Positions 1-64,000 of a stretch of DNA of 64,000 nt are shown in pieces. The translations under genes were made by a program, and so were the position numbers. How positions within the stretch are numbered: the stretch's first letter is position 1; the number at the start of each line of letters is the position of its first letter. The notes beneath the pieces are model-generated. The model did no database searches. It was not told the DNA's origin and saw only the letters and a program-made list of their open reading frames with translations. Source of the DNA: Nannocystis pusilla (GTDB taxonomy: Bacteria > Myxococcota_A > Polyangia > Nannocystales > Nannocystaceae); assembly GCF_049337375.1 (NCBI RefSeq), contig NZ_JBMPIV010000015.1. One strand, written 5' to 3'.

Positions 1-422
1 AGGGCCAGGCGCGCACGCTCGAGCGCCTGCTGCGGCGCGCGCAGGTGCGGCCCGACGAGGTCGACTTCGTCTGCGCTCACGCGACCAGCACGCCGCTCGG
101 CGACCTGTCCGAGCTCAACGCGATCCGCAAGGTCTTCGGCGACCACGCGAAGAAGCTCAAGATCAACGCGCCGAAGTCGATGCTCGGCCACACCTGCTGG
201 TCGGCGCCGGCGGTCGAGACCGTGGCCGCGATGCTGCAGATGCGCGGCGGTGTGCTCCACCCGTCGATCAACATCGACGAGCTCGACCCCGAGGTCGACG
301 TCGACGTGTGCGCCAACAAGGCGGTCGAACACCGCATCAACCTGATGGTCAAGAACTCGTTCGGCTTCGGCGGCCTCAATTGCTGCGCGCTGTACCGCCG
401 GTGGGACCCGAACAGCCTGTGA
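1..422 (+). CDS. beta-ketoacyl synthase (KS), C-terminal fragment, 5'-partial
   Basis: The translation ends ...NSFGFGGLNCCALYRRW, typical of the FabF/KS C-terminal fold. The ORF runs off the window start. It is followed by a KR, HMGS, two ECH and an ACP. Confidence 0.75.
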   Translation, partial: GQARTLERLLRRAQVRPDEVDFVCAHATSTPLGDLSELNAIRKVFGDHAKKLKINAPKSMLGHTCWSAPAVETVAAMLQMRGGVLHPSINIDELDPEVDVDVCANKAVEHRINLMVKNSFGFGGLNCCALYRRWDPNSL

Positions 423-430
423 GCCGCGCC

Positions 431-1174
431 ATGAACTTCTTCGTCACCGGAGGCTCGCGGGGCATCGGCGCCGGCATCGTGCTCGAGGCGGTGCGCGCCG
501 GCCACGACGTCGCGTTCGCGTACCGCAGCAACGACGACGCGGCGCGCAAGATCGAGGCCGAGGCGGCGGCGATCCGCCCGGGCGCGAAGGTCAAGGGCTA
601 CGCGCTCGACGTGAGCCGCTCGGACCGCGTCGGCGAGGTCGCGGACGCGGTGCTCGAGGACTTCGACAGCGTCGAGGTGATCGTCAACTGCGCCGGCATC
701 AACCGCGCCAACCTCGTGGTCTCGATGTCCGACGAGGAGTGGCACGACGTGCTAGCGACCAACCTGCACGGCCCGTTCTACGTCGTGCGCGCGTTCCTGC
801 CGGCGATGCTGGCGGCGCGGTTCGGGCGGATCGTCAACATCTCGTCGATCCAGCACAACGGCGCGGCCGGCCAGGCCAACTACGCCGCCAGCAAGGCCGG
901 CCTGCACGGCTTCACCCAGGCGCTCGCCAAGGAGTACGGGCGCAAGGGCATCACCGCCAACGTCGTCGTGCCGGGCTTCTTCGACACCGACATGACGCGC
1001 GAGACCATGCCGCAGGCGGCCAAGGACTACTGGCAGCAGTACTGCCCGATGCCGAAGGGGCGCATGGGCACGCTGGCCGAGCTGGCGGCGACGGTCCTGT
1101 TTTTGGCCACGGGCGGCAGCTTCATCAACGGTCAGGTCGTGCCGGTCACGGGCGGCCTCGACTGGACATACTGA
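431..1174 (+). CDS. fabG: 3-oxoacyl-ACP reductase (SDR, FabG-like ketoreductase)
   Basis: TGGSRGIG Rossmann motif, NAG, and the S...YAASKAG catalytic motif (YxxxK). ATG at 431 lies 8 nt after the KS stop. Confidence 0.85.
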   Translation: MNFFVTGGSRGIGAGIVLEAVRAGHDVAFAYRSNDDAARKIEAEAAAIRPGAKVKGYALDVSRSDRVGEVADAVLEDFDSVEVIVNCAGINRANLVVSMSDEEWHDVLATNLHGPFYVVRAFLPAMLAARFGRIVNISSIQHNGAAGQANYAASKAGLHGFTQALAKEYGRKGITANVVVPGFFDTDMTRETMPQAAKDYWQQYCPMPKGRMGTLAELAATVLFLATGGSFINGQVVPVTGGLDWTY

Positions 1175-1188
1175 GAGGGAGGACGGCG

Positions 1189-2430
1189 ATGGCGCACCAC
1201 CGGCCGCGCGTGGGCATCGAGCGGATCACGGCGTACCCGTGCACGCTCTCGCTCGACATGAAGCTGCTCGCGGAGGCGCGCGATCACGATCCGCGCCACC
1301 CGCTCGAGGAGCTGTGGGTCAGCGAGCGCTCGCTCAACCCGACGTGGGAGGATCCGGTGACGATGGCGGTCAACGCCGCGCTGCAGATCGTCCGGCCCGA
1401 GGACCGCAAGGACATCGAGCTCGTGATCGTCGGCACCGAGTCGTCGGTCGACTTCGGCAAGCCGATCTCGACCTACGTGCAGCGCTACTGCGGGCTCACG
1501 GCCAACTGCCGCAACTTCGAGACCAAGCACGCCTGCTACGGCGGCACCGGCGGTCTGATGATGGCGGCCCACTGGGTCGCGTCGGGGGCGGCGCCGGGCA
1601 AGAAGGCGCTGGTGGTCTGCACCGATCAGAGCCGCGTGCACCTCGGCCAGCCGTGGGAGTACGTGCTCGGCGCGGCCGCGACGGCGATGCTGGTCAGCGC
1701 CCAGCCCGACGTCCTCGAGCTCGACCTCGACACCTGCGGCTACTGGACGCAGGAGATCTTCGACACCTACCGCCCGACCTCGACGAAGGAGGTGGGCCAC
1801 GCCGACACCAGCCTGTACGGCTACCTCGACGCGCTCGAGGGCGCCTACGACCACTTCGTCGCCCGCTCGGGCATGGTCGACTACGACGCCGAGTTCGCGC
1901 GCCACATCTACCACGTGCCGTTCGGCGGCATGACCTTCCGCGCCCACCGGGCGCTGCTCCGCCGCGGCCCGCACGAGATGTCGCTGCGCGAGGCCAGGGC
2001 CCACTTCGAGCGCAAGTCGAAGCAGGCGCTGCGCTACAACTCGCGCTTCGGCGGCACCTACACCTCGGCGACCTTCATCGCCATGCTCGGCCTCATCGAC
2101 GCCGACCCCGAGCTGCGCGCCGGCGACAAGGTCTCGATCTTCTCCTACGGCTCGGGCTCGTGCGCCGAGTTCTACCGCGCGACCGTGGGCGAGCGCGCGC
2201 GCGAGCAGGTCGCCAGCCAGCGCGTCGGCGCCGGCCTCGATCGCCGCATGCCGCTGACCATCGAGGAGTACGAGGCGCTCGAGCGCCAGCGCGCCGCCTT
2301 CATCGACCAGAGCGACTACGAGGTCGACCAGTCGGGCCTGCGCGGGCTCTACGAGCGCGCGTACGCCGGCAAGGGTCGCCTCGTGCTCGACGCCGTGCGC
2401 GGCTTCCAGCGGGAGTACCGCCTGTCCTGA
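1189..2430 (+). CDS. HMG-CoA synthase-like beta-branching enzyme (PksG/TaC/MupH family)
   Basis: HMGS fold motifs: ...GTESSVDFGKP..., Cys in CRNFETKHACYGGT, and HVPFGGM. Start re-derived at ATG 1189 (MAHHRPRVGIERITAY) rather than the ORF-track 739. Confidence 0.88.
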   Translation: MAHHRPRVGIERITAYPCTLSLDMKLLAEARDHDPRHPLEELWVSERSLNPTWEDPVTMAVNAALQIVRPEDRKDIELVIVGTESSVDFGKPISTYVQRYCGLTANCRNFETKHACYGGTGGLMMAAHWVASGAAPGKKALVVCTDQSRVHLGQPWEYVLGAAATAMLVSAQPDVLELDLDTCGYWTQEIFDTYRPTSTKEVGHADTSLYGYLDALEGAYDHFVARSGMVDYDAEFARHIYHVPFGGMTFRAHRALLRRGPHEMSLREARAHFERKSKQALRYNSRFGGTYTSATFIAMLGLIDADPELRAGDKVSIFSYGSGSCAEFYRATVGERAREQVASQRVGAGLDRRMPLTIEEYEALERQRAAFIDQSDYEVDQSGLRGLYERAYAGKGRLVLDAVRGFQREYRLS

Positions 2431-2538
2431 GGCTCCGACCATGCCGCGCCTGTCCTTCGCCACGCCGGCCGCGCCGCCCCTCGGCGTCGTGCGGCCCGGC
2501 CGCTCGTTTCATCGTCTCAGCATTTCGGAGGTGATCGC

Positions 2539-3294
2539 GTGCGCGTCCGCTGCGAAGAGGGCGAGCTAGTTCATCGGCTGTTCCTCGGGACAGGTCCCGG
2601 AGAACATGTCGCATTGGACACCGACGGGATCGCCGCGCTGGCCGAGGCGGTCGAGCAGGCGGTCGCCGGTCCGGCGCGCGCGCTGGTGATCGCCAGCGAG
2701 GGCCCCGAGTTCTGCGCCGGCATGGACCTCGCGGCGGCGCTGCGGACCCCGTCGGCGCAGATGCGCGAGGCCATGCAGCGCTTCGCCGGCTGTCTCGAGC
2801 TGCTGGCGAGCGCGAAGCTGGCGACGATCGCGGTGGTCACGGGCGCGGCCAGCGGCGGCGGGGTCGGCCTGGCGGCCGCGTGCGACCTGGTGGTGGCGGC
2901 GTCGGCGGCCACGTTCGCGCTGCCGGAGCTGCGCTACGGGCTGGTGCCGGCGGTGATCTTCCCGGCGCTCGAGGCCCGGATCGGCGCGCGGCGGACCCGG
3001 CGGCTGGCGCTGACCGGCGAGCTGGTGACCGCGGCCCAGGCCGAGCCGTGGGGCCTCGTCGACGTGGTCGCGGACGACCCGGACAAGGCGCTGCGCGGCC
3101 TCTTGCGCTCGCTGCTGCGCGCGCGCCCGCAGGCGGTGGCGACGCTCAAGCGGATCACCGGGCCGTCGGGGCAGGGCGGGGTGGCCCAGACCGCGGCCGA
3201 CCTCGAGGACCCCGAGCTGCGGGCGGCGCTGGCGGCCCTGCTGGCCGAGGGGCAGGCGCCGCCGTGGTTCGCCAGGCTGAAAGGACAGGAATGA
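2539..3294 (+). CDS. enoyl-CoA hydratase-like ECH1 (PksH/TaX-type dehydratase of the HMGS cassette)
   Basis: Crotonase fold: CAGMDL, ...VVTGAASGGGVGLAAACDLVVA. GGAGG lies 7 nt upstream of GTG 2539. Confidence 0.8.
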   Translation: MRVRCEEGELVHRLFLGTGPGEHVALDTDGIAALAEAVEQAVAGPARALVIASEGPEFCAGMDLAAALRTPSAQMREAMQRFAGCLELLASAKLATIAVVTGAASGGGVGLAAACDLVVAASAATFALPELRYGLVPAVIFPALEARIGARRTRRLALTGELVTAAQAEPWGLVDVVADDPDKALRGLLRSLLRARPQAVATLKRITGPSGQGGVAQTAADLEDPELRAALAALLAEGQAPPWFARLKGQE

Positions 3295-4067
3295 ACGCGC
3301 ATGTCCAAACAGACAGCCTCGTCGAGGTGACGCTCGAGCGCGACGGCGTGGCCGTGCTGACCATGCGCGACGCCGCCGGCAAGAACGCGTTCGGCCGGGC
3401 GTTCGTCGCCGTGCTGACGCGCGCGCTCGAGGACCTCGGCCGGCGCGCCGACGTCCGCGTGGTCGTGATCGCCGGCCTGCCCGAGGTGTTCTCCGCCGGC
3501 GGCGACCGCGACGTCCTGCTCGGCCTCGCCGACGGCACGATCGCCCCGTACGACCTGCTGCTGACGCGGGCGCTGCTCGAGGTGCCGGTGCCGACGATCG
3601 CCGCGATGGCGGGGCCCGCGGTCGGCGGCGGCCTGGTGTTCGGCCTCGCCTGCGACATGGTCGTGATGGCCCGCGAGAGCCGCTACGGCGCCAATTTCAT
3701 GGACCTCGGCTTCACGCCGGGGATGGGCGCGACGCGCCTCGTGCAGTTCGCGTTCGGCGAGTACGTCGGGGCCGAGATGCTGTACGGCTCGCAGTACTTC
3801 CGCGGCGAGCAGCTGGCGGGGCGCGGCCAGGTCAACGCGGTCGTGCCGCGCGCCGAGGTGCTGCCGCGGGCGCTCGACCTGGCGGCGCGGATCGCCGACA
3901 AGCCGCGGGCTGCGCTGCTGTTGCTCAAACGTGCGCTGGCGTTGCCGCGGCGACGGGCCTTCGAGGAGGCGCGCACGGTCGAGTCGATGATGCACGAGGT
4001 ATGCTTCGCCGACCCGGAGACGGTGGCGCGGATCCGCACGAACTACGGGCCAGGCCAGGGAGGATGA
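3291..4067 (+). CDS. enoyl-CoA hydratase-like ECH2 (PksI/TaY-type decarboxylase of the HMGS cassette)
   Basis: Crotonase fold (AGKNAFG..., AMAGPAVGGGLVFGLACD). ATGA start/stop overlap with ECH1. Confidence 0.8.
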   Translation: MNAHVQTDSLVEVTLERDGVAVLTMRDAAGKNAFGRAFVAVLTRALEDLGRRADVRVVVIAGLPEVFSAGGDRDVLLGLADGTIAPYDLLLTRALLEVPVPTIAAMAGPAVGGGLVFGLACDMVVMARESRYGANFMDLGFTPGMGATRLVQFAFGEYVGAEMLYGSQYFRGEQLAGRGQVNAVVPRAEVLPRALDLAARIADKPRAALLLLKRALALPRRRAFEEARTVESMMHEVCFADPETVARIRTNYGPGQGG

Positions 4068-4070
4068 CGC

Positions 4071-4886
4071 TTGCTCAATGACTTCAAGGACAGGGTCGTC
4101 TTGATCACGGGCGGGACGCGCGGCATCGGCCTCGCGTGCGCGCTCGCGTTCGGGCGCCAGGGCGCGCGCACGGTGCTGACGCACCGCTGGGGCTCGGCCG
4201 ACGAGGACGCGCTGAAGGCCCGCTTTATCGCCGCCGGGGCCCCGGCGCCGCTGGTGATCGAGGCCGACGCGTCGCGCGAGGAGGACACCGACAAGCTGAC
4301 CGCGCGGCTCAAGGAGGAGTGCGACGGCGTGTGGGCGTTCATCAGCAACGTCTGCGTGGTCCAGCGCGGCGAAGGGCCGGAGAAGCACACCCGGCGCGCG
4401 CTGTACAAGAGCCTCGAGTACTCGAGCTGGCCGTTCGTCGGCTACCTGCAGGCGCTGCACGCCGCGTTCGGTCGCTACCCCCGCTACGCGCTGGCGATGT
4501 CGTCCGACGGGCCCGACACGCACTACCCCGGCTACGACTACGTGGCGGTGGCCAAGGCGGTGCTGGAGACGTTCGTGCGCTACATGAGCACGCACCTCTA
4601 CGAGCACGGCTGCATCGTCAACGCCCTGCGCACCCGCCAGGTGATGACCGAGAGCTACGAGCAGATGTTCGCCGCCCAGCAGCGCGAGCTGGCGAGCAAG
4701 TTCCCCGAGTTCGCGTGCACGGTCGACGAGGTCGCCGACACGACCCTCGCGCTGTGCAGCGGGCTGTTCGACGCGATGGGCGGGCAAGTGCTGACGCTCG
4801 ACCGCGGCGCGGCGTTCGTCGACAACGTCGCCACGCTCGGGCCGCGGCTCGTCGGCGGCAGCGACAAGGAAGGAGCTCCGGCGTGA
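4071..4886 (+). CDS. FabI/FabL-family (SDR) enoyl-ACP reductase, copy 1
   Basis: TGGTRGIGLA Gly motif. Tyr-x6-Lys (YDYVAVAK) followed by VRYMS, as in FabI (YNVMGLAK...VRYMA). Rare TTG start with GGAGGA 6 nt upstream. Confidence 0.65.
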   Translation: MLNDFKDRVVLITGGTRGIGLACALAFGRQGARTVLTHRWGSADEDALKARFIAAGAPAPLVIEADASREEDTDKLTARLKEECDGVWAFISNVCVVQRGEGPEKHTRRALYKSLEYSSWPFVGYLQALHAAFGRYPRYALAMSSDGPDTHYPGYDYVAVAKAVLETFVRYMSTHLYEHGCIVNALRTRQVMTESYEQMFAAQQRELASKFPEFACTVDEVADTTLALCSGLFDAMGGQVLTLDRGAAFVDNVATLGPRLVGGSDKEGAPA

Positions 4887-5698
4887 TCCTCCGCAACGAC
4901 CTCAAGGGCAAGGCCGTCATCGTCACCGGCGGGACGGCGGGCATCGGCCTGGCGACCGGCCTGCTGTTCGGCAAGTACGGCGCGCACGTGTACCTGACGC
5001 ACCGCTGGGGCTCGGCCGACGAGGACGAGCTGCGGGCCCGCTTCGACGCCGCGGGCGCGCCGGCGCCGACGATCGTCGAGGCCGACGCGTCGCAGGACGA
5101 GGACACCGAGGCGCTGATGGAGGCGGTCAAGCGCGACCACGACGCCGTGTTCGCGCTGATCAGCAACGTGTCGTTCGCCCACGTCAGCAAGTCGCACGAG
5201 GACCTCGACAAGAAGAGCTTCCTGCGCAGCCTCGGCTACAGCGCGTGGCCGTTCGTCGGCTACCTGCAGGCCATCCGCGAGACCTTCGGCCGCTGGCCCC
5301 GTTACGCGGTGGGAATGTCGTCGCGCGGGCCCGAGTACTTCCTCCCGGGCTACGACTTCGTGGCCGCGAGCAAGACCGTGATGGAGACCTTCTGTCGCTA
5401 CCTCACGGCAGATCTGCTCAGTGAGGATGTTCGCATCAACATCCTGCGCGCGAACCCGGTCGAGACTGCATCGCTGGAGGCCACGTTCGGGCCCGACTTC
5501 GTGCCGTTCTGCAAGAAGTACTACTCGGAAGGCTGGTTCATCGACCCCGACGAGGTCGCGGCCGCGGCGCTGGCCCTCTGCAGCGGCCTCATGGACGGCG
5601 TCAAGGGGCAGATTCTGCTACTGGACAGGGGCCTCGGTTTCGCCGACAACGTCGTTCGCCTGTTTTCGGCGCGCGAGCGCCACGGGCTGAGTTTTTGA
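4883..5698 (+). CDS. FabI/FabL-family (SDR) enoyl-ACP reductase, copy 2 (tandem paralog)
   Basis: Paralog of the previous CDS (TGGTAGIGLA; HRWGSADEDE; YDFVAASK). GTGA start/stop overlap. AAGGAAGGAG RBS. Confidence 0.65.
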   Translation: MILRNDLKGKAVIVTGGTAGIGLATGLLFGKYGAHVYLTHRWGSADEDELRARFDAAGAPAPTIVEADASQDEDTEALMEAVKRDHDAVFALISNVSFAHVSKSHEDLDKKSFLRSLGYSAWPFVGYLQAIRETFGRWPRYAVGMSSRGPEYFLPGYDFVAASKTVMETFCRYLTADLLSEDVRINILRANPVETASLEATFGPDFVPFCKKYYSEGWFIDPDEVAAAALALCSGLMDGVKGQILLLDRGLGFADNVVRLFSARERHGLSF

Positions 5699-5761
5699 CC
5701 TTCGCTTCCTGCGAGATTCGCTGCGGGCAACCTGCACCGCGCCCACCAAGGAGAACCGAGA

Positions 5762-6028
5762 ATGAGCACCCGCGATGATGTCTTGGCCGTCGTCAAGCGC
5801 CACCTCGTGGACACCGTCGAAGGGATCGATGCGGCCCAGGTCGACCCCGCCAAGTCGATGAAGGACCTCGGGGCCAACAGCCTCGACATCGTCGAGGTCG
5901 TCTCCTGCAGCATGCGCGAGCTCAAGGTGAAGATCCCCCGCGCCGAGCTCAACAAGCTGACGAACATCAACGAGCTCGTCGACCTGCTGCACAAGACGGT
6001 GCAAGAGAAGCAGGCCGCCGCGTCCTGA
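5762..6028 (+). CDS. acyl carrier protein (free-standing ACP, likely donor ACP of the HMGS cassette)
   Basis: 88 aa with LGANSLDIVEVV (DSL phosphopantetheine-attachment Ser). Confidence 0.85.
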   Translation: MSTRDDVLAVVKRHLVDTVEGIDAAQVDPAKSMKDLGANSLDIVEVVSCSMRELKVKIPRAELNKLTNINELVDLLHKTVQEKQAAAS

Positions 6029-6179
6029 GCGCCGCCGGCGTGTGTCCCCGCGGACAGGGTCCCGGGGACATGACCGATCGGCCAGACACGTTCGCGCCCG
6101 CGCTGCGCTCGCCGCAGCCCGGGCGCGCTCGTCGTACCGGGACCTCGCGCGCGGGAACTCGCGCCTCTTGGCGCGCGAA

Positions 6180-6600
6180 CCGAGCGAAGCGCGTGGGCTT
6201 CGCCTGGCTTTGGGTTCAATGTGGCCAAGGTCGGACGGCAACCAGCGCTGCGGCAAGGCGATCCCCGGCCTTCCAGGCCGATGCGGGTTCGATCGCTGCG
6301 GCTGGCAGGCCAGCTTCGGCGCACCGTCAGACCTGGCCTTCAAGGCCGATGCGGGCTCGATCGCAGGCCGGCGCTTTGGCGCGCCGTCACGCCTGGCCTT
6401 AGGGTCATGGCGAAATCAGGGCGGGGCAGCGCCGCGGCGAGATGATGCACCTGGCCTTCGGGCCAGGTGCGCGGCTCAGGTAAGCCCGTGCTTCACGGCG
6501 CGGTCTCCTCTGGTTCGCAGCTCCCGAGGCGTCTGTCCTTTGAGCCAGGTACGTGACGCATGCGGGCCTCGGCGTGGCTTGCGGCTCAGGCGGGCGGCAG
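6180..6600. repeat. cluster of >=5 imperfect ~60-70-bp direct repeats, each containing a GGCCTTCnAGGCC / CTGGCCTTCGGGCCAG-type hairpin
   Basis: Seen directly: cctggccttcaaggccgatgcggg..., ccggccttccaggccgatgcggg..., cctggccttagggtcatggcg, ctggccttcgggccaggtgcgcggctcagg. The region is non-coding, between the ACP stop and a convergent gene. Confidence 0.6.
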
Positions 6601-7389
6601 GCGGCGGACCAGCGCGTCGGCGCGACGCCAGGCCGACACGACCAGGAGCGCCCACACGTTGAGCCCGACCGCGACCGCGAGGGCGGCTGTCCAGAAGGAC
6701 AGATCGAGCCGGACCGCCGCGGCGGCGGTGGCGACGTAGAGCAGCGCGAGGTGGGTGTCGTGGCTCAGCGGCGCCGCCATGCGCAGGGGAGGGGCCAGCA
6801 GCGAGCGGGCCGCGCCGGGAGCGGGACGGGGGCCGGTGTGCTCCGGCCCGAGCAGCGCGGCCGCGATGTCATGGAACACAGCGGGGCCGAGCCCGCGGGA
6901 CAGCGCGGCGACCGAGGGCCGCGGCGAGGGCGGCGCTGCGTCGCTGCCTCCGCCGGTCAGGTCGCGGAACCGGCGACGCAGCTCGGCGTGCAGCCCGACG
7001 TGGATCAGCGCGCTGACCAGCGCCACCGACGCGAGGGTGCAGGCCCACGGGTTGGCCGGCGCGGCTCGCAGCGTCAGCGCGACCCAGAAGGCGGCGCCGA
7101 TCGCAAACTCGAGCGTGCCGGCCTCGGCCTCCGCGGCGCCGGCGAGGAGGCGGCGACACCGGCTGGCGACGGTGAACGCGAACAACAGCCAGGCGGGGAA
7201 GATCCAGTCGACGCCGCTCGGCGCGGCCAGCAGCACGGCGACGGCGCCGGTGAGGCCGACCACGAGTCCGGCGAGGGTGAGCAGCTCGACGCTCGGCGCC
7301 GGTCGCACCCGCTCGAGGACCCACGCTGCGAGCGGCCGATGGAGGTGGCGATCGAGAGTTCCCTCGGTGATCGGATCGTCGTCGGCCAT
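6586..7389 (-). CDS. hypothetical polytopic membrane protein
   Basis: 267 aa with several hydrophobic helices. No recognised catalytic motif. Confidence 0.45.
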   Translation of the reverse strand: MADDDPITEGTLDRHLHRPLAAWVLERVRPAPSVELLTLAGLVVGLTGAVAVLLAAPSGVDWIFPAWLLFAFTVASRCRRLLAGAAEAEAGTLEFAIGAAFWVALTLRAAPANPWACTLASVALVSALIHVGLHAELRRRFRDLTGGGSDAAPPSPRPSVAALSRGLGPAVFHDIAAALLGPEHTGPRPAPGAARSLLAPPLRMAAPLSHDTHLALLYVATAAAAVRLDLSFWTAALAVAVGLNVWALLVVSAWRRADALVRRLPPA

Positions 7390-7452
7390 CGCCTCGGAGG
7401 GTGGGCGGGGCCTCGGGCCCTGTCAAGCGAGCCCCGGCGCCGCAGAAACCGC

Positions 7453-7680
7453 TCAGGAGCGCGGCTTGACGTTGTCGGGGACGACGAGCCCCTGCCCGTC
7501 GACGGTCTTCCAGAAGGCGGGCCAGCGCGAGATCTCGCGCAGCGTCGGCAGCACGTCGACGGGGTTGTGCGGGTACGTGCGGCGCAGGAACAGCACCGCG
7601 GCCTCGGCCGACGGCGCCTCGAGGAAGTGCGCCTCGCCGGGCGGGTACTCGTAGCGGAATTTCAGGAGAGGCGGGGTCAC
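7453..7680 (-). CDS. small hypothetical protein (75 aa)
   Basis: GTG start overlaps the upstream stop (GTGA). Non-low-complexity C-terminus ...FLRRTYPHNPVDVLPTLREISRWPAFWKTVDG. Confidence 0.4.
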   Translation of the reverse strand: MTPPLLKFRYEYPPGEAHFLEAPSAEAAVLFLRRTYPHNPVDVLPTLREISRWPAFWKTVDGQGLVVPDNVKPRS

Positions 7681-8285
7681 GGGGCGGGCTTCCGACGGTG
7701 GGTATCCCACAGCACTTCGGGGACGGCGAAGGCGTGGGCCGCGGCGCGGGCGACGACGAAGAACCAGTCGCTCAGGCGATTGATGTAGCGGACGGCCTCG
7801 GGGCGGACCGGCTCGACGCGGGCGAGGGCGACGACGTTGCGCTCGGCGCGGCGGCACACGGTGCGCGCGAGGTGGGCCCAGGCGCCGAGCGGCCCGCCGC
7901 CCGGCAGGATGAAGCTGCGCAGCGGCGGCAGGTCGTGGTTCCACGCGTCGAGCTCGTGCTCGAGGCGCGTGACGTCGGCCTCCTCGACCTTGAGCGGCGC
8001 CTTGCCCTCGGTCGCGCCGGGCGTCGCCAGCTCCGCGCCGAGGTCGAACAGCTCTTGCTGGATCCGCGCCAGCGAGGCGTCGAGCGCGGCCAAGAACTCG
8101 CTGCGCTCGCCGGGCTCACCGACGCGGGAGAGCTCGACGCGCAGCACGCCGATCACCGCGTTGAGCTCGTCGACCTCGCCGTAGGCGGCGACCCGCGGGG
8201 TGTCCTTGCCGACGGTGTCGCCGCTGGCGAGCATCGTGTCGCCGCGGTCGCCGAACTTCGTGTAGACCTTGCTGATGTAGACCAC
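7677..8285 (-). CDS. pduO: ATP:cob(I)alamin adenosyltransferase, PduO-type
   Basis: N-terminal MVYISKVYTKFGDRGDTMLASGD matches the PduO/MMAB signature (KIYTRTGDKGETSL). Confidence 0.85.
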   Translation of the reverse strand: MVYISKVYTKFGDRGDTMLASGDTVGKDTPRVAAYGEVDELNAVIGVLRVELSRVGEPGERSEFLAALDASLARIQQELFDLGAELATPGATEGKAPLKVEEADVTRLEHELDAWNHDLPPLRSFILPGGGPLGAWAHLARTVCRRAERNVVALARVEPVRPEAVRYINRLSDWFFVVARAAAHAFAVPEVLWDTHRRKPAP

Positions 8286-8338
8286 GGGGCTGTCCGATCG
8301 GCCAGGTTTATTCGGGCAGGGGCTCGGGAGCAGGTGCC

Positions 8339-8380
8339 CAGGGACATGCCCGCAAGGACATGTCCCTCAGGACAGTCGGC
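8339..8380. repeat. GGACATGTCC-family palindromic repeat array
   Basis: cagggacatgcccgcaaggacatgtccctcaggacag. Confidence 0.7.
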
Positions 8381-9310
8381 TCAGCGGCCCTTCAGCGCGG
8401 CGATGAGGCGCGGCTGGAGCTCGGGGATGATGACGAACACCCAGCCCAGCTGCGCCTTGACGCCGTCGACGAGGATCGCCCAGCGGTGGCGCTCGTCGAG
8501 CTCGATGACGAAGATCAGGAGGCCGTTGTCGCCCTCGATGATGAACTTGTTGATGCCCTTGGCGAGGGCGTCCTCCGAGCGGGTCAGCGCGTTGTGCAGC
8601 TGCTCGGACAGGCGGTTGAACATGGCGCACGCCTTGGGCGCCGAGTTGATGCCCGCGAGCGACATGCCCGAGGCCTTGCTGATGATGTCGACGCTGATGA
8701 GGCCGCCCATGAGGTGGTCGTCGAGCTCCTCGAGGATGGCCTTCACGACCTTGAGGTCCATGTCTGACAGCTCCTTGTCGCGCGCTGCAACGTTGGGGGC
8801 GGCCGCGTAGGCCGGCGTCGGTGGGGTGATGGGCAGCGGCGGAAGTGGCGGGACGGTGACCGGCGCAGCTCGCTGCGGCTTCTCGATCACCGGCACCGGC
8901 GGAGGGGAGGGCGGCGTCGCGGTGCGTGGCGGCGGCTCGCTGCGCGGCGGCGGCTCGCTGCGCGGCGGCTCGCTGCGCGGCGGGGGCTCGTTGCGCGAAG
9001 CCTCGTCGCGCTGACGGGCCCGGTCCATCAACAACGCGACGATCGAGGTGTGTCGCACCGTCTGCGGGCAGTTCTCGGGCAACTGCGAAGACGAGACGCT
9101 CCCCTCGCGCCAGTCGAGGATCGTGTTGACGGCGTCGTCACCCTGGGCCGCGCCGGTCTCGGCGTGGACGAGGTTGCCGCCCTGGAAAAACATCGCGCCG
9201 ACGCCATGCGGCGACTCGACGGACAGCTTGATCGACATGCGCGACGTCTGCGCAAGTTGCAGGATGTCCCAAAGTTCAAATCCACCGATCTGGGCGATCG
9301 TGGTTGCCAT
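8381..9310 (-). CDS. DUF4388 (N-terminal) - Pro-rich linker - Roadblock/LC7 (C-terminal) fusion protein
   Basis: N-term FELWDILQLAQTSRMSIKLSVE...GAMFFQGGNLVHAETG (DUF4388-like). EPPPRSEPPRSEPPPRSEPPPR repeats. C-term LKVVKAILEELDDHLMGGLISVDIISKASGMSLAGINS (Roadblock-like). ATG 9310 has a GGGGAGG RBS. Confidence 0.65.
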   Translation of the reverse strand: MATTIAQIGGFELWDILQLAQTSRMSIKLSVESPHGVGAMFFQGGNLVHAETGAAQGDDAVNTILDWREGSVSSSQLPENCPQTVRHTSIVALLMDRARQRDEASRNEPPPRSEPPRSEPPPRSEPPPRTATPPSPPPVPVIEKPQRAAPVTVPPLPPLPITPPTPAYAAAPNVAARDKELSDMDLKVVKAILEELDDHLMGGLISVDIISKASGMSLAGINSAPKACAMFNRLSEQLHNALTRSEDALAKGINKFIIEGDNGLLIFVIELDERHRWAILVDGVKAQLGWVFVIIPELQPRLIAALKGR

Positions 9311-9695
9311 TATTCGCCTCCCCGTGGCCCACGTGGGCCGCGACCGCGATCGGAGGGACAGCTCCCGCCGATGTTGGTCTGGGTACAATACCGCGCCTGC
9401 TCATATCTTTGGGACAGGTTCTTCACGCGAGCCTGCGGCGACGCCATCTCAGCCCAGGTCCGTGGGGCCGTAACGGCGTCGCGTGTGTCCCGTCTCACTC
9501 GGATTACGAGGTTTGGCGTCCGAACTAGCATCCGCGCTCGCCGGGCAAGCCTGCGGTCAAGGCTTTTCGCCGGCCACGCTAACACCAGCTTCGGAAAAAA
9601 GCTACGTTGGAGACACCGGACACGCTGCGCGCTGAGTGCGCAGCGCCGCACGAGTCTCCCGGGACCTGGCCGCCCGACCCTGCTCGCATCCCGCG

Positions 9696-11636
9696 TCACC
9701 GCAGCAGGGCGTAGGCCGACGTCACCAGCAAATTGGCGATCGCCAGGGGCACCGCGGCCCGCTCGAGAAAGAAGAGAGCAGCGCGCGCACGCGAGCCGGT
9801 GGCCGACGCGTGCAGCCGCTGCACGAACCATACGACCGCAGCGATCTTCGCCGCCGCCACGACTGCGCCGATGAACAGCACGAGGCCGTGGCCGCTGCCG
9901 GCGAGCGCCGCCGCGGGCAAACCACCGCCAAGGAAACAGGCGACGAACGCCGCCGCGAAGGCGAGTCGTTCGAGCCGTCCTGCCGGCGGCGCGGCCGCGA
10001 CCGCGAGGGCCACTGCAGCGGCGATCGGTTGCACGAAGATTCCCCAAGAGGGAGGGATCGCAGCACCGCCGACGAGCCCCGCTGCTTGCTCCCCCACGAG
10101 CCGCCGTGGATCGAGGGTCCCAAAGGCCAGCAACGGACCGGCGAATGCGGCGGCGAGGGCGAGGTCGCGCGACGCGAGGCGGCGGGCCAGCGCAGCCCGG
10201 TCGACGAGGCGACCGAGGCCGGCGGACACGAGGGCGACGAGATAGACGAGCCAGCCTTCACCGACGGCGATCAGCGACAGCGAAGCACCGCCCCGACCCG
10301 CGGCGCACTGCTCGACGTCCGCCGCCGAGAGGCTGCTGCCGACGCCGTCGAAGCATAGGCCGGGACCGAACGGGAACAGCGCCAGGGCGGCGAGCACCGG
10401 CAGCCAGGTGGTCCAGTTCAGCCGGGTGCGACGCGTCGAAATCCACGCCAGCGCGACGAGCGCGAGCGCCAGGGCGGTGCGGATCGCCGTGCGCCGCAGA
10501 TCGCTCGCGAGGTCGGGCGGCTCCCAGCGGAGCTCGACGATCTGGGGCGCCTCTCCCGCCGCAAAAAGGAGGCGCGCGCTACCGGAGCGAGAGGCGCCGG
10601 CGCGATCGAAGTGGTCGCGGTCGACGCGGAGGCGCAGGCTCACGGCTCCGCCGGCAGCGATCTCCCGCGGGTACTCGCGGTTCTCGATCGAGAAGGCGCC
10701 CCAGTCCGGGGTGCGGGTGTCGAAGCGGATCCGGGTCAACGGCACGGGCGCCGCGCCGTGATTCACGAGCCGCAGCTCGAGACGCTCCGCCGCCGGCGTG
10801 AACACGAGGGTCCCCGGTTCGGGGCGCACGCCCGTCGGCGGCGCGCCGCAGCCGAGCGCGAGGGCGAAGAAGAGGACGCAGGGCGCGGCGGGCGAGGTCG
10901 CGGCGCGGAGGAAGTTGCGACGCGGGAGCGGCGAGCTCGCGTGCGCGACGCGGGCGAGCGGGAGCGGCGAGGCGACCGAAGTGGACAGTCGCAGCGATAC
11001 GGCCGCGAGCGAGGAGCTCGCGCTTGCCGCCAAGCTGCGAAGAAGTGGATGCGGAGACGCTACCGCGAGCGAGGAGCTCGCCAGCGTCTCGTCGACCCCG
11101 CGCATGGCCGAAGCGGACGAAGGCGGCGACGCGACCTCGGGCCGGGTGCTCGCGCTTGCATCAAAGCTGCGAGAAAGCGGGAGCGTCGAGGTGACCTGGG
11201 GCGAGGAACTGACGCGCGTGTCGTCGATCGAAGCGGACGGTCGCAACGAAGCGACCTCGGGCGAGGTGCTCGCGCTTGCCTCGAAGCTGCGGCGAAGTGG
11301 AAGCGGCGACGCGGCCTCGGGCGGGGAGCTCGCTGGCGTCTCGTCGACGACATGCATGACCGAAGCGGACGGTCGCAGCGACGCGACCTCGAGCCGGACG
11401 CTCGCCTCTTCGAGCTGGAAGCTCGCAGGTTCCTCGTCGACGCCAGGCATGGCCGACGCGAGCTCGGGCGAGGAGCTCGCACGAAGCGGCGACTCGAGCT
11501 CGCGCGACACGACGTCCGGCGCCACGCCGTCGCAGGCCCTTGCGGCCAGGTCACTCGCCGACGAGTCCACGCGCAGCGCGACGTCGCGGCTCGCCGACGC
11601 GGGCGCAGGCGAGGCGGCGGCGCGCGGGCGGATCAT
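9696..11636 (-). CDS. large membrane protein: disordered Ser/Ala/Pro-rich repeat N-terminus, one TM, Ig-like middle region, polytopic C-terminus
   Basis: Start placed at ATG 11636 (ATGA overlap with the upstream small-ORF stop) rather than 11750. Four to five ~42-aa repeats (ASLRPSAS..VDETPASS..). Confidence 0.55.
   Translation of the reverse strand: MIRPRAAASPAPASASRDVALRVDSSASDLAARACDGVAPDVVSRELESPLRASSSPELASAMPGVDEEPASFQLEEASVRLEVASLRPSASVMHVVDETPASSPPEAASPLPLRRSFEASASTSPEVASLRPSASIDDTRVSSSPQVTSTLPLSRSFDASASTRPEVASPPSSASAMRGVDETLASSSLAVASPHPLLRSLAASASSSLAAVSLRLSTSVASPLPLARVAHASSPLPRRNFLRAATSPAAPCVLFFALALGCGAPPTGVRPEPGTLVFTPAAERLELRLVNHGAAPVPLTRIRFDTRTPDWGAFSIENREYPREIAAGGAVSLRLRVDRDHFDRAGASRSGSARLLFAAGEAPQIVELRWEPPDLASDLRRTAIRTALALALVALAWISTRRTRLNWTTWLPVLAALALFPFGPGLCFDGVGSSLSAADVEQCAAGRGGASLSLIAVGEGWLVYLVALVSAGLGRLVDRAALARRLASRDLALAAAFAGPLLAFGTLDPRRLVGEQAAGLVGGAAIPPSWGIFVQPIAAAVALAVAAAPPAGRLERLAFAAAFVACFLGGGLPAAALAGSGHGLVLFIGAVVAAAKIAAVVWFVQRLHASATGSRARAALFFLERAAVPLAIANLLVTSAYALLR
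10800..11600. repeat. intragenic tandem DNA repeats (~126 bp x 4-5) encoding the S/A/P-rich repeats
   Basis: Periodic sequence on both strands (e.g. ...gaagcggacggtcgcaacgaagcgacctcgggcgaggtgctcgcgcttgcctcgaagctgcg... recurs). Confidence 0.6.
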
Positions 11637-11980
11637 GGCGCGCGGGTCAGCGAGGGCCACGCGATCGCGGTCGCCAGACCCAGCAGGCCGAGGCCGGCGG
11701 CGCTGACCCAGAGGGCAGGTCCTTCCGGACATGTCGTGCTGGACAGGCACACCGCGGCGGTCGGCGCGAACAGGACCAGGGCCAGCGCGAGCGCGAAGCC
11801 GAGGCCGGCGAGCGCGAGGAGGCCGCCGGTGTCGACGGGCTGGCGCGGGCGCAGCTGCACCAAACTCTCGCCGGTGTCGGTCGCGGCTTGCTGCCTCGCC
11901 CGGGCGCGGACCAGGCCGGCGAGGACCCCGATGAGCCCGACGGCTGCGACGAGCGGCAGGTAGTCGAGCAGGGGGCCCAT
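11633..11980 (-). CDS. small membrane protein (115 aa, 3 TM)
   Basis: ATG directly abuts the macro-domain gene stop (TAA-ATG). Its stop overlaps the downstream start (ATGA). Confidence 0.55.
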   Translation of the reverse strand: MGPLLDYLPLVAAVGLIGVLAGLVRARARQQAATDTGESLVQLRPRQPVDTGGLLALAGLGFALALALVLFAPTAAVCLSSTTCPEGPALWVSAAGLGLLGLATAIAWPSLTRAP

Positions 11981-12508
11981 TTACGGGATGTTCCCTTCCA
12001 TGGCCAGCTCGAACACCTCGACGTCGTCGGCGTCCTTGGCCATGAGGAAGGCGCGGAGCGGGCGGTCGCCGCGGTAGACCTTGAGCTCGCTGTGGATCGC
12101 GCGAGCCGCCTCCTCGGCCGGGATCCCGAGCTCGAACGCACCCATCAACGGGACGGCGACGCTCGTGAAGCCCTTGACCTTGCAGGCCACCAGCACGGCC
12201 GCGGTGGCGCGCAGGACGTCCTCGACCTGGACGCGACCGCCGGGGCGATCGGTGTTGGGCACGTGGATGAGGTACTTCGCCTTCATCTTGCCGGCCGGCG
12301 TCACGAACGCGGCGCCGATCGCCAGCGGGGTGTGCTCCTTCACCATCGCCTCGATCTCGCGACCGGCGAGGTCGCGGATCTTGTTGGCCGGGAAGTGACT
12401 CATCACGCCCTCGGAGTTGGTCGGACAGACGAAGGCGTCGACCGCGATCTGCTCCCAGGGCAAGGTCGAGATCTGGATCTCGACGGACTCATTGATGTCG
12501 GTGGCCAC
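11981..12508 (-). CDS. macro-domain (ADP-ribose binding/processing) protein
   Basis: 175 aa. AVDAFVCPTNSEG and an internal Gly-rich region fit the macro fold (cf. ..DAIVNAANSSL..). Confidence 0.55.
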   Translation of the reverse strand: MATDINESVEIQISTLPWEQIAVDAFVCPTNSEGVMSHFPANKIRDLAGREIEAMVKEHTPLAIGAAFVTPAGKMKAKYLIHVPNTDRPGGRVQVEDVLRATAAVLVACKVKGFTSVAVPLMGAFELGIPAEEAARAIHSELKVYRGDRPLRAFLMAKDADDVEVFELAMEGNIP

Positions 12509-12521
12509 GCGCGGACCTTAC

Positions 12522-13013
12522 TCAAGCCTGCAGCATCGAGTCCAGCTCGGCGGCGATCGCGGACTCGGGCTCGTTGCGGACGGTCGAGAGCTCACGAATG
12601 ACCAGGTTCCGGGCGGTCTGCAGCATCTGCCGCTCGCCGTGCGAGAGGTTCTTGGTGTGCTTGAGGAGGCTCAGATCGCGGTACACCTCGCCGACCTCGA
12701 ACAGCGAACCCGTGCGGATCTTCTCCATGAAGCCGCGGTAGCGCCGGTTCCAGGTCTGGCGATCGCACGGGACCTCGTGGTCGCGCAGCAGATCGTAGAG
12801 CTCGTCGATCATCTCGCCGTCGGCGAGGGGACGCATGCCGTTCTCTTCGGCCTTGGCCACCGGCACGATGATCTTCAGGCCAGAGCCGAGGACGCGCAGG
12901 TGATAGAACTGGAAGGGGCGCGACTCGATGATTTTCGTCTCGAGGGCCATGACCTCGGCGACACCGTGAGTCGGGTAAACGGCCTTCTCACCAACGTTGA
13001 ATCGGGGTTGCAT
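12522..13013 (-). CDS. cdnL: CarD-family RNA-polymerase-binding transcription factor
   Basis: MQPRFNVGEKAVYPTHGVAEVMALE... matches the CarD/CdnL N-terminal RNAP-interacting domain. 163 aa. Confidence 0.8.
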   Translation of the reverse strand: MQPRFNVGEKAVYPTHGVAEVMALETKIIESRPFQFYHLRVLGSGLKIIVPVAKAEENGMRPLADGEMIDELYDLLRDHEVPCDRQTWNRRYRGFMEKIRTGSLFEVGEVYRDLSLLKHTKNLSHGERQMLQTARNLVIRELSTVRNEPESAIAAELDSMLQA

Positions 13014-13476
13014 CGGCAGTTCGTCTCCAGGCGTTTGCGCGCGCCCCTCTGCACCTCTTGTGCCGCCGACTCGTCGACGGGCGTCGTGGGGACGATTTCC
13101 CCCACCTTCAGGGTAGTTCGGGACAGTTGGGCCCGGTGCAGTCGAGCTCGGCGCGTCGGCGCAGGGTGCTCCTTAAGCGGAAAAAAGGCCCAGGGGGCCG
13201 ATCGGGGCGATCCTGCGGGTGACTGCGCCGCCAGTGGATGGCGCGGCGGAAAGGGCGAAGAAGCAGCGACAAGCCAAGGGGGTCGGTATTCGGACGGCCG
13301 CCCGGACACCGGTCGGCCACTTGCCGGCCATCGCGAGGCCAGCAGTCAGGTGGCTACTAAGGGTGGCTACGATTGTGGCCACCCCGGACGAGCGGGTTTG
13401 CCCGCCTGTCGGGCAAAGTAGATAGCAGCCGGGTGAGGCGCGTCCAGTGAAAAGAACGGTGTGAACCTGGCATATC

Positions 13477-14175
13477 TCACTGCAGGGCCACGATCCGCCA
13501 TCCCTGAGGAGTCTGCTCGAGCGTCAGGGCGCGCCCGGGCTCGTAGCGCAGGATCGCGCGTTCCATCCCCGGCGTGAACTCAATTGCCCCAGGTTGCTTC
13601 AGGAGTTGCTCCAGAAGGTCGGCCCGGCGGTTCCAGTCGTCGCGGAGGCGCGAAGAGAGATCGTCTGCGAGTAGCGCGGAAAGCGCGCCGAGATCGGCCC
13701 GCCGGACGGCCGTCAAAAAGGCCCGAATCGCGCTGGCCGGGGTCGAGAGGTCCGGCAAGCCCGGCAGGCCGGTCACGACCTGGTAATGACCGCCGACCTG
13801 CACCCAGGCGAGGACGGCGCCGTCGTGGATGGTCTCGCCGCCCCGCATCGGCGTCTTGAGCGCCGGAGGCAGCGTGTCGAGCGCGGCCCTGGCCGCCGAG
13901 CGCTCGGCTGCCTGCGCTTTCCAGCGCGCCGTGAACGCCTCCTTCGAGGTCGCGGCGCGCAGCTCCGGGCTGAGCAGAGCGTACGCAGCGGCCGGATCGT
14001 CGGCGGCCAGAGCGCGCGCATAGGCGTCGCGCAACGCTTCAGGGCTGCGCGCGCCGCCACCGCCGCGACAGGCCAGCAGCAACAGACCGGCGAGCAACAA
14101 GGATGAGCGGCGACGTACGGGCCGCCGAATGCCGGGTGCGCGGAGCGTGGGCAAGGCTCGATGGATTCCTGTCAC
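13477..14175 (-). CDS. lipoprotein, hypothetical
   Basis: Signal peptide with lipobox LLLLAC. Confidence 0.5.
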   Translation of the reverse strand: MTGIHRALPTLRAPGIRRPVRRRSSLLLAGLLLLACRGGGGARSPEALRDAYARALAADDPAAAYALLSPELRAATSKEAFTARWKAQAAERSAARAALDTLPPALKTPMRGGETIHDGAVLAWVQVGGHYQVVTGLPGLPDLSTPASAIRAFLTAVRRADLGALSALLADDLSSRLRDDWNRRADLLEQLLKQPGAIEFTPGMERAILRYEPGRALTLEQTPQGWRIVALQ

Positions 14176-14190
14176 AAAGGCCAGGTCGGC

Positions 14191-15804
14191 TCAGGCCTTG
14201 GGCCCGCTGCGCTTGTCGAGGATGATGTCGTGCGCGTACTCGTCGCGCGTGGTCGGGTAGTCGATCGTGTAGTGGAGGCCGCGCGACTCCTTGCGCTGGC
14301 GGGCGCACTCGATGATGAGGCTGCCGACCAGAGAGATGTTGCGCAGCTCGAGCACGTCGCGGGTGACGCGGAATTTCCAGTAGTACTCGAGAATCTCCTC
14401 GCGGATGAGGTCGAGCCGCCGCCGCCCGCGCTCGAGCCGCTTGTCCGAGCGGACGATGCCGACGAAGTTCCACATGGCGGCGCGCACCTCTTCCCAGTTG
14501 GCCGAGACCATGACTGCCTCGTCCGACTCGCGCGCGGCGCCCTCGTTCCACGGGCTGACGTGGTCGGGCGGGCCGCGGCCGAAGTCGTCGCAGGCCTGGG
14601 CGGCGCCGTCGGCGAGGACGACCGCCTCGAGCAGACTGTTGGAGGCCAGGCGGCAGGCGCCGTGGAGGCCGCTCATCGCGACCTCGCCGATCGCCATCAG
14701 CCCGGGGACGTCGGTGCGGCCGTGGCGATCGACGACGATGCCGCCGCACATGTAGTGGGCCGCGGGGACCACGGGGATCGGGTCCTTGCGCATGTCGATG
14801 CCGACCGACATGCAGCGGGCGTGGATCGCCGGGAAGCGGCTGACCACGTAGTCCGGATCGAGGTGCGTCATGTCGAGGAACACGCAGCGCTCGCCCGACC
14901 GCTTGAGCTCGGCGTCGATCTCGCGGGCGACCACGTCGCGCGGGGCGAGCGAGCCCATCGGGTGCCGCTCGGCCATGAGGTCGCTGCCGTCGGCCCGCCG
15001 CAGGATGCCGCCCTCGCCGCGCAGCGCCTCGGAGATCAAGAAGGTGTTGGCGTCGGGGTGGTGCAGGCAGGTCGGGTGGAACTGCATGAACTCGAGGTTG
15101 CCGACCGAGGCGCCGATCCGGTAGGCGACCGCGACGCCGTCGGCGGTGGCGACCGCCGGGTTGGTCGTATAGCGGTAGACGCGGCCGGCCCCGCCGGTGG
15201 CGAGGACCGTGATCGGGGCGACGAATGCCTCGACCCGGTCGGCGGCGTTGTTGAGCGCATACACGCCGAAGCAGCCGCGGCTGCCGTCGACCTTGGTCCA
15301 GCTCAGGAGGTCGATGACGGTGTGGTGCTCGTGGATCGTGATGTTCGGGTGGGCGTGCGCGGCCGCCAGCAGGGCGCGCTCGATCTCGTAGCCGGTGGTG
15401 TCGCGGTGATGCACGACGCGGCGGCGCGAGTGGCCGCCCTCCCGCCCGAGCTCGAAGGGGGCGTGCTCGTCGCCGCCGACGCGATCGAAGTGGACGCCGT
15501 AGCGCTCGGCCAGGCGCCGCACGAGGGTGGGCCCGCGCTGGACGGCGTAGGTGACCATGTCACGGTTGCACAGGCCGGCGCCGACGGTCAGCGTGTCCTC
15601 GATGTGCTCCTCGAGCGAGTCGTCGCCCGCGAACACGGCCGAGATCCCGCCCTGGGCCCAGCGGGTGTTGCTCGACTCGGCGCGGTGCTTGGTGAGGATC
15701 ACCACCGGCCCGCGATCCGCGACCTCGAGGGCGAAGTAGAGGCCCGCGAGCCCGCTGCCGAGCACGAGGTAGCGCGCGTGGTGGATCGGCGTGCTGGCAA
15801 TCAT
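14191..15804 (-). CDS. nadB: L-aspartate oxidase
   Basis: FAD-binding LVLGSGLAGL. Flavoprotein motifs throughout (RSxRGLHY-like ...KESRGLHYT). Start re-derived at MIASTPIHH (ATG 15804), dropping a 112-aa Arg/Pro-rich extension. Confidence 0.9.
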   Translation of the reverse strand: MIASTPIHHARYLVLGSGLAGLYFALEVADRGPVVILTKHRAESSNTRWAQGGISAVFAGDDSLEEHIEDTLTVGAGLCNRDMVTYAVQRGPTLVRRLAERYGVHFDRVGGDEHAPFELGREGGHSRRRVVHHRDTTGYEIERALLAAAHAHPNITIHEHHTVIDLLSWTKVDGSRGCFGVYALNNAADRVEAFVAPITVLATGGAGRVYRYTTNPAVATADGVAVAYRIGASVGNLEFMQFHPTCLHHPDANTFLISEALRGEGGILRRADGSDLMAERHPMGSLAPRDVVAREIDAELKRSGERCVFLDMTHLDPDYVVSRFPAIHARCMSVGIDMRKDPIPVVPAAHYMCGGIVVDRHGRTDVPGLMAIGEVAMSGLHGACRLASNSLLEAVVLADGAAQACDDFGRGPPDHVSPWNEGAARESDEAVMVSANWEEVRAAMWNFVGIVRSDKRLERGRRRLDLIREEILEYYWKFRVTRDVLELRNISLVGSLIIECARQRKESRGLHYTIDYPTTRDEYAHDIILDKRSGPKA

Positions 15805-15875
15805 GGTGCTGGGGCGAAAGTAGCAGAGCGGCGGGGCCGGTCGACAAGGGTCCGCCGCGGCGATAGGCTGGGCCC

Positions 15876-16637
15876 GTGGGAGCGGAACGGCCCGTGTCGC
15901 GGCGACAGGCCTGGCAGGTGCAGGGCGCCTGCGCGGCGGTGCTGGCGGCGATCCTGAGCGCGCTTCCGGGGCCGGTCGGCGCGGCCGAGCCGAGCTACCG
16001 CCGCTACACGGACGCGCAGGGGGTGGTCCACGTGACGCCAGTGCGCGCTGTCGGCGCGGGACGGCGCGAGGTCGAGGAGATGCCGGGCAGCGGCGGCGAG
16101 GGCGGGGCGCCGAAGACGGCGGCGGCCGAGGCGGAACCATCGGCGCCGCGCCGAGATCCGCAGGTGGAGGTCGCGGAGGCGCTGGCCGACGAACGCTCGC
16201 GCCGCTGGGAGACGCACATCCGCGGGGCGGCGCGGCTGTATCAGCTGCCGGAGTCGCTGGTGCGCGCGGTGATTCACACCGAGAGCAACTACTATCCCGG
16301 GGCGGTCAGCAGCACCGGGGCGATGGGGCTGATGCAGCTGATGCCGTCGACTGCGCGTTTCCTCGGGGTCCAGCAGCCGTTCGAGCCGCGCCAGAGCATC
16401 TACGGCGGGGCCAAGTTCCTGCGCCTCCTGGCCAACCGGTTCGGCGGCGATATGGTGCTGGTGGCGGCCGGTTACTTCTCGGGGGCCGGCGCGGTGCAGA
16501 AGTACGGCGGGGTACCGCCACACCCGGGGGTGCGTGCGTACGTGAAGGCGGTCCTGCGCCGGTTCTATGCGTACGAGCGGCTGCTTCAGGACGGGGCCGG
16601 CGGGGCGAGCCCCGCGCGGGCCATCGCCGGGCCGTGA
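15876..16637 (+). CDS. lytic transglycosylase (SLT domain), secreted
   Basis: AVIHTESNYYPGAVSSTGAMGLMQLMPSTA catalytic motif. N-terminal signal peptide. Confidence 0.8.
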   Translation: MGAERPVSRRQAWQVQGACAAVLAAILSALPGPVGAAEPSYRRYTDAQGVVHVTPVRAVGAGRREVEEMPGSGGEGGAPKTAAAEAEPSAPRRDPQVEVAEALADERSRRWETHIRGAARLYQLPESLVRAVIHTESNYYPGAVSSTGAMGLMQLMPSTARFLGVQQPFEPRQSIYGGAKFLRLLANRFGGDMVLVAAGYFSGAGAVQKYGGVPPHPGVRAYVKAVLRRFYAYERLLQDGAGGASPARAIAGP

Positions 16638-16667
16638 GCCGCCGCCGATCTCGCAAGACCTCGCGTC

Positions 16668-17315
16668 TTGTCTTGGACCTGGCCCGAGCTTCGCGGTAGG
16701 CTCCCGCGGCTTTCTGTGAAGAGGTACGAAGGCTTCCGCCGGGAGATCCTGAATCTCCCCAACATGATCACCATCGGCCGGGTGTTCCTCATCCCGCCGG
16801 TGCTCATGCTGATCGACAAGACCGATCCGTGGCGCTGCGTGCTCGCGTCGCTGCTGTTCACGGTCGCGTCGCTGCTCGACCTGATCGACGGCTGGCTGGC
16901 CCGCCGCTCCGGCCTGGTGACGGTGTTCGGCAAGTTCGTCGACCCGCTCGCCGACAAGATCATGGTGGCGGCGGTGCTCATCTATCTGGTGATGGACGAC
17001 CGCGCGCCAGCCTGGCTGGTGGTGCTGCTGCTGACCCGCGAGTTCTACATCAACGGCCTGCGCTCGCTCGCCAGCTCGGAGAACATCATCATCGCGGCCA
17101 GCGCCGGCGGTAAGGCGAAGACGGCGTTCCAGCTGACGGGCATCTCGTTCCTTCTGATGCACTACCGCTACCGCCTGCCGGGCATCGAGGAGGCGCTCGA
17201 CTTCCATCGCGTCGGCCTGGTGCTGCTCGGGCTGTCGGTGTTCGTGTCGATCAAGAGCGCGGTCGACTACACGTTCGGCTTCCGCGAGGCGCTGGCGCAG
17301 AAGAACGCCGAGTGA
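16668..17315 (+). CDS. pgsA: CDP-alcohol phosphatidyltransferase (PgsA-like)
   Basis: D-G-x2-A-R...G...D-x3-D motif (DLIDGWLARRSGLVTVFGKFVDPLADK). The true start may be ATG ~16764 (MITIGRV). Confidence 0.8.
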   Translation: MSWTWPELRGRLPRLSVKRYEGFRREILNLPNMITIGRVFLIPPVLMLIDKTDPWRCVLASLLFTVASLLDLIDGWLARRSGLVTVFGKFVDPLADKIMVAAVLIYLVMDDRAPAWLVVLLLTREFYINGLRSLASSENIIIAASAGGKAKTAFQLTGISFLLMHYRYRLPGIEEALDFHRVGLVLLGLSVFVSIKSAVDYTFGFREALAQKNAE

Positions 17316-18577
17316 GCCGGGCGCGCCAGATCGCGGCGCTGGCCGCGTCGGAGCCGGGCGGCGCGCTGGCGTGGCTCGACGGTGGGTCGGGGCGAGGGTT
17401 CGTGGCGCTCGAGCCCGACCTCGAGGTGGTTGCCGACGACCTGTCGGCGTTGCCGACGATCGAGGCGCTCTGGCGGGCCGAGCCGGCGCTGCCGTGGTTC
17501 GGCTGGCTGACCTACGAGGTCGGCACGGCGGCGCTGCTCGGCCGCCCGCCGACGACGGCGAGCTTGCCGGGGCTGGTGCTCCGCCGTTACCGGGCGGCGC
17601 TCGAGCTCGGGGCGCGCGAACGGATCCACGGGGACGCTCGCGCGGGGGCGGAGCTGCTGGCGCGGCTGGCGACCGCCACCTGGCCTTGGGGACAGGACTG
17701 GCCGCTCGGTCCGGTCGAGGCGCTGGTCGCTGCCGAGGACTACCGGGGGCGCGTGCGCCGGGCGCAGGAGTTCATCGCGGCCGGGGAGACGTACCAGATC
17801 AACCTGACGCAGCCGTTCGTGGCCAGGTGGCTGCCGGAATGGGCGAGTCGGCCGGTGGCGGCCAGGGCGGCGGCCGTGTACGCGGCGGTGCAGGCGGCGA
17901 CGCCGGCGAGCATGGGCGGCCTGCTGGCGATCGAACCCGGGCGGCCGTGCGGGCGCTGGACGATCTCCAATTCGCCGGAGACGCTGCTGGCGATCGAGCT
18001 GGGGGCGGGAGAAGACGGGGGCGACCTGGCGCGCTCGTGGCCGATCAAGGGGACGCGCCCGCGAGGGGCCGATCCGGGTGGTGACCGGGCGGCCCAGGAA
18101 GAGTTACAGCAGAGCATCAAAGATCTCGCCGAACATGTGATGATCGTTGATCTTGTGCGCAACGATCTGGGCCGGCTCGCGCGCCCGGGTTCGGTCCGCG
18201 CGCCGGCCCGGCCCGAGCTGGTGACGCTGCCGACGGTGCATCACCTGGTGTCGGAGGTCCGCTGCACGCTGCGCGAGGGATGGACGCTGGCGGAGGTGAT
18301 GGCCGCGGTGTTCCCGGGCGGGAGCGTGACGGGAGCCCCCAAGCGACGCACGGCCGAACACATCGAGCGGCTCGAGCAGCGCGCTCGCGGGATCTACTGC
18401 GGGGCGATCGTGGCGCTGCTGCCCGACGGGCTGCGCTGCAGCATCCCGATCCGCACCGGAGTGGCCGACGCGGCCGGGCTGTGGCTGCAGAGCGGTGGGG
18501 GGATCGTCATCGACTCCGACCCGGAGGCCGAACGCCGCGAGTGCTGGGACAAAGTGCGCGCGTTCGAGCGGCCCTGA
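17312..18577 (+). CDS. pabB: chorismate-utilising enzyme, aminodeoxychorismate synthase component I-like
   Basis: GETYQINLTQ, IKGTRPRG, EHVMIVDLVRND, FPGGSVTGAPK motifs. Confidence 0.8.
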   Translation: MSRARQIAALAASEPGGALAWLDGGSGRGFVALEPDLEVVADDLSALPTIEALWRAEPALPWFGWLTYEVGTAALLGRPPTTASLPGLVLRRYRAALELGARERIHGDARAGAELLARLATATWPWGQDWPLGPVEALVAAEDYRGRVRRAQEFIAAGETYQINLTQPFVARWLPEWASRPVAARAAAVYAAVQAATPASMGGLLAIEPGRPCGRWTISNSPETLLAIELGAGEDGGDLARSWPIKGTRPRGADPGGDRAAQEELQQSIKDLAEHVMIVDLVRNDLGRLARPGSVRAPARPELVTLPTVHHLVSEVRCTLREGWTLAEVMAAVFPGGSVTGAPKRRTAEHIERLEQRARGIYCGAIVALLPDGLRCSIPIRTGVADAAGLWLQSGGGIVIDSDPEAERRECWDKVRAFERP

Positions 18578-18913
18578 GCGGCAGGAGCCTCGGCTTGCAG
18601 CTCGGTGAGCCGCTTGGAAGACAGGGCGAAAAACGAGCGCGACGGCGCGCCAGGAAGCGCAGGAGCCTGATCGAATCGGAGGCGGGCGCCGTGGGCCGCT
18701 GACCGGTTTTGCGACGAAGCGGTGCAGAAGCTTGAGCCGAGGGGCGCTTGCCGGGCAGCCGGCTGAGGAGCGGTTCAGGGGGCCTTGCCTGGAGGCATCG
18801 GGCGCGTCTCGCTCAGAGGGGGGCTCGCCGCGGAATAGGGCGCGAGGTCCAGGTGGGGGCCCAGGGCATGAATCGAGCCTGGCTGGCCTCCGAAGATAGG
18901 GCTTGGTCGCGGC

Positions 18914-19498
18914 TCAGGTGGCGGGCTTTGCCTCGGGCGTATTCTCTTTGGTTTCAGGCGGTTGTGCGTGGAACATCAAGTACGGGATGAGCAGCAGGAC
19001 GCCGATGACGAGGGCGATGTCGGCGACGTTGAAGTTCGGCCAGCACAGACCGCGAGGGTTCCACGGGGAGCACACGCGGATGAAGTCGACCACGCCGTGG
19101 GTGAGGTTGCCGTGGAAGTCGGTGTCCTGGCGCAGCAGGCGGTCGTGCATGTTGCCGAGGGCGCCGCCGATGATGCAGCCGATGGCGAAGAAGCCGTAGA
19201 GGCGGTCGGTCGGCAGCTTGCGGACGAGGGCGGCCATGTAGACGACCGTCACCAGGGTGACGACGATGAACAGGGGCCGCGAGAAGTCCTGGCCGCGCAG
19301 GAAGCCGAAGGCGGAGCCGGTGTTGAAGCTGTAGGACCAGTGGAACCAGTTGCCGATCGCGGCAATCTGCCGGTTCGGCGGCCGCAGGTTGTCCCAGGCC
19401 CAGCTCTTGGTCACGAGATCGAGGATCAGAAACACCGCGGCTGCGGACGCGGTGACGAGGATCGGCCGGAGCCGGTTCGATGCTGGCGTGTCGCTCAT
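18914..19498 (-). CDS. lspA: lipoprotein signal peptidase II, copy 1
   Basis: FNVADIALVIGV and GALGNMHDRL motifs. Start re-derived at MSDTPASN (ATG 19498). Confidence 0.85.
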   Translation of the reverse strand: MSDTPASNRLRPILVTASAAAVFLILDLVTKSWAWDNLRPPNRQIAAIGNWFHWSYSFNTGSAFGFLRGQDFSRPLFIVVTLVTVVYMAALVRKLPTDRLYGFFAIGCIIGGALGNMHDRLLRQDTDFHGNLTHGVVDFIRVCSPWNPRGLCWPNFNVADIALVIGVLLLIPYLMFHAQPPETKENTPEAKPAT

Positions 19499-19639
19499 GT
19501 AGGGCCGAAAACCTGGCCAGTGTACCCGAGGCACCAGGGCGAGCAAGCGCAGCCGCCGCTGCTCCGCGGGCCGCAGAGACGGTCGGAAGGGCAGCCGAGA
19601 AGGGTTGCGGGGTAGGTCGCGCGGTTGCCGCTGCGCGCG

Positions 19640-19880
19640 CTGACGGATCCAGGATCCGCGGGTCGAGGGGCTGAGCACGACCGCTGAGCGCGACATCCGA
19701 CCGGCGTACCGCAAGGCGTCAGCACGAGACTCAGGCGGGGGGCGGATGGTCGGGCCGCAAGGCGGCAGCACGAGGTCCGATGGGTCGGCGGTCTCGAGGC
19801 GGTGGGGGCCTCGAGGCGCGGCAGCACGAGGCTCAGGCGGAGGTGCGCTGGTCGGCGGCGGCCTCGGTGCGCGGCAGCAC
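19640..19880. repeat. 3-4 degenerate tandem copies (~45-55 bp) of the lspA copy-2 3' end
   Basis: ctcgtgctgccgcgc...ccgcctga (coding end of lspA copy 2) recurs downstream as gcctcgtgctgccgcgcctcgagg..., cctcgtgctgccgccttgcgg...ccgcctga, gtctcgtgctgacgccttgcgg. Confidence 0.6.
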
Positions 19881-20369
19881 GAGCAGGAACAAGAGCACGC
19901 CCGCGACCAGGACGGCGTCGGCGATGTTGAAGGCCGGCCAGGTCTTGCCGCCCCACAGGTAGACGACGATGAAGTCGACCACGCAGTAGTCGCCGGCGTA
20001 GACGCGGACCAATCGGTCGTGGAGGTTGCCGAGGGCGCCGCCGGCGATCAGACCGATGGCGATGAAGGCGGCCCGGCTGGTGGTCGGCAAGGTCCGCGCG
20101 AGGTGCACGAGGTAGCCGACCGCGGCCAGGGTGATGACGATGAAGAAGTAGCGCGCCCAGTCGACGTCGTTGAGGAACCCGAAGGCAGAGCCGGGATTGC
20201 AGGCGAAGTCGAAGTGCAGCAGCTTGTCGCTGACCTTCCAGGCGGCCTGGTCCCGCAGGTTGTTCCAGACCCACGCCTTGCTCCAAAGGTCGAGGCCGAG
20301 GCTGAGACCTGCGATCACCGCTGCGAGGGCGATCCGCGGTCCGCGTGTGGGTTCGGGTGGGGCGGCCAT
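19833..20369 (-). CDS. lspA: lipoprotein signal peptidase II, copy 2
   Basis: FNIADAVLVAGV and GALGNLHDRL motifs. Start re-derived at MAAPPEPTRGPRIALAAV. Confidence 0.85.
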   Translation of the reverse strand: MAAPPEPTRGPRIALAAVIAGLSLGLDLWSKAWVWNNLRDQAAWKVSDKLLHFDFACNPGSAFGFLNDVDWARYFFIVITLAAVGYLVHLARTLPTTSRAAFIAIGLIAGGALGNLHDRLVRVYAGDYCVVDFIVVYLWGGKTWPAFNIADAVLVAGVLLFLLVLPRTEAAADQRTSA

Positions 20370-20898
20370 GGCGGGCGCGGAGCATACCAGGGTCGCGCCC
20401 GCAGTGAACCCGTTCGCGAGGCGAGATCCGTGACGTCGACCTCGCACGCACGCCGCGCCTCCGAAGCCGCGGCTCCAGGGACCTCGAAGGGCGGCGCTCG
20501 ACGTACGCGACGGTGCGTCCCGTTCGCGCTTGCTCGGTGGCGATCCCGGGAGGACAGGCGATGTCCCGCTGCGCGCCGACCGGCGAGGGCCACGGCCGAC
20601 GCGAACTGTCAGAGCGGAGGAGGCTTCGAGCGCCGCAGGATCCGACGGAGTAGGCGCAGTCAGGTGAGGCGCGCGTGGGCCTCGGGGAGCCTTGAACTCG
20701 CCGCGAGCGTCTTGGGGTGGGCGAGGATCAGCGTCGGCCGGTGGCGAGCACGTTGGCGATCGCGGGGTAGCCCGATGCGGGGTGCTCGCCCGCAGTTGGG
20801 CCTGCTGTGCTCACCATGATGGTGGGTCCCCTGCTTTCGAATTCGACGCAGAGCCAGGCGCCGTGGGCAGAGACGTCGTGCTTTCCTGTGACGAGCCC

Positions 20899-21795
20899 TC
20901 AGGCGCGCTGGAGCAGATCGAACAGGGCCGGGCGGCGGCGGCGGGGCCACGTCGAGCGCGGATGCGCGAGCGCTCGCCGGCCGCGAGAGACCCGCTGATC
21001 CATGGCCTGGCGAGTCATGCCGTCGAGGGCGACCGGGCGCTCGGCCTGCAGTTCGGTGAGCTCGCGCCGCTCCTCGCCAAGGAGCGCGGCCAAGGCGTTC
21101 TCCAGCAGGACGGCCTCCGGCAGGCGGAGCTCGCGGAGGGCGGCTCGGAGGCGGGCGCGCATGCGCAGCTCCTCGCGGGTGTCCTCGCCGGTGTCGCGCA
21201 GCTCCTCGGCGCGCGACTGGGCGTCGCGGGCCAGCGAGACCGAGGCGGAGGCGAGAAGGACGGTCAGCGGGCGAACTTCGGGATCGGCGAGCTCGGGGTG
21301 ATGGAGGAGCGTCGCGACCTCGGTGTAGGCGATCGCGTCGACGTCGGACTCCTCGCCGCCGACGACCTCGAACTCCTCGCCCCGAAACGCGGTGACGAAC
21401 AGGCGCAGACGGATGGCCTCGAACACCAGCAGCTCCGCCAGCGCGGCCTGGAGGGCGCTGCGCCGGTCGTCGTCGCCGCCGCGGGCGAAGTCGACGAGCA
21501 TGTGCTGCAGCGGCGGATTGCCGACCCCGTTGGCGGCGAGCCGCGCCCATGGCTCCAACTCCTCCGGAATCTCGAGGAAGAGGGCGTCGCGCAGGCCCTG
21601 GTGGAAGCTCTGCAGGGCGGGGAAACGCGGGTCGCGGACCGCGGCCAACAAAGAAAGGCCCTGGCGGCGCGCGCGCAGGGCCTCGTCGGCGAGGACGTCG
21701 AGCTCGGACTGGAGCTCCACCACATCAAGGGGGGCGGCGACGCCGCCACCGGCCGGGAGAGGAAGGAGGTGGGTGACGGCGGCGGCGACGTTCAT
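20899..21795 (-). CDS. hypothetical protein
   Basis: 298 aa of non-low-complexity sequence, co-directional with and downstream of an epimerase. Confidence 0.4.
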   Translation of the reverse strand: MNVAAAVTHLLPLPAGGGVAAPLDVVELQSELDVLADEALRARRQGLSLLAAVRDPRFPALQSFHQGLRDALFLEIPEELEPWARLAANGVGNPPLQHMLVDFARGGDDDRRSALQAALAELLVFEAIRLRLFVTAFRGEEFEVVGGEESDVDAIAYTEVATLLHHPELADPEVRPLTVLLASASVSLARDAQSRAEELRDTGEDTREELRMRARLRAALRELRLPEAVLLENALAALLGEERRELTELQAERPVALDGMTRQAMDQRVSRGRRALAHPRSTWPRRRRPALFDLLQRA

Positions 21796-21837
21796 GGCGT
21801 GCTCAGGGGTTTAACCACCCGCCCGAGGCACGCAAGA

Positions 21838-22719
21838 TCAGGGGCTCGCCGGGGTGTGAGAGGGATGCCGGAGGGCCACGCGCAGCAGCGTCTTCAGGCG
21901 CGCGTTGCCGACCCGCTTGCCGATCGCGGCCGGACCCGCGGGCCGCTCCCACTGCGGGGGCGGTCGCCCGGCGAGGGCGGCGAGGCGAGCGAAGATCTCG
22001 CGCCGCGGGGTGTGGTCGTCGTCGACGACGTTGATGACGCCGCGCTCGTCCGGCGCGAGGGTCAAGGCGGCGAGGACGGCCTGCACTGCGTCCTCGCAGT
22101 GGATGAGGTTGGTCGGCTGCATGCCGTCGCCCGCAAGGACTGCGTCGTCACCGGCGCCGCGGTAGAGGCGGAACAGCTCGCGACCCGGACCGTAGAGGCC
22201 GCCGAGGCGGAGGATCGTCCATGGCACTGCGTGGCGCGTGCAGGTGTCTCGCACCAGCTCCTCGGCCTCGCGCTGCACGCGACCTCGCGGCTCGTCGGGC
22301 CACTCGAGGCAGTCGTCGTCGAGCCACGCGTCGCGGTCGGGCAGGGCCGAGGTGGACGAGGTGTAGACGAGGCGGGTGAGCGGGAGGGTGACCGCGGCGG
22401 CGAGCAGGCGCCGGGTGCCCTCGACGTAGAGCTCGCGGCGGTCCTGCTGCTTGCCCGGGGCGTAGCAGACGACCAGCGACTGCGCGCCGGCGAGGACCGC
22501 GGCGATGTCGGCCGGGGCGAGCGCGGCGACGTCGAGCGGGCGGAGCTCGATGCCTTCCGGGACATGTCCTTGCGGCCATGTCCCGGAGCGCGTGGTCGCA
22601 AGGACAGGCGGATCGCCGACGCCGCCGGTCGCCGCGAGCGCGGCGGCCACGGGGGCGCCGAGGAAGCCGGCGCCGACGACGGCGACCGGGCGAGCGAGAG
22701 GGGACCCGCCGCTGGGCAC
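21838..22719 (-). CDS. NAD-dependent epimerase/dehydratase family protein
   Basis: N-terminal VAVVGAGFLGAPVAAAL Rossmann fold. Putative GTG start 11 nt after the upstream stop. Confidence 0.6.
   Translation of the reverse strand: MPSGGSPLARPVAVVGAGFLGAPVAAALAATGGVGDPPVLATTRSGTWPQGHVPEGIELRPLDVAALAPADIAAVLAGAQSLVVCYAPGKQQDRRELYVEGTRRLLAAAVTLPLTRLVYTSSTSALPDRDAWLDDDCLEWPDEPRGRVQREAEELVRDTCTRHAVPWTILRLGGLYGPGRELFRLYRGAGDDAVLAGDGMQPTNLIHCEDAVQAVLAALTLAPDERGVINVVDDDHTPRREIFARLAALAGRPPPQWERPAGPAAIGKRVGNARLKTLLRVALRHPSHTPASP
22550..22600. repeat. GGACATGTCC-family palindromic repeat array
   Basis: ccgggacatgtccttgcggccatgtcccggag...aaggacagg. Confidence 0.7.
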
Positions 22720-22730
22720 GCGCGGCTCGC

Positions 22731-23483
22731 TCAGAACGACACGCCGCCGCCGAGCAGGAGGTTCAGGCGGGCGATGAAGAAGGCCGGGCAGGCGCCGGGG
22801 ACCGCGCCGCAGCCGTAGCCGTAGCGCGGGCCGAAGCTCATGTCGAACTGCGGGAACTGCAGCCACACGATCCAGCGGTCGTCGAGCATGAGCTTGAGAC
22901 CGACGCCGAACTGCAGGTTCGCGGCGTGGTTCGTGTAGTGGTAGTAGGCGCCGTTGTAGTAGTTCCAGCGGTCCGACAGCAGGTGGTAGCCCAGCGAGAC
23001 GTTCGGCGAGATGTAGAGGCCGAGGTCGCGCTTGACCTGGATGTCGTAGGTGAACTTGGGCGCGATGACGAAGCCGAAGCGGCGGTAGCCGAACTCCTCG
23101 TTGAGGAGGACGCCCAGCGCCGGGCCGGAGGCGTTGCCGCTGAAGTGGCCGCTGAACTCCTGCGTCAGCTTGAACGAGCCCCAGTAACCGAAGCCGCCGT
23201 AGCGACAGGGGAAGCCGGGTGCTCCGCAGCCGGGGCCGTAGTAGCCGGCGTCGTAGTAGTACGACGAACCGCCGATGCCCCACGAGGGGCCGATGCCGAA
23301 CAGGAACTGCATCGGGCGAGTGCCTGGTCGCAGCACTCGCGGAACGGCCGCTTCAGCGTTCGAGGGGGCGACCGTGCTGCCGAGGAGGGCGGCGCCGAGC
23401 GCCGCGGTGGCGAGGCCGAAGCGACGTCGGCGACGACCAGTAGTGACAGGCAGGGGACGGTCCGAGGTGGTGGCCTGGGTCAT
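22731..23483 (-). CDS. outer-membrane beta-barrel protein (Gly/Tyr-rich, C-terminal Phe)
   Basis: Signal peptide. Alternating aromatic pattern. C-terminal ...GGGVSF. AGGAG RBS 5 nt upstream of ATG. Confidence 0.6.
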   Translation of the reverse strand: MTQATTSDRPLPVTTGRRRRRFGLATAALGAALLGSTVAPSNAEAAVPRVLRPGTRPMQFLFGIGPSWGIGGSSYYYDAGYYGPGCGAPGFPCRYGGFGYWGSFKLTQEFSGHFSGNASGPALGVLLNEEFGYRRFGFVIAPKFTYDIQVKRDLGLYISPNVSLGYHLLSDRWNYYNGAYYHYTNHAANLQFGVGLKLMLDDRWIVWLQFPQFDMSFGPRYGYGCGAVPGACPAFFIARLNLLLGGGVSF

Positions 23484-23654
23484 GGAGACTCCTGCGAGCG
23501 AGGGAAGGGGCACGCTCCGTAGACCGGGGCGCGCGCGGTGATTCTAACGTGTCTTGCGGCAAGCACGGAAGTTCGGGGTTGCTCGGAGAAACTCCCGGGG
23601 GTGAAGGCACCCAAGGCACTGCCGCCGACGCGAGTGTGATCTACGCTGCGGTCG

Positions 23655-24377
23655 GTGCCAGGTGATCGAGGCGACGAGGCGGCGATAAGCATTCGTGCGC
23701 AGACGCGCACGGCTCGTCACCAGCGGCTCGCCGCGGCGATCGAGACGCGTCGCCTCGAGCGCCGCCGGCGAGCGAAGATCCTGGCGATCTGGGCGGCCTT
23801 GTCGACGATCGCCGTCATCGTCACCGCGCTCATCCGTGGGGTGTTTGACCCGCTCGAGCTGGTGTTTTTCGCGAGCACGCTGGGGACGATCGCGTTCGCG
23901 TCGTTCTCGGGGGTGCTCGCTCGCCCGCTGCCGTTGATGGAGCGGCAAGCGCTGGCGGGCGCGGACGCGGCGCTGGCCCTGGACCACCTGCCGCCTCGCG
24001 TGGCCGAGCTGGCCCGAGAGACACGCGCGCTGCGGCTCGCGGTCGAGGCCGCCGATCCGGCCGACGCGGCGATCGACGCCTGGGTGTGGAGCTGGATCCG
24101 CAGCGTCCGCGAGCTCGGGCCCGAGGAGCGCGAGCTCGTCGCCCACGTCGGGATCTCGACCCACGACGTCGAGGCGGTGCTGCTCGGCGAGGCGCTCGAC
24201 GCCGGCCCGGCGGACAGCTCTGCGCTGCCGGTCAGGCGCACGGCGGGGCGGGGTCCGCGGCTGGCGCCGGTCGAGCTGGCGGTGCTGGTTCGCCGGGTCG
24301 AGCTGCTGGCGGAGCACTTCGAGGCGTTCGAGGTGGCGCTGTTGCGCTACCGGCCGGGGACCTACCGCGGGTCCTGA
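23655..24377 (+). CDS. hypothetical membrane-anchored protein
   Basis: GTG start with two predicted TM helices. Preferred over the Arg-rich antisense ORF. Confidence 0.4.
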   Translation: MPGDRGDEAAISIRAQTRTARHQRLAAAIETRRLERRRRAKILAIWAALSTIAVIVTALIRGVFDPLELVFFASTLGTIAFASFSGVLARPLPLMERQALAGADAALALDHLPPRVAELARETRALRLAVEAADPADAAIDAWVWSWIRSVRELGPEERELVAHVGISTHDVEAVLLGEALDAGPADSSALPVRRTAGRGPRLAPVELAVLVRRVELLAEHFEAFEVALLRYRPGTYRGS

Positions 24378-24432
24378 GGGACATGTCTGTCGCGACATGT
24401 CCGCCGCGACATGTCCTTCAGGACTCGCGGAA
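24372..24432. repeat. GGACATGTCC-family palindromic repeat array (3 units)
   Basis: gagggacatgtctgtcgcgacatgtccgccgcgacatgtccttcaggac. Confidence 0.75.
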
Positions 24433-25329
24433 GCTGACCATGACGGCGTGGGCGTCGTGCTTGTGCTCGAAGTTGGTGGCGCGGCGGAAGGCGGTGGCGT
24501 CGACGACGATCGGGTGCTTGATGTGGGCGACGGCGCCGGGCGGCAGGTAGGGCAGGCCGAAGCGGCCGGCGCTGTACTTGAAGAGCGGCTCGGGGATCGG
24601 GATCGGCTGGCGCCCGGTGCCGCGGGCCAGCGTCGACAGCGGGACGGGCGGCGGACCGGCGACGTTGTAGATCCCGCTCAGCTGGTGATCGACGGCGCGC
24701 ACGATCGCCTCGACGCCGTCCTCGTCGTGCATGAAGTGGTAGAGCGGATCGAAGCCGAGGATCGTCGGCACCCGCGGGCCCGCCAGGAAGCTGGCGAGGG
24801 TGCCGCGGTGGGTCGGGCCGAGCATGTAGACCATGCGCAGGACGGCGGTCTTGAGCCCGGGCCAGCGCCACAGCGCGGCGGCGGCGAACAGGTCGGCGGC
24901 GACCAGGTCGGCCAGTTCGGGGAAGGTCGAGACGGCCAGCGGCGGCTCCTCCTCGGTGCGGTACAGCGGCGCGTCGGGGGCGGCGCCGTAGATGGTGTGG
25001 CGGCCGACGAACACGGCCTGCTTGACGCCGAACTCGTGGCAGTACTCGAACACGAGGCGGGTGCCGTGGAGGTTGATGCGCAGCCGCTCCTCGGCGCTGG
25101 CGGTGAAGTGGGTGATCGTCGCCATGTGGATGACGACGTCGGGCCGGTGCTGGCGGAACACGTCGGCGGCCGGCCGCTTACGCACGTCGGTCTGGAACAC
25201 GTGCACGCCCTCGGGCGCGTCGGGCCAGGGGCGGCGGTCGATGCCGAGGATCTCGTCGCCGCGGGCGCGCAGGCGCAGGGCGACCATGCGCGCGTGGGCG
25301 CCGTTGATGCCGGTGATCAGGATCTTCAT
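24418..25329 (-). CDS. NAD-dependent epimerase/dehydratase family protein
   Basis: MKILITGINGAHARMVALRL Rossmann N-terminus. Confidence 0.75.
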   Translation of the reverse strand: MKILITGINGAHARMVALRLRARGDEILGIDRRPWPDAPEGVHVFQTDVRKRPAADVFRQHRPDVVIHMATITHFTASAEERLRINLHGTRLVFEYCHEFGVKQAVFVGRHTIYGAAPDAPLYRTEEEPPLAVSTFPELADLVAADLFAAAALWRWPGLKTAVLRMVYMLGPTHRGTLASFLAGPRVPTILGFDPLYHFMHDEDGVEAIVRAVDHQLSGIYNVAGPPPVPLSTLARGTGRQPIPIPEPLFKYSAGRFGLPYLPPGAVAHIKHPIVVDATAFRRATNFEHKHDAHAVMVSFRES

Positions 25330-26246
25330 GGTTCGGAGTCGGAGTCGGACGGGCCGGAGGTCGAGGAGGGCGCGGCGGAGGACGAGCCGGACGAGCTGTC
25401 CTCGGGTTCCTGTGCGAAAGTTCCGTCGGTGCGCTGGCGGTGGAGCGCGCAGCCGCGGAGGACCAGCAGCTCGACGACGCTCTTGACCTGCTCGACGTAG
25501 CCCTCGATGACCTCGTCGGGCTCGCGGCCGGTGCCGGGGAAGTGCATCGGCTTGCCGTAGTGGATCTCGCAGCCGAGCGGCAGCGGGAACGGGACGAGGT
25601 ACGGCGGGACCGGCCAGTAAGGCGCGCCGACGATCTTGGCCAGCGTCTTGGCGTGGTAGATGGTGGGGAGGGCTTCCTCGCCGCCGATGAAGGCGAAGGG
25701 GACGATCGGGGCGCCGGTCTGCAGGGCGATCCGCATGAAGCCGGTGCCGAACTGGACCAGGCGGTAGCGATCCTTGAAGAGCTTGCCGGTGCCGCGCGCA
25801 CCCTCGGGGAAGATCATGAGCAGGCGGCCGTCCTGCAGCAGCCGCAAGGCGTGCTCGGGCAGGCCGGGGAGCTGACCGACGCGCGAGAACCACTCGGACA
25901 CGAAGGGCCAGTTGCCGGCGAACTTCTCGACCATGCCGGTGGCGTGGCGCGGGAGGTCGCGGGCGAAGAACAACGATGCGAGCACCATGCCGCCGTCGAC
26001 CGGCAGACCGCCGGAGTGGTTGCCGACGAGCATCGCGCCGCCGCGCTCCGGCACGTTGTCGATGCCGAAGCACTTCACCCGGAAGTAATTCTTGTAGAAG
26101 ACCTCGAGCATCGAATAGAAGACGCCGAGGTGCTTCTTGGAGATCCCGAACGGATCCATCCCGTATTGATTGAACGGTAGCTCGAGACGTTCGAGGCGGT
26201 CCCGGACGTCGCGGCTGGTGAGAGTCTCGAGGCGGAACGGTCCCAT
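25326..26246 (-). CDS. lysophospholipid/1-acylglycerol-3-phosphate acyltransferase family protein
   Basis: VGNHSGGLPVDG (HX4D-like) and FPEG motifs. ATGA overlap with the downstream epimerase. Confidence 0.65.
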   Translation of the reverse strand: MGPFRLETLTSRDVRDRLERLELPFNQYGMDPFGISKKHLGVFYSMLEVFYKNYFRVKCFGIDNVPERGGAMLVGNHSGGLPVDGGMVLASLFFARDLPRHATGMVEKFAGNWPFVSEWFSRVGQLPGLPEHALRLLQDGRLLMIFPEGARGTGKLFKDRYRLVQFGTGFMRIALQTGAPIVPFAFIGGEEALPTIYHAKTLAKIVGAPYWPVPPYLVPFPLPLGCEIHYGKPMHFPGTGREPDEVIEGYVEQVKSVVELLVLRGCALHRQRTDGTFAQEPEDSSSGSSSAAPSSTSGPSDSDSEP

Positions 26247-26462
26247 CCGGCTCGAAGAAGTCTCAGGCGGCGCGGGTCCTGAAGCAAGTCGCACGCGAGA
26301 AGCCGCGGCGAGCGAGGTTCTGCACGGCTCAGGACGCTGCGGTCCGGACCGCGCGCCGGGGCGGAACCACTGCCCAGGCCGCGGCATTTCGAGCGGCGCT
26401 CGCATGCCCTCGCGCGCCCGGGCGCGGGCGCGAGGGCGACGCGAAACGCCCCGTGGGCGCCG

Positions 26463-27560
<1,098 letters not shown>

Positions 27561-27714
27561 ATCCGAACGTTAGGCCGGCCTCTGCGCGTTTGCAAGCGTG
27601 TTTGCCGCGCGCGTCGACGCGAACGTCGAGCGAGCGCAACTCCGCGCCGAACAAACGCGAAAGGCCCGGATGTCACCAGGACATCGCGGGCCCGCGCGTG
27701 CACGGTGTCGGTGC

Positions 27715-28604
27715 TTACGCGCTGGTCTTGGCCCCGAGCACGCGGGCCATGGTCGAGCCGAGGTCGGAGGGGGTGTCGGCGATCGTGACGCCGGCCTCGC
27801 GCAGCGCGGCCAGCTTGGCGTCGGCGGTGCCCTTGCCGCCCGAGATGATGGCGCCCGCGTGGCCCATGCGCTTGCCCGGCGGGGCGGTGACGCCGGCGAT
27901 GAAGCCGACCACCGGCTTGGTGACGTGCTCGCGAATGAAGGCCGCGCCGTCCTCTTCGGCCGAGCCGCCGATCTCGCCGATAATGATGATGCCCTCGGTC
28001 TCCGGGTCGTCCTGGAACAACTTGAGGCAGTCGACGAAGTTGGTGCCGTTGACCGGATCACCGCCGATGCCGATGGCGGTGCTCTGGCCGAGGCCGAGCG
28101 TGGTCAGCTGATGCACGGCCTCGTAGGTGAGGGTGCCGGAGCGCGAGACGACGCCGACGCGGCCCGGGGTGTGGATGTAGCCGGGCATGATGCCGATCCG
28201 GCACTGCTTCGGCGTGATGATGCCGGGGCAGTTGGGGCCGAGCAGGCGCGAGCCGGGCTTGTCCTGCAGGAACCGCTTGGCCTTGACCATGTCGGCCACC
28301 GGGATGCCCTCGGTGATGCAGACGATCAGCGGCACGCCGGCGTCCGCAGCCTCCATGATCGCGTCGGCGGCGAACGGCGGCGGTACGAAGATGACGCTGG
28401 CGTTGGCGCCGGTCTTCTCGACGGCGTCGCGCACGGTGTGGAACACCGGGACGCGGCCGTTCAGCACGGTCTCGCCGCCCTTGCCGGGCGTGACGCCGCC
28501 GACGACCTGAGTGCCGTAGGCGAGCGACTGCTCGGCGTGGAAGAGGCCGACCTTGCCGGTGATGCCCTGGACGATGAGGCGGGTGTTCTTGTCGACGAGG
28601 ACGC

Positions 28605-28608
<4 letters not shown>
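27715..28608 (-). CDS. sucD: succinyl-CoA ligase alpha subunit
   Basis: [18 protein letters not shown]... with CoA-binding and His-loop motifs. Confidence 0.95.
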
Positions 28609-29803
<1,195 letters not shown>

Positions 29804-29804
<1 letters not shown>

Positions 29805-30769
29805 CAGGTCGCCTGGCCTTTCCCGTAGGGCAGGAGGGCCACCAGCTCGCGCACGGCGTTGGCCGAGACCTCGAGCATGCCCTTCTCCTTGTCGCCGAGC
29901 TTCATCTCGATGACCTTCTCGACGCCGCCCTTGCCGAGCACGCACGGGACGCCGATGAAGAGGTCGCTGTAGCCGTACTCGCCCGACAGCAGCGCGGCGC
30001 ACGGGAGCACGCGCTTGCGGTCGCGGACGATCGACTCGACCATCGCCACCGAGGCCGCCGCCGGCGCGTAGTAGCCGGAGTAGCCGAGCAGGCCGACGAT
30101 CTCGCCGCCGCCGCCGCGCGTGCGCTGGATGATGGCGTCGATCTTGTCCTGCGGCAGCAGCTCGGTCAGCGGGATGCCGGCCACCGAGGTGTGGCTCGGC
30201 AGCGGGACCATGGTGTCCCCGTGGCCGCCGAGGACCATGCCGTGGATGTCGTCGACGCTGACGTTCAGCGCCTCGGAGATGAAGTACTTGTAGCGCGCCG
30301 TGTCGAGCACGCCGGCCATGCCGATCACGCGCTCCTTGGGGAAGCCCGACTCGGCGTACATGACGTGGCACATGGCGTCGAGCGGGTTCGAGACGCAGAT
30401 CAGCACCGCGTTCGGCGAGCGGCTGGCGATCTCGCGGGTCACGCCGCCGACGATCTTGCGGTTGATCTCGACGAGCTCGTCGCGGCTGGTGAACTTGCCG
30501 GTGACCGGGTCCTTCTTGCGCGGCACGCCGGCGGTGATCACGACGACATCGCTGTCGGCCGTCTCGTCGTAGCCGTTGCTGCCGACGATCTTGAGGTCGA
30601 AGCCCATGACCGGCGCGGCCTCGGCGAGGTCGAGCGCCTTGCCCTGCGGTACGCCCTGGGCGATGTCGACGAGGACGATGTCGCCGAGGTGCTTCTGGGC
30701 GGCCCAGTGTGCGGCCGTCGCTCCGACGTTGCCGGCTCCCACGATCGTGATCTTGTTGCGGCGTGACAT
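29804..30769 (-). CDS. mdh: malate dehydrogenase (LDH-like type)
   Basis: [11 protein letters not shown], catalytic GGHGDTMVP. Confidence 0.95.
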
Positions 30770-30948
30770 GTGCGAGATCTTTCCCCCTAGGAGGTCCGCG
30801 CTGCATATACCAGCCGCGGAGGCATCGGAGCAACGGCGGCGAAGCGGCCGATGAACGCTGATCTCGCGCTCCTCCGCGGATCTCCGGCAAAGGTGCGACG
30901 ATCGCGCCGGTCGCGGACGGACGACCGACGCCGAATCGGACCTGGCGA

Positions 30949-32763
30949 CTACCGACGCGTGGGAGCCGCCGGTGTGATGGTCAGCTCGACCTTCGCCCCC
31001 TCGCGATCGACGACCACCGGGACGGCGACGCCCGGCTGCAGCTCGCCGAAGCAGGCCATGTAGTCGTCGATGTTGTGGATCTCGCGCTTGCCGATCTTGA
31101 CGATGATGTCGCCGGCCTTGAGCCCGGCGGCCTCGGCGGGGCTCTGCGGGCGGACGCCCGTGAGCTTCATGCCGTCGACGTTGGCGGCGTAGTCGGGGAC
31201 GGTGCCGAGCGAGACGCGGAAGCCGCCGCCGCGCGGGGCCGTGGCCGCGATCTTCTTGAAGTCGAGGACGGGCTGCTCGCGCTGCATCAGGGCGACCAGG
31301 CGGACGCTGAGGTCGGCGATCGCGACGGCGCCCTCGAGGTTGATCTTGTCGAAGTCGTCGGTGGGCCGGTGGTAGTCGTCGTGGGCGCCGCTGAAGAAGT
31401 GGAGGACCGGGATGTCGGCGGCGTAGTAGCTGGCCTGATCGGAGGCGCCGAAGCCGTCCTCGCTCGGCTTGATGACGAGGGTCCGCGCGGCGTCCCGCGG
31501 GTCACCCTTGGCGCGGTCGAGCAGGCCCGGCCAGGCGCTGCTGGTGCCGGTGCCGACGACGACGACGGTGTTGTCGCGCACGCGCCCGACCATGTCGAAG
31601 TTGAGCATGGCGACGATGTCCTTGCGCGCCTCGGGCGAGAGCGACTCGACGACGCGCTTGCTGCCCAGGAGGCCCATCTCCTCGGCGGCGAAGGCGACGA
31701 ACTGGAGGTCGAAGGGCCGCGCCTCGGGCGGCAACTCGGCGAGCGCCGCGGCGACGCCGAGCAGGGCGGCGACGCCGGAGGCGTTGTCGTCGGCGCCGTT
31801 GTGGATGGCGTCGACGCCGGGCGCGAGCGAGGAGCTGCTGCCGCGGCCGAGGTGGTCCATGTGCGCGCCGAGGACGATGCGCTTCGTACCTGTCCCTTTG
31901 AGCAGGGCGGCGACGTTGGCGGTGGTGGCGGTGACGCGCTGGACGGGGCTGTGCAGCGAGCCCTTGACGACGGCGCCGGGCTTGAGGCCGCCGTGCGGGT
32001 CGTCGGCGGTGACGGGGCCCTTCTTGCCGAAGGCCTTGAGGAGGTCGGTGGTGCCGGCGGCGGACACGGCGAGCGCAGGTAGCTGGAGGTCGTTGGCCTC
32101 GCCGTGGTTGGGGTACGGGACGGTGGCGTCGGGCTCCCACAAGATGAAGCCGACAGCGCCGCGATCGCGGGCGGCGATGACCTTCGACTGCACGCGGGTC
32201 TTGGCCGGATCGAGGTGAGGGTCGGCCGGGGCGCCGCTGCGCGCGACGACGATGGCGCCCTTCACCTTGTCGAGCAGCCTGGCGTAGTCGCCGCTGTCGG
32301 GGGTGTCGCCGGGGATGCCGTGGCCGACGTAGACGATCTTGGCGCTGACGGGGGCGGCGCTGGCGGCGGCGAAGGGGACGAGGGTGTGCGCGACGGGCTT
32401 GCCGCCGAGCTGGAGGAGGCTCTGCTCGCCGGAGCGGAGGGCGACGCCGTCGGTGAACTCGAAGCTCTGACGGAAGCTGTCCCCAAAGCCAGGCCCGAGG
32501 CCGAGCTGACGGAAGGCCTGCTCGATGTGCTCCTCGACCCGCTGGTCGGCGGCGGTGCCGGGCGGGCGGCCCTCCTGGGCGTCGTCGGCGAGGAAGGCGA
32601 GGTGCCCGCGCAGGCGCTCCGGTTGGACCGGGGGCGGGTGCTGCGAGGCGGAGCGCGGGGCGTCGGTGGCGGCGGGCTGGCTCGTCGGGTCCTGCGTGGA
32701 CTGCTCGGGCCGGCAGGCGAGCAAGGAGGCGAGGAGGAGCCAGGAGGCGCGGGACGACGACAT
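30949..32763 (-). CDS. M28-family peptidase lipoprotein with PA domain and C-terminal PDZ domain
   Basis: LLAC lipobox. [20 protein letters not shown]-terminal PDZ ([12 protein letters not shown]). Confidence 0.75.
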
Positions 32764-33325
32764 GGGGCGAAGGATGCGCGAGCGCAGGCGAGGGGCGCAA
32801 GAGGTGGGGACCGGGACGGGCGGCGCCCGCGAGCTGTCCTCGGAGACATGACCCTCCGGACTCGTGACGGGCGCGGCGCCGACCGGGCCGGGCGCGGCAG
32901 TCGTGACGGGACTTACGCGCGCTTGAAGGGGTCTTCAAGAGGATTGGGGATTTTTGTGGGGATCGATAGGTGCGGGAATTGCTTGGGAAGCCGACCGATG
33001 CGGCGTCGCTCCGGGCTGCGATTCACGGTGACGCGTCCCCGCTCGGGGATGCCCGCCGGGTGTTCGTCGCCGAGGCGGCACGCGAGCACGACGAAGACGG
33101 CGGGCGCCGCGAGGTCGAGGCTGTCCGAAGGGGCAGGTTCGGGGCGGATCGGGCTGAAGGTGCTCGGAGCGACGCGCGCCGCTCGCGGGCGGCCGAGGGC
33201 GCCGGGCTGGTGCGGGCCGTCGCTGCGCCGTCATGGGGTGACGATCGATGAGGCCGGGGGGCACCCGCGGCGCGGCGATCGACGAGTTGCGGACGGCCTC
33301 GGTGGCCGCGAGCGAGGAGAAAAGT

Positions 33326-34564
33326 ATGTGGCTTAGAACATGGTATATTGGACATGTCCTTGGGTTCATGGCTTTCATGACAGGTTGCGATCCGAAGGAC
33401 CCGGGGGTCACGGGCGGGACGCCCGGCGAGGGGACGACCACGGGTGGGACCGACAGCGACGGGACGACCGCCGGCGGCGGGAGCGACAGCGAGGGGACGA
33501 CGAGCGCGGCGGAGACGACCGAAGGACCGGACGAGACGACCGGCGGACCGGGCGACGCGACGACCGAGACGACGTCGGGAGGGCACGACACCGACTCGGG
33601 GTCGACGCCGGAAGACTTCGCGTGCGAGGGCGGAGCGTGGCTGTTCGTCGATCCGGAGACGAGCGGCGCGGGCAAGGTGTCGCTCGCGGCCGACGGGCGG
33701 GCGCGGGTGTTCAGCGACGGCCTGTCGCGCGAGTTCGACGCGGCGGGGACGCTGGTGGCGACGGTGCCGATCTCGTCGGGGGCGGCCCACTGGGACATCG
33801 ACGCCGCGGGCAACGGCTACGCGATGTTCCGCGACGAGGACGGGGTGTCGCCGCGGAAGTGGCTGCGCAAGTTCGACCCGGCCGGGGTGATGCTGTGGGA
33901 GCGCGACCTGGGGCCGCGCGATCAGGGCTACGCGTGGGGCTACGACATCGCGATCGCGGCCGACGGGACGACGGTGTACAGCGACGGCGCTGCCGTCGGC
34001 GACGGGACGCGGATGATCAAGCACGCGGCCGACGGGACGCTGCTGTGGGACCTCGAGGTCGTGGACCAACTGGAGGTGGTGGCGATCGGGGCGTCGGGAG
34101 CGATGGCGGCGCTGGTGTGGAACGAGGGGGTCCGGCTGCTCGACCCGTCCGGCGCGGAGCTGTGGACGCGCCCGTGGGAGCTCTCGGTGCTCAGCACGGC
34201 GGCGATCGACGGCGCGGGCGCGGTGGTGGTCGGGGCCCAGATCGGGTCGTCGGGGGTGAGGATCGGGAAGTTCGCGGCTGACGGGACGCCGCTGTGGGAC
34301 TCGATCGTCGAGGACATGTGGAGCTTCGGCGACGTCGCGGTCAACACAAGCGGCGAGATCGCGGTCGGCGGCCACCACAACAACGATACCCCGTTCCGCG
34401 GGATGGTGGCGCGGCTCGACCCGTCCGGCGCGACGCTGGCGGCGCACCGCTGCGACAGCGGGTCATGGGAGGTCGACGTCGCGATCGACGACGCGGGGAC
34501 GATCTTCGCGTCCGGCGCGGTCGACTTCGAGACCTATCACATGTACGTGACGGCGTACGAGTGA
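33326..34564 (+). CDS. lipoprotein with Gly/Thr-rich linker and beta-propeller-like repeats
   Basis: FMTGC lipobox. GAGGAG RBS 8 nt upstream. AT-richer start region. Confidence 0.55.
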   Translation: MWLRTWYIGHVLGFMAFMTGCDPKDPGVTGGTPGEGTTTGGTDSDGTTAGGGSDSEGTTSAAETTEGPDETTGGPGDATTETTSGGHDTDSGSTPEDFACEGGAWLFVDPETSGAGKVSLAADGRARVFSDGLSREFDAAGTLVATVPISSGAAHWDIDAAGNGYAMFRDEDGVSPRKWLRKFDPAGVMLWERDLGPRDQGYAWGYDIAIAADGTTVYSDGAAVGDGTRMIKHAADGTLLWDLEVVDQLEVVAIGASGAMAALVWNEGVRLLDPSGAELWTRPWELSVLSTAAIDGAGAVVVGAQIGSSGVRIGKFAADGTPLWDSIVEDMWSFGDVAVNTSGEIAVGGHHNNDTPFRGMVARLDPSGATLAAHRCDSGSWEVDVAIDDAGTIFASGAVDFETYHMYVTAYE

Positions 34565-34654
34565 GTCAAAGGTCGAGGGCTCGCGGCAGGCCGGCTGCCG
34601 CGAGCTGGCTCGAAGGACAGGTCGCTTGGCCGCGCTGCGCGGCAGGCTGACGTC

Positions 34655-34730
34655 GCATCGAGATGTCCTTCGGGACATCTGACTCCGCAGGTCCGACGCC
34701 GCGGGCTGTCCTGAAGGACAGCCGCGTCAG
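34655..34730. repeat. GGACATGTCC-family palindromic repeat array
   Basis: gagatgtccttcgggacatctgac...ctgtcctgaaggacagcc. Confidence 0.65.
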
Positions 34731-36433
34731 AGGTCGAGGAGCTCGCGGCAGGCGGCGGCGGCCCGGCGCACGGTATTGCGATCTGTCCCGAAGTGCAGGC
34801 CGGCAGCGGCGAACAGGTCGGGCAGGCGGGCACGGGCGCCGAGGGCGAGGGCGCGACGCAGGTCGGCGACGGCGGCGGCGGGCTCGGCGAGGGCGCGGCG
34901 GTAGAGTTGAACGGCGCCCAGGCCGGCGATCGCGTACTCGATGTAGTAGAAGGGCAGCTCGAACACGTGCAGGCGGCGCTGCCACAGGGCGGCGCGGTCG
35001 GCCTCGAGGCCGCTCCAGTCGACGCCGGGGCACAGCCGCCGGTGCTGCGCGAGCCAGGCGGCGTCGCGGGTCGCACGATCGCCGGCCTCGTCGGGGCGGG
35101 TGTAGACCCAGTGCTGGAAGGCGTCGATGGCGGCGGCGTGCGGGAGGAACAGGACGAGCTGCTCGAGCTGGTGACGCGCCGCGCGGGCGCAGGTGTCGGC
35201 GTCGTAGAAGGCGCCCAGGTGGGTGGCGGCGAGCAGCTCCACGCCCATGCCCGCGACCTCGCAGAACTCGATCGGCGGGTGGCGGTTCCAGATCAGCGGG
35301 TCGCTGGCGCAGGCGAGGGCGTGGAAGGCGTGGCCGCCCTCGTGCAAGACGGTGAGCAGGTCCTCGTGGCGGCCGACGGCGCCGGCGAACACGAAGGGGA
35401 GGCCGCTGGCGTGCAGGTGGACCTGGAAGGCGCCGGCGGCCTTGCCTGGCCGCGATATCAGGTCCAAAAGGCCATGTTCGGCGAGGCGCGAGAACTGGCG
35501 GGCGAACTCGGGGTCGACCGCTTCGAAGGCGCGGGCGCAGCCGGCGATCAGCGCCTCCTCGCGGGTGAACGGGACGAGCGGGCCGCCGGGCAGGGCCCCG
35601 AGGTCCCACGGGCGCAGGACGTCGAGGCCGAGCGCGGCGGCGCGGCGACGGAGGACGCGGCCGGCGAGCGGGACGAACTCGGCGGCGATGGCGTCGTGCA
35701 GCGCGAGGCAGTCGGCGGGGCCGTAGGCGAGGCGGTCGAGGCGGCGGAAGCGATAGGCGCGGTAGTCGGGCAGCTCGGCGGCGGCGGCCTGGGCCCGGCG
35801 GTTGTCGAGGAGGCGGTCGAACAGGTGATCGAGTTCGGGCTTCACTGCCCGGAACTCGGCCGCGACGGTGCGCCAGGCGGCCTCGCGTCGCGAACGGTCA
35901 GGGTCGTCCTCGCTGCGCTCGACGTGAGCGAGCGGAGTGTCGGCGCCGTCCCAGTGGAAGCGCATGCCGGCCCGCAGCTGGCCGTAGGCGGCGCACAGGT
36001 GCTGCTCGGCGGCCTCGAGCGGGACGAGGGCGGGGCGGTGGAGGTCGGCCTGGTTGCGCAGCACCGCGAGGGCGCAGGCGTGGCCGGGCGGGAGGCGAGC
36101 TGCGGCCGGGTGCTCGACGAGCCGCCGCGCGAGGCCGTGGCGCAGCGGTTTGCAGGCGGGGCCGAGGACGTCGACGTGGACGAGCCAGGCGCGCGCGGCC
36201 TCGGGATCGTCGGCGCTGCAGCTGGTGGCGATCTGACGCCGCGCCTGCGCCTCGGCGAGGTGGCTCTCGAGCTCGGACCAGTCGCGCAACCACTGCTCGA
36301 GGATCCACGGGTCGTCGGCCGGCAGCGGTCGCGCGCCGAGCTCGCCGTAGCAGGCCTCGAGATCGGCGAGCCGATCGAGGCGCACGCGCGCGGGCAAGTA
36401 GCGCCGCGGCGGCGGCGGGAGCGAGCCGAACAC
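34727..36433 (-). CDS. pepF: M3-family oligoendopeptidase (PepF-like)
   Basis: HEGGHAFH zinc-binding motif. Confidence 0.8.
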   Translation of the reverse strand: MFGSLPPPPRRYLPARVRLDRLADLEACYGELGARPLPADDPWILEQWLRDWSELESHLAEAQARRQIATSCSADDPEAARAWLVHVDVLGPACKPLRHGLARRLVEHPAAARLPPGHACALAVLRNQADLHRPALVPLEAAEQHLCAAYGQLRAGMRFHWDGADTPLAHVERSEDDPDRSRREAAWRTVAAEFRAVKPELDHLFDRLLDNRRAQAAAAELPDYRAYRFRRLDRLAYGPADCLALHDAIAAEFVPLAGRVLRRRAAALGLDVLRPWDLGALPGGPLVPFTREEALIAGCARAFEAVDPEFARQFSRLAEHGLLDLISRPGKAAGAFQVHLHASGLPFVFAGAVGRHEDLLTVLHEGGHAFHALACASDPLIWNRHPPIEFCEVAGMGVELLAATHLGAFYDADTCARAARHQLEQLVLFLPHAAAIDAFQHWVYTRPDEAGDRATRDAAWLAQHRRLCPGVDWSGLEADRAALWQRRLHVFELPFYYIEYAIAGLGAVQLYRRALAEPAAAVADLRRALALGARARLPDLFAAAGLHFGTDRNTVRRAAAACRELLDL

Positions 36434-36701
36434 GTGCGCCAGAGTAGCACCGCGGCCCGCGGGCGCAGGGGGTTGAACCAGGCCCCGGAGGCGCAGGGGA
36501 CAAGGCGACGTCGCGGGGATGCGCGCGTGAGGTTGGCGAGAGGGCGCGACGCCGATGGGCAGGCTCAGGCGTGAGGCGCACGTGTCGGGGGCGCGCAGGT
36601 TAGGCTGGTTGAAAGGACAGGACCTCGAGGACAGGACCTCAGGGACATGGCCGAGGTGAGGCGCCGGCCAGGGCTCGCGTGAGGCTGGTCGAAGAGACAG
36701 G

Positions 36702-37325
36702 TCAGTCGGGGCGCAGGCCGCGGGTCATCGTGCCGATGGTGAGCTCGATCTCGCGGTCGTCGTCCCAGGGGTAGTCGGGCAGGATGGCCAGGCGCGTGAT
36801 GATGTAGCCGCCGAGAGCGCTCATGAGGAGCCGCAGGACCGTCTCCGGTGGGTCGTCACGGATCTGCCCGCGCGCCTGGTACTTGCGGATGACGGCCAGC
36901 AGCTCGGGGACGACGTGGCGGCCGATGTGGCGGAACACCATCGTGCGCAGCTCCGGGCTGAGCGGGACCTCCTGTAAAAAGATCCGCAGGGCCGGCACGT
37001 GCTCGCGCGCGACCGCGAGGCGGTTGCGCGCGAACTCCCGCAGGAAGTCGGCGAAGTCCGGGTAGTCGGTGTCGATCAGCCGGTGCAGGTCGCGGAAGGC
37101 GATCGGCGCGAGCACCCGCTCGACGAAGGGCTCGAGGATGTGGTCGAGCAGCAGCTGCTTGGTCTTGAAGTGGCGGAAGATCGTGCCCTCGGCGACGCCC
37201 GCCCGCCTGGCGATCTCGCTGGTCGCGGCGCCTCGAAAGCCGCGCTCCGCGATCACTTCGATCGCGGCGCGGACGATGCGCTCGACGCCGCGCACCGGCC
37301 CAGAGTCGTCTTCGCGCGTGGCCAT
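36702..37325 (-). CDS. TetR-family transcriptional regulator
   Basis: N-terminal HTH (ATSEIARRAGVAEGTIFRHFKTK). Confidence 0.85.
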   Translation of the reverse strand: MATREDDSGPVRGVERIVRAAIEVIAERGFRGAATSEIARRAGVAEGTIFRHFKTKQLLLDHILEPFVERVLAPIAFRDLHRLIDTDYPDFADFLREFARNRLAVAREHVPALRIFLQEVPLSPELRTMVFRHIGRHVVPELLAVIRKYQARGQIRDDPPETVLRLLMSALGGYIITRLAILPDYPWDDDREIELTIGTMTRGLRPD

Positions 37326-37344
37326 GACCCCGAGAGCGTGACCT

Positions 37345-37412
37345 GAGTGAGCACTCACTTGCAACCGTCCTGGAGCTGTGACACGGTGAGTGAGCACTCA
37401 CTTGCAGGAGCG
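37345..37412. promoter_or_regulatory. two copies of a 6-2-6 palindrome (AGTGAGcaCTCACT within GTGAGTGAGCACTCACTTGCA), candidate TetR operators
   Basis: A 21-bp direct repeat lies in the divergent TetR/monooxygenase intergenic region. Confidence 0.65.
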
Positions 37413-37417
37413 GAGCG

Positions 37418-38980
37418 ATGGGGTCGATCGACGTGTTGGTGGCAGGAGCGGGGCCCACGGGCTTGACGATGGCGTGCGAGCTGCGGCGGTACGGACTGAC
37501 GGTGCGGGTGGTCGATCCCGCGCCGCGCACGACCGAGCACTCCAAGGCGCTGGTCGTCCACGCGCGCACGCGCGAGGTGTTCGAGGCGATGGGGCTGCGC
37601 GCGGCGGTCGAGGCCGAGGCCGAGGCGCTGATGGCGGTGCAGCTGTTTTTTGAAAAGCAGCTGCTGGGGACGCTGGACGTCGCGCGGCTCGGGCCCGACG
37701 TGCCGCGGCCGGTGTTCCTCGATCAGAGCGCGACGGAGCGGATCCTGGCCGAGCACCTGCACCACCTCGGCGGGGCGGTCGAGCGCGGGCTGCGTCTGCT
37801 GTCGTTCCGCGACGAGGGCTCGCAGGTGGTGGCGACGATCGGCGGCGACGACGGCCGCACCGAGTCGGTGACTGCGCGCTGGCTGGTCGGCTGCGACGGC
37901 TCCCACAGCGCGGTGCGCCACGGCCTGGGTCTGCCGTTCGAAGGTTCTGCCTATGAGGACATGTTCGATCAGGCAGATCTGAAGATCCGCTGGGACCGCC
38001 CGCCAGGGCTCGGCTGCGGGTTTTTGCGGCCCGCGGGGCTGGTGGTGTTCGCTCCGTTGCCGCGCGGTCGCTATCGCATCATCGCCATGGGGGGCGACGG
38101 TCACGCGCCCGAGCCGACGCTCGAGATGTTTCAGAAGCTGGCCGACGAGCTGGTGCCCGGAGCGGTGCTGTACGACCCGGAGTGGATCCTGCGGTTCCGC
38201 CTGCACCACCGCATGGTGCCGAAGATGGGCGTGGGCTCGGTGTTCCTCGCCGGCGACGCGGCGCACATCCACAGCCCCGCGGGCGGGCAGGGGATGAACA
38301 CGGGGATCCAGGACGCCTTCAACCTGGCGTGGAAGCTGGCGATGGTGGCCCGCGGCGCGGCCCGGCCGGAGCTGCTGGCGACGTACGACGCGGAGCGATT
38401 GCCGGTGGCGAGGCGCACGCTCGAGATGACGGACCGCCTGTTCCGCGGCGCGACGAGCCGACGGACGATGATGCTGCGCAAGCTGATCGTCGGCACGGCG
38501 CTGCGATCACGCGCGCTGCAGCAGCGGATGGCGCGGCGCATGTCGCAGACGGGCGTGTCGTATCGCGAGTCGCCGGCGGTGCTCGACGCCCGCAGCTGGC
38601 CGCGGCGCTCGCCGAGGGCCGGTGATCGAGCGCCGGCGGCGATGCTGCGCGCGGGCGCGGCGACGGTGTCGCTGCACGCGCTGGTGGCGAGCGAGGCGAA
38701 GATGACCCTGTTGCTCATGCACGGATCGTCGCGCTCGCAGGCGCTGGCGATCGCGGGTCGGGAGCTGGCGGAGAAGTGGGGCCGATCGCTGGTGGTTCGC
38801 GACCTGGTCCTGGGTACAGGCGACGCCGAGGCTCTCGGCGATCCTTCGGGCGCCGTGGTCCGCGGGTGGAGAGTGCGCGCGCCTGAGCTCGTGCTGCTCA
38901 GGCCCGACGGGCACATCGCAGTGCGCGCGCCGCTGGCTCGCATCGACGTGCTTCAGGCCTACGCAGCGCGCTGGTTCTAG
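37418..38980 (+). CDS. FAD-dependent aromatic-ring monooxygenase (PheA/TfdB family)
   Basis: GAGPTGL, DGSHSAVR, GDAAHIHSPAGGQGMN motifs. Confidence 0.85.
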   Translation: MGSIDVLVAGAGPTGLTMACELRRYGLTVRVVDPAPRTTEHSKALVVHARTREVFEAMGLRAAVEAEAEALMAVQLFFEKQLLGTLDVARLGPDVPRPVFLDQSATERILAEHLHHLGGAVERGLRLLSFRDEGSQVVATIGGDDGRTESVTARWLVGCDGSHSAVRHGLGLPFEGSAYEDMFDQADLKIRWDRPPGLGCGFLRPAGLVVFAPLPRGRYRIIAMGGDGHAPEPTLEMFQKLADELVPGAVLYDPEWILRFRLHHRMVPKMGVGSVFLAGDAAHIHSPAGGQGMNTGIQDAFNLAWKLAMVARGAARPELLATYDAERLPVARRTLEMTDRLFRGATSRRTMMLRKLIVGTALRSRALQQRMARRMSQTGVSYRESPAVLDARSWPRRSPRAGDRAPAAMLRAGAATVSLHALVASEAKMTLLLMHGSSRSQALAIAGRELAEKWGRSLVVRDLVLGTGDAEALGDPSGAVVRGWRVRAPELVLLRPDGHIAVRAPLARIDVLQAYAARWF

Positions 38981-38986
38981 CGGGCG

Positions 38987-39349
38987 CTACTTGTGGTTGA
39001 GGCCGAAGTACGCGGCGAGGAGGCCGAGCAGCGGCGCGACGAACCACAGGACGCGACCGGCGCCGGGCTTGCGGGCCACCAACGCCGGGGCGGCCGCGAG
39101 GCAGATCCACGCGAGCAACTTGGGGTGAACCCAGCCAGGCATGGCGCCGCCGTACTTCACCCCGAGCATGCCGAAGCCGGCCGCGACGATGAGCAACGTT
39201 CCCACGCCGTGCGTGGCAGCGACCAGGCCGCGCGCGGGGTTGGTCTCACGAGTGCCGCCGGCGATGCCGTGGAACGCGAGGCCGCCGAGGCCCATAAAGA
39301 GGAGGACGATGCCGAAGATGTGGAGGACCAGGAAGAGCTCGTAGGACAC
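38987..39349 (-). CDS. small integral membrane protein (4 TM)
   Basis: 120 aa, hydrophobic. Confidence 0.5.
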   Translation of the reverse strand: MSYELFLVLHIFGIVLLFMGLGGLAFHGIAGGTRETNPARGLVAATHGVGTLLIVAAGFGMLGVKYGGAMPGWVHPKLLAWICLAAAPALVARKPGAGRVLWFVAPLLGLLAAYFGLNHK

Positions 39350-39425
39350 GGCGGCGCCGAGCCTCGCACGCCTCTGCGCGATTTGACAAGCTCGCCCCGG
39401 CTCGAAGGCTGATACACTCGCGGCG

Positions 39426-40208
39426 ATGTCGATCCAGGGCTACAGCGCATCGGAGTTCACCCACGAGGGCGTCACCAAGACGGTCTATCGGCGCGGGCGC
39501 GGCCCGGGAGTCATCATCATCACCGAGGTCCCCGGCATCCACGAGGCGGTGGTCGCGTTCGCCAACCTGGTGGCGGACGCGGGCTTCACCGTCGTCCTGC
39601 CCGACCTGTTCGGCGAGCCGATGAAGCCGGTGTCCGGCGGCTACCTCGCCAGCACGATGCTCAAGCTGTGCGTGAGCAAAGAGTTCAAGCTGCTCGCCGG
39701 CCAGGAGTCGAGCCCGATCACGAACTGGCTGCGCGGCCTGGCCCGCGCGCTGCACAAGGAGCTCGGCGGCAAGGGCGTCGGCGCGATCGGCATGTGCCTG
39801 ACGGGGAACTTCGCGCTGTCGATGGCGGTCGAGCCGTCGCTGATGGCGCCGGTGATGTCGCAGCCGGCGCTGCCGCTGCCGGTCGGCAAGGCGCGCCGCG
39901 GACAGCTGGCGATCGCGCCGGACGAGCTCGCCACGGTCAAGCGGCGGGTCAAGGACGAGGGCCTCAAGGTGCTCGGCCTGTGCTTCACCCACGACGGCAA
40001 GGTCCCGCGCGAGCGGTTCGAGACGCTGAAGCGCGAGCTCAAGGAGGGCTTCGAGGCGATCGAGATCGACTCCGGCCCGGGCAACGCCCACGGGATCAAG
40101 CCGTCGGCCCACAGCGTGCTGACCGTCGACCTCGTCCGCGAGACCGGCCACCCGACCGAGCAGGCGCTGCAGCGAACGCTGTCGTTCCTGCGCGAGCGGC
40201 TGCAGTAG
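39426..40208 (+). CDS. dienelactone hydrolase family protein
   Basis: DLH-like N-terminus and nucleophile Cys in GMCLTGNFAL. Confidence 0.7.
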   Translation: MSIQGYSASEFTHEGVTKTVYRRGRGPGVIIITEVPGIHEAVVAFANLVADAGFTVVLPDLFGEPMKPVSGGYLASTMLKLCVSKEFKLLAGQESSPITNWLRGLARALHKELGGKGVGAIGMCLTGNFALSMAVEPSLMAPVMSQPALPLPVGKARRGQLAIAPDELATVKRRVKDEGLKVLGLCFTHDGKVPRERFETLKRELKEGFEAIEIDSGPGNAHGIKPSAHSVLTVDLVRETGHPTEQALQRTLSFLRERLQ

Positions 40209-40235
40209 AGCAGGGCGCCGGCGCCGCCGGTGCGG

Positions 40236-40368
40236 GATGACTTCGGGGGCATGTCCGTTCGGGCATGCCCCTTCACACATGTCCGAACCGCTCGAGGCGC
40301 GGTGCCTGGAATTCAGCGCATGCCTTTTCGGGCATGTCTGAGCGGCCATGTCCTTGGGGTCATGGCCC
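40236..40368. repeat. GGACATGTCC-family palindromic repeat array (two 3-unit arrays)
   Basis: ggcatgtccgttcgggcatgccccttcacacatgtccgaacc...gcatgccttttcgggcatgtctgagcggccatgtccttggggtcatggcc. Confidence 0.75.
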
Positions 40369-40941
40369 GCCGGACAGGGTCACGTACAGCACCGGGACGG
40401 CGATGCCGAGCAGCACGAACACGCCGCCGCGGCCGACCAGGCCCTTGCGGCCGGGCAGCATGAACAGGCCCGAGGCGGCGAGGAACAGCAGGAACACGGC
40501 GTAGCCGTCGGCGATGTAGGTCCAGGCCTTCTTGCCGCGGTTCAGGTGCAGCCAGTTGGCGACCCGCAGCAAGAGGCGCGGGCGCTGGCCGTCCTCGAGG
40601 ACGACGCCGCTGTCGAGGTCGACGTGGAGGGTGCTGCCGTCGAGGAGGATCGACAGCTCCCGCGCGTCGCTGCGGTAGACCTCGGTCGGCGGGCGGGGGA
40701 GGGCGAGCTCGGCGAGGACCTTGTCGGCGGCGGCGCGGTCGTCCTCGGGCAGCGGCACGGCGACCTGGTGGCGCGCCTCGTAGTTGTCGAAGTTCGGGTC
40801 CCAGTCGGCGATGTGATTGACCGCGAGGCCCGACAGCGCGTAGACGAAGGTGAGGCCGACGGCGACGTAGCCGATGTCGCGGTGGAGGGCGCGCAGCCAC
40901 GGCCGCCAGCGGACCGGGCGCCGGCGCTCGGGCTCAGGCAT
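40360..40941 (-). CDS. PepSY-associated TM-helix membrane protein
   Basis: WLRALHRDIGYVAVGLTFV motif. Overlaps the upstream Mo-enzyme gene. Confidence 0.55.
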   Translation of the reverse strand: MPEPERRRPVRWRPWLRALHRDIGYVAVGLTFVYALSGLAVNHIADWDPNFDNYEARHQVAVPLPEDDRAAADKVLAELALPRPPTEVYRSDARELSILLDGSTLHVDLDSGVVLEDGQRPRLLLRVANWLHLNRGKKAWTYIADGYAVFLLFLAASGLFMLPGRKGLVGRGGVFVLLGIAVPVLYVTLSGGP

Positions 40942-41656
40942 AGCGCTCTTCCTTCCACGGGTCGGCGTGGTTGTTGTAGCCGCGGGTCTCCCAGTAGCCG
41001 GGCTCGTCGCGGGCGACGAACTTGATGCCGGTCAGCCACTTGGTGCTCTTCCAGAAGTAGAGGCCGGGCACCACGGCGCGCACCGGGCTGCCGTGCGGGC
41101 GCGCGAGCGGCTTGCCGGCGTGGCGGTGGGCGACCAGGACGTCGGGCGCGAGCGCCTCGGCGAGCAGGACGTTGGCGGTGTAGCCGTGGGCGCCCTCGAA
41201 CACGACGTGGCGCGCGGTCTTCTTCAGGCCTGCCTTTTCGGCCAGGCGACTGACGCGCACGCCCTTCCACGCCGCGCCGAGCAGCGACCAGCCGGTGACG
41301 CAGTGGACGTCGGCCTCGAGCTCGGTCTGCGGCTCGGCGAGCAGGCCGTTCCAGTCGAGCTCGAACGGCCTCTCGACCTCGCCGTAGACCTTGATCTGGA
41401 CGTCGGCGGGGCTCGGCGAGCCGGGCACGCCGCCCATCGGCCGCAGCGCCTCGAGCACGCGCTGGCCGGGCGGGAGGCGCGGGCGGCCGTCGGCGAGGGT
41501 CATGGCCTTGGCCTCGCGCGTGAGGCGGTCGTTCAGGACCCACAACATGCCGCCGCCCATGGCGGCGACGACGGTGCCGCTGGCGGCGCGGGCGAGGAAG
41601 TCGCGCCGGCTCATGGCGGCGGACACGGCGGGAGGCAGCGGGCGAGAGGCGGACAT
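40934..41656 (-). CDS. sulfite-oxidase-family molybdopterin oxidoreductase (MsrP/YedY-like), Tat-exported
   Basis: SRRDFL Tat motif. HCVTGWS...VVPGLYFWKSTKWLTGIKF...PGYWE. Confidence 0.75.
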   Translation of the reverse strand: MSASRPLPPAVSAAMSRRDFLARAASGTVVAAMGGGMLWVLNDRLTREAKAMTLADGRPRLPPGQRVLEALRPMGGVPGSPSPADVQIKVYGEVERPFELDWNGLLAEPQTELEADVHCVTGWSLLGAAWKGVRVSRLAEKAGLKKTARHVVFEGAHGYTANVLLAEALAPDVLVAHRHAGKPLARPHGSPVRAVVPGLYFWKSTKWLTGIKFVARDEPGYWETRGYNNHADPWKEERYA

Positions 41657-41699
41657 CGTTCGACCTTCCGGCTCGGACAACGCGGGGCCGCGGCGACTG

Positions 41700-42104
41700 T
41701 TACGCCGGGGGACGGACCCGCAGCCGCAGGGTACCGTCGGCCGCCTGGGTGGTGTCGACGGCCAGGCCGGCGGCGCTCGCCGCGGCGCGCACGCGGGCGG
41801 CCGCCAGCGCCCGGGTGAGCGGGGCCACCAGGCGCTCGGCCAGGACGGCGCGATCGTGCTCGCCGCACACCAAAACGAAGGTGCTGCCGGCCGCGCGCAG
41901 GCCGAAGTCGGCGACGGCCCCCAGCGTGCCCGCGGGCAGGCGCAGGTCGACCGGCTCGCCGGCGCACTCGAAGTTGCCCTCGAGCATGAGGCCACCGGGG
42001 ATCTCCGCGACCTCGGCGCGAAGCTCCAGCTCGGCCAGCGCGGCCTCCAGGTCAGCCCGCGCGAGCTCGCGGGCGCCGAGGTCGAGGCGGACGTAGCGGC
42101 TCAT
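41700..42104 (-). CDS. hypothetical protein
   Basis: Start re-derived at MSRYVRLDLG. ATGA overlap with the upstream Zn-ribbon ORF. Confidence 0.4.
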   Translation of the reverse strand: MSRYVRLDLGARELARADLEAALAELELRAEVAEIPGGLMLEGNFECAGEPVDLRLPAGTLGAVADFGLRAAGSTFVLVCGEHDRAVLAERLVAPLTRALAAARVRAAASAAGLAVDTTQAADGTLRLRVRPPA

Positions 42105-42283
42105 GGCTTGCTGTCCTTCGGGGCATGGCACAAAGGACATGTCTCTTCGGCTAGGCGCACCAGCCAGCCGCAGCGGGCGCAGGCGGCCGCGGGGGTCGGC
42201 TCGGGCAGGTCGGGGGCGCCGGCAGGCTCGTCCAGCGCGGGCAGCTCGAGCTGCTGCTGGGCGAGGTTGCGCGCGCGGGACAC
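42101..42283 (-). CDS. small zinc-ribbon protein (CxxC...CxxC)
   Basis: CARCGW...CPLCH. Its 3' end coincides with a GGACATGTCC-type repeat. Confidence 0.4.
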   Translation of the reverse strand: MSRARNLAQQQLELPALDEPAGAPDLPEPTPAAACARCGWLVRLAEETCPLCHAPKDSKP

Positions 42284-42380
42284 GGCCAGAGGCTGACCCG
42301 AGCGGGCCGGCCTGGCAAATTCTCGCCGGATGAGCGCGCCGGGGGCCGTGCAGGAGCGCGCTCAGGGCGAGCAGGACGGC

Positions 42381-43112
42381 TCAGGTGCGCCCGGCGGCGG
42401 GCTGGCCGGCGAGGCCCTCGGTCGCCCACAGGACGGCGAGGCGGCGCAGCTGGTGCGCGCTGTGGGCCCCGAGCTTGAGCTTGAGGTTGGACTGGTGGGT
42501 CTCGACGGTCTTGATCGAGATCTTGAGCGACTCGGCGATGTTGCGGGTGTCGTGCCCGCGGCCCAGCAGCTCGAACACCTCGAGCTCGCGGTCGCTGAGG
42601 TTCTCGATGCCGGTGCCGGCCCGCGGGCGCGAGACCATGGCGTTCAGCATCGTCTCGGCCAGCTGCTCGCTCACCGCCAGCTCGCCCTTCAGCGACTTGC
42701 GGATGGCGCCGACGATCCGCTCGGCCGGCACGTGCTTCATCAAGTAGCCGTGGGCGCCGGCCCGCAGCACCCGCTCGCCGAACAGCTGCTCGTCGTGCAT
42801 CGACAGCACCAGCAGCTTGAGCTCGGGCCAGGCGGCGCGGATCTGCTTGATCAGATCGATGCCGCTGCCGGTCTTGAGCGAGAGGTCGACGACCGCGAGG
42901 TCGACGGGCTTCTCGCGCAGGATCGCCAGGGCGGCCTCGGCGTCCTCGGCCTCACCGACGACCTCCAGGTCGGTCTCGGCTCCGAGGAGCTGCGACAGGC
43001 CGAGGCGGAAGATCGGGTGGTCGTCGACGAGGAGGACCCGCGCCGGCGACGAGGGCTGGTCCGCGGGTCCTGTTCCTTGAGACAGGGGAGTGATCGGCGG
43101 CTGCACGGTCAT
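42381..43112 (-). CDS. NarL/FixJ-family response regulator (REC + LuxR HTH)
   Basis: VLLVDDHPIFR...D (REC domain). LSDRELEVFELLGRGHDTRNIAESLKISIKTVETH (LuxR HTH). Confidence 0.85.
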   Translation of the reverse strand: MTVQPPITPLSQGTGPADQPSSPARVLLVDDHPIFRLGLSQLLGAETDLEVVGEAEDAEAALAILREKPVDLAVVDLSLKTGSGIDLIKQIRAAWPELKLLVLSMHDEQLFGERVLRAGAHGYLMKHVPAERIVGAIRKSLKGELAVSEQLAETMLNAMVSRPRAGTGIENLSDRELEVFELLGRGHDTRNIAESLKISIKTVETHQSNLKLKLGAHSAHQLRRLAVLWATEGLAGQPAAGRT

Positions 43113-43391
43113 AATGAGCGCTCGTACAGTATCCCATAGCCGTGATCGCAGTGTCACGCACCTGGAGTTCGCAGGATGGGTGGGACGTGAGCACGAAAAT
43201 TCCCACAAGACTCGCAGCAGGTTTGGCGGTGCGAGTCACGTTCGCTCGCGACATCGTGCTCGCTTGAATTGTGTTCAACAGCACACCGTGCGAACCACCG
43301 TTCGCCGGCCATCCTCGGGCGATTGGCGCGGTTGTGCAGACATTGCGCGACCGCAGGTCACGCGCCGCATTGGAACTTAAAGACAGGTTCC

Positions 43392-44888
43392 TCAAGCCCT
43401 GCGGGCCGCAGCGCTCGCCCACGCCCGCAGGGCCGTGATTTCGCCGGCACGACTGCGACTGAGCGGGATGGTCGCGGCGAGCGCGCGAGCGAGGTCGCGG
43501 CGCGCGAGCGGTCGCGACTCGGCGAACGCGTCGAGGCGAGCCTCCACGATCGCGCCCTCGATCTCGGCGCCCGAGAGTCCGTCGGCCGCGCGCACGAGGT
43601 CGACGAGGTCGGGCAACGGATCAGCGAGGACCGGGGCGGCGCCCATGTGCGAGCGCGGCGCATGCTCGAGATGGATCTCCGCGATGGCAGCGCGTTCGTC
43701 CGCATCGGGCAGGTCGACGAAGAAGATCTCGTCGAGACGGCCGCGACGTGTCAGCTCGGGCGGCAGACGCGTGACCTGATTGGCGGTGGCGACCACGAAC
43801 ACCGGACGACGGCGCTCCTGCAGCCACGTCAGCAGGCCGCCCAGCACGCGCGCCGCGGTGCCGGCGTCGCTGGCCGGGCCCTCGCTGCCGGCCAGGCCCT
43901 TGTCGAGCTCGTCGATCCACAGGGCGACCGGAGCGATGCGCTCGACCGTCGCGGTGACGCGGCGCAGGTTGGCCTCGCTCTCGCCGAGCGTGCCGCCGTA
44001 GAGCCGGCCCGGCTCCAGCCGCAGGAGGCCGAGGCCGAGCGCGTGGGCGCAGACGCGGGCCGCCAGGCTCTTGCCGCAGCCCTGCACGCCGACGAGCAGG
44101 ACGCCGCGCGGGTCGGGGATCGCCGCGGCGCGGGCCTCGGGGCGGAGGGCGAGGGCGCGGCGGGCCAGCCACTGCTTGAGCTGCGCGAGGCCGCCGAGCA
44201 TGTCGGAAGGGACAGGTTCGACGCGCTCGAGCAGACCGCCGCGGCGCAGCAGCTCGGCCTTGCCGGCGCCGAGCTCGGCGAGCGCGGCGTCGTCGGCGGG
44301 GACGTGGGCGGCGCGGCGCAGCAGTCGACGGGCCTGGTGCTCGGACAGGCCGAGCGCGGCGTGGGCGAGCTGCGAGGCGCGGCGATCGAGCGCGGCGGCA
44401 GGGCCGGGACGGCCGGCGATCCGCAGCTCGTCGACGAGGTCGGCGGCGAGGCCGGTGAGCTCGTCGGCGTCGGGCAGCTCGAGCTCCAGCAGCTCGAGCT
44501 CGGGGATGGCGACGAGCGCAGGCGCGAGGTCGCCGACGACGACGACCGCGGGCCCGACGCTGCGCTGCGCGAGCTCGCGGAGGGCCCGCAAGGCGACGGG
44601 CTCGAGCGGCGGCGGATCGAGCAGCACCCACAAACCGGGATCGGGGTCGCGCAGGAGGCCGCGCAGGAGGTCGGCCAGCGGCTCGGGGGCGCCGAGGCCG
44701 TCGCGCCCGCCGGCGGCGCTCCAGGTGTGGACGGGCCAGTCGAGCCGCTCGCCGACGTCCTCGCACAGCCGCAGCGCCCGCGCCTCGTCGACCGCGCGCA
44801 GGCCCAGGCCGCGCGCCCCGGCCTGCAGCGCCTCGCGCAGGCGGAGGCGCGCGCGCGCGAACGGGGTGTCCTTCAGGTCATGTCTCAT
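43392..44888 (-). CDS. AAA+ ATPase with ~230-aa N-terminal domain of unknown function
   Basis: Walker A GVQGCGKS, Walker B LWIDELDK, and sensor-2 RRGRLDEIFFVDLPD. Confidence 0.75.
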   Translation of the reverse strand: MRHDLKDTPFARARLRLREALQAGARGLGLRAVDEARALRLCEDVGERLDWPVHTWSAAGGRDGLGAPEPLADLLRGLLRDPDPGLWVLLDPPPLEPVALRALRELAQRSVGPAVVVVGDLAPALVAIPELELLELELPDADELTGLAADLVDELRIAGRPGPAAALDRRASQLAHAALGLSEHQARRLLRRAAHVPADDAALAELGAGKAELLRRGGLLERVEPVPSDMLGGLAQLKQWLARRALALRPEARAAAIPDPRGVLLVGVQGCGKSLAARVCAHALGLGLLRLEPGRLYGGTLGESEANLRRVTATVERIAPVALWIDELDKGLAGSEGPASDAGTAARVLGGLLTWLQERRRPVFVVATANQVTRLPPELTRRGRLDEIFFVDLPDADERAAIAEIHLEHAPRSHMGAAPVLADPLPDLVDLVRAADGLSGAEIEGAIVEARLDAFAESRPLARRDLARALAATIPLSRSRAGEITALRAWASAAARRA

Positions 44889-44926
44889 AGCGCATGTCCT
44901 TCGGACCATGTCAGCCACGCGGCCAG
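44866..44926. repeat. GGACATGTCC-family palindromic repeat array
   Basis: gtgtccttcaggtcatgtctcatagcgcatgtccttcggaccatgtcagcc. Confidence 0.7.
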
Positions 44927-45628
44927 CAGGTGACCCTGGGCGGCGACCGACACCGGGCCGTCGTCCGGGAAGCAGAAGCCGTTCAGCCACAGGCGGGCGC
45001 CGCGGAGGCGCGCGAGGCGGCCGTGGAGCAGCGCGAGGTCGGCGCCGCAGGCGCGGGCGAGCTCGGCGCGGGCGCGCGGCGGGATCGTGTCTGGCCAAAA
45101 GGACAGGCGGTAGGCGGGCTTGCCGTCGACGCGGAGGACGTCGAGGCGCAGCGCGCCGCTCGGATCGGCGGCGACGAGCTGGGCGCGCCGCAGCAGGTCG
45201 GGGAACGGCCGCGCCCGCGAGCCGCGGAAGTCGAGGGCGAAGAACACCGGCGCGGCGGCGGAGCCGGGCAGGGCGCGGGTGAGGCCGCGAGCGAGGGCGC
45301 GGGCCGCCGCCTCGAGCGCGCCGGGGACCTGCGGCAGCGTGAGCAGGCCGGCGACCGCGGCGGGGCTGCCCGCGGCCGCGAGGGCGGCGACGACGGCCCG
45401 CAGGCGGCCCGGGGCGCGCGGCGCCAGGGCCACCAGGCGAGCGACGGCGGGCTCGTCGAACTCGCCGCGGACGAGCAGCTCGTCGAGCTCGCGCAGGGCC
45501 TCGTCGGCGTCGCCGGCGGCGGGCGGGGCGGGGACCAACCAGAGGTGCGGGCCGGCCTGGTCGCGGGCGCGGTCGAGGGCCGCGAGGGTGTCCGATGGGA
45601 CAGGTCCGTCCGAGCGCCGGCCGCTCAC
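44885..45628 (-). CDS. hypothetical protein translationally coupled to the AAA+ ATPase
   Basis: ATGA overlap with the downstream gene. No recognisable motif. Confidence 0.4.
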   Translation of the reverse strand: MSGRRSDGPVPSDTLAALDRARDQAGPHLWLVPAPPAAGDADEALRELDELLVRGEFDEPAVARLVALAPRAPGRLRAVVAALAAAGSPAAVAGLLTLPQVPGALEAAARALARGLTRALPGSAAAPVFFALDFRGSRARPFPDLLRRAQLVAADPSGALRLDVLRVDGKPAYRLSFWPDTIPPRARAELARACGADLALLHGRLARLRGARLWLNGFCFPDDGPVSVAAQGHLLAAWLTWSEGHAL

Positions 45629-45629
45629 G

Positions 45630-46106
45630 TCACCGCTCCCGTATGGCCCTGTCGATCTCGCGCTTCTGCTCGCGCTCCTTGATCGAGGCCCGTTTGTCGT
45701 AGGTCTTCTTGCCGCGGCACAGCGCCAGCTCGAGCTTGATCCGGCCGTTGCGGGCCAGCAGGGCCAGAGGGATCAACGTGAGCCCGGCCTGATCGACCGC
45801 GTCGGTCAGGTGATCGAGCTCCTTGCGGTGCAGCAGCAGCTTGCGCGGGCGCAGCGGCAGGTGGTTGCGGTCGTGCGCCTGCGTGTACTCGCCGATGTGC
45901 GATTGATAGAGGAAGAGCTGGTCGCCCTGGAACTGGCAGTACGACTCGCCCAGGCTGGCGCGGCCGTCGCGGATCGACTTGACCTCGCTGCCCATGAGCG
46001 CGAGGCCGGCCTCGTAGCGCTCGAGGACCTCGTACTCGAAGGTGGCTCGGCGGTTCTGGACGAAGATGTGGCCGTCCTTCGTCGCGGTCTTGTCGGTCTT
46101 CTTCAC
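45630..46106 (-). CDS. smpB: SsrA-binding protein
   Basis: FEYEVLERYEAGLALMGSEVKS... Confidence 0.9.
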   Translation of the reverse strand: MKKTDKTATKDGHIFVQNRRATFEYEVLERYEAGLALMGSEVKSIRDGRASLGESYCQFQGDQLFLYQSHIGEYTQAHDRNHLPLRPRKLLLHRKELDHLTDAVDQAGLTLIPLALLARNGRIKLELALCRGKKTYDKRASIKEREQKREIDRAIRER

Positions 46107-46121
46107 GGCGGGGGTGGAAAG

Positions 46122-46802
46122 CTACAAAGCGGACCGCAGGAGGGCAAGTCCGGCGGCGCGGGCGGCCCCTGCGGCCCGAGCGGCGGCGAGGCAGGCGGTC
46201 AGGGTGGCGCCGGTGGTGGTCACGTCGTCGACCACGAGGACGCGCCGGCCGACGAGCGACCGCCCGGCTCGCACGACGACCGCCCCGGCGAGGTTGTGCC
46301 GGCGCGCCGGCCCGTCGAGCTCGCTCTGCGGCGTCGTGGCGCGCGTGCGCTGCAGGAGCCGCGGCTCGAGGCGGGCGCCGGTCGGGTGCTCGCGCGCGGC
46401 CCAGCGAGCCAGCAGGGCGGCCTGGTTGAAGCCGCGGGCGAGGGCGCGGCGCCAGTGCAAGGGCACCGGCGCGACGAGATCCCAGCCCTCGCGCCACACC
46501 GGCGCGTGGGCGAGGAGCCGGCCCAGCGGCCCGGCGAGCTCGAGCTCGCCGACGAACTTGAGCCGCCGGACGGCCGCGGCGAGCGGGCCGTCATAAAGGA
46601 AGCAGGCCTCCACGTCGCCGACGCGCCGCGCAGCCGGGTCGAGCCGCGCGAGCTCGGGGGCGCAGCGGCTGCACAGGGGCGGCACGCCCCCGGCCGGCGG
46701 GGCCCGGAGCAGGTGACGACAGGCGATGCACACCGGCGGCGCGAGGAAGTCGAGGAGCACACGGAGAGGTCGTGTGAACCGCCGTCGTTGTTGCACGCGC
46801 AA
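46122..46802 (-). CDS. comF: ComF-family protein (N-terminal Cys4 Zn finger + phosphoribosyltransferase domain)
   Basis: CIACRH...CSRC. PRTase motif VLVVDDVTTTGATL. Confidence 0.75.
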   Translation of the reverse strand: MRVQQRRRFTRPLRVLLDFLAPPVCIACRHLLRAPPAGGVPPLCSRCAPELARLDPAARRVGDVEACFLYDGPLAAAVRRLKFVGELELAGPLGRLLAHAPVWREGWDLVAPVPLHWRRALARGFNQAALLARWAAREHPTGARLEPRLLQRTRATTPQSELDGPARRHNLAGAVVVRAGRSLVGRRVLVVDDVTTTGATLTACLAAARAAGAARAAGLALLRSAL

Positions 46803-47039
46803 GAGATCGCGCTGGAGATCGCGTCGAATTCACAGCACAAGAGGCGTGTGAAGATCATTTCGCCGTCCGATGCAAGCAGGCGGTCATGCGCACGATCGCC
46901 GCCAGTGCCGAGAAATTCGCCGGATCTGCGGCGATGCTCGCGATCCACGGCGGAGGAAGACGCACACATCGCCGCTGGGCGTGATCTGGCGTGCAAATCG
47001 CGGCAGTGGGCGGCACGCTAATTCCAAGGAGGCCGCGTC

Positions 47040-47567
47040 ATGCTCGCACACGATCTCGGATCTCTCAGCGTCGGAACGGTCTTGACGACTTCCACCTTCA
47101 CGGTGAAGCCGGCCGATCTGACTGCGCATGTGGAGTCCAGCTTCTTGGGACAGGTAGTGGGTTGCGGAGAGGAGATGCTGTCGACCGGGAGCGTGTCCGG
47201 CGGCGGCGCGCCGGAGCCGTGGGGTCGAGTTTGTCCGCTGCCGGTCGCGTTCGGTCGGGCGCTGTCGGCCCTGGCCCACAGCGAGCCGTTCCGCGACGTC
47301 GCGCTGACGCTGCGCAGCATCAGTCGCGTGCGGCGCTTCGGTGAGGTGCTGGTGGGGGAGCCGCTGACTGCGATCGCGACGGTGCGCTTCCGCAGCGGCA
47401 GAGTACCGAATGCGACGCACGTGACGCTCGCCGTCGAGGTCCACCGCGAGAGCCAGCGCGGCCGCGTCGGTGCGACCGCGCTGAGCTTCGAGGTCGGGCT
47501 CGAGCTGCGATCGCTGGCGAGCGCCGCTGCAGAGGTGCAGATGGCCGGCGGCGCCGCCGCCGCTTGA
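47040..47567 (+). CDS. hypothetical protein (possible hotdog-fold)
   Basis: AAGGAGG RBS before ATG 47040. 175 aa. Confidence 0.45.
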   Translation: MLAHDLGSLSVGTVLTTSTFTVKPADLTAHVESSFLGQVVGCGEEMLSTGSVSGGGAPEPWGRVCPLPVAFGRALSALAHSEPFRDVALTLRSISRVRRFGEVLVGEPLTAIATVRFRSGRVPNATHVTLAVEVHRESQRGRVGATALSFEVGLELRSLASAAAEVQMAGGAAAA

Positions 47568-47840
47568 GGCCTGCTTTCGGGCTCCTTTCGCCGGGCTCGC
47601 CGCGCCGCGTCATGGTTTTCGGACCATGTCTCAAGATGCAGTCCGTCGCACACGCGACCTGCGCAGTGGCCCGCGGTCCGGTAACGCCGCTGGGTGGTCT
47701 TTGAGACAGAGGCCGACGGGGCCTGCGCCAGGCTACGCGGCGCGTTTCCGCGCGAGGGCTGAGATAATCTTCTCGGCCACGATCGGGTGCGCATCAGCTT
47801 GCCAAGGCGGATCCCCTGTGTGACCTTCAGTCTGCGGCGC

Positions 47841-48935
47841 ATGCTCTACGAGGACCGCTACAAGCTGATTTTGGCCGCGTGCCAGGACATTCGCCGGCAT
47901 CGCGAGCAGGTCGCCAAGACGGTGATAGCGAGCCAGCTCCTCGACGCCCTCGACGTCGATGTCCCGAGCGACGCGCTGTTGTCCCACATCGTCGCCGAGT
48001 CGCTGTTGCGACGGATCGACCGCAACCTGCTGTCGGGGCGGAACTTGTACCTGCAAGCCGAGAAGCGGCCGCAGATCGACCTGTTCACGCTGCTGCAGCG
48101 GGCGATCCCGGCGGTGCCGCAGGGCTACGCGCTGGCCAACCAGTACCTCGTGCACGCGATGCGGCAGTCGAGCACGCCGGCGCTGCTCGAGATCGGGATC
48201 GGCAAGGGCCTGCAGATCGTCGCGCTGCTGCGGGCGCTCGCGCGCGACCCCGGCAAGATCGAGCGCCTCCGCGTGATCGCGCTCGAGCCGAACCGCACGG
48301 CCCTGAACGAGGGCGTGGCCGCGATCGACGAGGTCCGCGCCGAGCTGCCGTTCGACATCGAGATCTATCCGCTGGTCAAGCTGATCGAGGTCTGCGAGGA
48401 TGCCGACTACGCGCACTTCGAGGCGCTCGCCGAGGGGAGCTTGTCGATCAACGCGGCCTACACGCTGCACCACACCACGGGGCCCGACAGCGACGCGCGC
48501 ACCCGGCTGCTGCGGCGGCTGCGGGCCCTGCGGCCGCGGGTGTTCACGCTGGTGGAGCCGAGCTCGGACCACGACACCGAGCACCTCACCCGGCGCATGC
48601 ACCACTGTTGGCAGCACTTCGCCACGGTGTTCGATCTGGTCGACCGCAGCGACGCGTCCCCCGACGAGAAGTTCGCCATCAAGGAGGGCTTCTTCGGCCG
48701 CGAGGTCCGCGACATCCTCGGCACCAGCGACGCCTTCCGCACCGAGCGCCACGAGACGCTCGAGTCGTGGCTGCTGCGGCTGAAGAAGTCGGGCTTCGTG
48801 CCGTACCCGGCGATCGACCTCGACGTCGACCTGCCCGAGTACTGCCGCTCCTCGGTCAGCTCCGGGCTCGTGCGCCTGTCGTACCGCGGCGTGCCGATCA
48901 TCGCGGTGTTCGCGTTCGCAGGGGAGGCGGGATGA
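47841..48935 (+). CDS. bacterial GRAS-domain protein (Rossmann-fold methyltransferase-like)
   Basis: The C-terminal FRTERHETLESWLLRLKKSGFVPYP matches the GRAS RVER/SAW region (ERHETL.QWR.R...AGF.P). An alternative GTG start lies at 47787. Confidence 0.6.
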   Translation: MLYEDRYKLILAACQDIRRHREQVAKTVIASQLLDALDVDVPSDALLSHIVAESLLRRIDRNLLSGRNLYLQAEKRPQIDLFTLLQRAIPAVPQGYALANQYLVHAMRQSSTPALLEIGIGKGLQIVALLRALARDPGKIERLRVIALEPNRTALNEGVAAIDEVRAELPFDIEIYPLVKLIEVCEDADYAHFEALAEGSLSINAAYTLHHTTGPDSDARTRLLRRLRALRPRVFTLVEPSSDHDTEHLTRRMHHCWQHFATVFDLVDRSDASPDEKFAIKEGFFGREVRDILGTSDAFRTERHETLESWLLRLKKSGFVPYPAIDLDVDLPEYCRSSVSSGLVRLSYRGVPIIAVFAFAGEAG

Positions 48936-49474
48936 GCGACGAGAGCGAGCCGAGCGAGCCGGTGGTCCACGGGGCGCTCATGGGCGGCTTCGCCCAGGCG
49001 TGCGTCAACCTCAACATCGTCGCCGGTCGACGGGCCACCGCGCTGCTGGCCGACATCGACATGGGGCGGTGGTTCCCGCTGTCGAAGTGGATGGAGATCG
49101 AGCGGATGGTCGGCGAGTCGTACGCCAACGTCGAGCCGATCCGGCTCAAGCTCGGCATCGAGATGATGACGTTGTGGTACCACCACGGCCCCGGCAAGGC
49201 GCTCATCCACCGCGGCGCCGACTTTCTGCACTTCCAGACCGGCAGCCACGGCATCGCCAGCGTCATCCGCGGCCCGCGCGAGGTGGTCGGCTCGTTCGAC
49301 CTCGCCGAGTTCGACTCGGAGCGCGGCCACGCCGTGATCCGCTCGTCCACGCCGTTCGACAAGACGATCGAGCGCGGCGTGCTGATCGGCGGGGTGATGG
49401 CGCCCGGCGACCTCTACTACGTCGACGTGACGAACGACGGCGACCCCAACCGGCTCGTGGTGGAGTTCCACTGA
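48932..49474 (+). CDS. hypothetical protein (180 aa), possible sensory/ligand-binding partner
   Basis: GGGGAGG RBS. ATGA overlap with the GRAS gene. No recognised motif. Confidence 0.5.
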   Translation: MSDESEPSEPVVHGALMGGFAQACVNLNIVAGRRATALLADIDMGRWFPLSKWMEIERMVGESYANVEPIRLKLGIEMMTLWYHHGPGKALIHRGADFLHFQTGSHGIASVIRGPREVVGSFDLAEFDSERGHAVIRSSTPFDKTIERGVLIGGVMAPGDLYYVDVTNDGDPNRLVVEFH

Positions 49475-49475
49475 G

Positions 49476-50402
49476 ATGACGCTCGACGAGATCCTCGAGG
49501 GGCGAGACCCCGACCGCCTGTCCGAGCTGTCGCGCGAGGACATGCGCCGGCTGTTCTGGATGTACAAGGGCCTGCTCAAGCGGGTCGAGCGCGACACCGC
49601 CTACTGGCAGGCGACCAACGACAACCTGCGCACCGCGTACGAGCGGCTCGACGAGCAGGAGCGCGAGCTGGCCCGCGCCTACCAGACCATCCGCCAGGAC
49701 CTCGAGATCGCCCAGCAGGTCCAGCACGCGCTGCTGCCGAAGGACCACCCGGAGATGCTCGCGCGCTTCGAGTTCTCGGTCTACCACAAGCAGATGACCG
49801 AGGTCGGCGGCGACTACTATGACTTCTACCGCCTGCGCGACGGCAGCCACGCGATCGGCGTGTTCGACATCTCCGGCCACGGGGTGTCGGCGGCGCTCAT
49901 CATGGCCTACCTCAAGGCCCAGCTGGTCCAGACGATGGAGCAGGTGTCGCGCCCGCGCGACATCGTCGAGTACCTCAACAACGCGACCGTCGGGTTCCTC
50001 CGCGAGGTCCGCCGCTACGCCACCGTCAACTTCGTCGCGTTCGGCGAGCGCACGTTCCGCTACGTGTGCGGCGGCGGCTACGGGGTGCTGGTCCGCGGCG
50101 GCGAGGTCCACACGTTCAACAAGGGCGACCCGTTCATCGGCCTGCGCCGACGCGCGTACAGCGAGTACGAGCTGCCCTTCGAGACAGGTGACGTGCTGGC
50201 GCTGTACACCGACGGCATGGTCGAGGCGCAGGACAGCGCGGGCGCCGACTACAGCACCCGCCGGCTGCACGAGCTCGTGCGCACCAACGCGGAGCTGCCG
50301 GCCAACCAGATCCTCCAGCGGTGCCTCGACGACTACGGGCAGTTCCGTCGCGTCGACGCCGACGACATCACCCTCATCGTGCTGCGGAGGCGGGCGGCGT
50401 GA
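49476..50402 (+). CDS. PP2C-type (SpoIIE/RsbU-like) serine phosphatase
   Basis: GGDYYDF...FDISGHG signature. Confidence 0.8.
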   Translation: MTLDEILEGRDPDRLSELSREDMRRLFWMYKGLLKRVERDTAYWQATNDNLRTAYERLDEQERELARAYQTIRQDLEIAQQVQHALLPKDHPEMLARFEFSVYHKQMTEVGGDYYDFYRLRDGSHAIGVFDISGHGVSAALIMAYLKAQLVQTMEQVSRPRDIVEYLNNATVGFLREVRRYATVNFVAFGERTFRYVCGGGYGVLVRGGEVHTFNKGDPFIGLRRRAYSEYELPFETGDVLALYTDGMVEAQDSAGADYSTRRLHELVRTNAELPANQILQRCLDDYGQFRRVDADDITLIVLRRRAA

Positions 50403-50914
50403 GCGAGCACGAGTTCGACGACGAACCGATCACGACCAGCGTCGGCCTGACGCTGACGGTCGCGCCGATGGGCGACGCGCGCGGCAACCTGGCGACGACC
50501 GTCGGCGAGTCGCTGCTGGCGATGCTGACGGTCTTCTACCCGCAGGCGCTGTGCAAGAAGGCCAACGTGGTCATCACCGAGCTGGTCCAGAACGTGATCG
50601 ACAACGTCAGCGATCCGGGCAGCCAGATGCGCGTCGACCTGCGCATCGACGGCGACGCGCTGCAGGTCCAGGTCACCAACAAGGCGACCTTCGAGCAGTA
50701 CCAGGACGTGAAGGACCGCGTCGACCGGCTGACGACGGCGACCGACCCGAAGCGCCTGTTCGCCGACACGCTCCGCGCCCGCCGCATGCAGCGGCTGCGC
50801 GGGGGGCTCGGCCTCATCCGCCTGGTGTCCGAGAACCGCTTCCGCTTGTCCGCGACGTACTCGGGCGAGAACTTGACGATGCAGGCGGTGTTTCCTTTGC
50901 GAGGTGCGCAATGA
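50399..50914 (+). CDS. anti-sigma regulatory factor / RsbW-like Ser kinase (GHKL ATPase)
   Basis: ITELVQNVIDN (N-box). GGLGLIRLVS (G2-box). GTGA overlap with the phosphatase gene. Confidence 0.7.
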   Translation: MSEHEFDDEPITTSVGLTLTVAPMGDARGNLATTVGESLLAMLTVFYPQALCKKANVVITELVQNVIDNVSDPGSQMRVDLRIDGDALQVQVTNKATFEQYQDVKDRVDRLTTATDPKRLFADTLRARRMQRLRGGLGLIRLVSENRFRLSATYSGENLTMQAVFPLRGAQ

Positions 50915-51318
50915 ACGTCCTCACCTACGGCGAGATCATGGACGGCGGCGTCAGTGTGTTCCACTGCGTCGCCCGCGAGGACGAGGGGAACTTCTCCCTC
51001 ACGTTCTCGGGCGTGGTCCGGATCGACAACCCTTATCGCTATCTGTCGGCGCTGCTGCAGGACCTGCGCGAGATCTTGCCGAAGCGGGAGATCCAGCGCA
51101 GCGTGCTCGACTTCACCGAGCTCGAGTTCTGCAACTCCAACGGCTTCTACGTGATCATGGACATCGTCGAGCTGGTCTACCTGCTGCTGCCCGGGCCGGT
51201 GCTGGTCCGCCGCCTGCAGGAGGACGACTGGCAGCAGGAGACGCTGCCGATCCTGCTCAACCTCGACGAGGAAACCATCGCCGCCCGGACGACCTTCGAG
51301 GACGTGCGAGAGTTCTGA
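50911..51318 (+). CDS. STAS-domain anti-sigma-factor antagonist (RsbV-like)
   Basis: LDFTELEFCNSNGFYVIMDIVE matches the STAS phosphorylation loop (DLSGV.FIDSSG). ATGA overlap. Confidence 0.65.
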   Translation: MNVLTYGEIMDGGVSVFHCVAREDEGNFSLTFSGVVRIDNPYRYLSALLQDLREILPKREIQRSVLDFTELEFCNSNGFYVIMDIVELVYLLLPGPVLVRRLQEDDWQQETLPILLNLDEETIAARTTFEDVREF

Positions 51319-51319
51319 C

Positions 51320-52408
51320 ATGGTGGCGATCCTCGAGCTGGTGGAGTCGATCGCGCTGCGCGTCGATGCCGACGGCAAGGTGACCCCGGCGTCGCCGGCG
51401 GCGGCCCGCTGGCTGGCCGCCCGCCCCGGCGCGCCCAGCCTCGGCGCGCTGTTCGGCGCCGCGTCGCCGGCGTTCCTGCGCAGCCTGGCCGAGAGCAGCG
51501 GCAAGGCGGTGCCCGAGAATCCCTGGCCCGAAGGACCTGTCGCATGGGACCTGTCCTTGGAGCCCTCCGACGGGGTGCTGGCGGTGGGCGTCGCCATCCG
51601 CTCGCCGCGGGCGCTGGCGTCGCAGCTGGCGACCGCGACCCTGCTCGACAAGAGCCTGGCGCTGGCGGTGCTGCCGCGCGAGTCGGCGGCGCCGCTCGGC
51701 GAGCGGCTCCAGCCCAAGGCCTACCGCGAGTCGACGGTGATGTTCATCGACGCGGTCCAGTTCTCGCGCCTGGCCGCCCGCGTCGACCCGGTCACCTGCC
51801 TCAAGCAGCTCGACTTCTTCTTCTCGGCCTTCGACCAGATCACGTCGGCGTTCGGGGTCGAGAAGCTGCGCACCGCCGGCGACACGTACGTGGCGGTCTC
51901 GGGCATCCCCCACCGCCGCCTGTCGCACGCCGTCGACGCGACGTTCGCCGCGCTGCGCTGCGCCCAGGTGGTGGCGTCGGGGCTGACGCCGATCGTCGAC
52001 GAGTGGGACTGGAGCTTCCGCATCGGCCTCCACTCGGGCCCCTGCATCTCCGGCGTGCTCGGCTCGAAGAAGCCGGTCTACGACCTGTGGGGCGACACCG
52101 TCAGCGTCGCCAGCCACGTCGAGCGCGTCGGCCAGCCCGACTCGGTGTGCGTGTCCGGGGCGGTCCGTCAGCTCATCGAGCCGTTCTTCTCGCTCGAGTT
52201 CCTGCAGACGACGGTGACCCGCAGCGTCGGCGAGATCGAGGTGTTCGCGGTCCGCGGGCTGCTCCCCGAGCTGCAGGCCGACGACCAGGCGGTGGTCGCC
52301 AACGCCGAGTTCACGGCCCGCTACGAGGCGCGCTTCGGCTCGCCGTGCCCGACCGCCGCCCAGGAGGCCCTCGGGGTCGAGCTCGGCCAGGGCCTCGACG
52401 AGTTCTGA
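51320..52408 (+). CDS. class III adenylate/guanylate cyclase with N-terminal unknown sensor region
   Basis: VMFIDAVQFSRL, KLRTAGDTYVAVSG, GLHSGPCISGVLGSKKPVYDLWGDTVSVAS. Confidence 0.8.
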   Translation: MVAILELVESIALRVDADGKVTPASPAAARWLAARPGAPSLGALFGAASPAFLRSLAESSGKAVPENPWPEGPVAWDLSLEPSDGVLAVGVAIRSPRALASQLATATLLDKSLALAVLPRESAAPLGERLQPKAYRESTVMFIDAVQFSRLAARVDPVTCLKQLDFFFSAFDQITSAFGVEKLRTAGDTYVAVSGIPHRRLSHAVDATFAALRCAQVVASGLTPIVDEWDWSFRIGLHSGPCISGVLGSKKPVYDLWGDTVSVASHVERVGQPDSVCVSGAVRQLIEPFFSLEFLQTTVTRSVGEIEVFAVRGLLPELQADDQAVVANAEFTARYEARFGSPCPTAAQEALGVELGQGLDEF

Positions 52409-52417
52409 GCTGTTCGA

Positions 52418-52452
52418 GAGGGCATGTTCATCCGGACATGTCCTCTCGGTCC
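52418..52452. repeat. GGACATGTCC-family palindromic repeat array
   Basis: gggcatgttcatccggacatgtcctctcgg. Confidence 0.7.
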
Positions 52453-53030
52453 AGGTGGTAGTCCTTGAACAGGTAGGCGTAGAAGCCGACGACTTCGCGC
52501 AGCAGCGACCACGGCTCGCGCAGCTCGAGATCGAGGTCGGCGTGCGCGCCGGTGGCCTCGACGCCGAAGCGGCGCAGCGCCAGCTTGGTGCGGGTGACGT
52601 GGTAGTACTGGCTGACGGCGATGGCGGAGCGTTCGCCGCGGGCGCGCAGGTCGGCGGCGACGAAGCGGGCGGTGGCGTGGGTGTTGACGCCGCCGCGGTC
52701 GACGGCGATCCGCTCGACCGGGACGCCGCGGGCGACCAGGTAGTCGCGCATGACGTCGGCCTCGTGCGGGCTGCCGGGATCCTGGCCGCCGCTGACGATG
52801 AGGCGCGGGGCGAGGCCGGCGGCGTACAGGGCAGCGGCGCGGTCGAGCCGCAGCTGGAGGCGGCGCGAGGGCTCACCGGCGGGGCTGACGTGATTGCCGA
52901 GGACGACCGCGACGTCGGCGGGGCGGTCCTCGTCGGTGCAGCCGTCGACGGCGATGACGAGCAGGTGGACGAGGCCCCAGACGCACAGGAGGGCGAGCAG
53001 GCGGAGGATGTACTTTCGCACCTGGCGCAT
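52428..53030 (-). CDS. DUF218/YdcF (SanA/ElyC) family protein
   Basis: VAVVLGNHVSPAGEPS...IVSGG pattern with an N-terminal TM. Confidence 0.65.
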   Translation of the reverse strand: MRQVRKYILRLLALLCVWGLVHLLVIAVDGCTDEDRPADVAVVLGNHVSPAGEPSRRLQLRLDRAAALYAAGLAPRLIVSGGQDPGSPHEADVMRDYLVARGVPVERIAVDRGGVNTHATARFVAADLRARGERSAIAVSQYYHVTRTKLALRRFGVEATGAHADLDLELREPWSLLREVVGFYAYLFKDYHLDREDMSG

Positions 53031-53041
53031 GGGACCTGTCC

Positions 53042-54067
53042 TCAAGGACCTGTGATTTCGCCGGCCGGCGGGCGCACGGGCAGGCAGTCGAGCCGGGCGG
53101 TCTCGGGGTCGTAGCGGAAGGTTTCGTGGCGGGCCAGGAGGCGGCGCGCGTAGGCGTGCAGGCGCTCGGGTCGCATCGATCGCCACGCGACGCCGGCGGC
53201 GCCGGTGGTGTCGAACAGGCGCACGCGGCCGAGGCGATCGCGGGCGGGGTCGACGATCATCATGTGATGGTACATGCGCTCGCCGCCGCGGGCGCGGGCC
53301 CGGTGCGAGACGCTGCAGAGGTGGAGCGCGTCGGGGACGAGGGCGGCGATCAGGGCGTCGGGGTCGAGCTCGGCGAGGCGCAGGTCGAGCAGCTCGAGGC
53401 CGCGCGGGAGGGCGTCGGCGGGCAGGCGGGCCGCTATCTGCAGGAGGGCGGCGCGGCCGGCGTGGGCGCCGTCCTGGCACGACTCGAAGCCGCCGGGCGG
53501 GTCGCAGGGCACGAGGTCGGCGAGCTCGAGCCGCGGCAACCACAGCAGGCGGACGCCCTCGAGGAAGCCGCCCAGGCAGCCGAGGTCGTATGTCCCCGGG
53601 GACAGCTGCACGGGGCGGCCGGCGTCGGTGCGGCAGAAGCCGGCGGGTTCGTCGAGGCGGATGTGGCCGAGGCGCTCCCAGGCGTCGATCTCGGCCCAGC
53701 GATCGGGTTCGAAGGCGAGCTCGAGGCCGCGGAAGATCGCGGCAGGTTCGCGCGCGCGCAGGCCCGCGGCGAGCACCTGCGGGACGCGGGGGTAGTGCGC
53801 GAGCGAGGGCCAGCGCGCCAGGAGGTCGAGGTCGCGGGCGCCGACCGGCTCGCGGTGGACGGTCGGGCGAGGCGCCGGCGAGGTCCCGCGCGTGAGGTCG
53901 AGGTCGGGGCGGCCGTGCGGATCGAGGTGACCGATCGGGCGCGGGGCGGCGGGCGAGGTCGGGGCGGTCGCGTCCTCTTCGGGCGCAGCAGCGGGCGCCG
54001 GCTCCCCGCAGGCGAGCGCGGCCACCAGGCCAGCCGTGAGCACCCGAGGGTCGCGCACGGGAGGCAT
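53042..54067 (-). CDS. lipoprotein, hypothetical
   Basis: LAC lipobox. Confidence 0.45.
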   Translation of the reverse strand: MPPVRDPRVLTAGLVAALACGEPAPAAAPEEDATAPTSPAAPRPIGHLDPHGRPDLDLTRGTSPAPRPTVHREPVGARDLDLLARWPSLAHYPRVPQVLAAGLRAREPAAIFRGLELAFEPDRWAEIDAWERLGHIRLDEPAGFCRTDAGRPVQLSPGTYDLGCLGGFLEGVRLLWLPRLELADLVPCDPPGGFESCQDGAHAGRAALLQIAARLPADALPRGLELLDLRLAELDPDALIAALVPDALHLCSVSHRARARGGERMYHHMMIVDPARDRLGRVRLFDTTGAAGVAWRSMRPERLHAYARRLLARHETFRYDPETARLDCLPVRPPAGEITGP

Positions 54068-54249
54068 CTAACCGCAGCGAGCGGCCTTCGTCGAGGTGCC
54101 GGCGGGACGGGTGGCCAGGAGCGTTGGCTTGCTTGGAGCCGCGCGAGCAAGTGAGCCCCGCCGCCGAGGCCGAAGCGACGCAGGCGGTCGAACGCGCGGA
54201 CCGAGGAGCTGCCTGCGGCGGCGACCCGAAGTCGCGTCACGGAAGTCCG

Positions 54250-54480
54250 ACGAGCGCCGCGCCGGCGCTCGCTGGGCGGGGGCCATGAGCTGTCGCCCTC
54301 ACTGCCCTCGAGGACATGTTTAAGAGGACATGCTCGGTGGAGCATGCCCTCTTAGAAATGTCGGAAACCGCGCCGGCGCTCGCTGGGCGGGGGCTATGAG
54401 CTGTCGCTCTCACTGCCCTCGAGGACATGTTTAAGAGGACATGCTCGATGGTGCATGTCCTTTAAAAAATGTTTGAACGG
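54250..54480. repeat. ~110-bp tandem direct duplication (2 copies, ~93% identical), each carrying GGACATG-type palindrome units
   Basis: ccgcgccggcgctcgctgggcgggggc[c/t]atgagctgtcgc[c/t]ctcactgccctcgaggacatgtttaagaggacatgctcg[g/a]tgg[a/t]gcatg[c/t]cc... Confidence 0.85.
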
Positions 54481-54501
54481 ACAGGGCCGGAGGGCCAGGT
54501 G

Positions 54502-56586
54502 TCAATGCGAGGCGGCGATCACGGTGAGCGTGCGGCGCATGACCAGAGTGGTCCAGGTGTCGGTCAGCGGCAGGGCAGGGATCGTGACGCTGCCGTCGGG
54601 GCCAGCGACCACCTCGCCGTGGTCCTGGCCGAACGACCAGGCGACGCGCTCGCCGGGGCGGCAGCGGAAGGCCTGGGTGCGGCGCGGGGTCACGTCGACG
54701 AACGCGGGCAGCTCGGCCATCACCCGGTCGCCCTCGCTCGGGTAGCCGGGCGCGGGCGGGTCGGCGCCGTCGCCGGCGTGGACGCGCAGGGCGAATTGCA
54801 GGCGATCGACGGTGTCGACCACCGAGGCGCCGTCCCAGCGGAGGAACCGGCCGAGCGCGCCGGCGATGGCGCCGTCCCAGCCGGTGTCGCCGGCGATGGC
54901 GACCTCGCCGGCGAAGCCCGCGTTGGCGCTCCAGTCCTGCTTGCCGTTGCCGACGCCGACGCCGGGGTCGTCGTCGAGCGAGGAGTACGAGAAGGCGGGG
55001 AACGCCCGGTCGCGGCGCAGCGTGGCCTCGTCGCCGCTGATCGGCGCCCACGAGCCGGTCCACCAGCTGTCCCCGAGGACAGGATCGGCGACGCCGTGGC
55101 CGCCCTCGTCCCAGATGGCGAAGTGGCCGACGCCGCGGCTCTGCAGCGCCTGATAAAAGCTCTCGCCGGTGCGCGGGCTCGGCAGGACGGTGGCCCCGAA
55201 GTGGATGGTCGGGTCGTCCTTGCCGTGCTTGAGGAACAGGAACTGGTCGCGGGCCTCGCTCGACTCGGCGAGGGCGCGCGTCAGGTCCATGTGATCCCAC
55301 GCCGACAGGCCGCCGCCGCCGTCGAGGTCGAGCTCCGGCGCGCCCCACCAGCCGGACAGCTGGGTGATCCGCGACGGCCGGTGGTTGCGCGCGATCGCCT
55401 GACCGAGGCGCGCGTCGATGTACGCGAAGTGACGCCCGCGCAGGAGGCCGAGCAGCATCGCCCCGGCGCCGCCCATCGAGCTGCCGTAGACGTAGACGCG
55501 CTGCGGGTCGGCCTCGGGGTGGTGGCGCAGGACGTACTCGACGAGGTGGAGCACGCGGCGCATGGTGTAGTCGGGCGCGGCGCCGCCGGCCGCGGGCTCG
55601 ACGTCGGGCAGCGAATCCGCGTAGCCCCACCAGTAGGTGTTGTCCGGGTCATGCGGCGAGATCCGGATCTCGTTGGCCGAGCCGGTGCCGCCGGGGTTGG
55701 CGGTGGCGAAGCCGTGCAGGCCGATCCGCACCGGCACGCCCTCGGACGGGGCCTCGAGCGGGACCATGACCTTGGCGACGAACTCGCGGCCGGCGTAGCC
55801 CGGGCTGTCGAGGTACTCATCTGTCTTTTGGGACAGGGTGTAACGGACATATCCGCTGGCGTCGAGGAACTCGGTGTCGACGACCTCGGGCCACGGCGGC
55901 TGGATGGTGTCGCGGACGACGACGTCGAAGGTGGCCTCGACGCGCGACTCGTGGTCGTGGGCGAGCACGGTGACGGTCCAGCGATCGCCGCCCTGGGTGA
56001 AGTCGGGGGTGAAGCGGAAGGTGCGGGTCGGCTCGTCCCAGGTGGCGCCCGGCGGCAGGCCGAGCACGTGGACGCGCAGGGCCGCGGGCTCGGCGACGTC
56101 GACGACGTCGACGACGAGGCCGACCTCGGTGTCCTCGTCGACCCCGACCTCGGCGGGGACGAGGATCCGCGGGGCCGAGCGCTCGACGGCGAGGGTCAGC
56201 GGGCGCGACTCCTCGTCGTCGCGGCGGACCAGCACCTCGTAGTCGCCGCGCTTGCGCGGGCCGCTGTGGGCGTGCAGCTCGCCGCCCGAGACGAAGGTGG
56301 TCGGCAGCTCCTGGCCGGCGACGACGACGACGCTGGAGCGCGTGAAGCCGGCGCCGGTGACGTGGAGGTCGAAGGCGACGCCGCCGGGCGCCGGGTCGGG
56401 CGAGAGCGCGTCGAGCTCGAGCGGCGCGAGCTGGGGGCCGCCCAGCGGGCCCTCGCTGACGGGCGGGCGCGTCGGCGGCGTCTGCTCGTCAGGGATGGCG
56501 CCCGAGAAGCCGCTGTAACAGCCGGCGAGGGCGAGCCACGTGACCGTGAGGCACGCGCGCGAGACCAGGCCAGAGCAGGACAACAT
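54502..56586 (-). CDS. secreted lipoprotein esterase (alpha/beta hydrolase, PHB-depolymerase-like) with N-terminal Ig-like domains
   Basis: Lipobox LALAGC. VYVYGSSMGGAGAM (GxSxG motif). Confidence 0.65.
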   Translation of the reverse strand: MLSCSGLVSRACLTVTWLALAGCYSGFSGAIPDEQTPPTRPPVSEGPLGGPQLAPLELDALSPDPAPGGVAFDLHVTGAGFTRSSVVVVAGQELPTTFVSGGELHAHSGPRKRGDYEVLVRRDDEESRPLTLAVERSAPRILVPAEVGVDEDTEVGLVVDVVDVAEPAALRVHVLGLPPGATWDEPTRTFRFTPDFTQGGDRWTVTVLAHDHESRVEATFDVVVRDTIQPPWPEVVDTEFLDASGYVRYTLSQKTDEYLDSPGYAGREFVAKVMVPLEAPSEGVPVRIGLHGFATANPGGTGSANEIRISPHDPDNTYWWGYADSLPDVEPAAGGAAPDYTMRRVLHLVEYVLRHHPEADPQRVYVYGSSMGGAGAMLLGLLRGRHFAYIDARLGQAIARNHRPSRITQLSGWWGAPELDLDGGGGLSAWDHMDLTRALAESSEARDQFLFLKHGKDDPTIHFGATVLPSPRTGESFYQALQSRGVGHFAIWDEGGHGVADPVLGDSWWTGSWAPISGDEATLRRDRAFPAFSYSSLDDDPGVGVGNGKQDWSANAGFAGEVAIAGDTGWDGAIAGALGRFLRWDGASVVDTVDRLQFALRVHAGDGADPPAPGYPSEGDRVMAELPAFVDVTPRRTQAFRCRPGERVAWSFGQDHGEVVAGPDGSVTIPALPLTDTWTTLVMRRTLTVIAASH

Positions 56587-56820
56587 GCGCTGATCTTTCC
56601 CACGACGTGCGTCGATGCGCCAGCGCCGACCGACGAAATTTCTGTGACGTGGTCGCAAGACCGGCGAGCGGACGGCCCGCGATCCGGCGCACAAGGTAGG
56701 TCCGCGGCGCGAACTTCCTGGGGCGAGGCGTCGCCGCGGTCACGTCTCCGGCGCCCTGCTCGTTCCCCTGGGCTTTTAGCCGGATGTCGGTTGCAACATG
56801 GCGGAAAGGACATGCGAAGG

Positions 56821-59800
56821 TCAGGCCGGGTGACGCTCGAGCCAGGCGTCGACCTCGGCCTGGTAGTGCTTCGCCCCTGCCTTTCGGAACAGGGTCTGCG
56901 CCGAGACAGCGAGGGAGCGTGCCTGTGCGCGATCTCCGCGAGAGCTCCAGAGGACCTGTGCGAGCTGGAATTCGGCCTGGGCGCGCTGGATGGGGGCGTT
57001 GCGCGGGTCGAGCAAGGAAATGCTGCGCTCGAGATCGCGGCGGGCGTCGTCGAGGCGACCTTGCGACTGCCGCACCCTGGCGCGAGGGGTCAGGACCTCG
57101 GACATCCACAGCGAGTCGCCGCCGTAGTTGCGCTCGATCGCCGCGACGGCGGCGTCGGCCTCGCGCTCGGCCGCCGACAGGTCGCCGAGGCCCGCGAGCG
57201 CGACCCCCCGGATCGCCCGACTGACGGCGGTATAGAGGTTGTCCTCGCCGAGCACCGAGGCGGACAGGGGCAGGGCCTTGTCGGTGTGGTCGCGGGCGGC
57301 GGCGTAGTTGTCGCGGGCGAGCTCGATCTGCGCCAGGGCGAGGTGGGCCAGGACGATGCCCTGGGGGTCGGGGCTCTGCGCGGCGCTCCAGATGGCGAGC
57401 GCGCGGGTGGCGTGTTGCTCGGCCAGCCCGAGCTCGCCGCGCACCTGCTGGACCGAGGCGAGGCGCTCGAGCATGGCGGCGACGCGGGTGCTCAGCGGGC
57501 CGAAGTTGTGCTCCCAGATCGCCCGCGCCTCCTCGTAGGCGTCGAGGGCCGCGCCGAAGTCGCCGCGCTGGGCGGCGATGTCGGCCAGCGCCGACAGCGG
57601 GTAGGCGAGCCGCTCGTGGCGCGGGGGCAGGGCGGCGCGCAGGATCGTCAGGGCGGCGCGCTGGTGCTGCTCGGCGGTGTCGAAGTCGCCGCGCAGGGTG
57701 GCGACGTTGCCGAGGTCGGCCAGCGAGAAGGCGTTGCTCGGGTGACCCTCGCCGTAAATGTCGCGGCGCAGGGCCAGGAGGTCCTCGAAGATGATCTGCG
57801 CCGGCTCGAGCTGACCGAGGCTGAGGTGGACGTTGGCGAGGTTCTGGCGCGTGGTGACGGCGGCGATCGAGCGCTCGGGCAGGTCGGCCAGCGAGCGGCG
57901 GTAGTGGTCGATGGCGGTGGCGTACTCGCGGCGGGCCTCGGCGATCTGGCCGCGACGGAACTCGAGGTCGCCGCCGAGGCGAGGCGGGCGACCGAGGCGC
58001 TCATGGAGGGCCTCGGCGTGGCGCAGCCACGGCTGGGCGTCGTCGGGGTGGCCGAGCGTCTGCGCCAGGCGGCCGGCGAAGCCGCTGGCTGTCTCGAAGG
58101 CCAGGCGGTCGTGGCCGGCGGCGAGCGCCTCCCAGTAGGCGTCGCCGTAGACGCGGACGCCGTCGTCGTACTTGCTGGCGACGAACAGCTGCTCGGCGAG
58201 CTGCGCCAGCACCTCGGCGCGCAGCGGGCGGTAGCCGAGGTCGCGCGAGCGCTGCTCGGCGGCCTCGAGCAGGTTGAGGCCGGCGCCGGGGTGGCCGGCC
58301 GCTGCCTCGGCGCTGGCGCGCGAGAGCTGGCCGCGCAGCTCCTGGACGGCCTCGGCGAGGGCGGGCGCGGGCGGGGCGACGTCGGCGCGGAGGGCGTCGA
58401 GGTCGGCGCAGCGGGCCGGGGACGGCAAGGCCTCGACGGCGTCGTGGGCGTGCGCGACGGCGTCGGCGTCGGCCCCGGCGAGCACGCCGAGCAGGGCGTC
58501 GAGCTCGTGGCGGCGATCCTCGAGGCAGTGCATGCGCCTGTCCAAAAGGTCATGTGATTGCTCGCCGCGGATGTTGGCCGCGGCGCACGCGTCGGTGTGG
58601 CCGGCGATCCACGCCTCGGCCCAGGCGTCGACGCGCGCGCCGGCGCGAGCGGCCGCGTCGGGGGCGTAGGGCAGGCCGGTGGCCGCGAAGGCGGCGTCGA
58701 GGGCGGCGCGGCGCTCGGGGTTCCACGTCGGCGCGAGCGCCTCGGCGGCCCCGGTGCACAGCGCGGGCGCTTCGCCAGCGAGGGCGAAGGCGACGGCGCC
58801 GGCGACGAGCAGCGCGCCGCCGCCGGCGAGGGCCCAACGCCTGCGGTCGCGCCGCAGCGGCCGCTCGAGCGCGTCGAGCAGCGCCTGCATCGACGGCCAC
58901 CTGTCCCCGGGTTCAGCCGAGAGGCCGCGCAGGATGGCGCGGTGGATCGCCGGCGGGACCTTGGCGGGGCGCCGCGGCGGATCGACGCGACCGCGGGCCT
59001 TGGCCGCCTCGAGCGCGAACAGGTTGTCGCCGCTGAACGGACGGTTGCCGTACAGGCCCTCGTAGAGGGCGACGCAGAAGCTGAACTGATCGGCGCGCTC
59101 GTCGATCGCGGCGCCGCCCCGCTGCTCCGGGGCCATGTAGGCCGGCGTGCCGACGAGGGTGCCCACGCGGGTGAGCGGGCCGGACACGAGCGAGGAGGAC
59201 AGCGGATCGATCGGGGCGTGGGGGTCGGGCGAGCCGGCGGCGCTCGTCGGCTCGACCTCGCCGGCGGGGCGCGCCAGGCCGAAGTCGAACACGCAGATCC
59301 GACCTGTCTCTCCGACCAGGACGTTGCCGGGCTTGAAGTCGCGGTGGATGATGCCGACGGCGTGCGCGGCGACCAGGCCGCGGCCGGCGGCGAGGAACAC
59401 GTCGAGGACCTCGCGCACGCCGCGGACGCGGTCGTCGAGCCACTGGGCGAGGGTGATGCCGGGGACGTACTCCATCACCAGGAACACGCCGGCGGCCTGC
59501 GGCATCCTGTCCTTCGGGACAGGCTCCGTCCGGTGCGGACCGATCCGCATGGTGGTGAGGGCGTCGGCGTCGTAGCTGCCGACGTCGTGGACCGCGACGA
59601 CGTTGCCGTGCGACAGCCGGGCCAGCGCCTGGGCCTCGCGCAGCAGGCGAGCGTGGGCGGCCTGGGCGGGGCCGTCGCCGGGGGCCACGCGCAGCAGCTT
59701 GATCGCGACCTTGCGATCGAGGCTGGGATCGTAGGCGAGGTAGACGACACCCATGCCGCCGGCGCCGAGGCGACGCATGAGGACGTAACGGGTGAGCTGG

Positions 59801-60000
59801 AGCGCGCGCTCGCGCTGCGAGAGCGACGAGCGGTCGAGGTCCGGGGGCGGGCTCGCGGGGGGCCGCGCGCGGGGCGACAGATCTCCGGCCAGAGTCTCGT
59901 CGGTGGCGAAGTCCGGCCGCGGAGGAGGGTCGCCGACAAGCGTGGGATCGGGGTCCGGCCCGGAGGACCGCGGGGTGGGATCACCGCCGGCGCGCGACAT
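56821..60000 (-). CDS. Ser/Thr protein kinase with long C-terminal TPR-repeat region
   Basis: GAGGMGVVY...VAIK. HRDFKPGN. DFGLA. ~15 TPR-like repeats. Confidence 0.85.
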   Translation of the reverse strand: MSRAGGDPTPRSSGPDPDPTLVGDPPPRPDFATDETLAGDLSPRARPPASPPPDLDRSSLSQRERALQLTRYVLMRRLGAGGMGVVYLAYDPSLDRKVAIKLLRVAPGDGPAQAAHARLLREAQALARLSHGNVVAVHDVGSYDADALTTMRIGPHRTEPVPKDRMPQAAGVFLVMEYVPGITLAQWLDDRVRGVREVLDVFLAAGRGLVAAHAVGIIHRDFKPGNVLVGETGRICVFDFGLARPAGEVEPTSAAGSPDPHAPIDPLSSSLVSGPLTRVGTLVGTPAYMAPEQRGGAAIDERADQFSFCVALYEGLYGNRPFSGDNLFALEAAKARGRVDPPRRPAKVPPAIHRAILRGLSAEPGDRWPSMQALLDALERPLRRDRRRWALAGGGALLVAGAVAFALAGEAPALCTGAAEALAPTWNPERRAALDAAFAATGLPYAPDAAARAGARVDAWAEAWIAGHTDACAAANIRGEQSHDLLDRRMHCLEDRRHELDALLGVLAGADADAVAHAHDAVEALPSPARCADLDALRADVAPPAPALAEAVQELRGQLSRASAEAAAGHPGAGLNLLEAAEQRSRDLGYRPLRAEVLAQLAEQLFVASKYDDGVRVYGDAYWEALAAGHDRLAFETASGFAGRLAQTLGHPDDAQPWLRHAEALHERLGRPPRLGGDLEFRRGQIAEARREYATAIDHYRRSLADLPERSIAAVTTRQNLANVHLSLGQLEPAQIIFEDLLALRRDIYGEGHPSNAFSLADLGNVATLRGDFDTAEQHQRAALTILRAALPPRHERLAYPLSALADIAAQRGDFGAALDAYEEARAIWEHNFGPLSTRVAAMLERLASVQQVRGELGLAEQHATRALAIWSAAQSPDPQGIVLAHLALAQIELARDNYAAARDHTDKALPLSASVLGEDNLYTAVSRAIRGVALAGLGDLSAAEREADAAVAAIERNYGGDSLWMSEVLTPRARVRQSQGRLDDARRDLERSISLLDPRNAPIQRAQAEFQLAQVLWSSRGDRAQARSLAVSAQTLFRKAGAKHYQAEVDAWLERHPA

Positions 60001-60088
60001 CTGCGGGTCCAGGCTAACCCGACGGTGCAGCGCTGTCGTGTCGGGCTTGAGGCGCAATGCCGCGCGCCTGTATCATCCCGCCGATCGC

Positions 60089-61114
60089 ATGACCGTCCTC
60101 GTCACCGGCGCCGCGGGTCACATCGGCGCGAATTTAGTCCGTACGTTGCTGTCTCGCGGCGAGCGCGTCCGCGTGCTCGTCCGCAATTCTCAGCGCGCGC
60201 TCGCGGGGCTCGACGTCGAACGCGTCACCGGCGACGTGCGCGATCCGGACGCGGCGCGCCGCGCGACCGCGGGAGTCGACGTCGTGTATCACCTCGCGGC
60301 CCAGATCTCGATCTCGGGCGACCCGCGGGGGCTGGTGCGCGCCGTCAACGTCGACGGGGTGCGCTCGATCGCCGAGGCGGCGCTGGCCGCCGGCGTGCGC
60401 CGCCTGGTCCACTGCAGCTCGGTCCACGCGTTCGACCTCTACCGCGAGGGCACGAGCGGCGTGGAGGTCGACGAGCGCTGGCCGCGGGTGCCCGACGAGC
60501 CGAGTCACTTCGCGTACGACCGCTCGAAGGCGGCCGGCGAGCGGGCGCTCCGCGAGGTGATGGGACGCGGCCTCGACGCGGTGATCGTGCATCCCTCGGG
60601 CGTGATCGGGCCGTACGACTTCGGACCGTCGCGCATGGGCCGGATGTTCCTGCAGCTGTACCGGCGGTCGCTGCCGAGCCTGATCGACGGGGCGTTCGAC
60701 TTCGTCGACGTGCGCGACGTGGTGGCCGGGATGCTGGCCGCGCAGGCCCGCGGCGAGAACGGCGAGAACTACCTGCTGACGGGGCACACGGTGCACGTGC
60801 GCGACATCGGAGCCATCGCCGAGGCCATCACCGGCGTGAAGCCGCCGCGGCTGGTGGCGCCGATCTGGTTCGCGCGCATCGGGGTGCCGCTGTTCGGGGT
60901 CGCCGGCGCGGTGATGCGGCAGGAGCCGCTCTACACCCACGAGTCGCTGTCGGTGCTGGCCACCCGCGCGCGCTTCGACCACGGCAAGGCCGAGCGCGCG
61001 CTCGGCTACACGGTCCGGCCGTTCGCCGACAGCGTGCGCGACATCTACGAGTGGTTCGACGCCGCGGGGATGCTCGGCAAGAAGCGCCTGGCGAGCAGCG
61101 AGACGCGGATCTGA
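60089..61114 (+). CDS. NAD-dependent epimerase/dehydratase (HpnA/dihydroflavonol-reductase-like)
   Basis: MTVLVTGAAGHIGANLVRTLL. YDRSK. Confidence 0.8.
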   Translation: MTVLVTGAAGHIGANLVRTLLSRGERVRVLVRNSQRALAGLDVERVTGDVRDPDAARRATAGVDVVYHLAAQISISGDPRGLVRAVNVDGVRSIAEAALAAGVRRLVHCSSVHAFDLYREGTSGVEVDERWPRVPDEPSHFAYDRSKAAGERALREVMGRGLDAVIVHPSGVIGPYDFGPSRMGRMFLQLYRRSLPSLIDGAFDFVDVRDVVAGMLAAQARGENGENYLLTGHTVHVRDIGAIAEAITGVKPPRLVAPIWFARIGVPLFGVAGAVMRQEPLYTHESLSVLATRARFDHGKAERALGYTVRPFADSVRDIYEWFDAAGMLGKKRLASSETRI

Positions 61115-61261
61115 GCGACTGTCCCGCGGGACATGGCCTGCGGGACAGGCGCGATCTGTTCGCCGCGCCTGCCAGCTCGGCCACGCGACCGGCGCGTCCA
61201 GGTCGGTCGCAAGCCCGACCGCTCCGTCGTGAGCAGGAGCGCGGAGGGGCTCCGAGAGCGC

Positions 61262-61336
61262 GGGTGGCTCTCGGGGCATGTCAAAAAGGGCAGGTTCGAT
61301 GGGGCATGTCGCCGAGGACATGCCCGAGAGGTCACC
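61262..61336. repeat. GGACATGTCC-family palindromic repeat array
   Basis: ggggcatgtcaaaaagggcaggttcgatggggcatgtcgccgaggacatgcccgag. Confidence 0.7.
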
Positions 61337-61619
61337 AGGACGGCTTCTCTTCCTCGGGGCCCGGGTCGGGCTTGGCGGCGCCGGAGGGCTTGTCGGCGGC
61401 GGCCGGCGCGGGCGGGGTCGCCGGCGGGGCGGCCTCGGGCGCAGCGGGCGGGGCGGCGACGGGCGCCGGGGTCGGCTGGGGTTGAGCGGGCGGCGGGGCC
61501 GCGGTCTTGGTGTCGGCCTTGGTCTCGACTTTCTTGGCGTCCTTGCTGCCGCAGGCCGGGGTGGCGGCGGTGGCGAGCAGCATGGTGGCCGCGAGGAACT
61601 TCTCCAGGTCGATCTTCAT
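61332..61619 (-). CDS. small Pro/Ala-rich lipoprotein
   Basis: Signal peptide with TPACGS lipobox. Confidence 0.5.
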   Translation of the reverse strand: MKIDLEKFLAATMLLATAATPACGSKDAKKVETKADTKTAAPPPAQPQPTPAPVAAPPAAPEAAPPATPPAPAAADKPSGAAKPDPGPEEEKPSW

Positions 61620-61749
61620 CGCTGTCTCCTTCGTGGCGCGGTCGCCGCGCCGTGCCGCGCGAGTATAACCCCGTCCTCGGGGGTCGCCACGAACCGGCGA
61701 CGGCAGGCGGGCGGTCTGCGCGGGCTCGCCGCGGGGCCTGGCCCAAAGG

Positions 61750-62535
61750 TCAGGCGCCGGTGAACTTCGCCGCCCGGCGCTCGACGAACGACTGCATGCC
61801 CTCGCGCGCGTCGTCCGAGCCCATGATCGCGCGGACCTCGGCCATCATGCCGGCGAGGGCGGCCTCGGGGCCGCGCTCCACGGTCGTGCGGGCGGTGGCG
61901 AGGGTGGCCCGCACGCCGAGCGGGGCCTGGGCGGCGATCGTGGCCGCGATCTCGGCCGCCCGCTCGACCTGCTTGCCGGGCTCGACCACTTCCTGCGCGA
62001 GGCCGATCCGCAGCGCCTCGGCGGCGTCGAACATGTCGCCGGTGAGGAGCCAGCGCATCGCGTTGCCCCACCCGGCCACCTGCGGCAGCCGCAAGGTCGC
62101 GCCGCCGAACGGGAAGATCCCGCGCCGGATCTCGATCTGGCCGAAGCGCGCGTCGCTGGCGGCGATCCGGATGTCGGCGGCCAGCATCAACTCGATGCCG
62201 AGGGTCAGACAGTAGCCCTGGACGGCCAGCACGACCGGCTTGCTGCGCACGCGCCCGTGGAGGCCGAGCGGGTCGACCGCGCCCGCGGGGAACAGCGGCT
62301 CGCCGCGCGCGACGGCGGGGCCGACCTCGGCGAGGTCGAGGCCGGCCGTGAAGTGCTCGCCGTGGGCGAACACGACGGCGCAGCGCAGCTGCGGGTCGTC
62401 CTCGAATTCGGTGAAGGCCTCGGCCAGCTGCCGCAGCATGGCGAGGTCGAAGGCGTTGCGCTTGGCGGCGCGGTCGAGGCCGATCATCCGCACGTGGCCG
62501 TGTGTCTGGGTCGAGATCCGGCGGTCCGTGGACAT
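61750..62535 (-). CDS. enoyl-CoA hydratase/isomerase family protein
   Basis: Crotonase motifs (AAKRNAF; AVQGYCLTLGIELMLAADIRIA). Confidence 0.8.
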   Translation of the reverse strand: MSTDRRISTQTHGHVRMIGLDRAAKRNAFDLAMLRQLAEAFTEFEDDPQLRCAVVFAHGEHFTAGLDLAEVGPAVARGEPLFPAGAVDPLGLHGRVRSKPVVLAVQGYCLTLGIELMLAADIRIAASDARFGQIEIRRGIFPFGGATLRLPQVAGWGNAMRWLLTGDMFDAAEALRIGLAQEVVEPGKQVERAAEIAATIAAQAPLGVRATLATARTTVERGPEAALAGMMAEVRAIMGSDDAREGMQSFVERRAAKFTGA

Positions 62536-62656
62536 GCGCGCGAGCATACACCGCGAGACGGGGCGGCGGGAGGATGTGATGTCTGAAGGGACATGGTGAA
62601 AGAGACAGGCGATGAGGCGACCGATCGGGGGCGGTGAAAGCTGGTATCGTGGCGGC

Positions 62657-63418
62657 ATGGCGGACGAGCCGACGGGAGAAGAAATGATGGCCGCGCTCAT
62701 CGAGCTGCACCGCGGGCTCGAGCGCATGGGGCCGGGAGACACGCAGTTCAGCCGGGAGATCCTGGCGGGCTTGCCGGCGCTGCCGGAGGCGCCGCGGATC
62801 GCCGACCTCGGCTGCGGCGCGGGGGCCGGGGCGCTGCTGCTGGCGGAGACGTTCGGGGCGCCGGTGATCGCGGTCGATGGGTTGCGGGCGTTCCTCGACC
62901 AGCTCGAGGCGCGGGCGCATGAGCGCGGGCTCGCGTCGCTCGTGCGCGCGGTGGAGGCCGACTTCGGCGCGCTCGACTGGCCGGCCGGATCGCTCGACTT
63001 GCTGTGGTCGGAGGGGGCGGCGTACCACCTGACGTTCGCCGGCGCGGTACAGCGCTGGCGACCGCTGCTGGCGCAGGGCGGGGTCGCGGTGATCTCGGAG
63101 GCGAGCTGGTGGACCGAGACGCCGGCCGCGGCGGCGCGCGAGTACTGGGCCGCCGGTTATCCGGCGATGGGGACCGAGGCGACGAACGCCGCGCACGCGC
63201 GTGAGGCGGGGTTCGCGGTGCTGGGCGTGCACCGGCTGCCGGCGCGAGCGTGGTGGGACAACTACTACGGGCCGCGCCTGCGCCGGGTGGAAGAGGTCCG
63301 TGAGACGGCGGACGCGGCGATGCGCGCGGCCATCCGCGAGACGGAGGCGGAGGTGGCGATGTTCCGCGCGCACGCCGACGACTACGGGTACTCGTTCTAC
63401 GTGCTGCGGGCGGTGTGA
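62657..63418 (+). CDS. class I SAM-dependent methyltransferase
   Basis: DLGCGAGAGA motif I. Confidence 0.75.
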   Translation: MADEPTGEEMMAALIELHRGLERMGPGDTQFSREILAGLPALPEAPRIADLGCGAGAGALLLAETFGAPVIAVDGLRAFLDQLEARAHERGLASLVRAVEADFGALDWPAGSLDLLWSEGAAYHLTFAGAVQRWRPLLAQGGVAVISEASWWTETPAAAAREYWAAGYPAMGTEATNAAHAREAGFAVLGVHRLPARAWWDNYYGPRLRRVEEVRETADAAMRAAIRETEAEVAMFRAHADDYGYSFYVLRAV

Positions 63419-63423
63419 GTGGA

Positions 63424-63492
63424 TGCTGGTCGATAGGACAGGTGATGGTTATGATGGAAGGGACATGACTTGAAGGACATGTCCTTCGATTT
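63424..63492. repeat. GGACATGTCC-family palindromic repeat array
   Basis: ataggacaggtgatgg...gaagggacatgacttgaaggacatgtccttcga. Confidence 0.7.
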
Positions 63493-64000
63493 GTGTCGGT
63501 CTGCTGGGTCTCGGCGGCGGCGGAGGGCTCGCAGGCTGGCCGCGAGACAGGTGAGAGCGGGCCGCCGTGACGGCAGCCGCGGCCCCTTCGGGCGGGCTCG
63601 CGCCGGCCGAGCCGTCGGCGGCTCCGAGGTCGGAACTGCCGGTGCTCGCGGGGCTCGCGGCCGGTGGTCGGATCACCGGTGGTCGGTGCCTCGACTGGAC
63701 GAGCGGCGATCCACAGGTGGTTGTTGACGCTGCGCGGCGTGCCGTCGACGAGACTTCGGCGCAGACGCGCGTGATGCGGCGGCGGGCGGCTCGACGAGGT
63801 CGGTGAACGGGTCGCCCGGCGACGGGCACCGCCTCCTGGGGCTTGTGGTAGCCACTCCGGCGAAGGCCTTGCACCGACGACGACGCTTCACGTGCCGGCG
63901 GCGATCGGGCGGGGGACGTAGGGGCGCGAGGTGGCGGCCTCGCCGACGACTGCGTTCACCTCGTTGCCGCCGCCCCCGCCACGGAACACACCCTGCGGGT

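Follow-up and report, generated by a model that had tools for sequence, protein, structure and literature searches.

The window, i.e. the whole 64-kb stretch of DNA that was analysed, carries two signal peptidase II genes which very probably constitute an ancient housekeeping lspA pair and not a self-resistance arrangement. According to this reading lgt was lost from between the two genes, the repeats in the spacer that separates them arose recently and neutrally by slippage, and the HMGS cluster in the same window is unrelated to the pair.

The lspA pair and its conserved locus

The originally predicted head-to-tail pair of complete lspA genes was confirmed. Both are full Peptidase_A8 reading frames on the minus strand, and the predicted interval of 18914–20369 corresponds exactly, stop to start, to the two genes. 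lspA-U (19833–20369, 178 aa, beginning with MAAPPEP) is the first in transcription, i.e. the upstream gene, and lspA-D (18914–19498, 194 aa, beginning with MSDTPAS) is the second. The Pfam profile PF01252 (cutoff 25) was matched by lspA-U with E 2e-30 (106 bits, profile positions 2–138 of 142) and by lspA-D with E 1.4e-31 (110 bits, positions 2–142 of 142). Against the NCBIfam equivalog TIGR00077, whose cutoff is 73.95 bits, lspA-U scored 84.7 bits and lspA-D 73.3 bits, the latter being 0.65 bits below the cutoff. The paralogs are diverged, as had been claimed, sharing 44% amino-acid identity, and no further lspA copies were found in the 64-kb window.

LspA cleaves the signal peptide off diacylglyceryl-modified prolipoproteins. 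The catalytic aspartates are present in both copies: the VVDF and FNIAD motifs of lspA-U align to P. aeruginosa LspA, lspA-D retains VVDF and FNVAD, and alignment to 9emz/5dir puts VVDF and FN[IV]AD on the catalytic dyad. Either copy has the conserved residues known from P. aeruginosa LspA (D23, K27, N-x-G-x-A-F, GGALGN..DR, VVDF, FN.AD), and none of these motifs varies between the two copies or among the 10 myxobacterial sequences aligned. Both copies are predicted to be active aspartyl peptidases. Furthermore, lspA-U shows 97.6% amino-acid identity to its N. pusilla orthologue (locus L001) and lspA-D 89–91% to its closest Nannocystis orthologues, N. pusilla included; three independent Logan contigs carry a protein identical to lspA-D. 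The dN/dS values between the window and N. pusilla were 0.14 for lspA-U, 0.25 for lspA-D and 0.20 for the neighbouring pabB, so that purifying selection acts on both copies to an extent similar to pabB. Values against the distant L002 are unreliable on account of saturation at synonymous sites and a strong codon bias.

Both genes lie in a conserved block with the order ~300-aa gene of no known family, lspA, [lgt], lspA, pabB, pgsA, which is shared with 13 further loci (14 with the window) from N. pusilla and further Nannocystis, from additional Nannocystaceae and from Myxococcota MAGs at a greater distance. All genomes retrieved, whether of Nannocystaceae or of other Myxococcota, have the lspA pair in this block. 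In the window, the gene of the ~300-aa protein occupies 20899–21795 (minus strand); in the syntenic loci it is located directly upstream of the first lspA. Its product is 52–94% identical in L001, L002, L009, L010, L013 and L014 and has no Pfam or NCBIfam match; the sole exception among the syntenic loci retrieved is L015, where tblastn gave no match. At its right edge, which is likewise conserved, the block has a pabB-like aminodeoxychorismate synthase gene (17312–18577, plus strand) and a pgsA-like CDP-alcohol phosphatidyltransferase gene (16638–17315, plus strand), both convergent with lspA-D. Loci L013–L015 were obtained by an LspA-alignment scan of genome contigs, in which the matches listed were mostly of unrelated phyla and none of the 80 loci listed was from M. 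xanthus.

In L009, L010/L011, L013, L014 and L096 lgt sits exactly between both lspA genes, and it is missing from L001–L008 (several of which are near-identical contigs), L015 and L095. It is also absent from the window, where the pair consequently does not belong to an lgt operon of the M. xanthus type. A tblastn search with the operon-type Lgt against the window and the Nannocystis loci unveiled neither an Lgt remnant in the spacer nor an lgt gene nearby, and among the database entries, about a quarter of which carry names, there was no Nannocystis-named orthologue of this Lgt. The position of lgt between the copies in L009, L010, L013, L014 and L096 indicates that the link is ancestral and was lost in the window. 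By parsimony, five lgt-containing loci set against three lgt-less lineages suggest that lgt was present ancestrally.

In a neighbour-joining (NJ) tree the second copies of the Nannocystaceae form a clade with 98% bootstrap support, and the duplication should therefore be older than the family. Within this clade the genomes devoid of lgt group together with 100% support, as sister to the lgt-containing L013 and L010, and this nesting points to a single loss of lgt. The deep nodes of the NJ trees are without resolution, and in the N. pusilla group the first copies lie on a long branch whose placement with the remaining first copies is not supported.

The ancestral locus would thus have read ~300-aa gene-lspA-lgt-lspA-pabB(-)-pgsA(-), an operon for lipoprotein maturation, from which lgt would have been removed in the lineage leading to Nannocystis. 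Spacers in the lgt-less relatives range from 5 to 334 bp. Removal of lgt would have left a short junction as in the sister MAG L095 (5 nt) and in L002 (60 nt), which in the N. pusilla-like group would have grown to a spacer of 200–334 bp.

The HMGS cluster and the question of self-resistance

The predicted polyketide beta-branching cassette is indeed present at 1–6028 (plus strand) and comprises, from KS to ACP, the genes KS, KR, HMGS, ECH1, ECH2, SDR, SDR and ACP, with ECH2 scoring above the NCBIfam cutoff of the PksI-type model. It belongs, as the right-hand part, to a compact cluster of 11 genes for discrete enzymes, seen in full in L012, L093 and L094, which is self-contained and consists of FAS-like discrete enzymes plus a PLP aminotransferase. 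The distance of ~14 kb given for the cassette was a fair estimate, as lspA-D lies 12.9 kb from the ACP gene and 16.5 kb from the HMGS gene; at least 10 unrelated genes on both strands intervene. In analogy to cassettes of the PksF/AcpK/PksG/PksH/PksI type, KS, ACP, HMGS, ECH1 and ECH2 all occur within 1–6028. In contrast to that type, they stand among a type II-like AT, DH, KR, two SDRs and an AONS/SPT-like aminotransferase, are not part of a modular assembly line and are conserved family-wide.

A resemblance to the myxovirescin (TA) cluster, for which a check had been suggested, did not extend beyond the HMGS cassette. Unlike the TA pathway, the cluster of the window is devoid of modular PKS/NRPS megasynthases: none were detected among the cassette genes and the ten largest remaining genes of the window, nor in the 10 kb left of the cassette in L012, L093 and L094. 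In L093 and L094, moreover, the genes to the right of the HMGS cluster differ from those leading to lspA in the window. The cluster appears to be unrelated to lspA, and synteny and phylogeny indicate that its proximity is coincidental.

In M. xanthus, lspA3 and lspA4 sit inside the TA cluster (PMC8689077, PMC8048626, bioRxiv 10.64898/2026.08.28.747804) as duplicates of the target that serve in self-resistance or regulation, and with this precedent one of the LspA copies had been proposed to be an allele resistant to an LspA-targeting polyketide made by the nearby HMGS cluster. In both cases a myxobacterium has extra copies of the target gene and an HMGS cassette in the same genome region; in the window the duplicated copies are furthermore diverged (44% identity) and the cassette is a genuine one. 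However, unlike lspA3/lspA4, the copies of the window are neither inside nor adjoining the cluster, and both descend within a housekeeping block that is conserved in Nannocystaceae and beyond. They are under purifying selection of a strength similar to that on pabB, the self-contained cluster of discrete enzymes without modular PKS/NRPS is 12.9 kb and at least 10 unrelated genes away, and other genes adjoin it in L093 and L094. With both copies syntenic and inherited by descent, we consider a resistant allele highly improbable. The proposal is contradicted on proximity and phylogeny, and it fails on those of the originally stated grounds for rejection that the comparison covered. Assessment by ARTS-type criteria led to the same picture: the target is duplicated, but the duplication is ancient and family-wide, the copies lie neither inside nor beside the cluster, their co-occurrence with it is not conserved, and no phylogenetic incongruence was found, as judged from synteny and the second-copy clade. 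The pair is located outside the biosynthetic cluster, its neighbours being pabB, pgsA and genes for SLT, FAD oxidoreductase, CarD and a Macro-domain protein.

The housekeeping reading finds a counterpart in M. xanthus lspA1/lspA2 (MXAN_0368/0369), which the review PMC8689077, following Xiao & Wall 2014, describes as a tandem pair within an lgt operon, with a proposed housekeeping role. Like these two genes, the copies of the window are adjacent, on the same strand, outside an antibiotic cluster and both predicted to be active, and the association with lgt is direct in the syntenic relatives of the window. In contrast to lspA1/lspA2, the window is without lgt, the genes are 334 bp apart and each has its own promoter-like element. 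Based on synteny and the description in the review, the window pair may well be equivalent to lspA1/lspA2.

The spacer and its promoter-like elements

The non-coding spacer between the genes (19499–19832, minus strand) measures 334 bp and is found at the position held by lgt in related genomes. The predicted size of ~330 bp was therefore correct, but the spacer does not consist entirely of repeats as had been claimed: these extend over 19680–19830, filling ~150 of the 334 bases, and occupy only the half proximal to lspA-U. The other part, 19499–19679 (~180 nt), is free of repeats, and the block at its end is conserved among Nannocystis. Other spacers of the N. pusilla group are 205–301 nt long, unrelated in sequence and free of repeats.

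The conserved block contains a promoter-like element of lspA-D (19519–19546, minus strand) composed of TTGCTC (19541–19546), 16 nt, TACACT (19519–19524) and 20 nt to the ATG. It is near-invariant across five Nannocystis spacers that are otherwise unalignable, and even in the 60-bp spacer of L002 a TTGCCT-16-TACACT arrangement is readable. A second element precedes lspA-U (20381–20408, minus strand), with TTCACT (20403–20408), 16 nt, TATGCT (20381–20386) and 11 nt to the ATG; nothing else in the intergenic region upstream of the gene is conserved with L001, L006 and L007. The hexamers are weak (3/6 and 4/6 matches). Because a consensus promoter scan of 18700–20700 called nothing, the lspA-D element falling below the threshold, it is conservation from which the proposal derives. 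We regard separate promoters for lspA-U and lspA-D as a reasonable, putative assignment, in which case the spacer would be unconstrained except for ~60 nt of promoter-like sequence before lspA-D.

Two further explanations of the spacer were dropped. An RNA element was discarded with respect to a folding z-score of 0.02, i.e. no fold signal, and the lack of any Rfam match to the spacer. The open reading frame running through the spacer (18914–19771, 285 aa) was rejected as coding, since relatives show no conservation of its Arg/Pro-rich extension and the ATG at 19498 is the start chosen in independent gene calls.

Repeats of the lspA-U 3' end

Repeat finding, motif search and Smith-Waterman alignment against shuffled sequences were applied to the spacer. 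They corroborated that it contains decayed duplications of a gene 3' end, three in number, but the source is the transcriptionally upstream lspA-U, located at the higher plus-strand coordinates, and not the downstream gene. The template, unit 0 (19831–19883, minus strand), comprises the last 17 codons of lspA-U, the stop and 2 nt (CTCGTGCTGCCGCGCACC...CCGCCTGAGC). Unit 1 (19775–19830, minus strand, 56 nt) has the exact head 13-mer, is 75% identical to unit 0 and carries an internal 18-nt duplication that is missing from strain L003. Unit 2 (19729–19774, minus strand, 46 nt) also has the exact head and is 87% identical to unit 0 at aligned positions; its tail, CCGCCTGAGT, keeps the copied stop codon. 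Unit 3 (19680–19728, minus strand, ~49 nt, with an approximate 3' limit) is the most decayed, having one mismatch in the head, and has CGCCTTGCGG in common with unit 2. Pairwise, the units are 75–88% identical, with indels.

The 13-mer CTCGTGCTGCCGC (sense strand) has four matches with at most one mismatch in 64 kb, where ~0.9 would be expected, and all of them are in units 0–3; they start at 19883, 19830, 19774 and 19728, corresponding to spacings of 53, 56 and 46 nt. When the last 53 nt of lspA-U were aligned to the spacer by Smith-Waterman, the match was better than with any of 500 dinucleotide shuffles. TRF did not call the array in this region, reporting just a 13-nt repeat of 1.9 copies, because the units are rich in indels. 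An assembly artefact, to which short GC-rich repeats are prone through misassembly, can be given almost no weight, as the same organisation with small differences recurs in independent assemblies of SRR28678145, SRR34284947 and SRR28678144.

Across the relatives, a significant match between the lspA-U 3' end and the spacer was confined to the window and the near-identical strain L003; the spacers of L001, L006 and L007 gave no significant match. Between the window and L003 the repeat zone differs by 7.4% substitutions, and indels of 18 bp and 2 bp add 20 gap columns, compared to 2.2% substitutions in the spacer outside the repeats and a dS of 0.035–0.045 (~4%). Being confined to the strain lineage of the window and diverging faster than synonymous sites, the repeats must be recent and unrelated to the gene duplication. 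These indels and the excess over synonymous divergence support the earlier suggestion of a slippage-prone region. No support was obtained for the companion suggestion, in which the repeats would be a footprint of the mechanism that duplicated the paralogs: they are restricted to the window and one near-identical strain, the duplication itself being ancient.

A wider version of that suggestion, in which the repeats are the scar left when either the paralogs arose or lgt was removed, would account for their position at the exact junction where relatives carry lgt. It is nevertheless very unlikely: the paralogs arose before the family, lgt was lost before L095, L002 and the N. pusilla group diverged, whose other spacers are repeat-free, and no Lgt-coding remnant persists. 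To a similarly small degree we credit a functional cis element, such as an array of regulator sites or an attenuator for lspA-D, as might be suspected from four direct repeats with a near-invariant 13-nt head and ~50-nt spacing upstream of a promoter-like block. The repeats are missing from every other Nannocystis spacer compared, each of the non-coding heads is substituted in L003 and its unit 1 is 18 nt shorter, and the zone diverges faster than synonymous sites. In addition, neither an RNA fold signal (z = 0.02) nor an Rfam match was obtained, and the array includes a copied stop codon and out-of-frame copies, as blind duplication of the gene end would be expected to produce.

Slippage thus remains our preferred, inferred mechanism of repeat formation. 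In the strain lineage of the window, the last ~53 nt of lspA-U with the stop would have been copied in tandem three times, either by slippage during replication or by unequal exchange, at short GC-rich repeats. The first copy alone would be in frame and selected, and the others would decay by substitutions and small slippage indels. As in known slipped-strand or unequal-exchange duplications, the ~50-nt copies lie head-to-tail and are bounded by short direct repeats, their length is polymorphic between strains, and decay grows with the distance from the selected copy. Unlike usual non-coding tandem duplications, the template comprises a gene 3' end and its stop codon, and therefore the coding copy is preserved while the duplicates decay. 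The locus offers a clean, small example of such a copied and decaying gene end.

For target-directed genome mining the window calls for caution, since a duplicated target within ~15 kb of a biosynthetic cassette mimics self-resistance. The comparison also reconstructs a putative ancestral lspA-lgt-lspA operon of the Myxococcota and its remodelling in Nannocystis. The retention of both paralogs may conceivably go beyond redundancy: they may split the very large myxobacterial lipoproteome between them, or one may serve as a backup tolerating the LspA inhibitors of competitors; we regard such roles as unlikely. If they did exist, the loss of lgt together with separate promoters would have uncoupled the regulation of the two genes in Nannocystis. 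LspA paralogs were observed side by side in the sampled Nannocystaceae and other Myxococcota, and according to the literature also in M. xanthus.

The lspA pair and its conserved gene block

Both lspA genes were found on the minus strand exactly where the original prediction had placed them, the transcriptionally first copy, lspA-U, at 19833-20369 (178 aa) and the second, lspA-D, at 18914-19498 (194 aa), and each product matches Pfam Peptidase_A8 along the entire domain. Gene calls made independently for public assemblies give the same start sites, and no further lspA is present in the 64-kb window (71.8% G+C). The nearest relatives of the window proteins are from Nannocystis pusilla, LspA-D being 89% identical to a protein from another assembly of this species. 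LspA-U and LspA-D share 44% amino-acid identity. Aligned with ten sequences from myxobacteria and with the P. aeruginosa structures 9emz/5dir, both proteins prove to keep the LspA-defining residues, among them the catalytic aspartate pair of VVDF and FN[IV]AD.

Relatives were found by looking up LspA-D homologues and retrieving their contigs. The resulting block comprises an epimerase, an unknown ~300-aa protein, lspA, lspA, pabB(-), pgsA(-), SLT(-), an FAD oxidoreductase, CarD and a Macro-domain gene, and it is present in N. pusilla L001, in the more distant Nannocystis MAG L002 and in the metagenomic Nannocystis contigs L003-L008. In more distant Myxococcota, namely L009 (an 11.1-Mb genome), L010/L011 (GCA_020633335.1), L013 (a Nannocystaceae MAG), L014 and L096, otherwise the same block carries lgt between the two lspA genes (5085-5948 in L009, 5123-6004 in L010, 3126-3989 in L013 and 5595-6476 in L096). 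The L010 lgt shares 4 nt with the beginning of the second lspA, an overlap of the kind that an operon would predict. All retrieved Nannocystis loci lack lgt at this position, as do L095 and L015, in which the lspA genes are adjacent. Neither an Lgt remnant in the window spacer nor lgt anywhere in the 64-kb window was found by tblastn; a database search for operon-type Lgt returned ~24 orthologue clusters, none of them named Nannocystis, most entries carrying no name. As described for M. xanthus, lspA1 and lspA2 lie in tandem in an lgt operon and are the proposed housekeeping copies (PMC8689077), their adjacency being borne out by the locus tags MXAN_0368/0369 (bioRxiv 10.64898/2026.08.28.747804). 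Given this pair and the lgt-containing relatives, the window spacer therefore probably marks the former lgt position. The window pair would thus be equivalent to M. xanthus lspA1/lspA2, an assignment based on the gene order shared with the loci that contain lgt and on what the review describes.

Bootstrapped neighbour-joining trees placed the second copies from all sampled Nannocystaceae in one clade (98%), within which those of the lgt-less L095, L002, L007, L001 and the window grouped together (100%) as sister to the lgt-containing L013 and L010. Deeper nodes were without resolution, and the first copies of the N. pusilla group sat on a long branch. The two clades imply that the lspA duplication would predate the family and that lgt was presumably lost once.

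The ~300-aa protein (20899-21795, minus strand) has no Pfam or NCBIfam match and is the immediate upstream neighbour of the first lspA, with 52-94% identity, in all syntenic loci retrieved but L015; perhaps it is a so far uncharacterised member of a lipoprotein-maturation operon. In L009 the second LspA (6001-6948) was called with an acidic, repeat-like N-terminal extension of ~130 residues (315 aa in total) that other orthologues lack; it could be genuine or result from a wrongly called start.

The HMGS cluster and the self-resistance hypothesis

As predicted, a beta-branching cassette occupies 1-6028 on the plus strand and encodes KS, KR, HMGS, ECH1, ECH2, two SDRs and an ACP, with ECH2 scoring above threshold for the PksI-type NCBIfam model and HMGS being 99% identical to that on a 12.69-Mb N. 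pusilla contig. The left part of the cluster, which L012 (N. pusilla), L093 (Pseudenhygromyxa) and L094 (a Nannocystis MAG) reveal, contributes just three further enzymes: an AONS/SPT-like PLP aminotransferase, a FabD-like acyltransferase and a FabA/ApeI-like dehydratase; sugar-nucleotide genes follow further out. Together these form a compact 11-gene cluster conserved across Nannocystaceae (5061-14835 in L012, 4769-14971 in L093, 4839-14875 in L094), and HMGS orthologues of 60-80% identity occur throughout the family, including Enhygromyxa and Pseudenhygromyxa. No modular PKS/NRPS was found in the left part of the cluster or among the ten largest remaining window genes tested. The cluster consists of discrete enzymes and lacks the modular megasynthases of the myxovirescin pathway; as a guess, it could make an amino lipid with a beta-branch or a sphingoid-like base. 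One HMGS orthologue is annotated from a Planctomycetota MAG. Compared with the window and L093/L094, L012 (GCA_049060185.1) shows a split KS, a fused ECH1-ECH2 and a split SDR (7900-9235, 11350-12876, 13692-14572), probably frameshift errors of that assembly and not biology.

The hypothesis that one paralog is a self-resistance allele tied to this cassette has its precedent in M. xanthus, where lspA3 and lspA4 are located within the myxovirescin cluster (PMC8689077; PMC8048626). Here, 12.9 kb and at least 10 unrelated genes on both strands separate the cluster end from lspA-D; L093 and L094 have other genes on the right-hand side of the cluster, so the linkage to lspA is not conserved. Between the window and L001, dN/dS was 0.14 for lspA-U, 0.25 for lspA-D and 0.20 for the neighbouring pabB, and judged from these sequences neither lspA copy has the look of an allele that was acquired recently or is under relaxed selection. 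Duplication, BGC proximity and phylogeny are the ARTS criteria by which the myxovirescin lspA was flagged (PMC7319560); only duplication applies to the window pair, and it is family-wide. Together with the conserved block and the apparent pre-family duplication, these results do not support self-resistance. The locus is an ordinary conserved housekeeping locus with myxobacterial tandem lspA paralogs of an already known type, and it is chiefly of use as a caution in resistance-guided genome mining.

Repeats and promoter-like elements in the spacer

The spacer between the genes (19499-19832, minus strand) measures 334 bp. Repeat unit 0 is the final 53 nt of lspA-U, CTCGTGCTGCCGCGCACC...CCGCCTGAGC on the sense strand (17 codons, stop codon and 2 nt), and is followed after the gene end by non-coding units 1, 2 and 3 of 56, 46 and about 49 nt. 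A common 13-mer opens the latter three, exact in two and with one mismatch in the third; allowing one mismatch, it matches four times in the whole window, always at this array, against ~0.9 expected by chance. Furthermore, the lspA-U 3' end aligned to the spacer outscored 500 of 500 dinucleotide shuffles, and in unit 2 the duplicated stop codon is preserved (CCGCCTGAGT). The array escaped TRF because its units differ by indels. Decayed copies of an lspA 3' end are thus real, but the spacer as a whole is not made up of them: they occupy ~150 nt beside lspA-U, the other ~180 nt being non-repetitive, and their source is the transcriptionally upstream gene, not the downstream-located copy originally proposed.

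Spacer length among the lgt-less relatives varies from 5 nt (L095) through 60 (L002), 205 (L006), 277 (L001), 301 (L007/L008) and 318 (L003-L005) to 334 nt in the window, and outside the final ~60 nt these spacers do not align. The 3'-end repeats were restricted, within this comparison, to the window and L003-L005, contigs from three independent sequencing runs that encode identical LspA-D. Against L003, the repeat zone differs by 7.4% substitutions plus 18-bp and 2-bp indels and the remaining spacer by 2.2% substitutions; synonymous divergence in flanking genes is 0.035-0.045. The 18-bp indel is a small tandem duplication (GCCTCGAG... twice) within unit 1, and L003 has a substitution in every non-coding 13-mer head. 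RNA folding of the spacer was no better than shuffles (z = 0.02) and no Rfam family matched, so that folding, Rfam and strain comparison gave no sign of a conserved function of the repeats. A footprint of paralog duplication is not supported, the repeats occurring in the window and L003-L005 only, whereas the duplication is ancient; a scar of lgt loss does not fit the lineage restriction and fast divergence either. The alternative idea of a slippage-prone region holds up, and the sequences are in line with slippage or unequal exchange that took place recently in GC-rich DNA free of constraint. Lineage-specific remodelling would have removed lgt from between the lspA genes, and the slippage array probably arose more recently in the resulting junk spacer.

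The ~60 nt preceding the lspA-D ATG are nearly invariant among the otherwise unalignable Nannocystis spacers. They contain a promoter-like element on the minus strand, TTGCTC (19541-19546), 16 nt, TACACT (19519-19524) and 20 nt to the ATG; the 60-bp spacer of L002 has TTGCCT-16-TACACT. A similar, conserved minus-strand element, TTCACT-16-TATGCT-11-ATG, precedes lspA-U. After lgt loss, the two genes may have been transcribed separately from these putative promoters; as a consensus promoter scan called neither element, this is only a proposal.

The intergenic region upstream of lspA-U (20370-20898) spans 529 nt versus about 80 nt in L001, L006 and L007, with just the final 50-70 nt in common, and even the near-identical strain L003-L005 matches only its proximal 238 nt and diverges beyond. 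The insert has no repeat elsewhere in the window. As this region and the spacer are both longer here, both intergenic flanks of lspA-U appear expanded in this lineage. Elsewhere in the window, a gene at 47787-48932 (plus strand) encodes a bacterial protein with a GRAS-domain match (PF03514, E 1.6e-35), downstream of which lie a SpoIIE-type phosphatase gene and an adenylate/guanylate cyclase gene.

Follow-up and report, generated by a model that had tools for sequence, protein, structure and literature searches.

The window, a 64,000-nucleotide stretch of a Nannocystis pusilla contig, contains a six-gene cassette that we interpret, with about even confidence, as a self-contained cytoplasmic signaling unit of Myxococcota. 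The four genes at its 3' end form a SiaABCD-like module, an H-NOX-fold protein would provide the input, and a GRAS-domain protein would be part of the switch. This wiring is proposed from gene order, domain fusions, and analogy. Four of the components, a PP2C phosphatase, a protein with an RsbW-like fold, a STAS-like protein, and a class III cyclase, had been recognized in an initial annotation and are borne out by Pfam, profile, and fold comparisons. As was also stated there, the operon has no gene for a sigma factor.

Organization and conservation of the operon

The six genes are located on the plus strand in the same direction, as indicated by the GC3 frame plot and translation. They encode the GRAS-domain protein g1 (47841-48935, 364 aa), the H-NOX-fold protein g2 (48932-49474, 180 aa), the PP2C phosphatase g3 (49476-50402), the SiaB/RsbW/SpoIIAB-like GHKL protein g4 (50399-50914, GTG start), the STAS-like antagonist g5 (50911-51318, 135 aa), and the class III nucleotide cyclase g6 (51320-52408). 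From g1 to g6, the consecutive junctions are an ATGA overlap, a 1-nt gap, a GTGA overlap, an ATGA overlap, and a 1-nt gap. The genes form the tight, nearly gap-free unit proposed in the initial annotation, with three overlaps and two 1-nt gaps instead of the four overlaps counted there.

The end of the operon at 52408 was placed exactly, whereas its proposed start at 47568 has to be moved to approximately 47841, where g1 begins. Position 47568 is the first base past the stop codon of an upstream ORF (47040-47567, plus strand, 175 aa). The g1 ORF is open from 47787, and the NCBI annotation gives a 371-aa product starting at GTG 47820. The segment 47568-47786 lacks an in-frame start codon and is therefore part of a leader or promoter region of ~270 nt (47568-47840, plus strand), which has low GC3. 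The leader contains a palindrome, CATGGT...ACCATG, near 47609-47630, and is nearly invariant across five Nannocystis species; it is not conserved in locus L012. The leader matched no Rfam family, and no sigma-70 consensus was found in it. The upstream ORF is coding according to GC3, has no matches in Pfam, NCBIfam, or PADLOC, and is kept in all Nannocystis loci. L012 alone has a 58%-identical ORF at the equivalent site upstream of its GRAS gene. The upstream ORF might have a loose connection to the operon but lies outside the coupled unit.

A 13-bp hairpin (52415-52448) separates the operon from a convergent DUF218 gene. It has a folding energy of -30.8 kcal/mol and a z-score of -5.2, and none of 200 shuffled sequences folded equally well. 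The hairpin is likely a bidirectional terminator, and it was missed by a consensus terminator scan because it has no T tract.

A comparison of gene neighborhoods confirmed the expected conservation of gene order in relatives. The identical order and tight junctions recur at 41-62% protein identity, flanking genes differ in every such locus, and the arrangement is also present in 80 metagenome loci. Since the order is the same amid different flanks, the six ORFs are not adjacent by chance. The five-gene core from g1 to g5 is present in 35 of the 40 loci assessable upstream. The genes g1 and g2 overlap or are separated by up to 85 nt, usually by less than 45 nt, in every locus. In 62 of the 77 loci that could be assessed, the cyclase gene follows g5 at a distance of -4 to 86 nt. 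Among 49 dereplicated lineages, of which 47 were assessable, 36 have the cyclase and 11 lack it, while the core is constant; seven lineages retain g2 with the cyclase absent.

The partner switch and its relatives

The g3 protein is a SpoIIE/RsbU/SiaA-type PP2C phosphatase (Pfam SpoIIE, E=8.7e-28) with a helical N-terminal region of ~95 aa and invariant GGDYYD, DISGHG, YTDG, and DDIT motifs. Its nearest relative of known structure is the PP2C domain of SiaA (6k4e, E=7.6e-17). The g4 protein has an RsbW-like fold, with SiaB as its best structural match, and is a distant relative of the slr1658 superfamily (82% in hhalign). It lacks the canonical DxGxG ATP-binding box, and its kinase activity is therefore not assured. 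The g5 protein is always 135 aa long, with a mean column identity of 71%, and has no Pfam match. Its sole match among PDB profiles is SpoIIAA (E of about 0.1), in which FMDSSGL aligns with FCNSNGF of g5, and its comparison with a bona fide slr1659 protein in hhalign gives a probability of 90.7%. The NCBIfam models of slr1658 and slr1659 score 35 bits for g4 and 25 bits for g5, relative to cut-offs of 100. By residue count, Ser76 of g5 presumably occupies the position of phospho-Ser58 of Bacillus subtilis SpoIIAA. We consider g5 a putative STAS protein, of weak sequence-level similarity to the family, with a serine at the SpoIIAA phospho-serine position.

The order g3-g4-g5-g6 is that of siaA-B-C-D in Pseudomonas aeruginosa (PMC7278518); both modules lack a sigma factor, and g6 occupies the slot of the diguanylate cyclase SiaD. 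SiaABCD, HsbA-HsbD, and BgrUWV-BgrR are partner switches that drive a nucleotide cyclase, not a sigma factor, and the phosphorylation state of the SiaABCD antagonist switches a cyclase (PMC7278518, PMC7647112). The output from a switch to a cyclase, initially regarded as undescribed, thus has precedents. The cassette differs from SiaABCD in that its output protein is a class III, cAMP-type cyclase, whereas SiaD is a GGDEF enzyme, and in that GRAS and H-NOX-like genes precede the module. Furthermore, g3 is a soluble protein whose helical N-terminus is short, whereas SiaA has a membrane/HAMP part, and g3 scores far under the cut-off of the NCBIfam SiaA model. The NCBIfam models of the SiaB and SiaC families are not matched by g4 and g5, the latter of which resembles classical STAS and slr1659 proteins.

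The slr1658/slr1659 systems (NF047703, NF047705; Synechocystis Slr1658) contain remote homologs of g4 and g5, with a shared N-for-D substitution in the G1 box and shared NSxG and WQ..LP motifs, and, like the cassette, a SAM-dependent methyltransferase. Bona fide modules of this type adjoin or replace the g1 and g2 genes in L014 and L037-type loci; in the latter, the module stands in place of g1 and g2 directly upstream of g3-g4-g5. The methyltransferase of these systems is, however, a UbiE-like class I enzyme fused to a STAS domain and not a GRAS protein, and the systems lack an H-NOX-like protein and a cyclase. The STAS fusion indicates that the sister methyltransferase is wired into the switch. 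A phenotype in recovery from iron starvation is mentioned for slr1658/slr1659 in work cited by PMC7555055.

With its PP2C phosphatase, its GHKL protein of anti-sigma-type fold, and its STAS protein whose serine aligns with the canonical phospho-serine, the cassette also resembles the RsbU/RsbV/RsbW and SpoIIE/SpoIIAA/SpoIIAB systems, a similarity visible only by profile or structure comparison. The absence of both a sigma factor gene and the DxGxG box of g4 distinguishes the cassette from these systems. The target of g4 could be a sigma factor encoded elsewhere in the genome.

GRAS protein, candidate sensor, and cyclase

The g1 protein matches the Pfam GRAS profile (PF03514) with E=1.4e-35 and 123 bits, far over the cut-off of 27, and contains the C-terminal signature ERHETLESW...KKSGF on which its initial assignment was based. 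The nearest solved structures are those of rice SCL7, DELLA, and SCARECROW. Eight g1 orthologs conserve motif I (E-I-G-x-G-x-G), the acidic residue after strand 2, and ERHE...W...GF. Judged by its sequence, g1 is a genuine GRAS protein whose SAM-binding motif is intact, and it is predicted to be a SAM-dependent methyltransferase. Zhang, Iyer, and Aravind reportedly made the same prediction for bacterial GRAS proteins in 2012. Like the plant proteins DELLA, SCARECROW, and SCL, g1 has a full-length GRAS domain (E of 1e-15 to 1e-11 relative to solved plant structures) and the C-terminal ERHE..W..GF motif. Unlike them, it lacks an N-terminal regulatory region, its gene sits in a signaling operon, and it has kept the canonical GxGxG SAM motif, which is lost in the aligned plant protein.

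The 180-aa g2 gene, real but of no assigned function in the initial annotation, encodes an H-NOX-fold protein from an un-named domain family. Domains of this type occur at the N-termini of histidine kinases, GGDEF proteins, Ser/Thr kinases, and cyclases. Among 109 family representatives with a near-full-length domain match, 88 are longer proteins that begin with the domain, and a Pfam scan of 85 of those 88 identified HATPase_c in 40, GGDEF in 25, Pkinase in four, and Guanylate_cyc in two. Because of its H-NOX fold and the N-terminal position of its relatives in signaling proteins, g2 is the most plausible sensor of the cassette, although it may instead act as an adaptor and not bind a ligand. 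Unlike H-NOX (HNOB) heme sensors and animal soluble guanylate cyclase, g2 does not match Pfam HNOB, and its family has no conserved histidine or other conserved heme ligands. At the site of the H-NOX Y-x-S-x-R motif, as placed by eye, g2 has I-x-S-x-T. Therefore, heme or NO sensing is not a likely property of the family as a whole. His100, present in g2 from this window and in about one quarter of the family, is located on a predicted helix (residues 95-103) that we tentatively equate with the heme-histidine helix of H-NOX. Heme binding through His100 is still conceivable for this g2.

The cyclase domain of g6 (residues 131-295; Pfam Guanylate_cyc, E=3.4e-36) is preceded by a ~95-aa N-terminal region and a helical linker. 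Conservation of the N-terminal region is poor, and Pfam gave no match for it, including to PAS and HNOBA. Alignment to C1 and C2 of AC5 places the catalytic positions at D144, D188, R184, D255, S262, and H266, so that the catalytic Lys, Asn, and Arg are replaced by Arg, Ser, and His. A signature census found the full adenylate-cyclase set, DDKDNR, in 36 of 55 orthologs, and DDRDSH or DDTDSH in the Nannocystis-proximal clade, which has lost the catalytic residues throughout while the rest of the protein is conserved. The Lys/Asp pair of the intact orthologs predicts cAMP as their product. The g6 protein is degenerate here but ancestrally an adenylate cyclase. In Nannocystis, it probably has little or no catalytic activity, and a cyclic nucleotide output is doubtful because of the loss of Lys, Asn, and Arg; some cyclase function might persist with Ser in place of Asn and His in place of Arg.

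Signal flow through the cassette

We hypothesize that g4 phosphorylates g5 at Ser76 and that g3 removes the phosphate. Unphosphorylated g5 would be released from g4 and bind an effector. Where the cyclase is present, the effector would be its N-terminal region and linker, and the binding of g5 would switch cAMP synthesis. The input would come from g2, a heme-ligand-less H-NOX-fold sensor acting on the helical N-terminal region of the phosphatase, comparable to the control of RsbU by RsbT. An active, SAM-binding g1 methyltransferase would be physically part of the switch and not its primary sensor, either as an additional output that g4 or g5 holds, or as a modifier of g2 or of the g2 ligand. 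The Nannocystis g6 may serve as a scaffold, being a pseudo-cyclase, or may be a C1-like half to be completed by a partner from elsewhere; in either case, the cassette would act through GRAS-dependent methylation or protein-protein signaling.

A tentative alternative is that the methyltransferase is the output, with g4 sequestering or g5 activating the GRAS protein, which would methylate a metabolite or protein elsewhere, and with a cyclase that is optional and decaying in Nannocystis. This agrees with the membership of g1, and not of the cyclase, in the constant core, with the clade-wide catalytic loss in an otherwise conserved g6, and with the canonical slr1658/slr1659 modules, which always contain a STAS-fused methyltransferase and never a cyclase. 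However, g1 has no STAS domain of its own, it is coupled most tightly to g2, as would rather be expected of an input component, and its substrate would be hypothetical.

We consider unlikely the linear pathway initially proposed, in which the GRAS protein detects or produces a methylated small molecule and signals through the switch to a cyclase whose cAMP or cGMP is the only output. Its genes and their order are as described, g1 is the first gene, translationally coupled to the rest and with its SAM motif intact, and the cyclase is both frequent after g5 and catalytically complete in most orthologs. However, the lineages without a cyclase keep g1 to g5 together, the catalytic losses in the g6 of this window undermine the cyclic nucleotide output in Nannocystis, and a sensor-type protein, g2, is encoded between GRAS and the switch. 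No evidence places GRAS upstream of the switch, and the STAS-fused sister methyltransferase resembles a switch partner more than an upstream sensor, which argues for a role as switch partner or output, not input.

In animal soluble guanylate cyclase, the H-NOX domain regulates the cyclase domains, and g2 and g6 might form a split version of this enzyme, in which g2 regulates g6 by binding directly to its N-terminal region and linker and the switch is a parallel modulator. This is improbable given the lineages that keep g2 without a cyclase, the P0231 cyclase that is just 27% identical to g6, the poor conservation of the g6 N-terminal region and its lack of PAS or HNOBA matches, and the missing conserved heme ligands of the g2 family. 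An anti-phage defense or natural-product cluster, suggested by the variable flanking genes, as if the cassette moved as a unit, and by a weak match of the cyclase domain to the Pycsar cyclase PycC (E=5.9e-7), is scarcely credible, since that match is far below the generic Guanylate_cyc score and reflects domain-level homology only, none of the other proteins match PADLOC, the cassette encodes no effector, toxin, or biosynthetic core enzyme, and all components belong to signal-transduction families.

The SiaABCD-like cassette with its embedded GRAS protein recurs in dozens of uncultured relatives of Nannocystis, and it provides the first testable signaling context for bacterial GRAS proteins.

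Organization and conservation of the cassette

The operon on the plus strand is composed of g1 (47841-48935, 364 aa), encoding a bacterial GRAS protein; g2 (48932-49474, 180 aa), an H-NOX-fold protein; g3 (49476-50402, 308 aa), a PP2C phosphatase; g4 (50399-50914, 171 aa), a GHKL protein resembling SiaB, RsbW and SpoIIAB; g5 (50911-51318, 135 aa), a STAS-like antagonist; and g6 (51320-52408, 362 aa), a class III nucleotide cyclase. Successive genes are joined by an ATGA overlap, a 1-nt gap, GTGA and ATGA overlaps, and a second 1-nt gap. The gene model was built from translations and a third-position GC plot, in which each segment has one clear coding frame; raw ORF lists are crowded with spurious frames because the region has a GC content of about 70%.

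The initial annotation began the operon at 47568, which is the first base past the stop codon of the upstream ORF. Ahead of 47787 there is no start codon in frame, and 47568-47840 is therefore a leader. Five Nannocystis species have it in near-invariant form, and it varies less than the end of the upstream ORF does. It contains the palindrome CATGGT-N6-ACCATG (near 47609-47630) and, near 47770, a GATAAT box. An Rfam scan of the leader gave sub-threshold chance matches only and no family, and thus identified no SAM or other riboswitch. Consensus scans for sigma-70 promoters, leader included, and for T-tract terminators found none, as expected for a myxobacterial host with 70% GC. Reading and folding the sequence located a 13-bp terminator-like hairpin 3' of the g6 stop codon (52415-52448; dG -30.8 kcal/mol, z -5.2). 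The hairpin is common to the operon and a convergent gene on the minus strand (52428-53543), which encodes a 371-aa protein with a C-terminal DUF218 domain and has its stop codon in the hairpin loop.

The upstream ORF (47040-47567, plus strand, 175 aa) has good third-position GC and no family match. A 58%-identical counterpart precedes the GRAS gene in one compared locus, L012, and is missing from more distant cassettes. Two long plus-strand ORFs, 54469-58557 (1362 aa) and 45120-47021 (633 aa), have no Pfam match at E<=0.01. We found neither further copies of g1-g6 nor a second, complementing cyclase within the window.

The gene order is conserved, in agreement with the initial proposal that the genes form one unit. 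Seven loci on long contigs encode GRAS homologues with 41-62% identity to g1, followed in the same order by proteins of the g2 (about 180 aa), g3 (PP2C), g4 (about 170 aa) and g5 (135 aa) types. The cyclase is added in five of the seven, and the flanking genes are unrelated in all of them. A scan of genome contigs with a single GRAS protein returned Nannocystis only; the distant loci were reached by looking up proteins and by scanning metagenomes. The metagenome scan, performed with a g5 profile, provided 80 further loci, all ORFs of which were searched with HMMs for the six proteins. These loci are a biased sample of g5 diversity, since the search patterns were taken from the two most conserved g5 motifs; within the sample, the cyclase directly follows g5, with gaps of -4 to 86 nt, in 62 of the 77 loci that extend far enough downstream, and g1 to g4 are present in 35 of the 40 that extend far enough upstream. 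Dereplication at 90% g5 identity resulted in 49 lineages, of which 36 have the cyclase, 11 lack it and 2 are not assessable. The six-gene version occurs in 23 of the dereplicated lineages and the five-gene version in seven. Nannocystis exedens DSM 71 carries the cassette at 98% identity near the ends of both contigs utg0 and utg4 (loci L003 and L004), which may reflect a genuine duplication or an overlap within the assembly.

Partner-switching proteins and the cyclase

The g3 protein is a PP2C phosphatase of the SpoIIE/RsbU type (Pfam SpoIIE, E=8.7e-28). Its metal-binding motifs GGDYYD, DISGHG, YTDG and DDIT are all intact and invariant. Among solved structures, its best match is the SiaA PP2C domain from Pseudomonas aeruginosa (6k4e, E=7.6e-17). 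In the compared locus L011, the PP2C gene (8675-9597) is called as two ORFs of 142 and 165 aa, owing to a frameshift or to an error in the assembly.

The g4 protein has the anti-sigma-factor fold of GHKL serine kinases. Of the ATP-binding boxes, it conserves the N box (E61..N65) and the G2 box (G135-G-L-G). The canonical G1 box (DxGxG) is absent from g4, and all homologues have V-x-N-x-A-T instead.

The g5 protein is the most conserved of the set, with an invariable length of 135 aa and 71% column identity. A search of the PDB with the g5 profile returned SpoIIAA only, at a weak E-value of about 0.1, and aligned FCNSNGF to FMDSSGL. Ser76 is invariant in eight independently found orthologues and presumably occupies the position of phospho-Ser58 of SpoIIAA. 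Against the slr1658 and slr1659 superfamilies (NF047703, NF047705), g4 and g5 reach 34.7 and 25.2 bits, respectively, with cut-offs of 100. The homology is backed by hhalign, with a probability of 90.7% between g5 and a genuine slr1659 protein; that protein itself matches STAS and anti-sigma-antagonist models. As the initial annotation stated, no sigma factor gene accompanies the switch, either from g1 to g6 in the window or in the seven inspected loci. A sigma factor sequestered by the switch may be encoded elsewhere.

In the SiaABCD system, SiaC is phosphorylated by SiaB and dephosphorylated by SiaA, and SiaD is bound and activated by SiaC in its unphosphorylated form (PMC7278518, PMC7647112). 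The cassette resembles SiaABCD in structure and organization only. The g3 protein scores 73.8 bits against the NCBIfam SiaA equivalog, the cut-off of which is 700; g4 does not match SiaB_fam_kinase; and g5, which stands at the SiaC position, has no Pfam match at all. Furthermore, the output of SiaABCD is a GGDEF diguanylate cyclase, whereas residues 131-295 of g6 match the class III family PF00211 (Guanylate_cyc, E=3.4e-36).

Six canonical positions of g6 were set by alignment to the C1 and C2 domains of AC5. The metal-binding aspartates D144 and D188 align with those of AC5 C1 and are invariant in 55 orthologues. In g6 of the window, the substrate lysine is replaced by Arg184, the substrate aspartate is kept (D255), the transition-state asparagine is Ser262, and the arginine is His266. 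This signature, DDRDSH, is shared with one other locus, L017. The 55 cassette cyclases comprise 36 with DDKDNR, 12 with DDTDSH, three with DDKDSQ, two with DDRDSH, and one each with DDKDNC and DDKDNQ. The prevalence of DDKDNR indicates that the ancestral enzyme was a Lys/Asp adenylate cyclase. As judged from the aligned sequences, catalytic residues are lost in the clade nearest Nannocystis and the protein is retained. Established work on class III cyclases shows that a homodimer requires the lost residues for catalysis, and little cAMP synthesis is expected from the Nannocystis g6 alone. The C1 half of mammalian cyclases has a pattern similar to that of g6, with the metal site kept and histidine at the arginine position; it is therefore conceivable that g6 pairs with an unlinked cyclase partner as a heterodimer. 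The N-terminal approximately 95 residues of g6 are poorly conserved. A Pfam scan of the N-terminal regions of six orthologues (E<=10) found nothing, and we do not claim a PAS-like N-cap, which was an impression by eye.

The H-NOX-fold and GRAS proteins

The g2 protein has no match in Pfam, including HNOB (PF07700), or in NCBIfam or PADLOC. It has an H-NOX fold. Its AF2 model (pLDDT 90, pTM 0.88) was built on 29 of about 90 close relatives, which were all that a word-based search found. When 1.8 billion representatives were searched with a profile, the family grew to at least 211 representatives at 50% identity. Among 109 members with a near-full-length g2-type domain, 88 are longer proteins, and in 87 of these the domain begins within the first 22 residues. 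The 85 proteins scanned carry downstream HATPase_c (40), HisKA (32), GGDEF (25), receiver (20), Ser/Thr kinase (4) and class III cyclase (2) domains, as well as PAS; no Pfam family covers the g2-type domain itself in any of them. A position N-terminal to kinases, GGDEF domains and cyclases is the signature of an input domain.

The residues conserved in the g2 family are a glycine, Trp47, Tyr48, Pro49, Trp82, Tyr83, Tyr108, Arg113, Asp128 and Asp160. No histidine, cysteine or methionine column is conserved over 110 members, and heme-binding H-NOX was rejected as a family trait. A caveat is that His100 of the window protein lies on the predicted helix 95-103, which we take to be equivalent to the heme-histidine helix of H-NOX; position 100 is R, H, Y, K or E in the family. 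The strand I-R-S-S-T of g2 (I-x-S-x-T) presumably stands, with approximate placement, at the site of the H-NOX motif Y-x-S-x-R. Because of this substitution and the lack of a conserved histidine or cysteine, g2 is probably an H-NOX-fold sensor for a ligand other than heme. In two homologs, P0166 and P0167, the g2-type domain continues into a C-terminal tail of about 110 aa that is rich in cysteine (LPICASCKKIRDD.GYW...SHG.CP.C) and looks like a zinc-ribbon output module. In another homolog, P0231, the g2-type domain is fused straight to a class III cyclase, an architecture similar to that of sGC. This fusion arose independently, as its cyclase is only 27% identical to g6.

The g1 protein is a true GRAS protein, as initially proposed from its C-terminal signature. 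Its residues 43-323 match positions 37-328 of the 374-position profile PF03514 (E=1.4e-35; 123.4 bits, cut-off 27), which is present in all 79 g1 homologues. It is 100% identical to the protein of Nannocystis pusilla Na p29, from which the window comes, and 95-98% identical in five other Nannocystis species. The nearest solved relatives are rice SCL7, DELLA RGA and SCARECROW. The motif of the C-terminal SAW region (R-E-R-H-E ... W ... G-F) reads TERHETLESWLLRLKKSGF; ERHE, W and G of this region are invariant in eight orthologues. Methyltransferase motif I, E-I-G-x-G-x-G (LLEIGIGKG), is kept in all eight orthologues compared, as is the acidic residue after strand 2 (VIALEP/IAIDP). In contrast to this canonical SAM motif, rice SCL7 has DFGIVQG at the motif I site. 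Zhang, Iyer and Aravind reportedly predicted in 2012 that bacterial GRAS proteins are active SAM-dependent small-molecule methylases. Motif I and the strand-2 acidic residue of g1 fit such a predicted activity. PMC4279901 cites the prediction of bacterial GRAS proteins as SAM-dependent methylases. We found no experimental work on bacterial GRAS proteins in the searchable literature.

Methyltransferases also accompany related switches. In locus L014, a complete canonical slr1658/slr1659 module (3816-6898, minus strand) is positioned head-to-head with the GRAS cassette, about 100 bp apart. The module has four products. One is a protein of 290 aa, and another, of 431 aa, combines an N-terminus of slr1659/STAS-like type with a UbiE-like methyltransferase domain; the remaining two are an slr1658 protein scoring 161 bits (cut-off 100) and an slr1659 protein scoring 125 bits. 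A variant cassette that lacks GRAS, g2 and the cyclase occurs in L037 (27-7408), and also in L038, L039 and L048. Three genes stand there upstream of g3-g4-g5 in place of GRAS and g2. The first encodes a 640-aa protein in which an slr1659-like (STAS) segment precedes a methyltransferase domain of the UbiE-like type; the second and third encode a dCache-HAMP-PP2C protein and an slr1658-slr1659 fusion. These loci imply that this branch of switches goes with a SAM-dependent methyltransferase of any family and a sensor of any type. Where the methyltransferase is fused, its fusion mate is a STAS partner domain. Mainly for this reason, we do not place GRAS as the upstream sensor at the head of the linear route proposed in the initial annotation.

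Proposed signaling mechanism and implications

We hypothesize that a ligand sensed by g2 would set the activity of g3 via the helical N-terminus of the phosphatase. By analogy with SiaABCD, Ser76 of g5 would be phosphorylated by g4 and dephosphorylated by g3, and unphosphorylated g5 would engage the cyclase. The GRAS protein would provide a second output or act as an adaptation enzyme. We give this overall picture, assembled from homology and gene organization, about an even chance of being correct. It is weakest at the kinase activity of g4, from which the G1 box is missing, and at the role assigned to GRAS. Membership in a defense system was dismissed, as PADLOC gave none.

We consider it unlikely, though worth stating, that the cassette is a methylation-coupled partner switch based on Ser phosphorylation, in which the SAM-dependent methyltransferase (GRAS here, STAS-fused and UbiE-like in the sister systems) is an integral, regulated component, and a new class of heme-independent H-NOX-fold sensors provides the input. 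The enzyme would then methylate the sensor or its ligand for adaptation, comparable to CheR in chemotaxis, or would be the true output of the switch. If this were true, the pairing of a ligand receptor with GRAS would predate plants and would be the bacterial antecedent of the receptor-GRAS logic in gibberellin signaling.

The initial annotation considered the pathway previously undescribed. Partner switches that steer a nucleotide cyclase rather than a sigma factor are represented by SiaABCD, HsbR/HsbA/HsbD and BgrU/W/V/R (PMC7647112), and the principle is therefore not new. Judged by the searchable literature, four features are new: the output through a class III cyclase, the family of H-NOX-fold sensors, the constant presence of GRAS or another methyltransferase, and the cyclase decay in a single clade. 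The 2012 paper on bacterial GRAS proteins may already show the neighborhood. Literature searches for GRAS with partner switching, DUF6272, partner switches with adenylate cyclase, and H-NOX with STAS or PP2C returned nothing relevant.

Returning to the pathway from g2 through the partner switch to the cyclase, sigma-less switching of the SiaABC type would reach beyond c-di-GMP to class III (cAMP) cyclases. The clade in which the catalytic residues are gone and the protein is kept is a natural experiment on cyclase decay. The g2-type domain is an unannotated input domain that serves histidine and Ser/Thr kinases as well as diguanylate and adenylate cyclases. SAM-dependent methyltransferases are tied to the slr1658/slr1659 switch branch, the members of which NCBI annotates only as "regulators". 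The cassette gives bacterial GRAS proteins defined partners, and therefore opens them to direct assays.

Follow-up and report, generated by a model that had tools for sequence, protein, structure and literature searches.

What has been repeated in the intergenic DNA at positions 54250–54480 of this stretch of Nannocystis pusilla DNA, and how did the repeat arise? A sequence-only reading of the 64-kb window (the whole stretch analyzed here, 64,000 nucleotides) had proposed a recent tandem duplication of a unit of ~110 bp, built from palindromes of a dispersed family that amplifies locally in MITE/REP-like fashion. The best reading of the locus, to which we assign a probability of roughly 55%, is a REP/BIME-like hairpin module located at the end of a transcription unit and duplicated by local replication slippage.

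Genomic context of the repeat

The repeat sits in a 434-bp spacer between two minus-strand genes, delineated by GC3 statistics and a codon-model gene caller that finds no coding signal in the spacer itself. The landmarks outside the repeat are as follows.

54502–56586, minus strand: alpha/beta hydrolase (prolyl-oligopeptidase-like), 694 aa, the upstream gene, from the gene call; stop codon at 54502–54504
54068–54256, minus strand: unduplicated remainder of the spacer, with the conserved leader of the downstream gene, from alignment with the syntenic loci L001 and L002
53042–54067, minus strand: downstream gene, an ORF for a protein of ~340 aa with a GC3 of 0.92 and a start conserved in L001 and L002

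The hydrolase has a weak Peptidase_S9 match and is 98% identical to protein P0001, from a Logan contig, and 91% identical to a protein of N. punicea, both 694 aa long. The downstream protein has no Pfam match and no record by exact-protein look-up; its N-terminus, ending ...AALAC, looks like a putative lipoprotein signal peptide. The block CACCTCGACGAA.GCCGCTCGCTGCGGTTAG-ATG before this gene is conserved in the window, L001 and L002, whereas outside this leader block the unduplicated spacer is only about 80% identical to L001. At the orthologous locus in L109 and L111, where the hydrolase is 79% identical, the putative lipoprotein gene is missing; in L109, the next gene lies within 18 nt of the hydrolase gene, and no palindrome array of the kind described below follows the hydrolase.

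Consensus scans of positions 53900–54700 found no sigma-70 promoter and no terminator. A search of the whole window against Rfam gave no match at gathering score, and on the spacer at E ≤ 1 it returned only spurious mir-4659 matches (a miRNA-precursor hairpin) at 25–29 bits versus a gathering score of 92. CsrA-type GGA motifs, Shine-Dalgarno sequences and small ORFs were considered for the repeat and dropped because the arrays are palindromic, lie at 3′ ends and lack a coding signal.

Two head-to-tail copies of a 111-bp unit

The tandem duplication is real. Positions 54257–54478 consist of two head-to-tail copies of 111 bp that differ at 11 of 111 positions in an ungapped comparison (54257–54367 versus 54368–54478), with four mismatches in the first 90 nt and seven in the last 21 nt. 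The ~7 differences counted earlier were therefore an undercount, and the unit of ~110 bp measures 111 bp. Tandem Repeats Finder reports 54257–54472 with a period of 111, 1.9 copies, 92% matches and a score of 376, and a second repeat search returns two 110-nt copies, 54257–54366 and 54368–54477, at 91% identity. The locus thus has the structure of a tandem duplication or VNTR, namely 1.9–2.0 head-to-tail copies of a single unit at 90–92% identity. Its features, none of which is assigned to a strand, are listed below.

54368–54478: copy 2 of the 111-bp duplication, adjoining the hydrolase stop codon (period 111; its columns are gapped in the L001 alignment)
54257–54367: copy 1, more distal to the hydrolase gene (period 111; 11/111 mismatches to copy 2)
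54257–54308: GC-rich, non-palindromic half of copy 1, 79% GC; its counterpart in copy 2 is 54368–54419, 75% GC
54312–54363: array 1, four phased 14-bp units forming one long hairpin, defined by CATG phasing, hairpin arms and RNA fold
54423–54502: array 2, six phased units, with the phasing read from the sequence
54251–54271: GC hairpin CGAGCGCC-GCGCC-GGCGCTCG, read from the sequence; GCGCCGGCGC is also listed as an inverted repeat

Each copy joins a 52-bp GC-rich half (75–79% GC) to a 59-bp AT-richer half (49% and 41% GC in copies 1 and 2). The GC-rich halves contain no array units except for one weak match, and the GC-rich half is strongly diverged, with indels, from its L001 counterpart. The AT-richness that had drawn attention to the locus is genuine, as no 50-nt stretch of the window has a lower GC content than one in the AT-richer half of copy 2 (38% versus 72% overall). 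The string quoted in the sequence-only reading is also present in both copies, as gaggacatgtttaagaggacatgctcg[G/A]tgg[A/T]gcatg[C/T]cc.

The AT-richer halves carry the arrays. Array 1 consists of GGACATGTTT at 54312, GGACATGCTC at 54326, GAGCATGCCC at 54340 and AGAAATGTCG at 54354, where the second and third units are complementary to each other rather than self-palindromic. The resulting hairpin has 23-nt arms (54313–54335 and 54340–54362) that are 87% complementary and enclose a 4-nt loop. An A-T pair in L001 (AAAAGG/CCTTTT) corresponds to a G-C pair in copy 1 (AAGAGG/CCTCTT), a double change that speaks for a hairpin. The copy 2 hairpin has 20-nt arms (54425–54444 and 54453–54472) with 85% complementarity. 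The six units of array 2 start at 54423, 54437, 54451, 54465, 54479 and 54493; the last two, GGACAGGGCC at 54479 and GGCCAGGTGT at 54493, lie outside the duplication and are degenerate, and the first base of the hydrolase stop codon is part of the final unit. RNA folds of the region on both strands give z = −7.8 and −6.8 relative to shuffled sequence.

The proximal breakpoint of the duplication falls between two phased units, and the distal boundary, 54256/54257, falls within the left arm of the GC hairpin at 54251–54271. We infer that this hairpin took part in the duplication. No microhomology is seen at the junctions in the window sequence or the L001 alignment.

Age of the duplication

Syntenic loci in relatives were retrieved via the hydrolase protein. 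L001, whose hydrolase is 98% identical in protein sequence, has a single copy of the module versus two in the window. The copy number, whose comparison with related strains had been suggested, thus varies among related genomes, the comparison resting on this single close relative. Window and L001 differ by 1.9% in the DNA of the hydrolase gene (4.2% at third codon positions), by 6.1% in the downstream gene and by about 20% in the unduplicated spacer (54068–54256 versus L001 4700–4886). Either intergenic DNA outpaces synonymous sites here by a wide margin or GC3 is under strong constraint.

The single L001 unit is 17–20% diverged from either window copy (80–83% identity). Because the window copies are only 10% apart, they are each other's closest relatives, and the most parsimonious reading of the alignment is that the duplication arose in the lineage of the window once this had separated from L001. 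With one close relative compared, loss of a second copy in L001 is formally conceivable as an alternative to gain in the window's lineage. The duplication earns the term recent in that it postdates the divergence from a very close relative, but not in the sense of fresh copies, which already differ by ~10%.

The suspicion that the spacer is evolving actively holds up well. Orthologous spacers measure 434, 310, 453 and 245 bp, and the N. punicea spacer contains its own, unrelated 100-bp × 2.0 duplication. The orthologous spacer of L112, a more distant relative, contains repeated GGACATG-containing modules.

A palindrome family with a strict 14-bp period

Both arrays are built from units of one family, in which the 10-bp palindrome GGACATGTCC recurs with a period of exactly 14 bp; this is equivalent to TGTCC-N4-GGACA hairpins joined via CATG. 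With one mismatch or fewer, GGACATGTCC occurs 24 times in the window versus 1.7 expected, and 23 CATG pairs in the window are 14 nt apart, compared to 0–3 at other distances. CATG-CATG distances peak sharply at 14, 28 and 42 nt. The family was further characterized in an 893-kb sample that comprises the window and 829 kb of Nannocystis loci from roughly a dozen genomes of 11–13 Mb. The 14-nt CATG spacing occurs 337 times in this sample versus 3–44 times at other non-multiple distances. Outside seeded doublets, 186 of 304 good units have a neighbor at exactly ±14, while any other offset from 8 to 21 has 0–3. Offset 14 accounts for 401 intergenic unit pairs and offset 28, twice the period, for 141; the other offsets from 11 to 17, and offset 21, give 2–6. 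A sequence logo over the 893 kb confines the information to GGA-CATG-TCC, with about 0 bits in the 4-nt spacer.

Perfect doublets, GGACATGTCC-N4-GGACATGTCC, were found at 103 loci in 185,579 species genomes, 100 of which belong to Nannocystis species, a Nannocystaceae MAG or one Myxococcales MAG. The remaining three fit the ~1 chance match estimated for 20 specified bases. The array family is largely confined to Nannocystis and close relatives, and the dispersed palindrome family proposed earlier from the window alone is borne out by its excess of units, its phasing and these doublets. No description of the family was found in the literature searched, the coverage of which is incomplete and leaves newness unproven.

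Units can occupy a spacer completely. The 40-bp convergent spacer at 24378–24417 is exactly filled by three units, and the 95-bp co-directional spacer at 8286–8380 is made wholly of seven phased units. At 53030–53044, a minus-strand unit (GGACAGGTCC) occupies all of the 11 nt that separate the stop codon of the downstream gene from the start of a DUF218 gene; with its GAGGA 8 nt ahead of the ATG, this unit may double as a Shine-Dalgarno sequence.

Arrays mark the ends of transcription units

The location of array 2, which reaches into the hydrolase stop codon, is typical of the family. Among 291 intergenic arrays, 169 start no more than 40 nt past a stop codon, and eight are found within 40 nt of a start codon. 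Within a distance of 50 nt, 34% of 3′ ends of genes have an array, versus 2.5% of 5′ ends; at loci not selected for arrays, the corresponding counts are 29/101 and 7/100. Arrays occupy 77% of convergent, 28% of co-directional (tandem) and 17% of divergent spacers, and among co-directional spacers their frequency is 5% below 30 bp versus 41% above 200 bp. Database gene calls for L001 and L002, which were made independently, agree with this 3′-end location.

The window, L001, L002, L003 and L112 share arrays at orthologous gene ends, although the sequence of these arrays and their unit number turn over. The conserved positions follow the kinase, hydrolase and downstream genes and include the convergent spacer before the cyclase gene; no array lies inside the cyclase operon in the orthologous loci compared. 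This conservation indicates that the arrays, which lie where transcription units end, have been passed down vertically and are not new insertions. One of the few 5′-end arrays is found at 33311–33367, abutting the start of a plus-strand gene at 33368. This array of 4–5 phased units, AGTATGTGGC TTAG AACATGGTAT ATTG GACATGTCCT ..., is the second-lowest-GC stretch of the window (40–42% GC) and could be a promoter or leader element.

The piece duplicated downstream of the hydrolase is the module consisting of the phased array after the stop codon and the adjoining 52-bp GC-rich segment. When single-stranded, such arrays are predicted to fold into hairpins on either strand, most plausibly in the 3′ UTR of a transcript. 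By analogy with enterobacterial REP/BIME elements, the hairpins may act as direction-independent 3′-end elements, through termination or by stabilizing the transcript as a barrier to 3′ exonucleases. The duplication probably occurred when replication slipped or switched templates in a spacer rich in hairpins. The hydrolase gene is now followed by two consecutive hairpin modules, probably with neutral or nearly neutral consequences.

Arrays share several properties with bidirectional intrinsic terminators: a stable hairpin directly downstream of the stop codon (at this locus with 20–23-nt arms), enrichment in convergent spacers, absence from the inside of operons, and flanks that are weakly A-rich on the 5′ side and weakly T-rich on the 3′ side (AAGGACATGTCCTT). 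They differ from intrinsic terminators in having several phased units instead of one stem, a stem sequence conserved over thousands of sites, and no U-tract. In 145 oriented arrays, T reaches a frequency of at most 0.39 over the first three positions 3′ of the array (+1 to +3) and is at background further out, and the terminator scan of the hydrolase locus gave 0 hits.

Pairing across the spacer and what may read it

If the arrays work as hairpins, complementarity should be visible where units depart from the consensus. Watson-Crick pairing of non-consensus bases between positions 8–10 of one unit and positions 1–3 of the next, across the 4-nt spacer, is found in 62 cells versus 35.6 ± 5.1 in shuffled data; outer, intra-unit and direct-repeat relations depart little from expectation. 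This covariation points to CATGTCC-N4-GGACATG as the apparent structural unit and supports hairpins. Other signs of selection on RNA are lacking. Neither the flanks nor the spacer 4-mers show asymmetry on the sense strand, and sense-strand G·T mismatches do not significantly exceed A·C mismatches (38 versus 31 and 91 versus 76). As a selected RNA structure normally shows a G·T excess, its lack counts against selection at the RNA level. The 4-nt spacers were also considered as UUCG/GNRA tetraloops on the sense strand, a proposal discarded given that spacer 4-mers are diverse and each is about as frequent as its reverse complement.

Two further features sit uneasily with hairpins. Asymmetric cores (CCTG/CAGG) in adjacent units have the same orientation in 14 cases and complementary orientations in two, the arrangement of a direct repeat and not of hairpin partners, which does not fit a pure hairpin model. 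Asymmetric-core variants (GGACAGGACC, GGACCTGTCC) occur as direct repeats at 36613–36652 in the window, at 2982–3162 in L049 and at 6873–7114 in L090. In addition, a plain hairpin would require neither strict 14-bp phasing nor conservation of the stem sequence. The constraint on the arrays looks symmetric, which is equally compatible with a role for both transcripts, with a factor that recognizes the sequence, and with quasipalindrome correction at the DNA level that keeps the pairing.

These features lend weight to a possible, though clearly less probable, alternative in which the arrays are double-stranded DNA sites for a genus-specific dimeric protein that recognizes TGTCC-N4-GGACA or GGACA/TGTCC. 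Cooperative filling of abutting 14-bp sites at gene ends would create a roadblock terminator, an insulator or a topology/nucleoid factor, and the duplication would double the sites. A conserved 10-bp palindrome with information-free spacers, the exact phasing, complete strand symmetry even downstream of co-directional genes, the lack of G·U bias, the direct-repeat CCTG variants and the restriction to one genus are all expected of such sites. A known parallel is the met-boxes of MetJ, tandem palindromic operator arrays for a cooperative repressor that lie in the promoters of one regulon. Like met-boxes, the Nannocystis arrays consist of abutting palindromic boxes in 2–6 repeats, with a fixed period and little information between half-sites. 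Unlike met-boxes, they lie at gene 3′ ends, follow about a third of genes, and have adjacent half-sites that covary. Independent half-sites should not covary, yet complementarity is kept across the spacer with a z of about 5. A DNA-bound factor also has no obvious need for arrays to start 0–20 nt after a stop codon, and no candidate protein was found.

At somewhat longer odds still, and only tentatively, Nannocystis may mark the ends of its transcription units with a strictly phased sequence code, TGTCC-N4-GGACA every 14 bp, read by a putative dedicated factor on double-stranded DNA or hairpin RNA. The arrays would then be genus-specific factor-dependent terminators or insulators and not passive REP-like DNA.

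Spacer duplications and the question of mobility

The hairpin module reading attributes the second copy to a local event, and duplications of this kind recur in Nannocystis spacers. The 893-kb sample contains 29 intergenic tandem repeats with periods of 40–150 bp. Ten carry a phased array, versus 3.3 ± 1.7 for size-matched random intergenic segments, a count to be read with the caveat that several share a locus and are not fully independent; the other 19 are array-free. Arrays are therefore about three-fold over-represented in spacer duplications, yet not required for them, an enrichment that fits hairpin-rich spacers prone to slippage or template switching and not transposition-like spread. 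The sequence-only reading was right that array-bearing DNA amplifies locally, but its MITE/REP-like amplification, taken as a process of the transposition type, is not supported: the unit amplified at the hydrolase locus is an array plus 52 bp of unrelated GC-rich spacer, occurs at no other locus in the DNA searched, and lacks terminal inverted repeats and a target-site duplication, and most spacer duplications contain no array. 

Other spacer duplications include a 122-bp unit present 2.0 times at 100% identity in N. exedens (L073 5323–5567), a 143-bp unit present 4.3 times with two arrays per unit in N. punicea (L002 1852–2445), and a 151-bp unit present 3.3 times in N. pusilla (L025 3115–3610) that has an apparent in-frame TGA stop just before the array. 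Within the window, a 120/60-bp tandem repeat of 1.8–3.5 copies and 65–78% matches lies inside the minus-strand gene 9696–11660, at 11109–11327, and presumably encodes a repeated protein motif.

Compared to ordinary slippage VNTRs and minisatellites, the hydrolase locus is similar in its two head-to-tail copies, in a copy number that varies between close relatives and in the separate N. punicea duplication of the orthologous spacer. It differs in that the breakpoints lack microhomology and the unit carries a hairpin array of the over-represented kind.

The closest known counterparts of the arrays are enterobacterial REP/BIME elements, including BIME-2, and Pseudomonas REPINs. REPs have units of 20–40 bp, several spacer classes and a conserved GTAG-type flanking tetranucleotide recognized by a transposase; a cognate RAYT (Y1 transposase) gene, usually flanked by REPs, is present in the genome. 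Like these elements, the arrays are short imperfect palindromes with a taxon-specific consensus and stem-loop potential on either strand. They are extragenic and clustered, lie mainly downstream of genes or in convergent spacers, and their clusters vary in copy number between strains by tandem amplification. Unlike them, the Nannocystis units are 10 bp long at a rigid 14-bp period, with no GTAG-like flank and no strand asymmetry, and reach a high density of about 30% of gene ends. No RAYT turned up either: a tblastn search with E. coli RayT gave a best E of 0.44 in the 893 kb, a low-powered search, as the sample is a small fraction of roughly a dozen 11–13-Mb genomes.

We consider it unlikely that the arrays are selfish REP/REPIN-type elements, spread or homogenized by RAYT, an IS200/IS605-type single-strand transposase or gene conversion and tolerated at gene ends, with the duplication as a BIME-2-like expansion. 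In favor of this explanation are a dispersed consensus that is specific to a species group and found at about one in three gene ends, hairpin potential with Watson-Crick-only covariation, copy-number variation between close relatives and the enrichment of arrays in tandem duplications. Its difficulties are the units of 10–14 bp versus the 20–40 bp of REPs, the missing tetranucleotide, the negative but low-powered RayT search, the conserved orthologous positions, which point to vertical descent and not to new insertions, and the strict phasing, which it leaves unexplained.

Although a long inverted repeat lies within the 111-bp unit, two insertions of a MITE or another mobile element are very improbable, and so is an assembly artifact: the copies are exactly head-to-tail and 10% divergent, which speaks against an artifact, no terminal inverted repeats or target-site duplication flank the unit, and no dispersed full-length copies exist in the DNA searched, the whole unit being absent elsewhere in the 64-kb window, its 22-mer GGACATGTTTAAGAGGACATGC having 0 matches in the 185,579 species genomes (one genome per species) and the degenerate 26-mer AGGACATGCTCNNNGGNGCATGNCCT 0 matches in JGI metagenomes. 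The occurrence of the unit at no other locus thus marks it as a local duplication and not a dispersed element.

Significance

On its own, the duplication is minor and probably neutral, and it shows the rapid turnover of Nannocystis spacers. We rate the duplication itself as ordinary and the phased 3′-end array family as the noteworthy part, a variant of the REP/BIME or terminator-hairpin theme with a molecular function that we infer. Arrays follow roughly a third of stop codons and occupy three quarters of convergent spacers in a genus with 11–13-Mb genomes of 72% GC. If a dedicated factor reads them as a code, tandem duplications of the module would tune the strength of termination or insulation. 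If the arrays are bound by a protein or maintained by a transposase, they would represent the REP/BIME theme in a new form outside the Gammaproteobacteria. If they are transcript-end signals, they would improve the annotation of operons and terminators in a group that is intensively mined for natural products and would provide compact bidirectional terminator parts.
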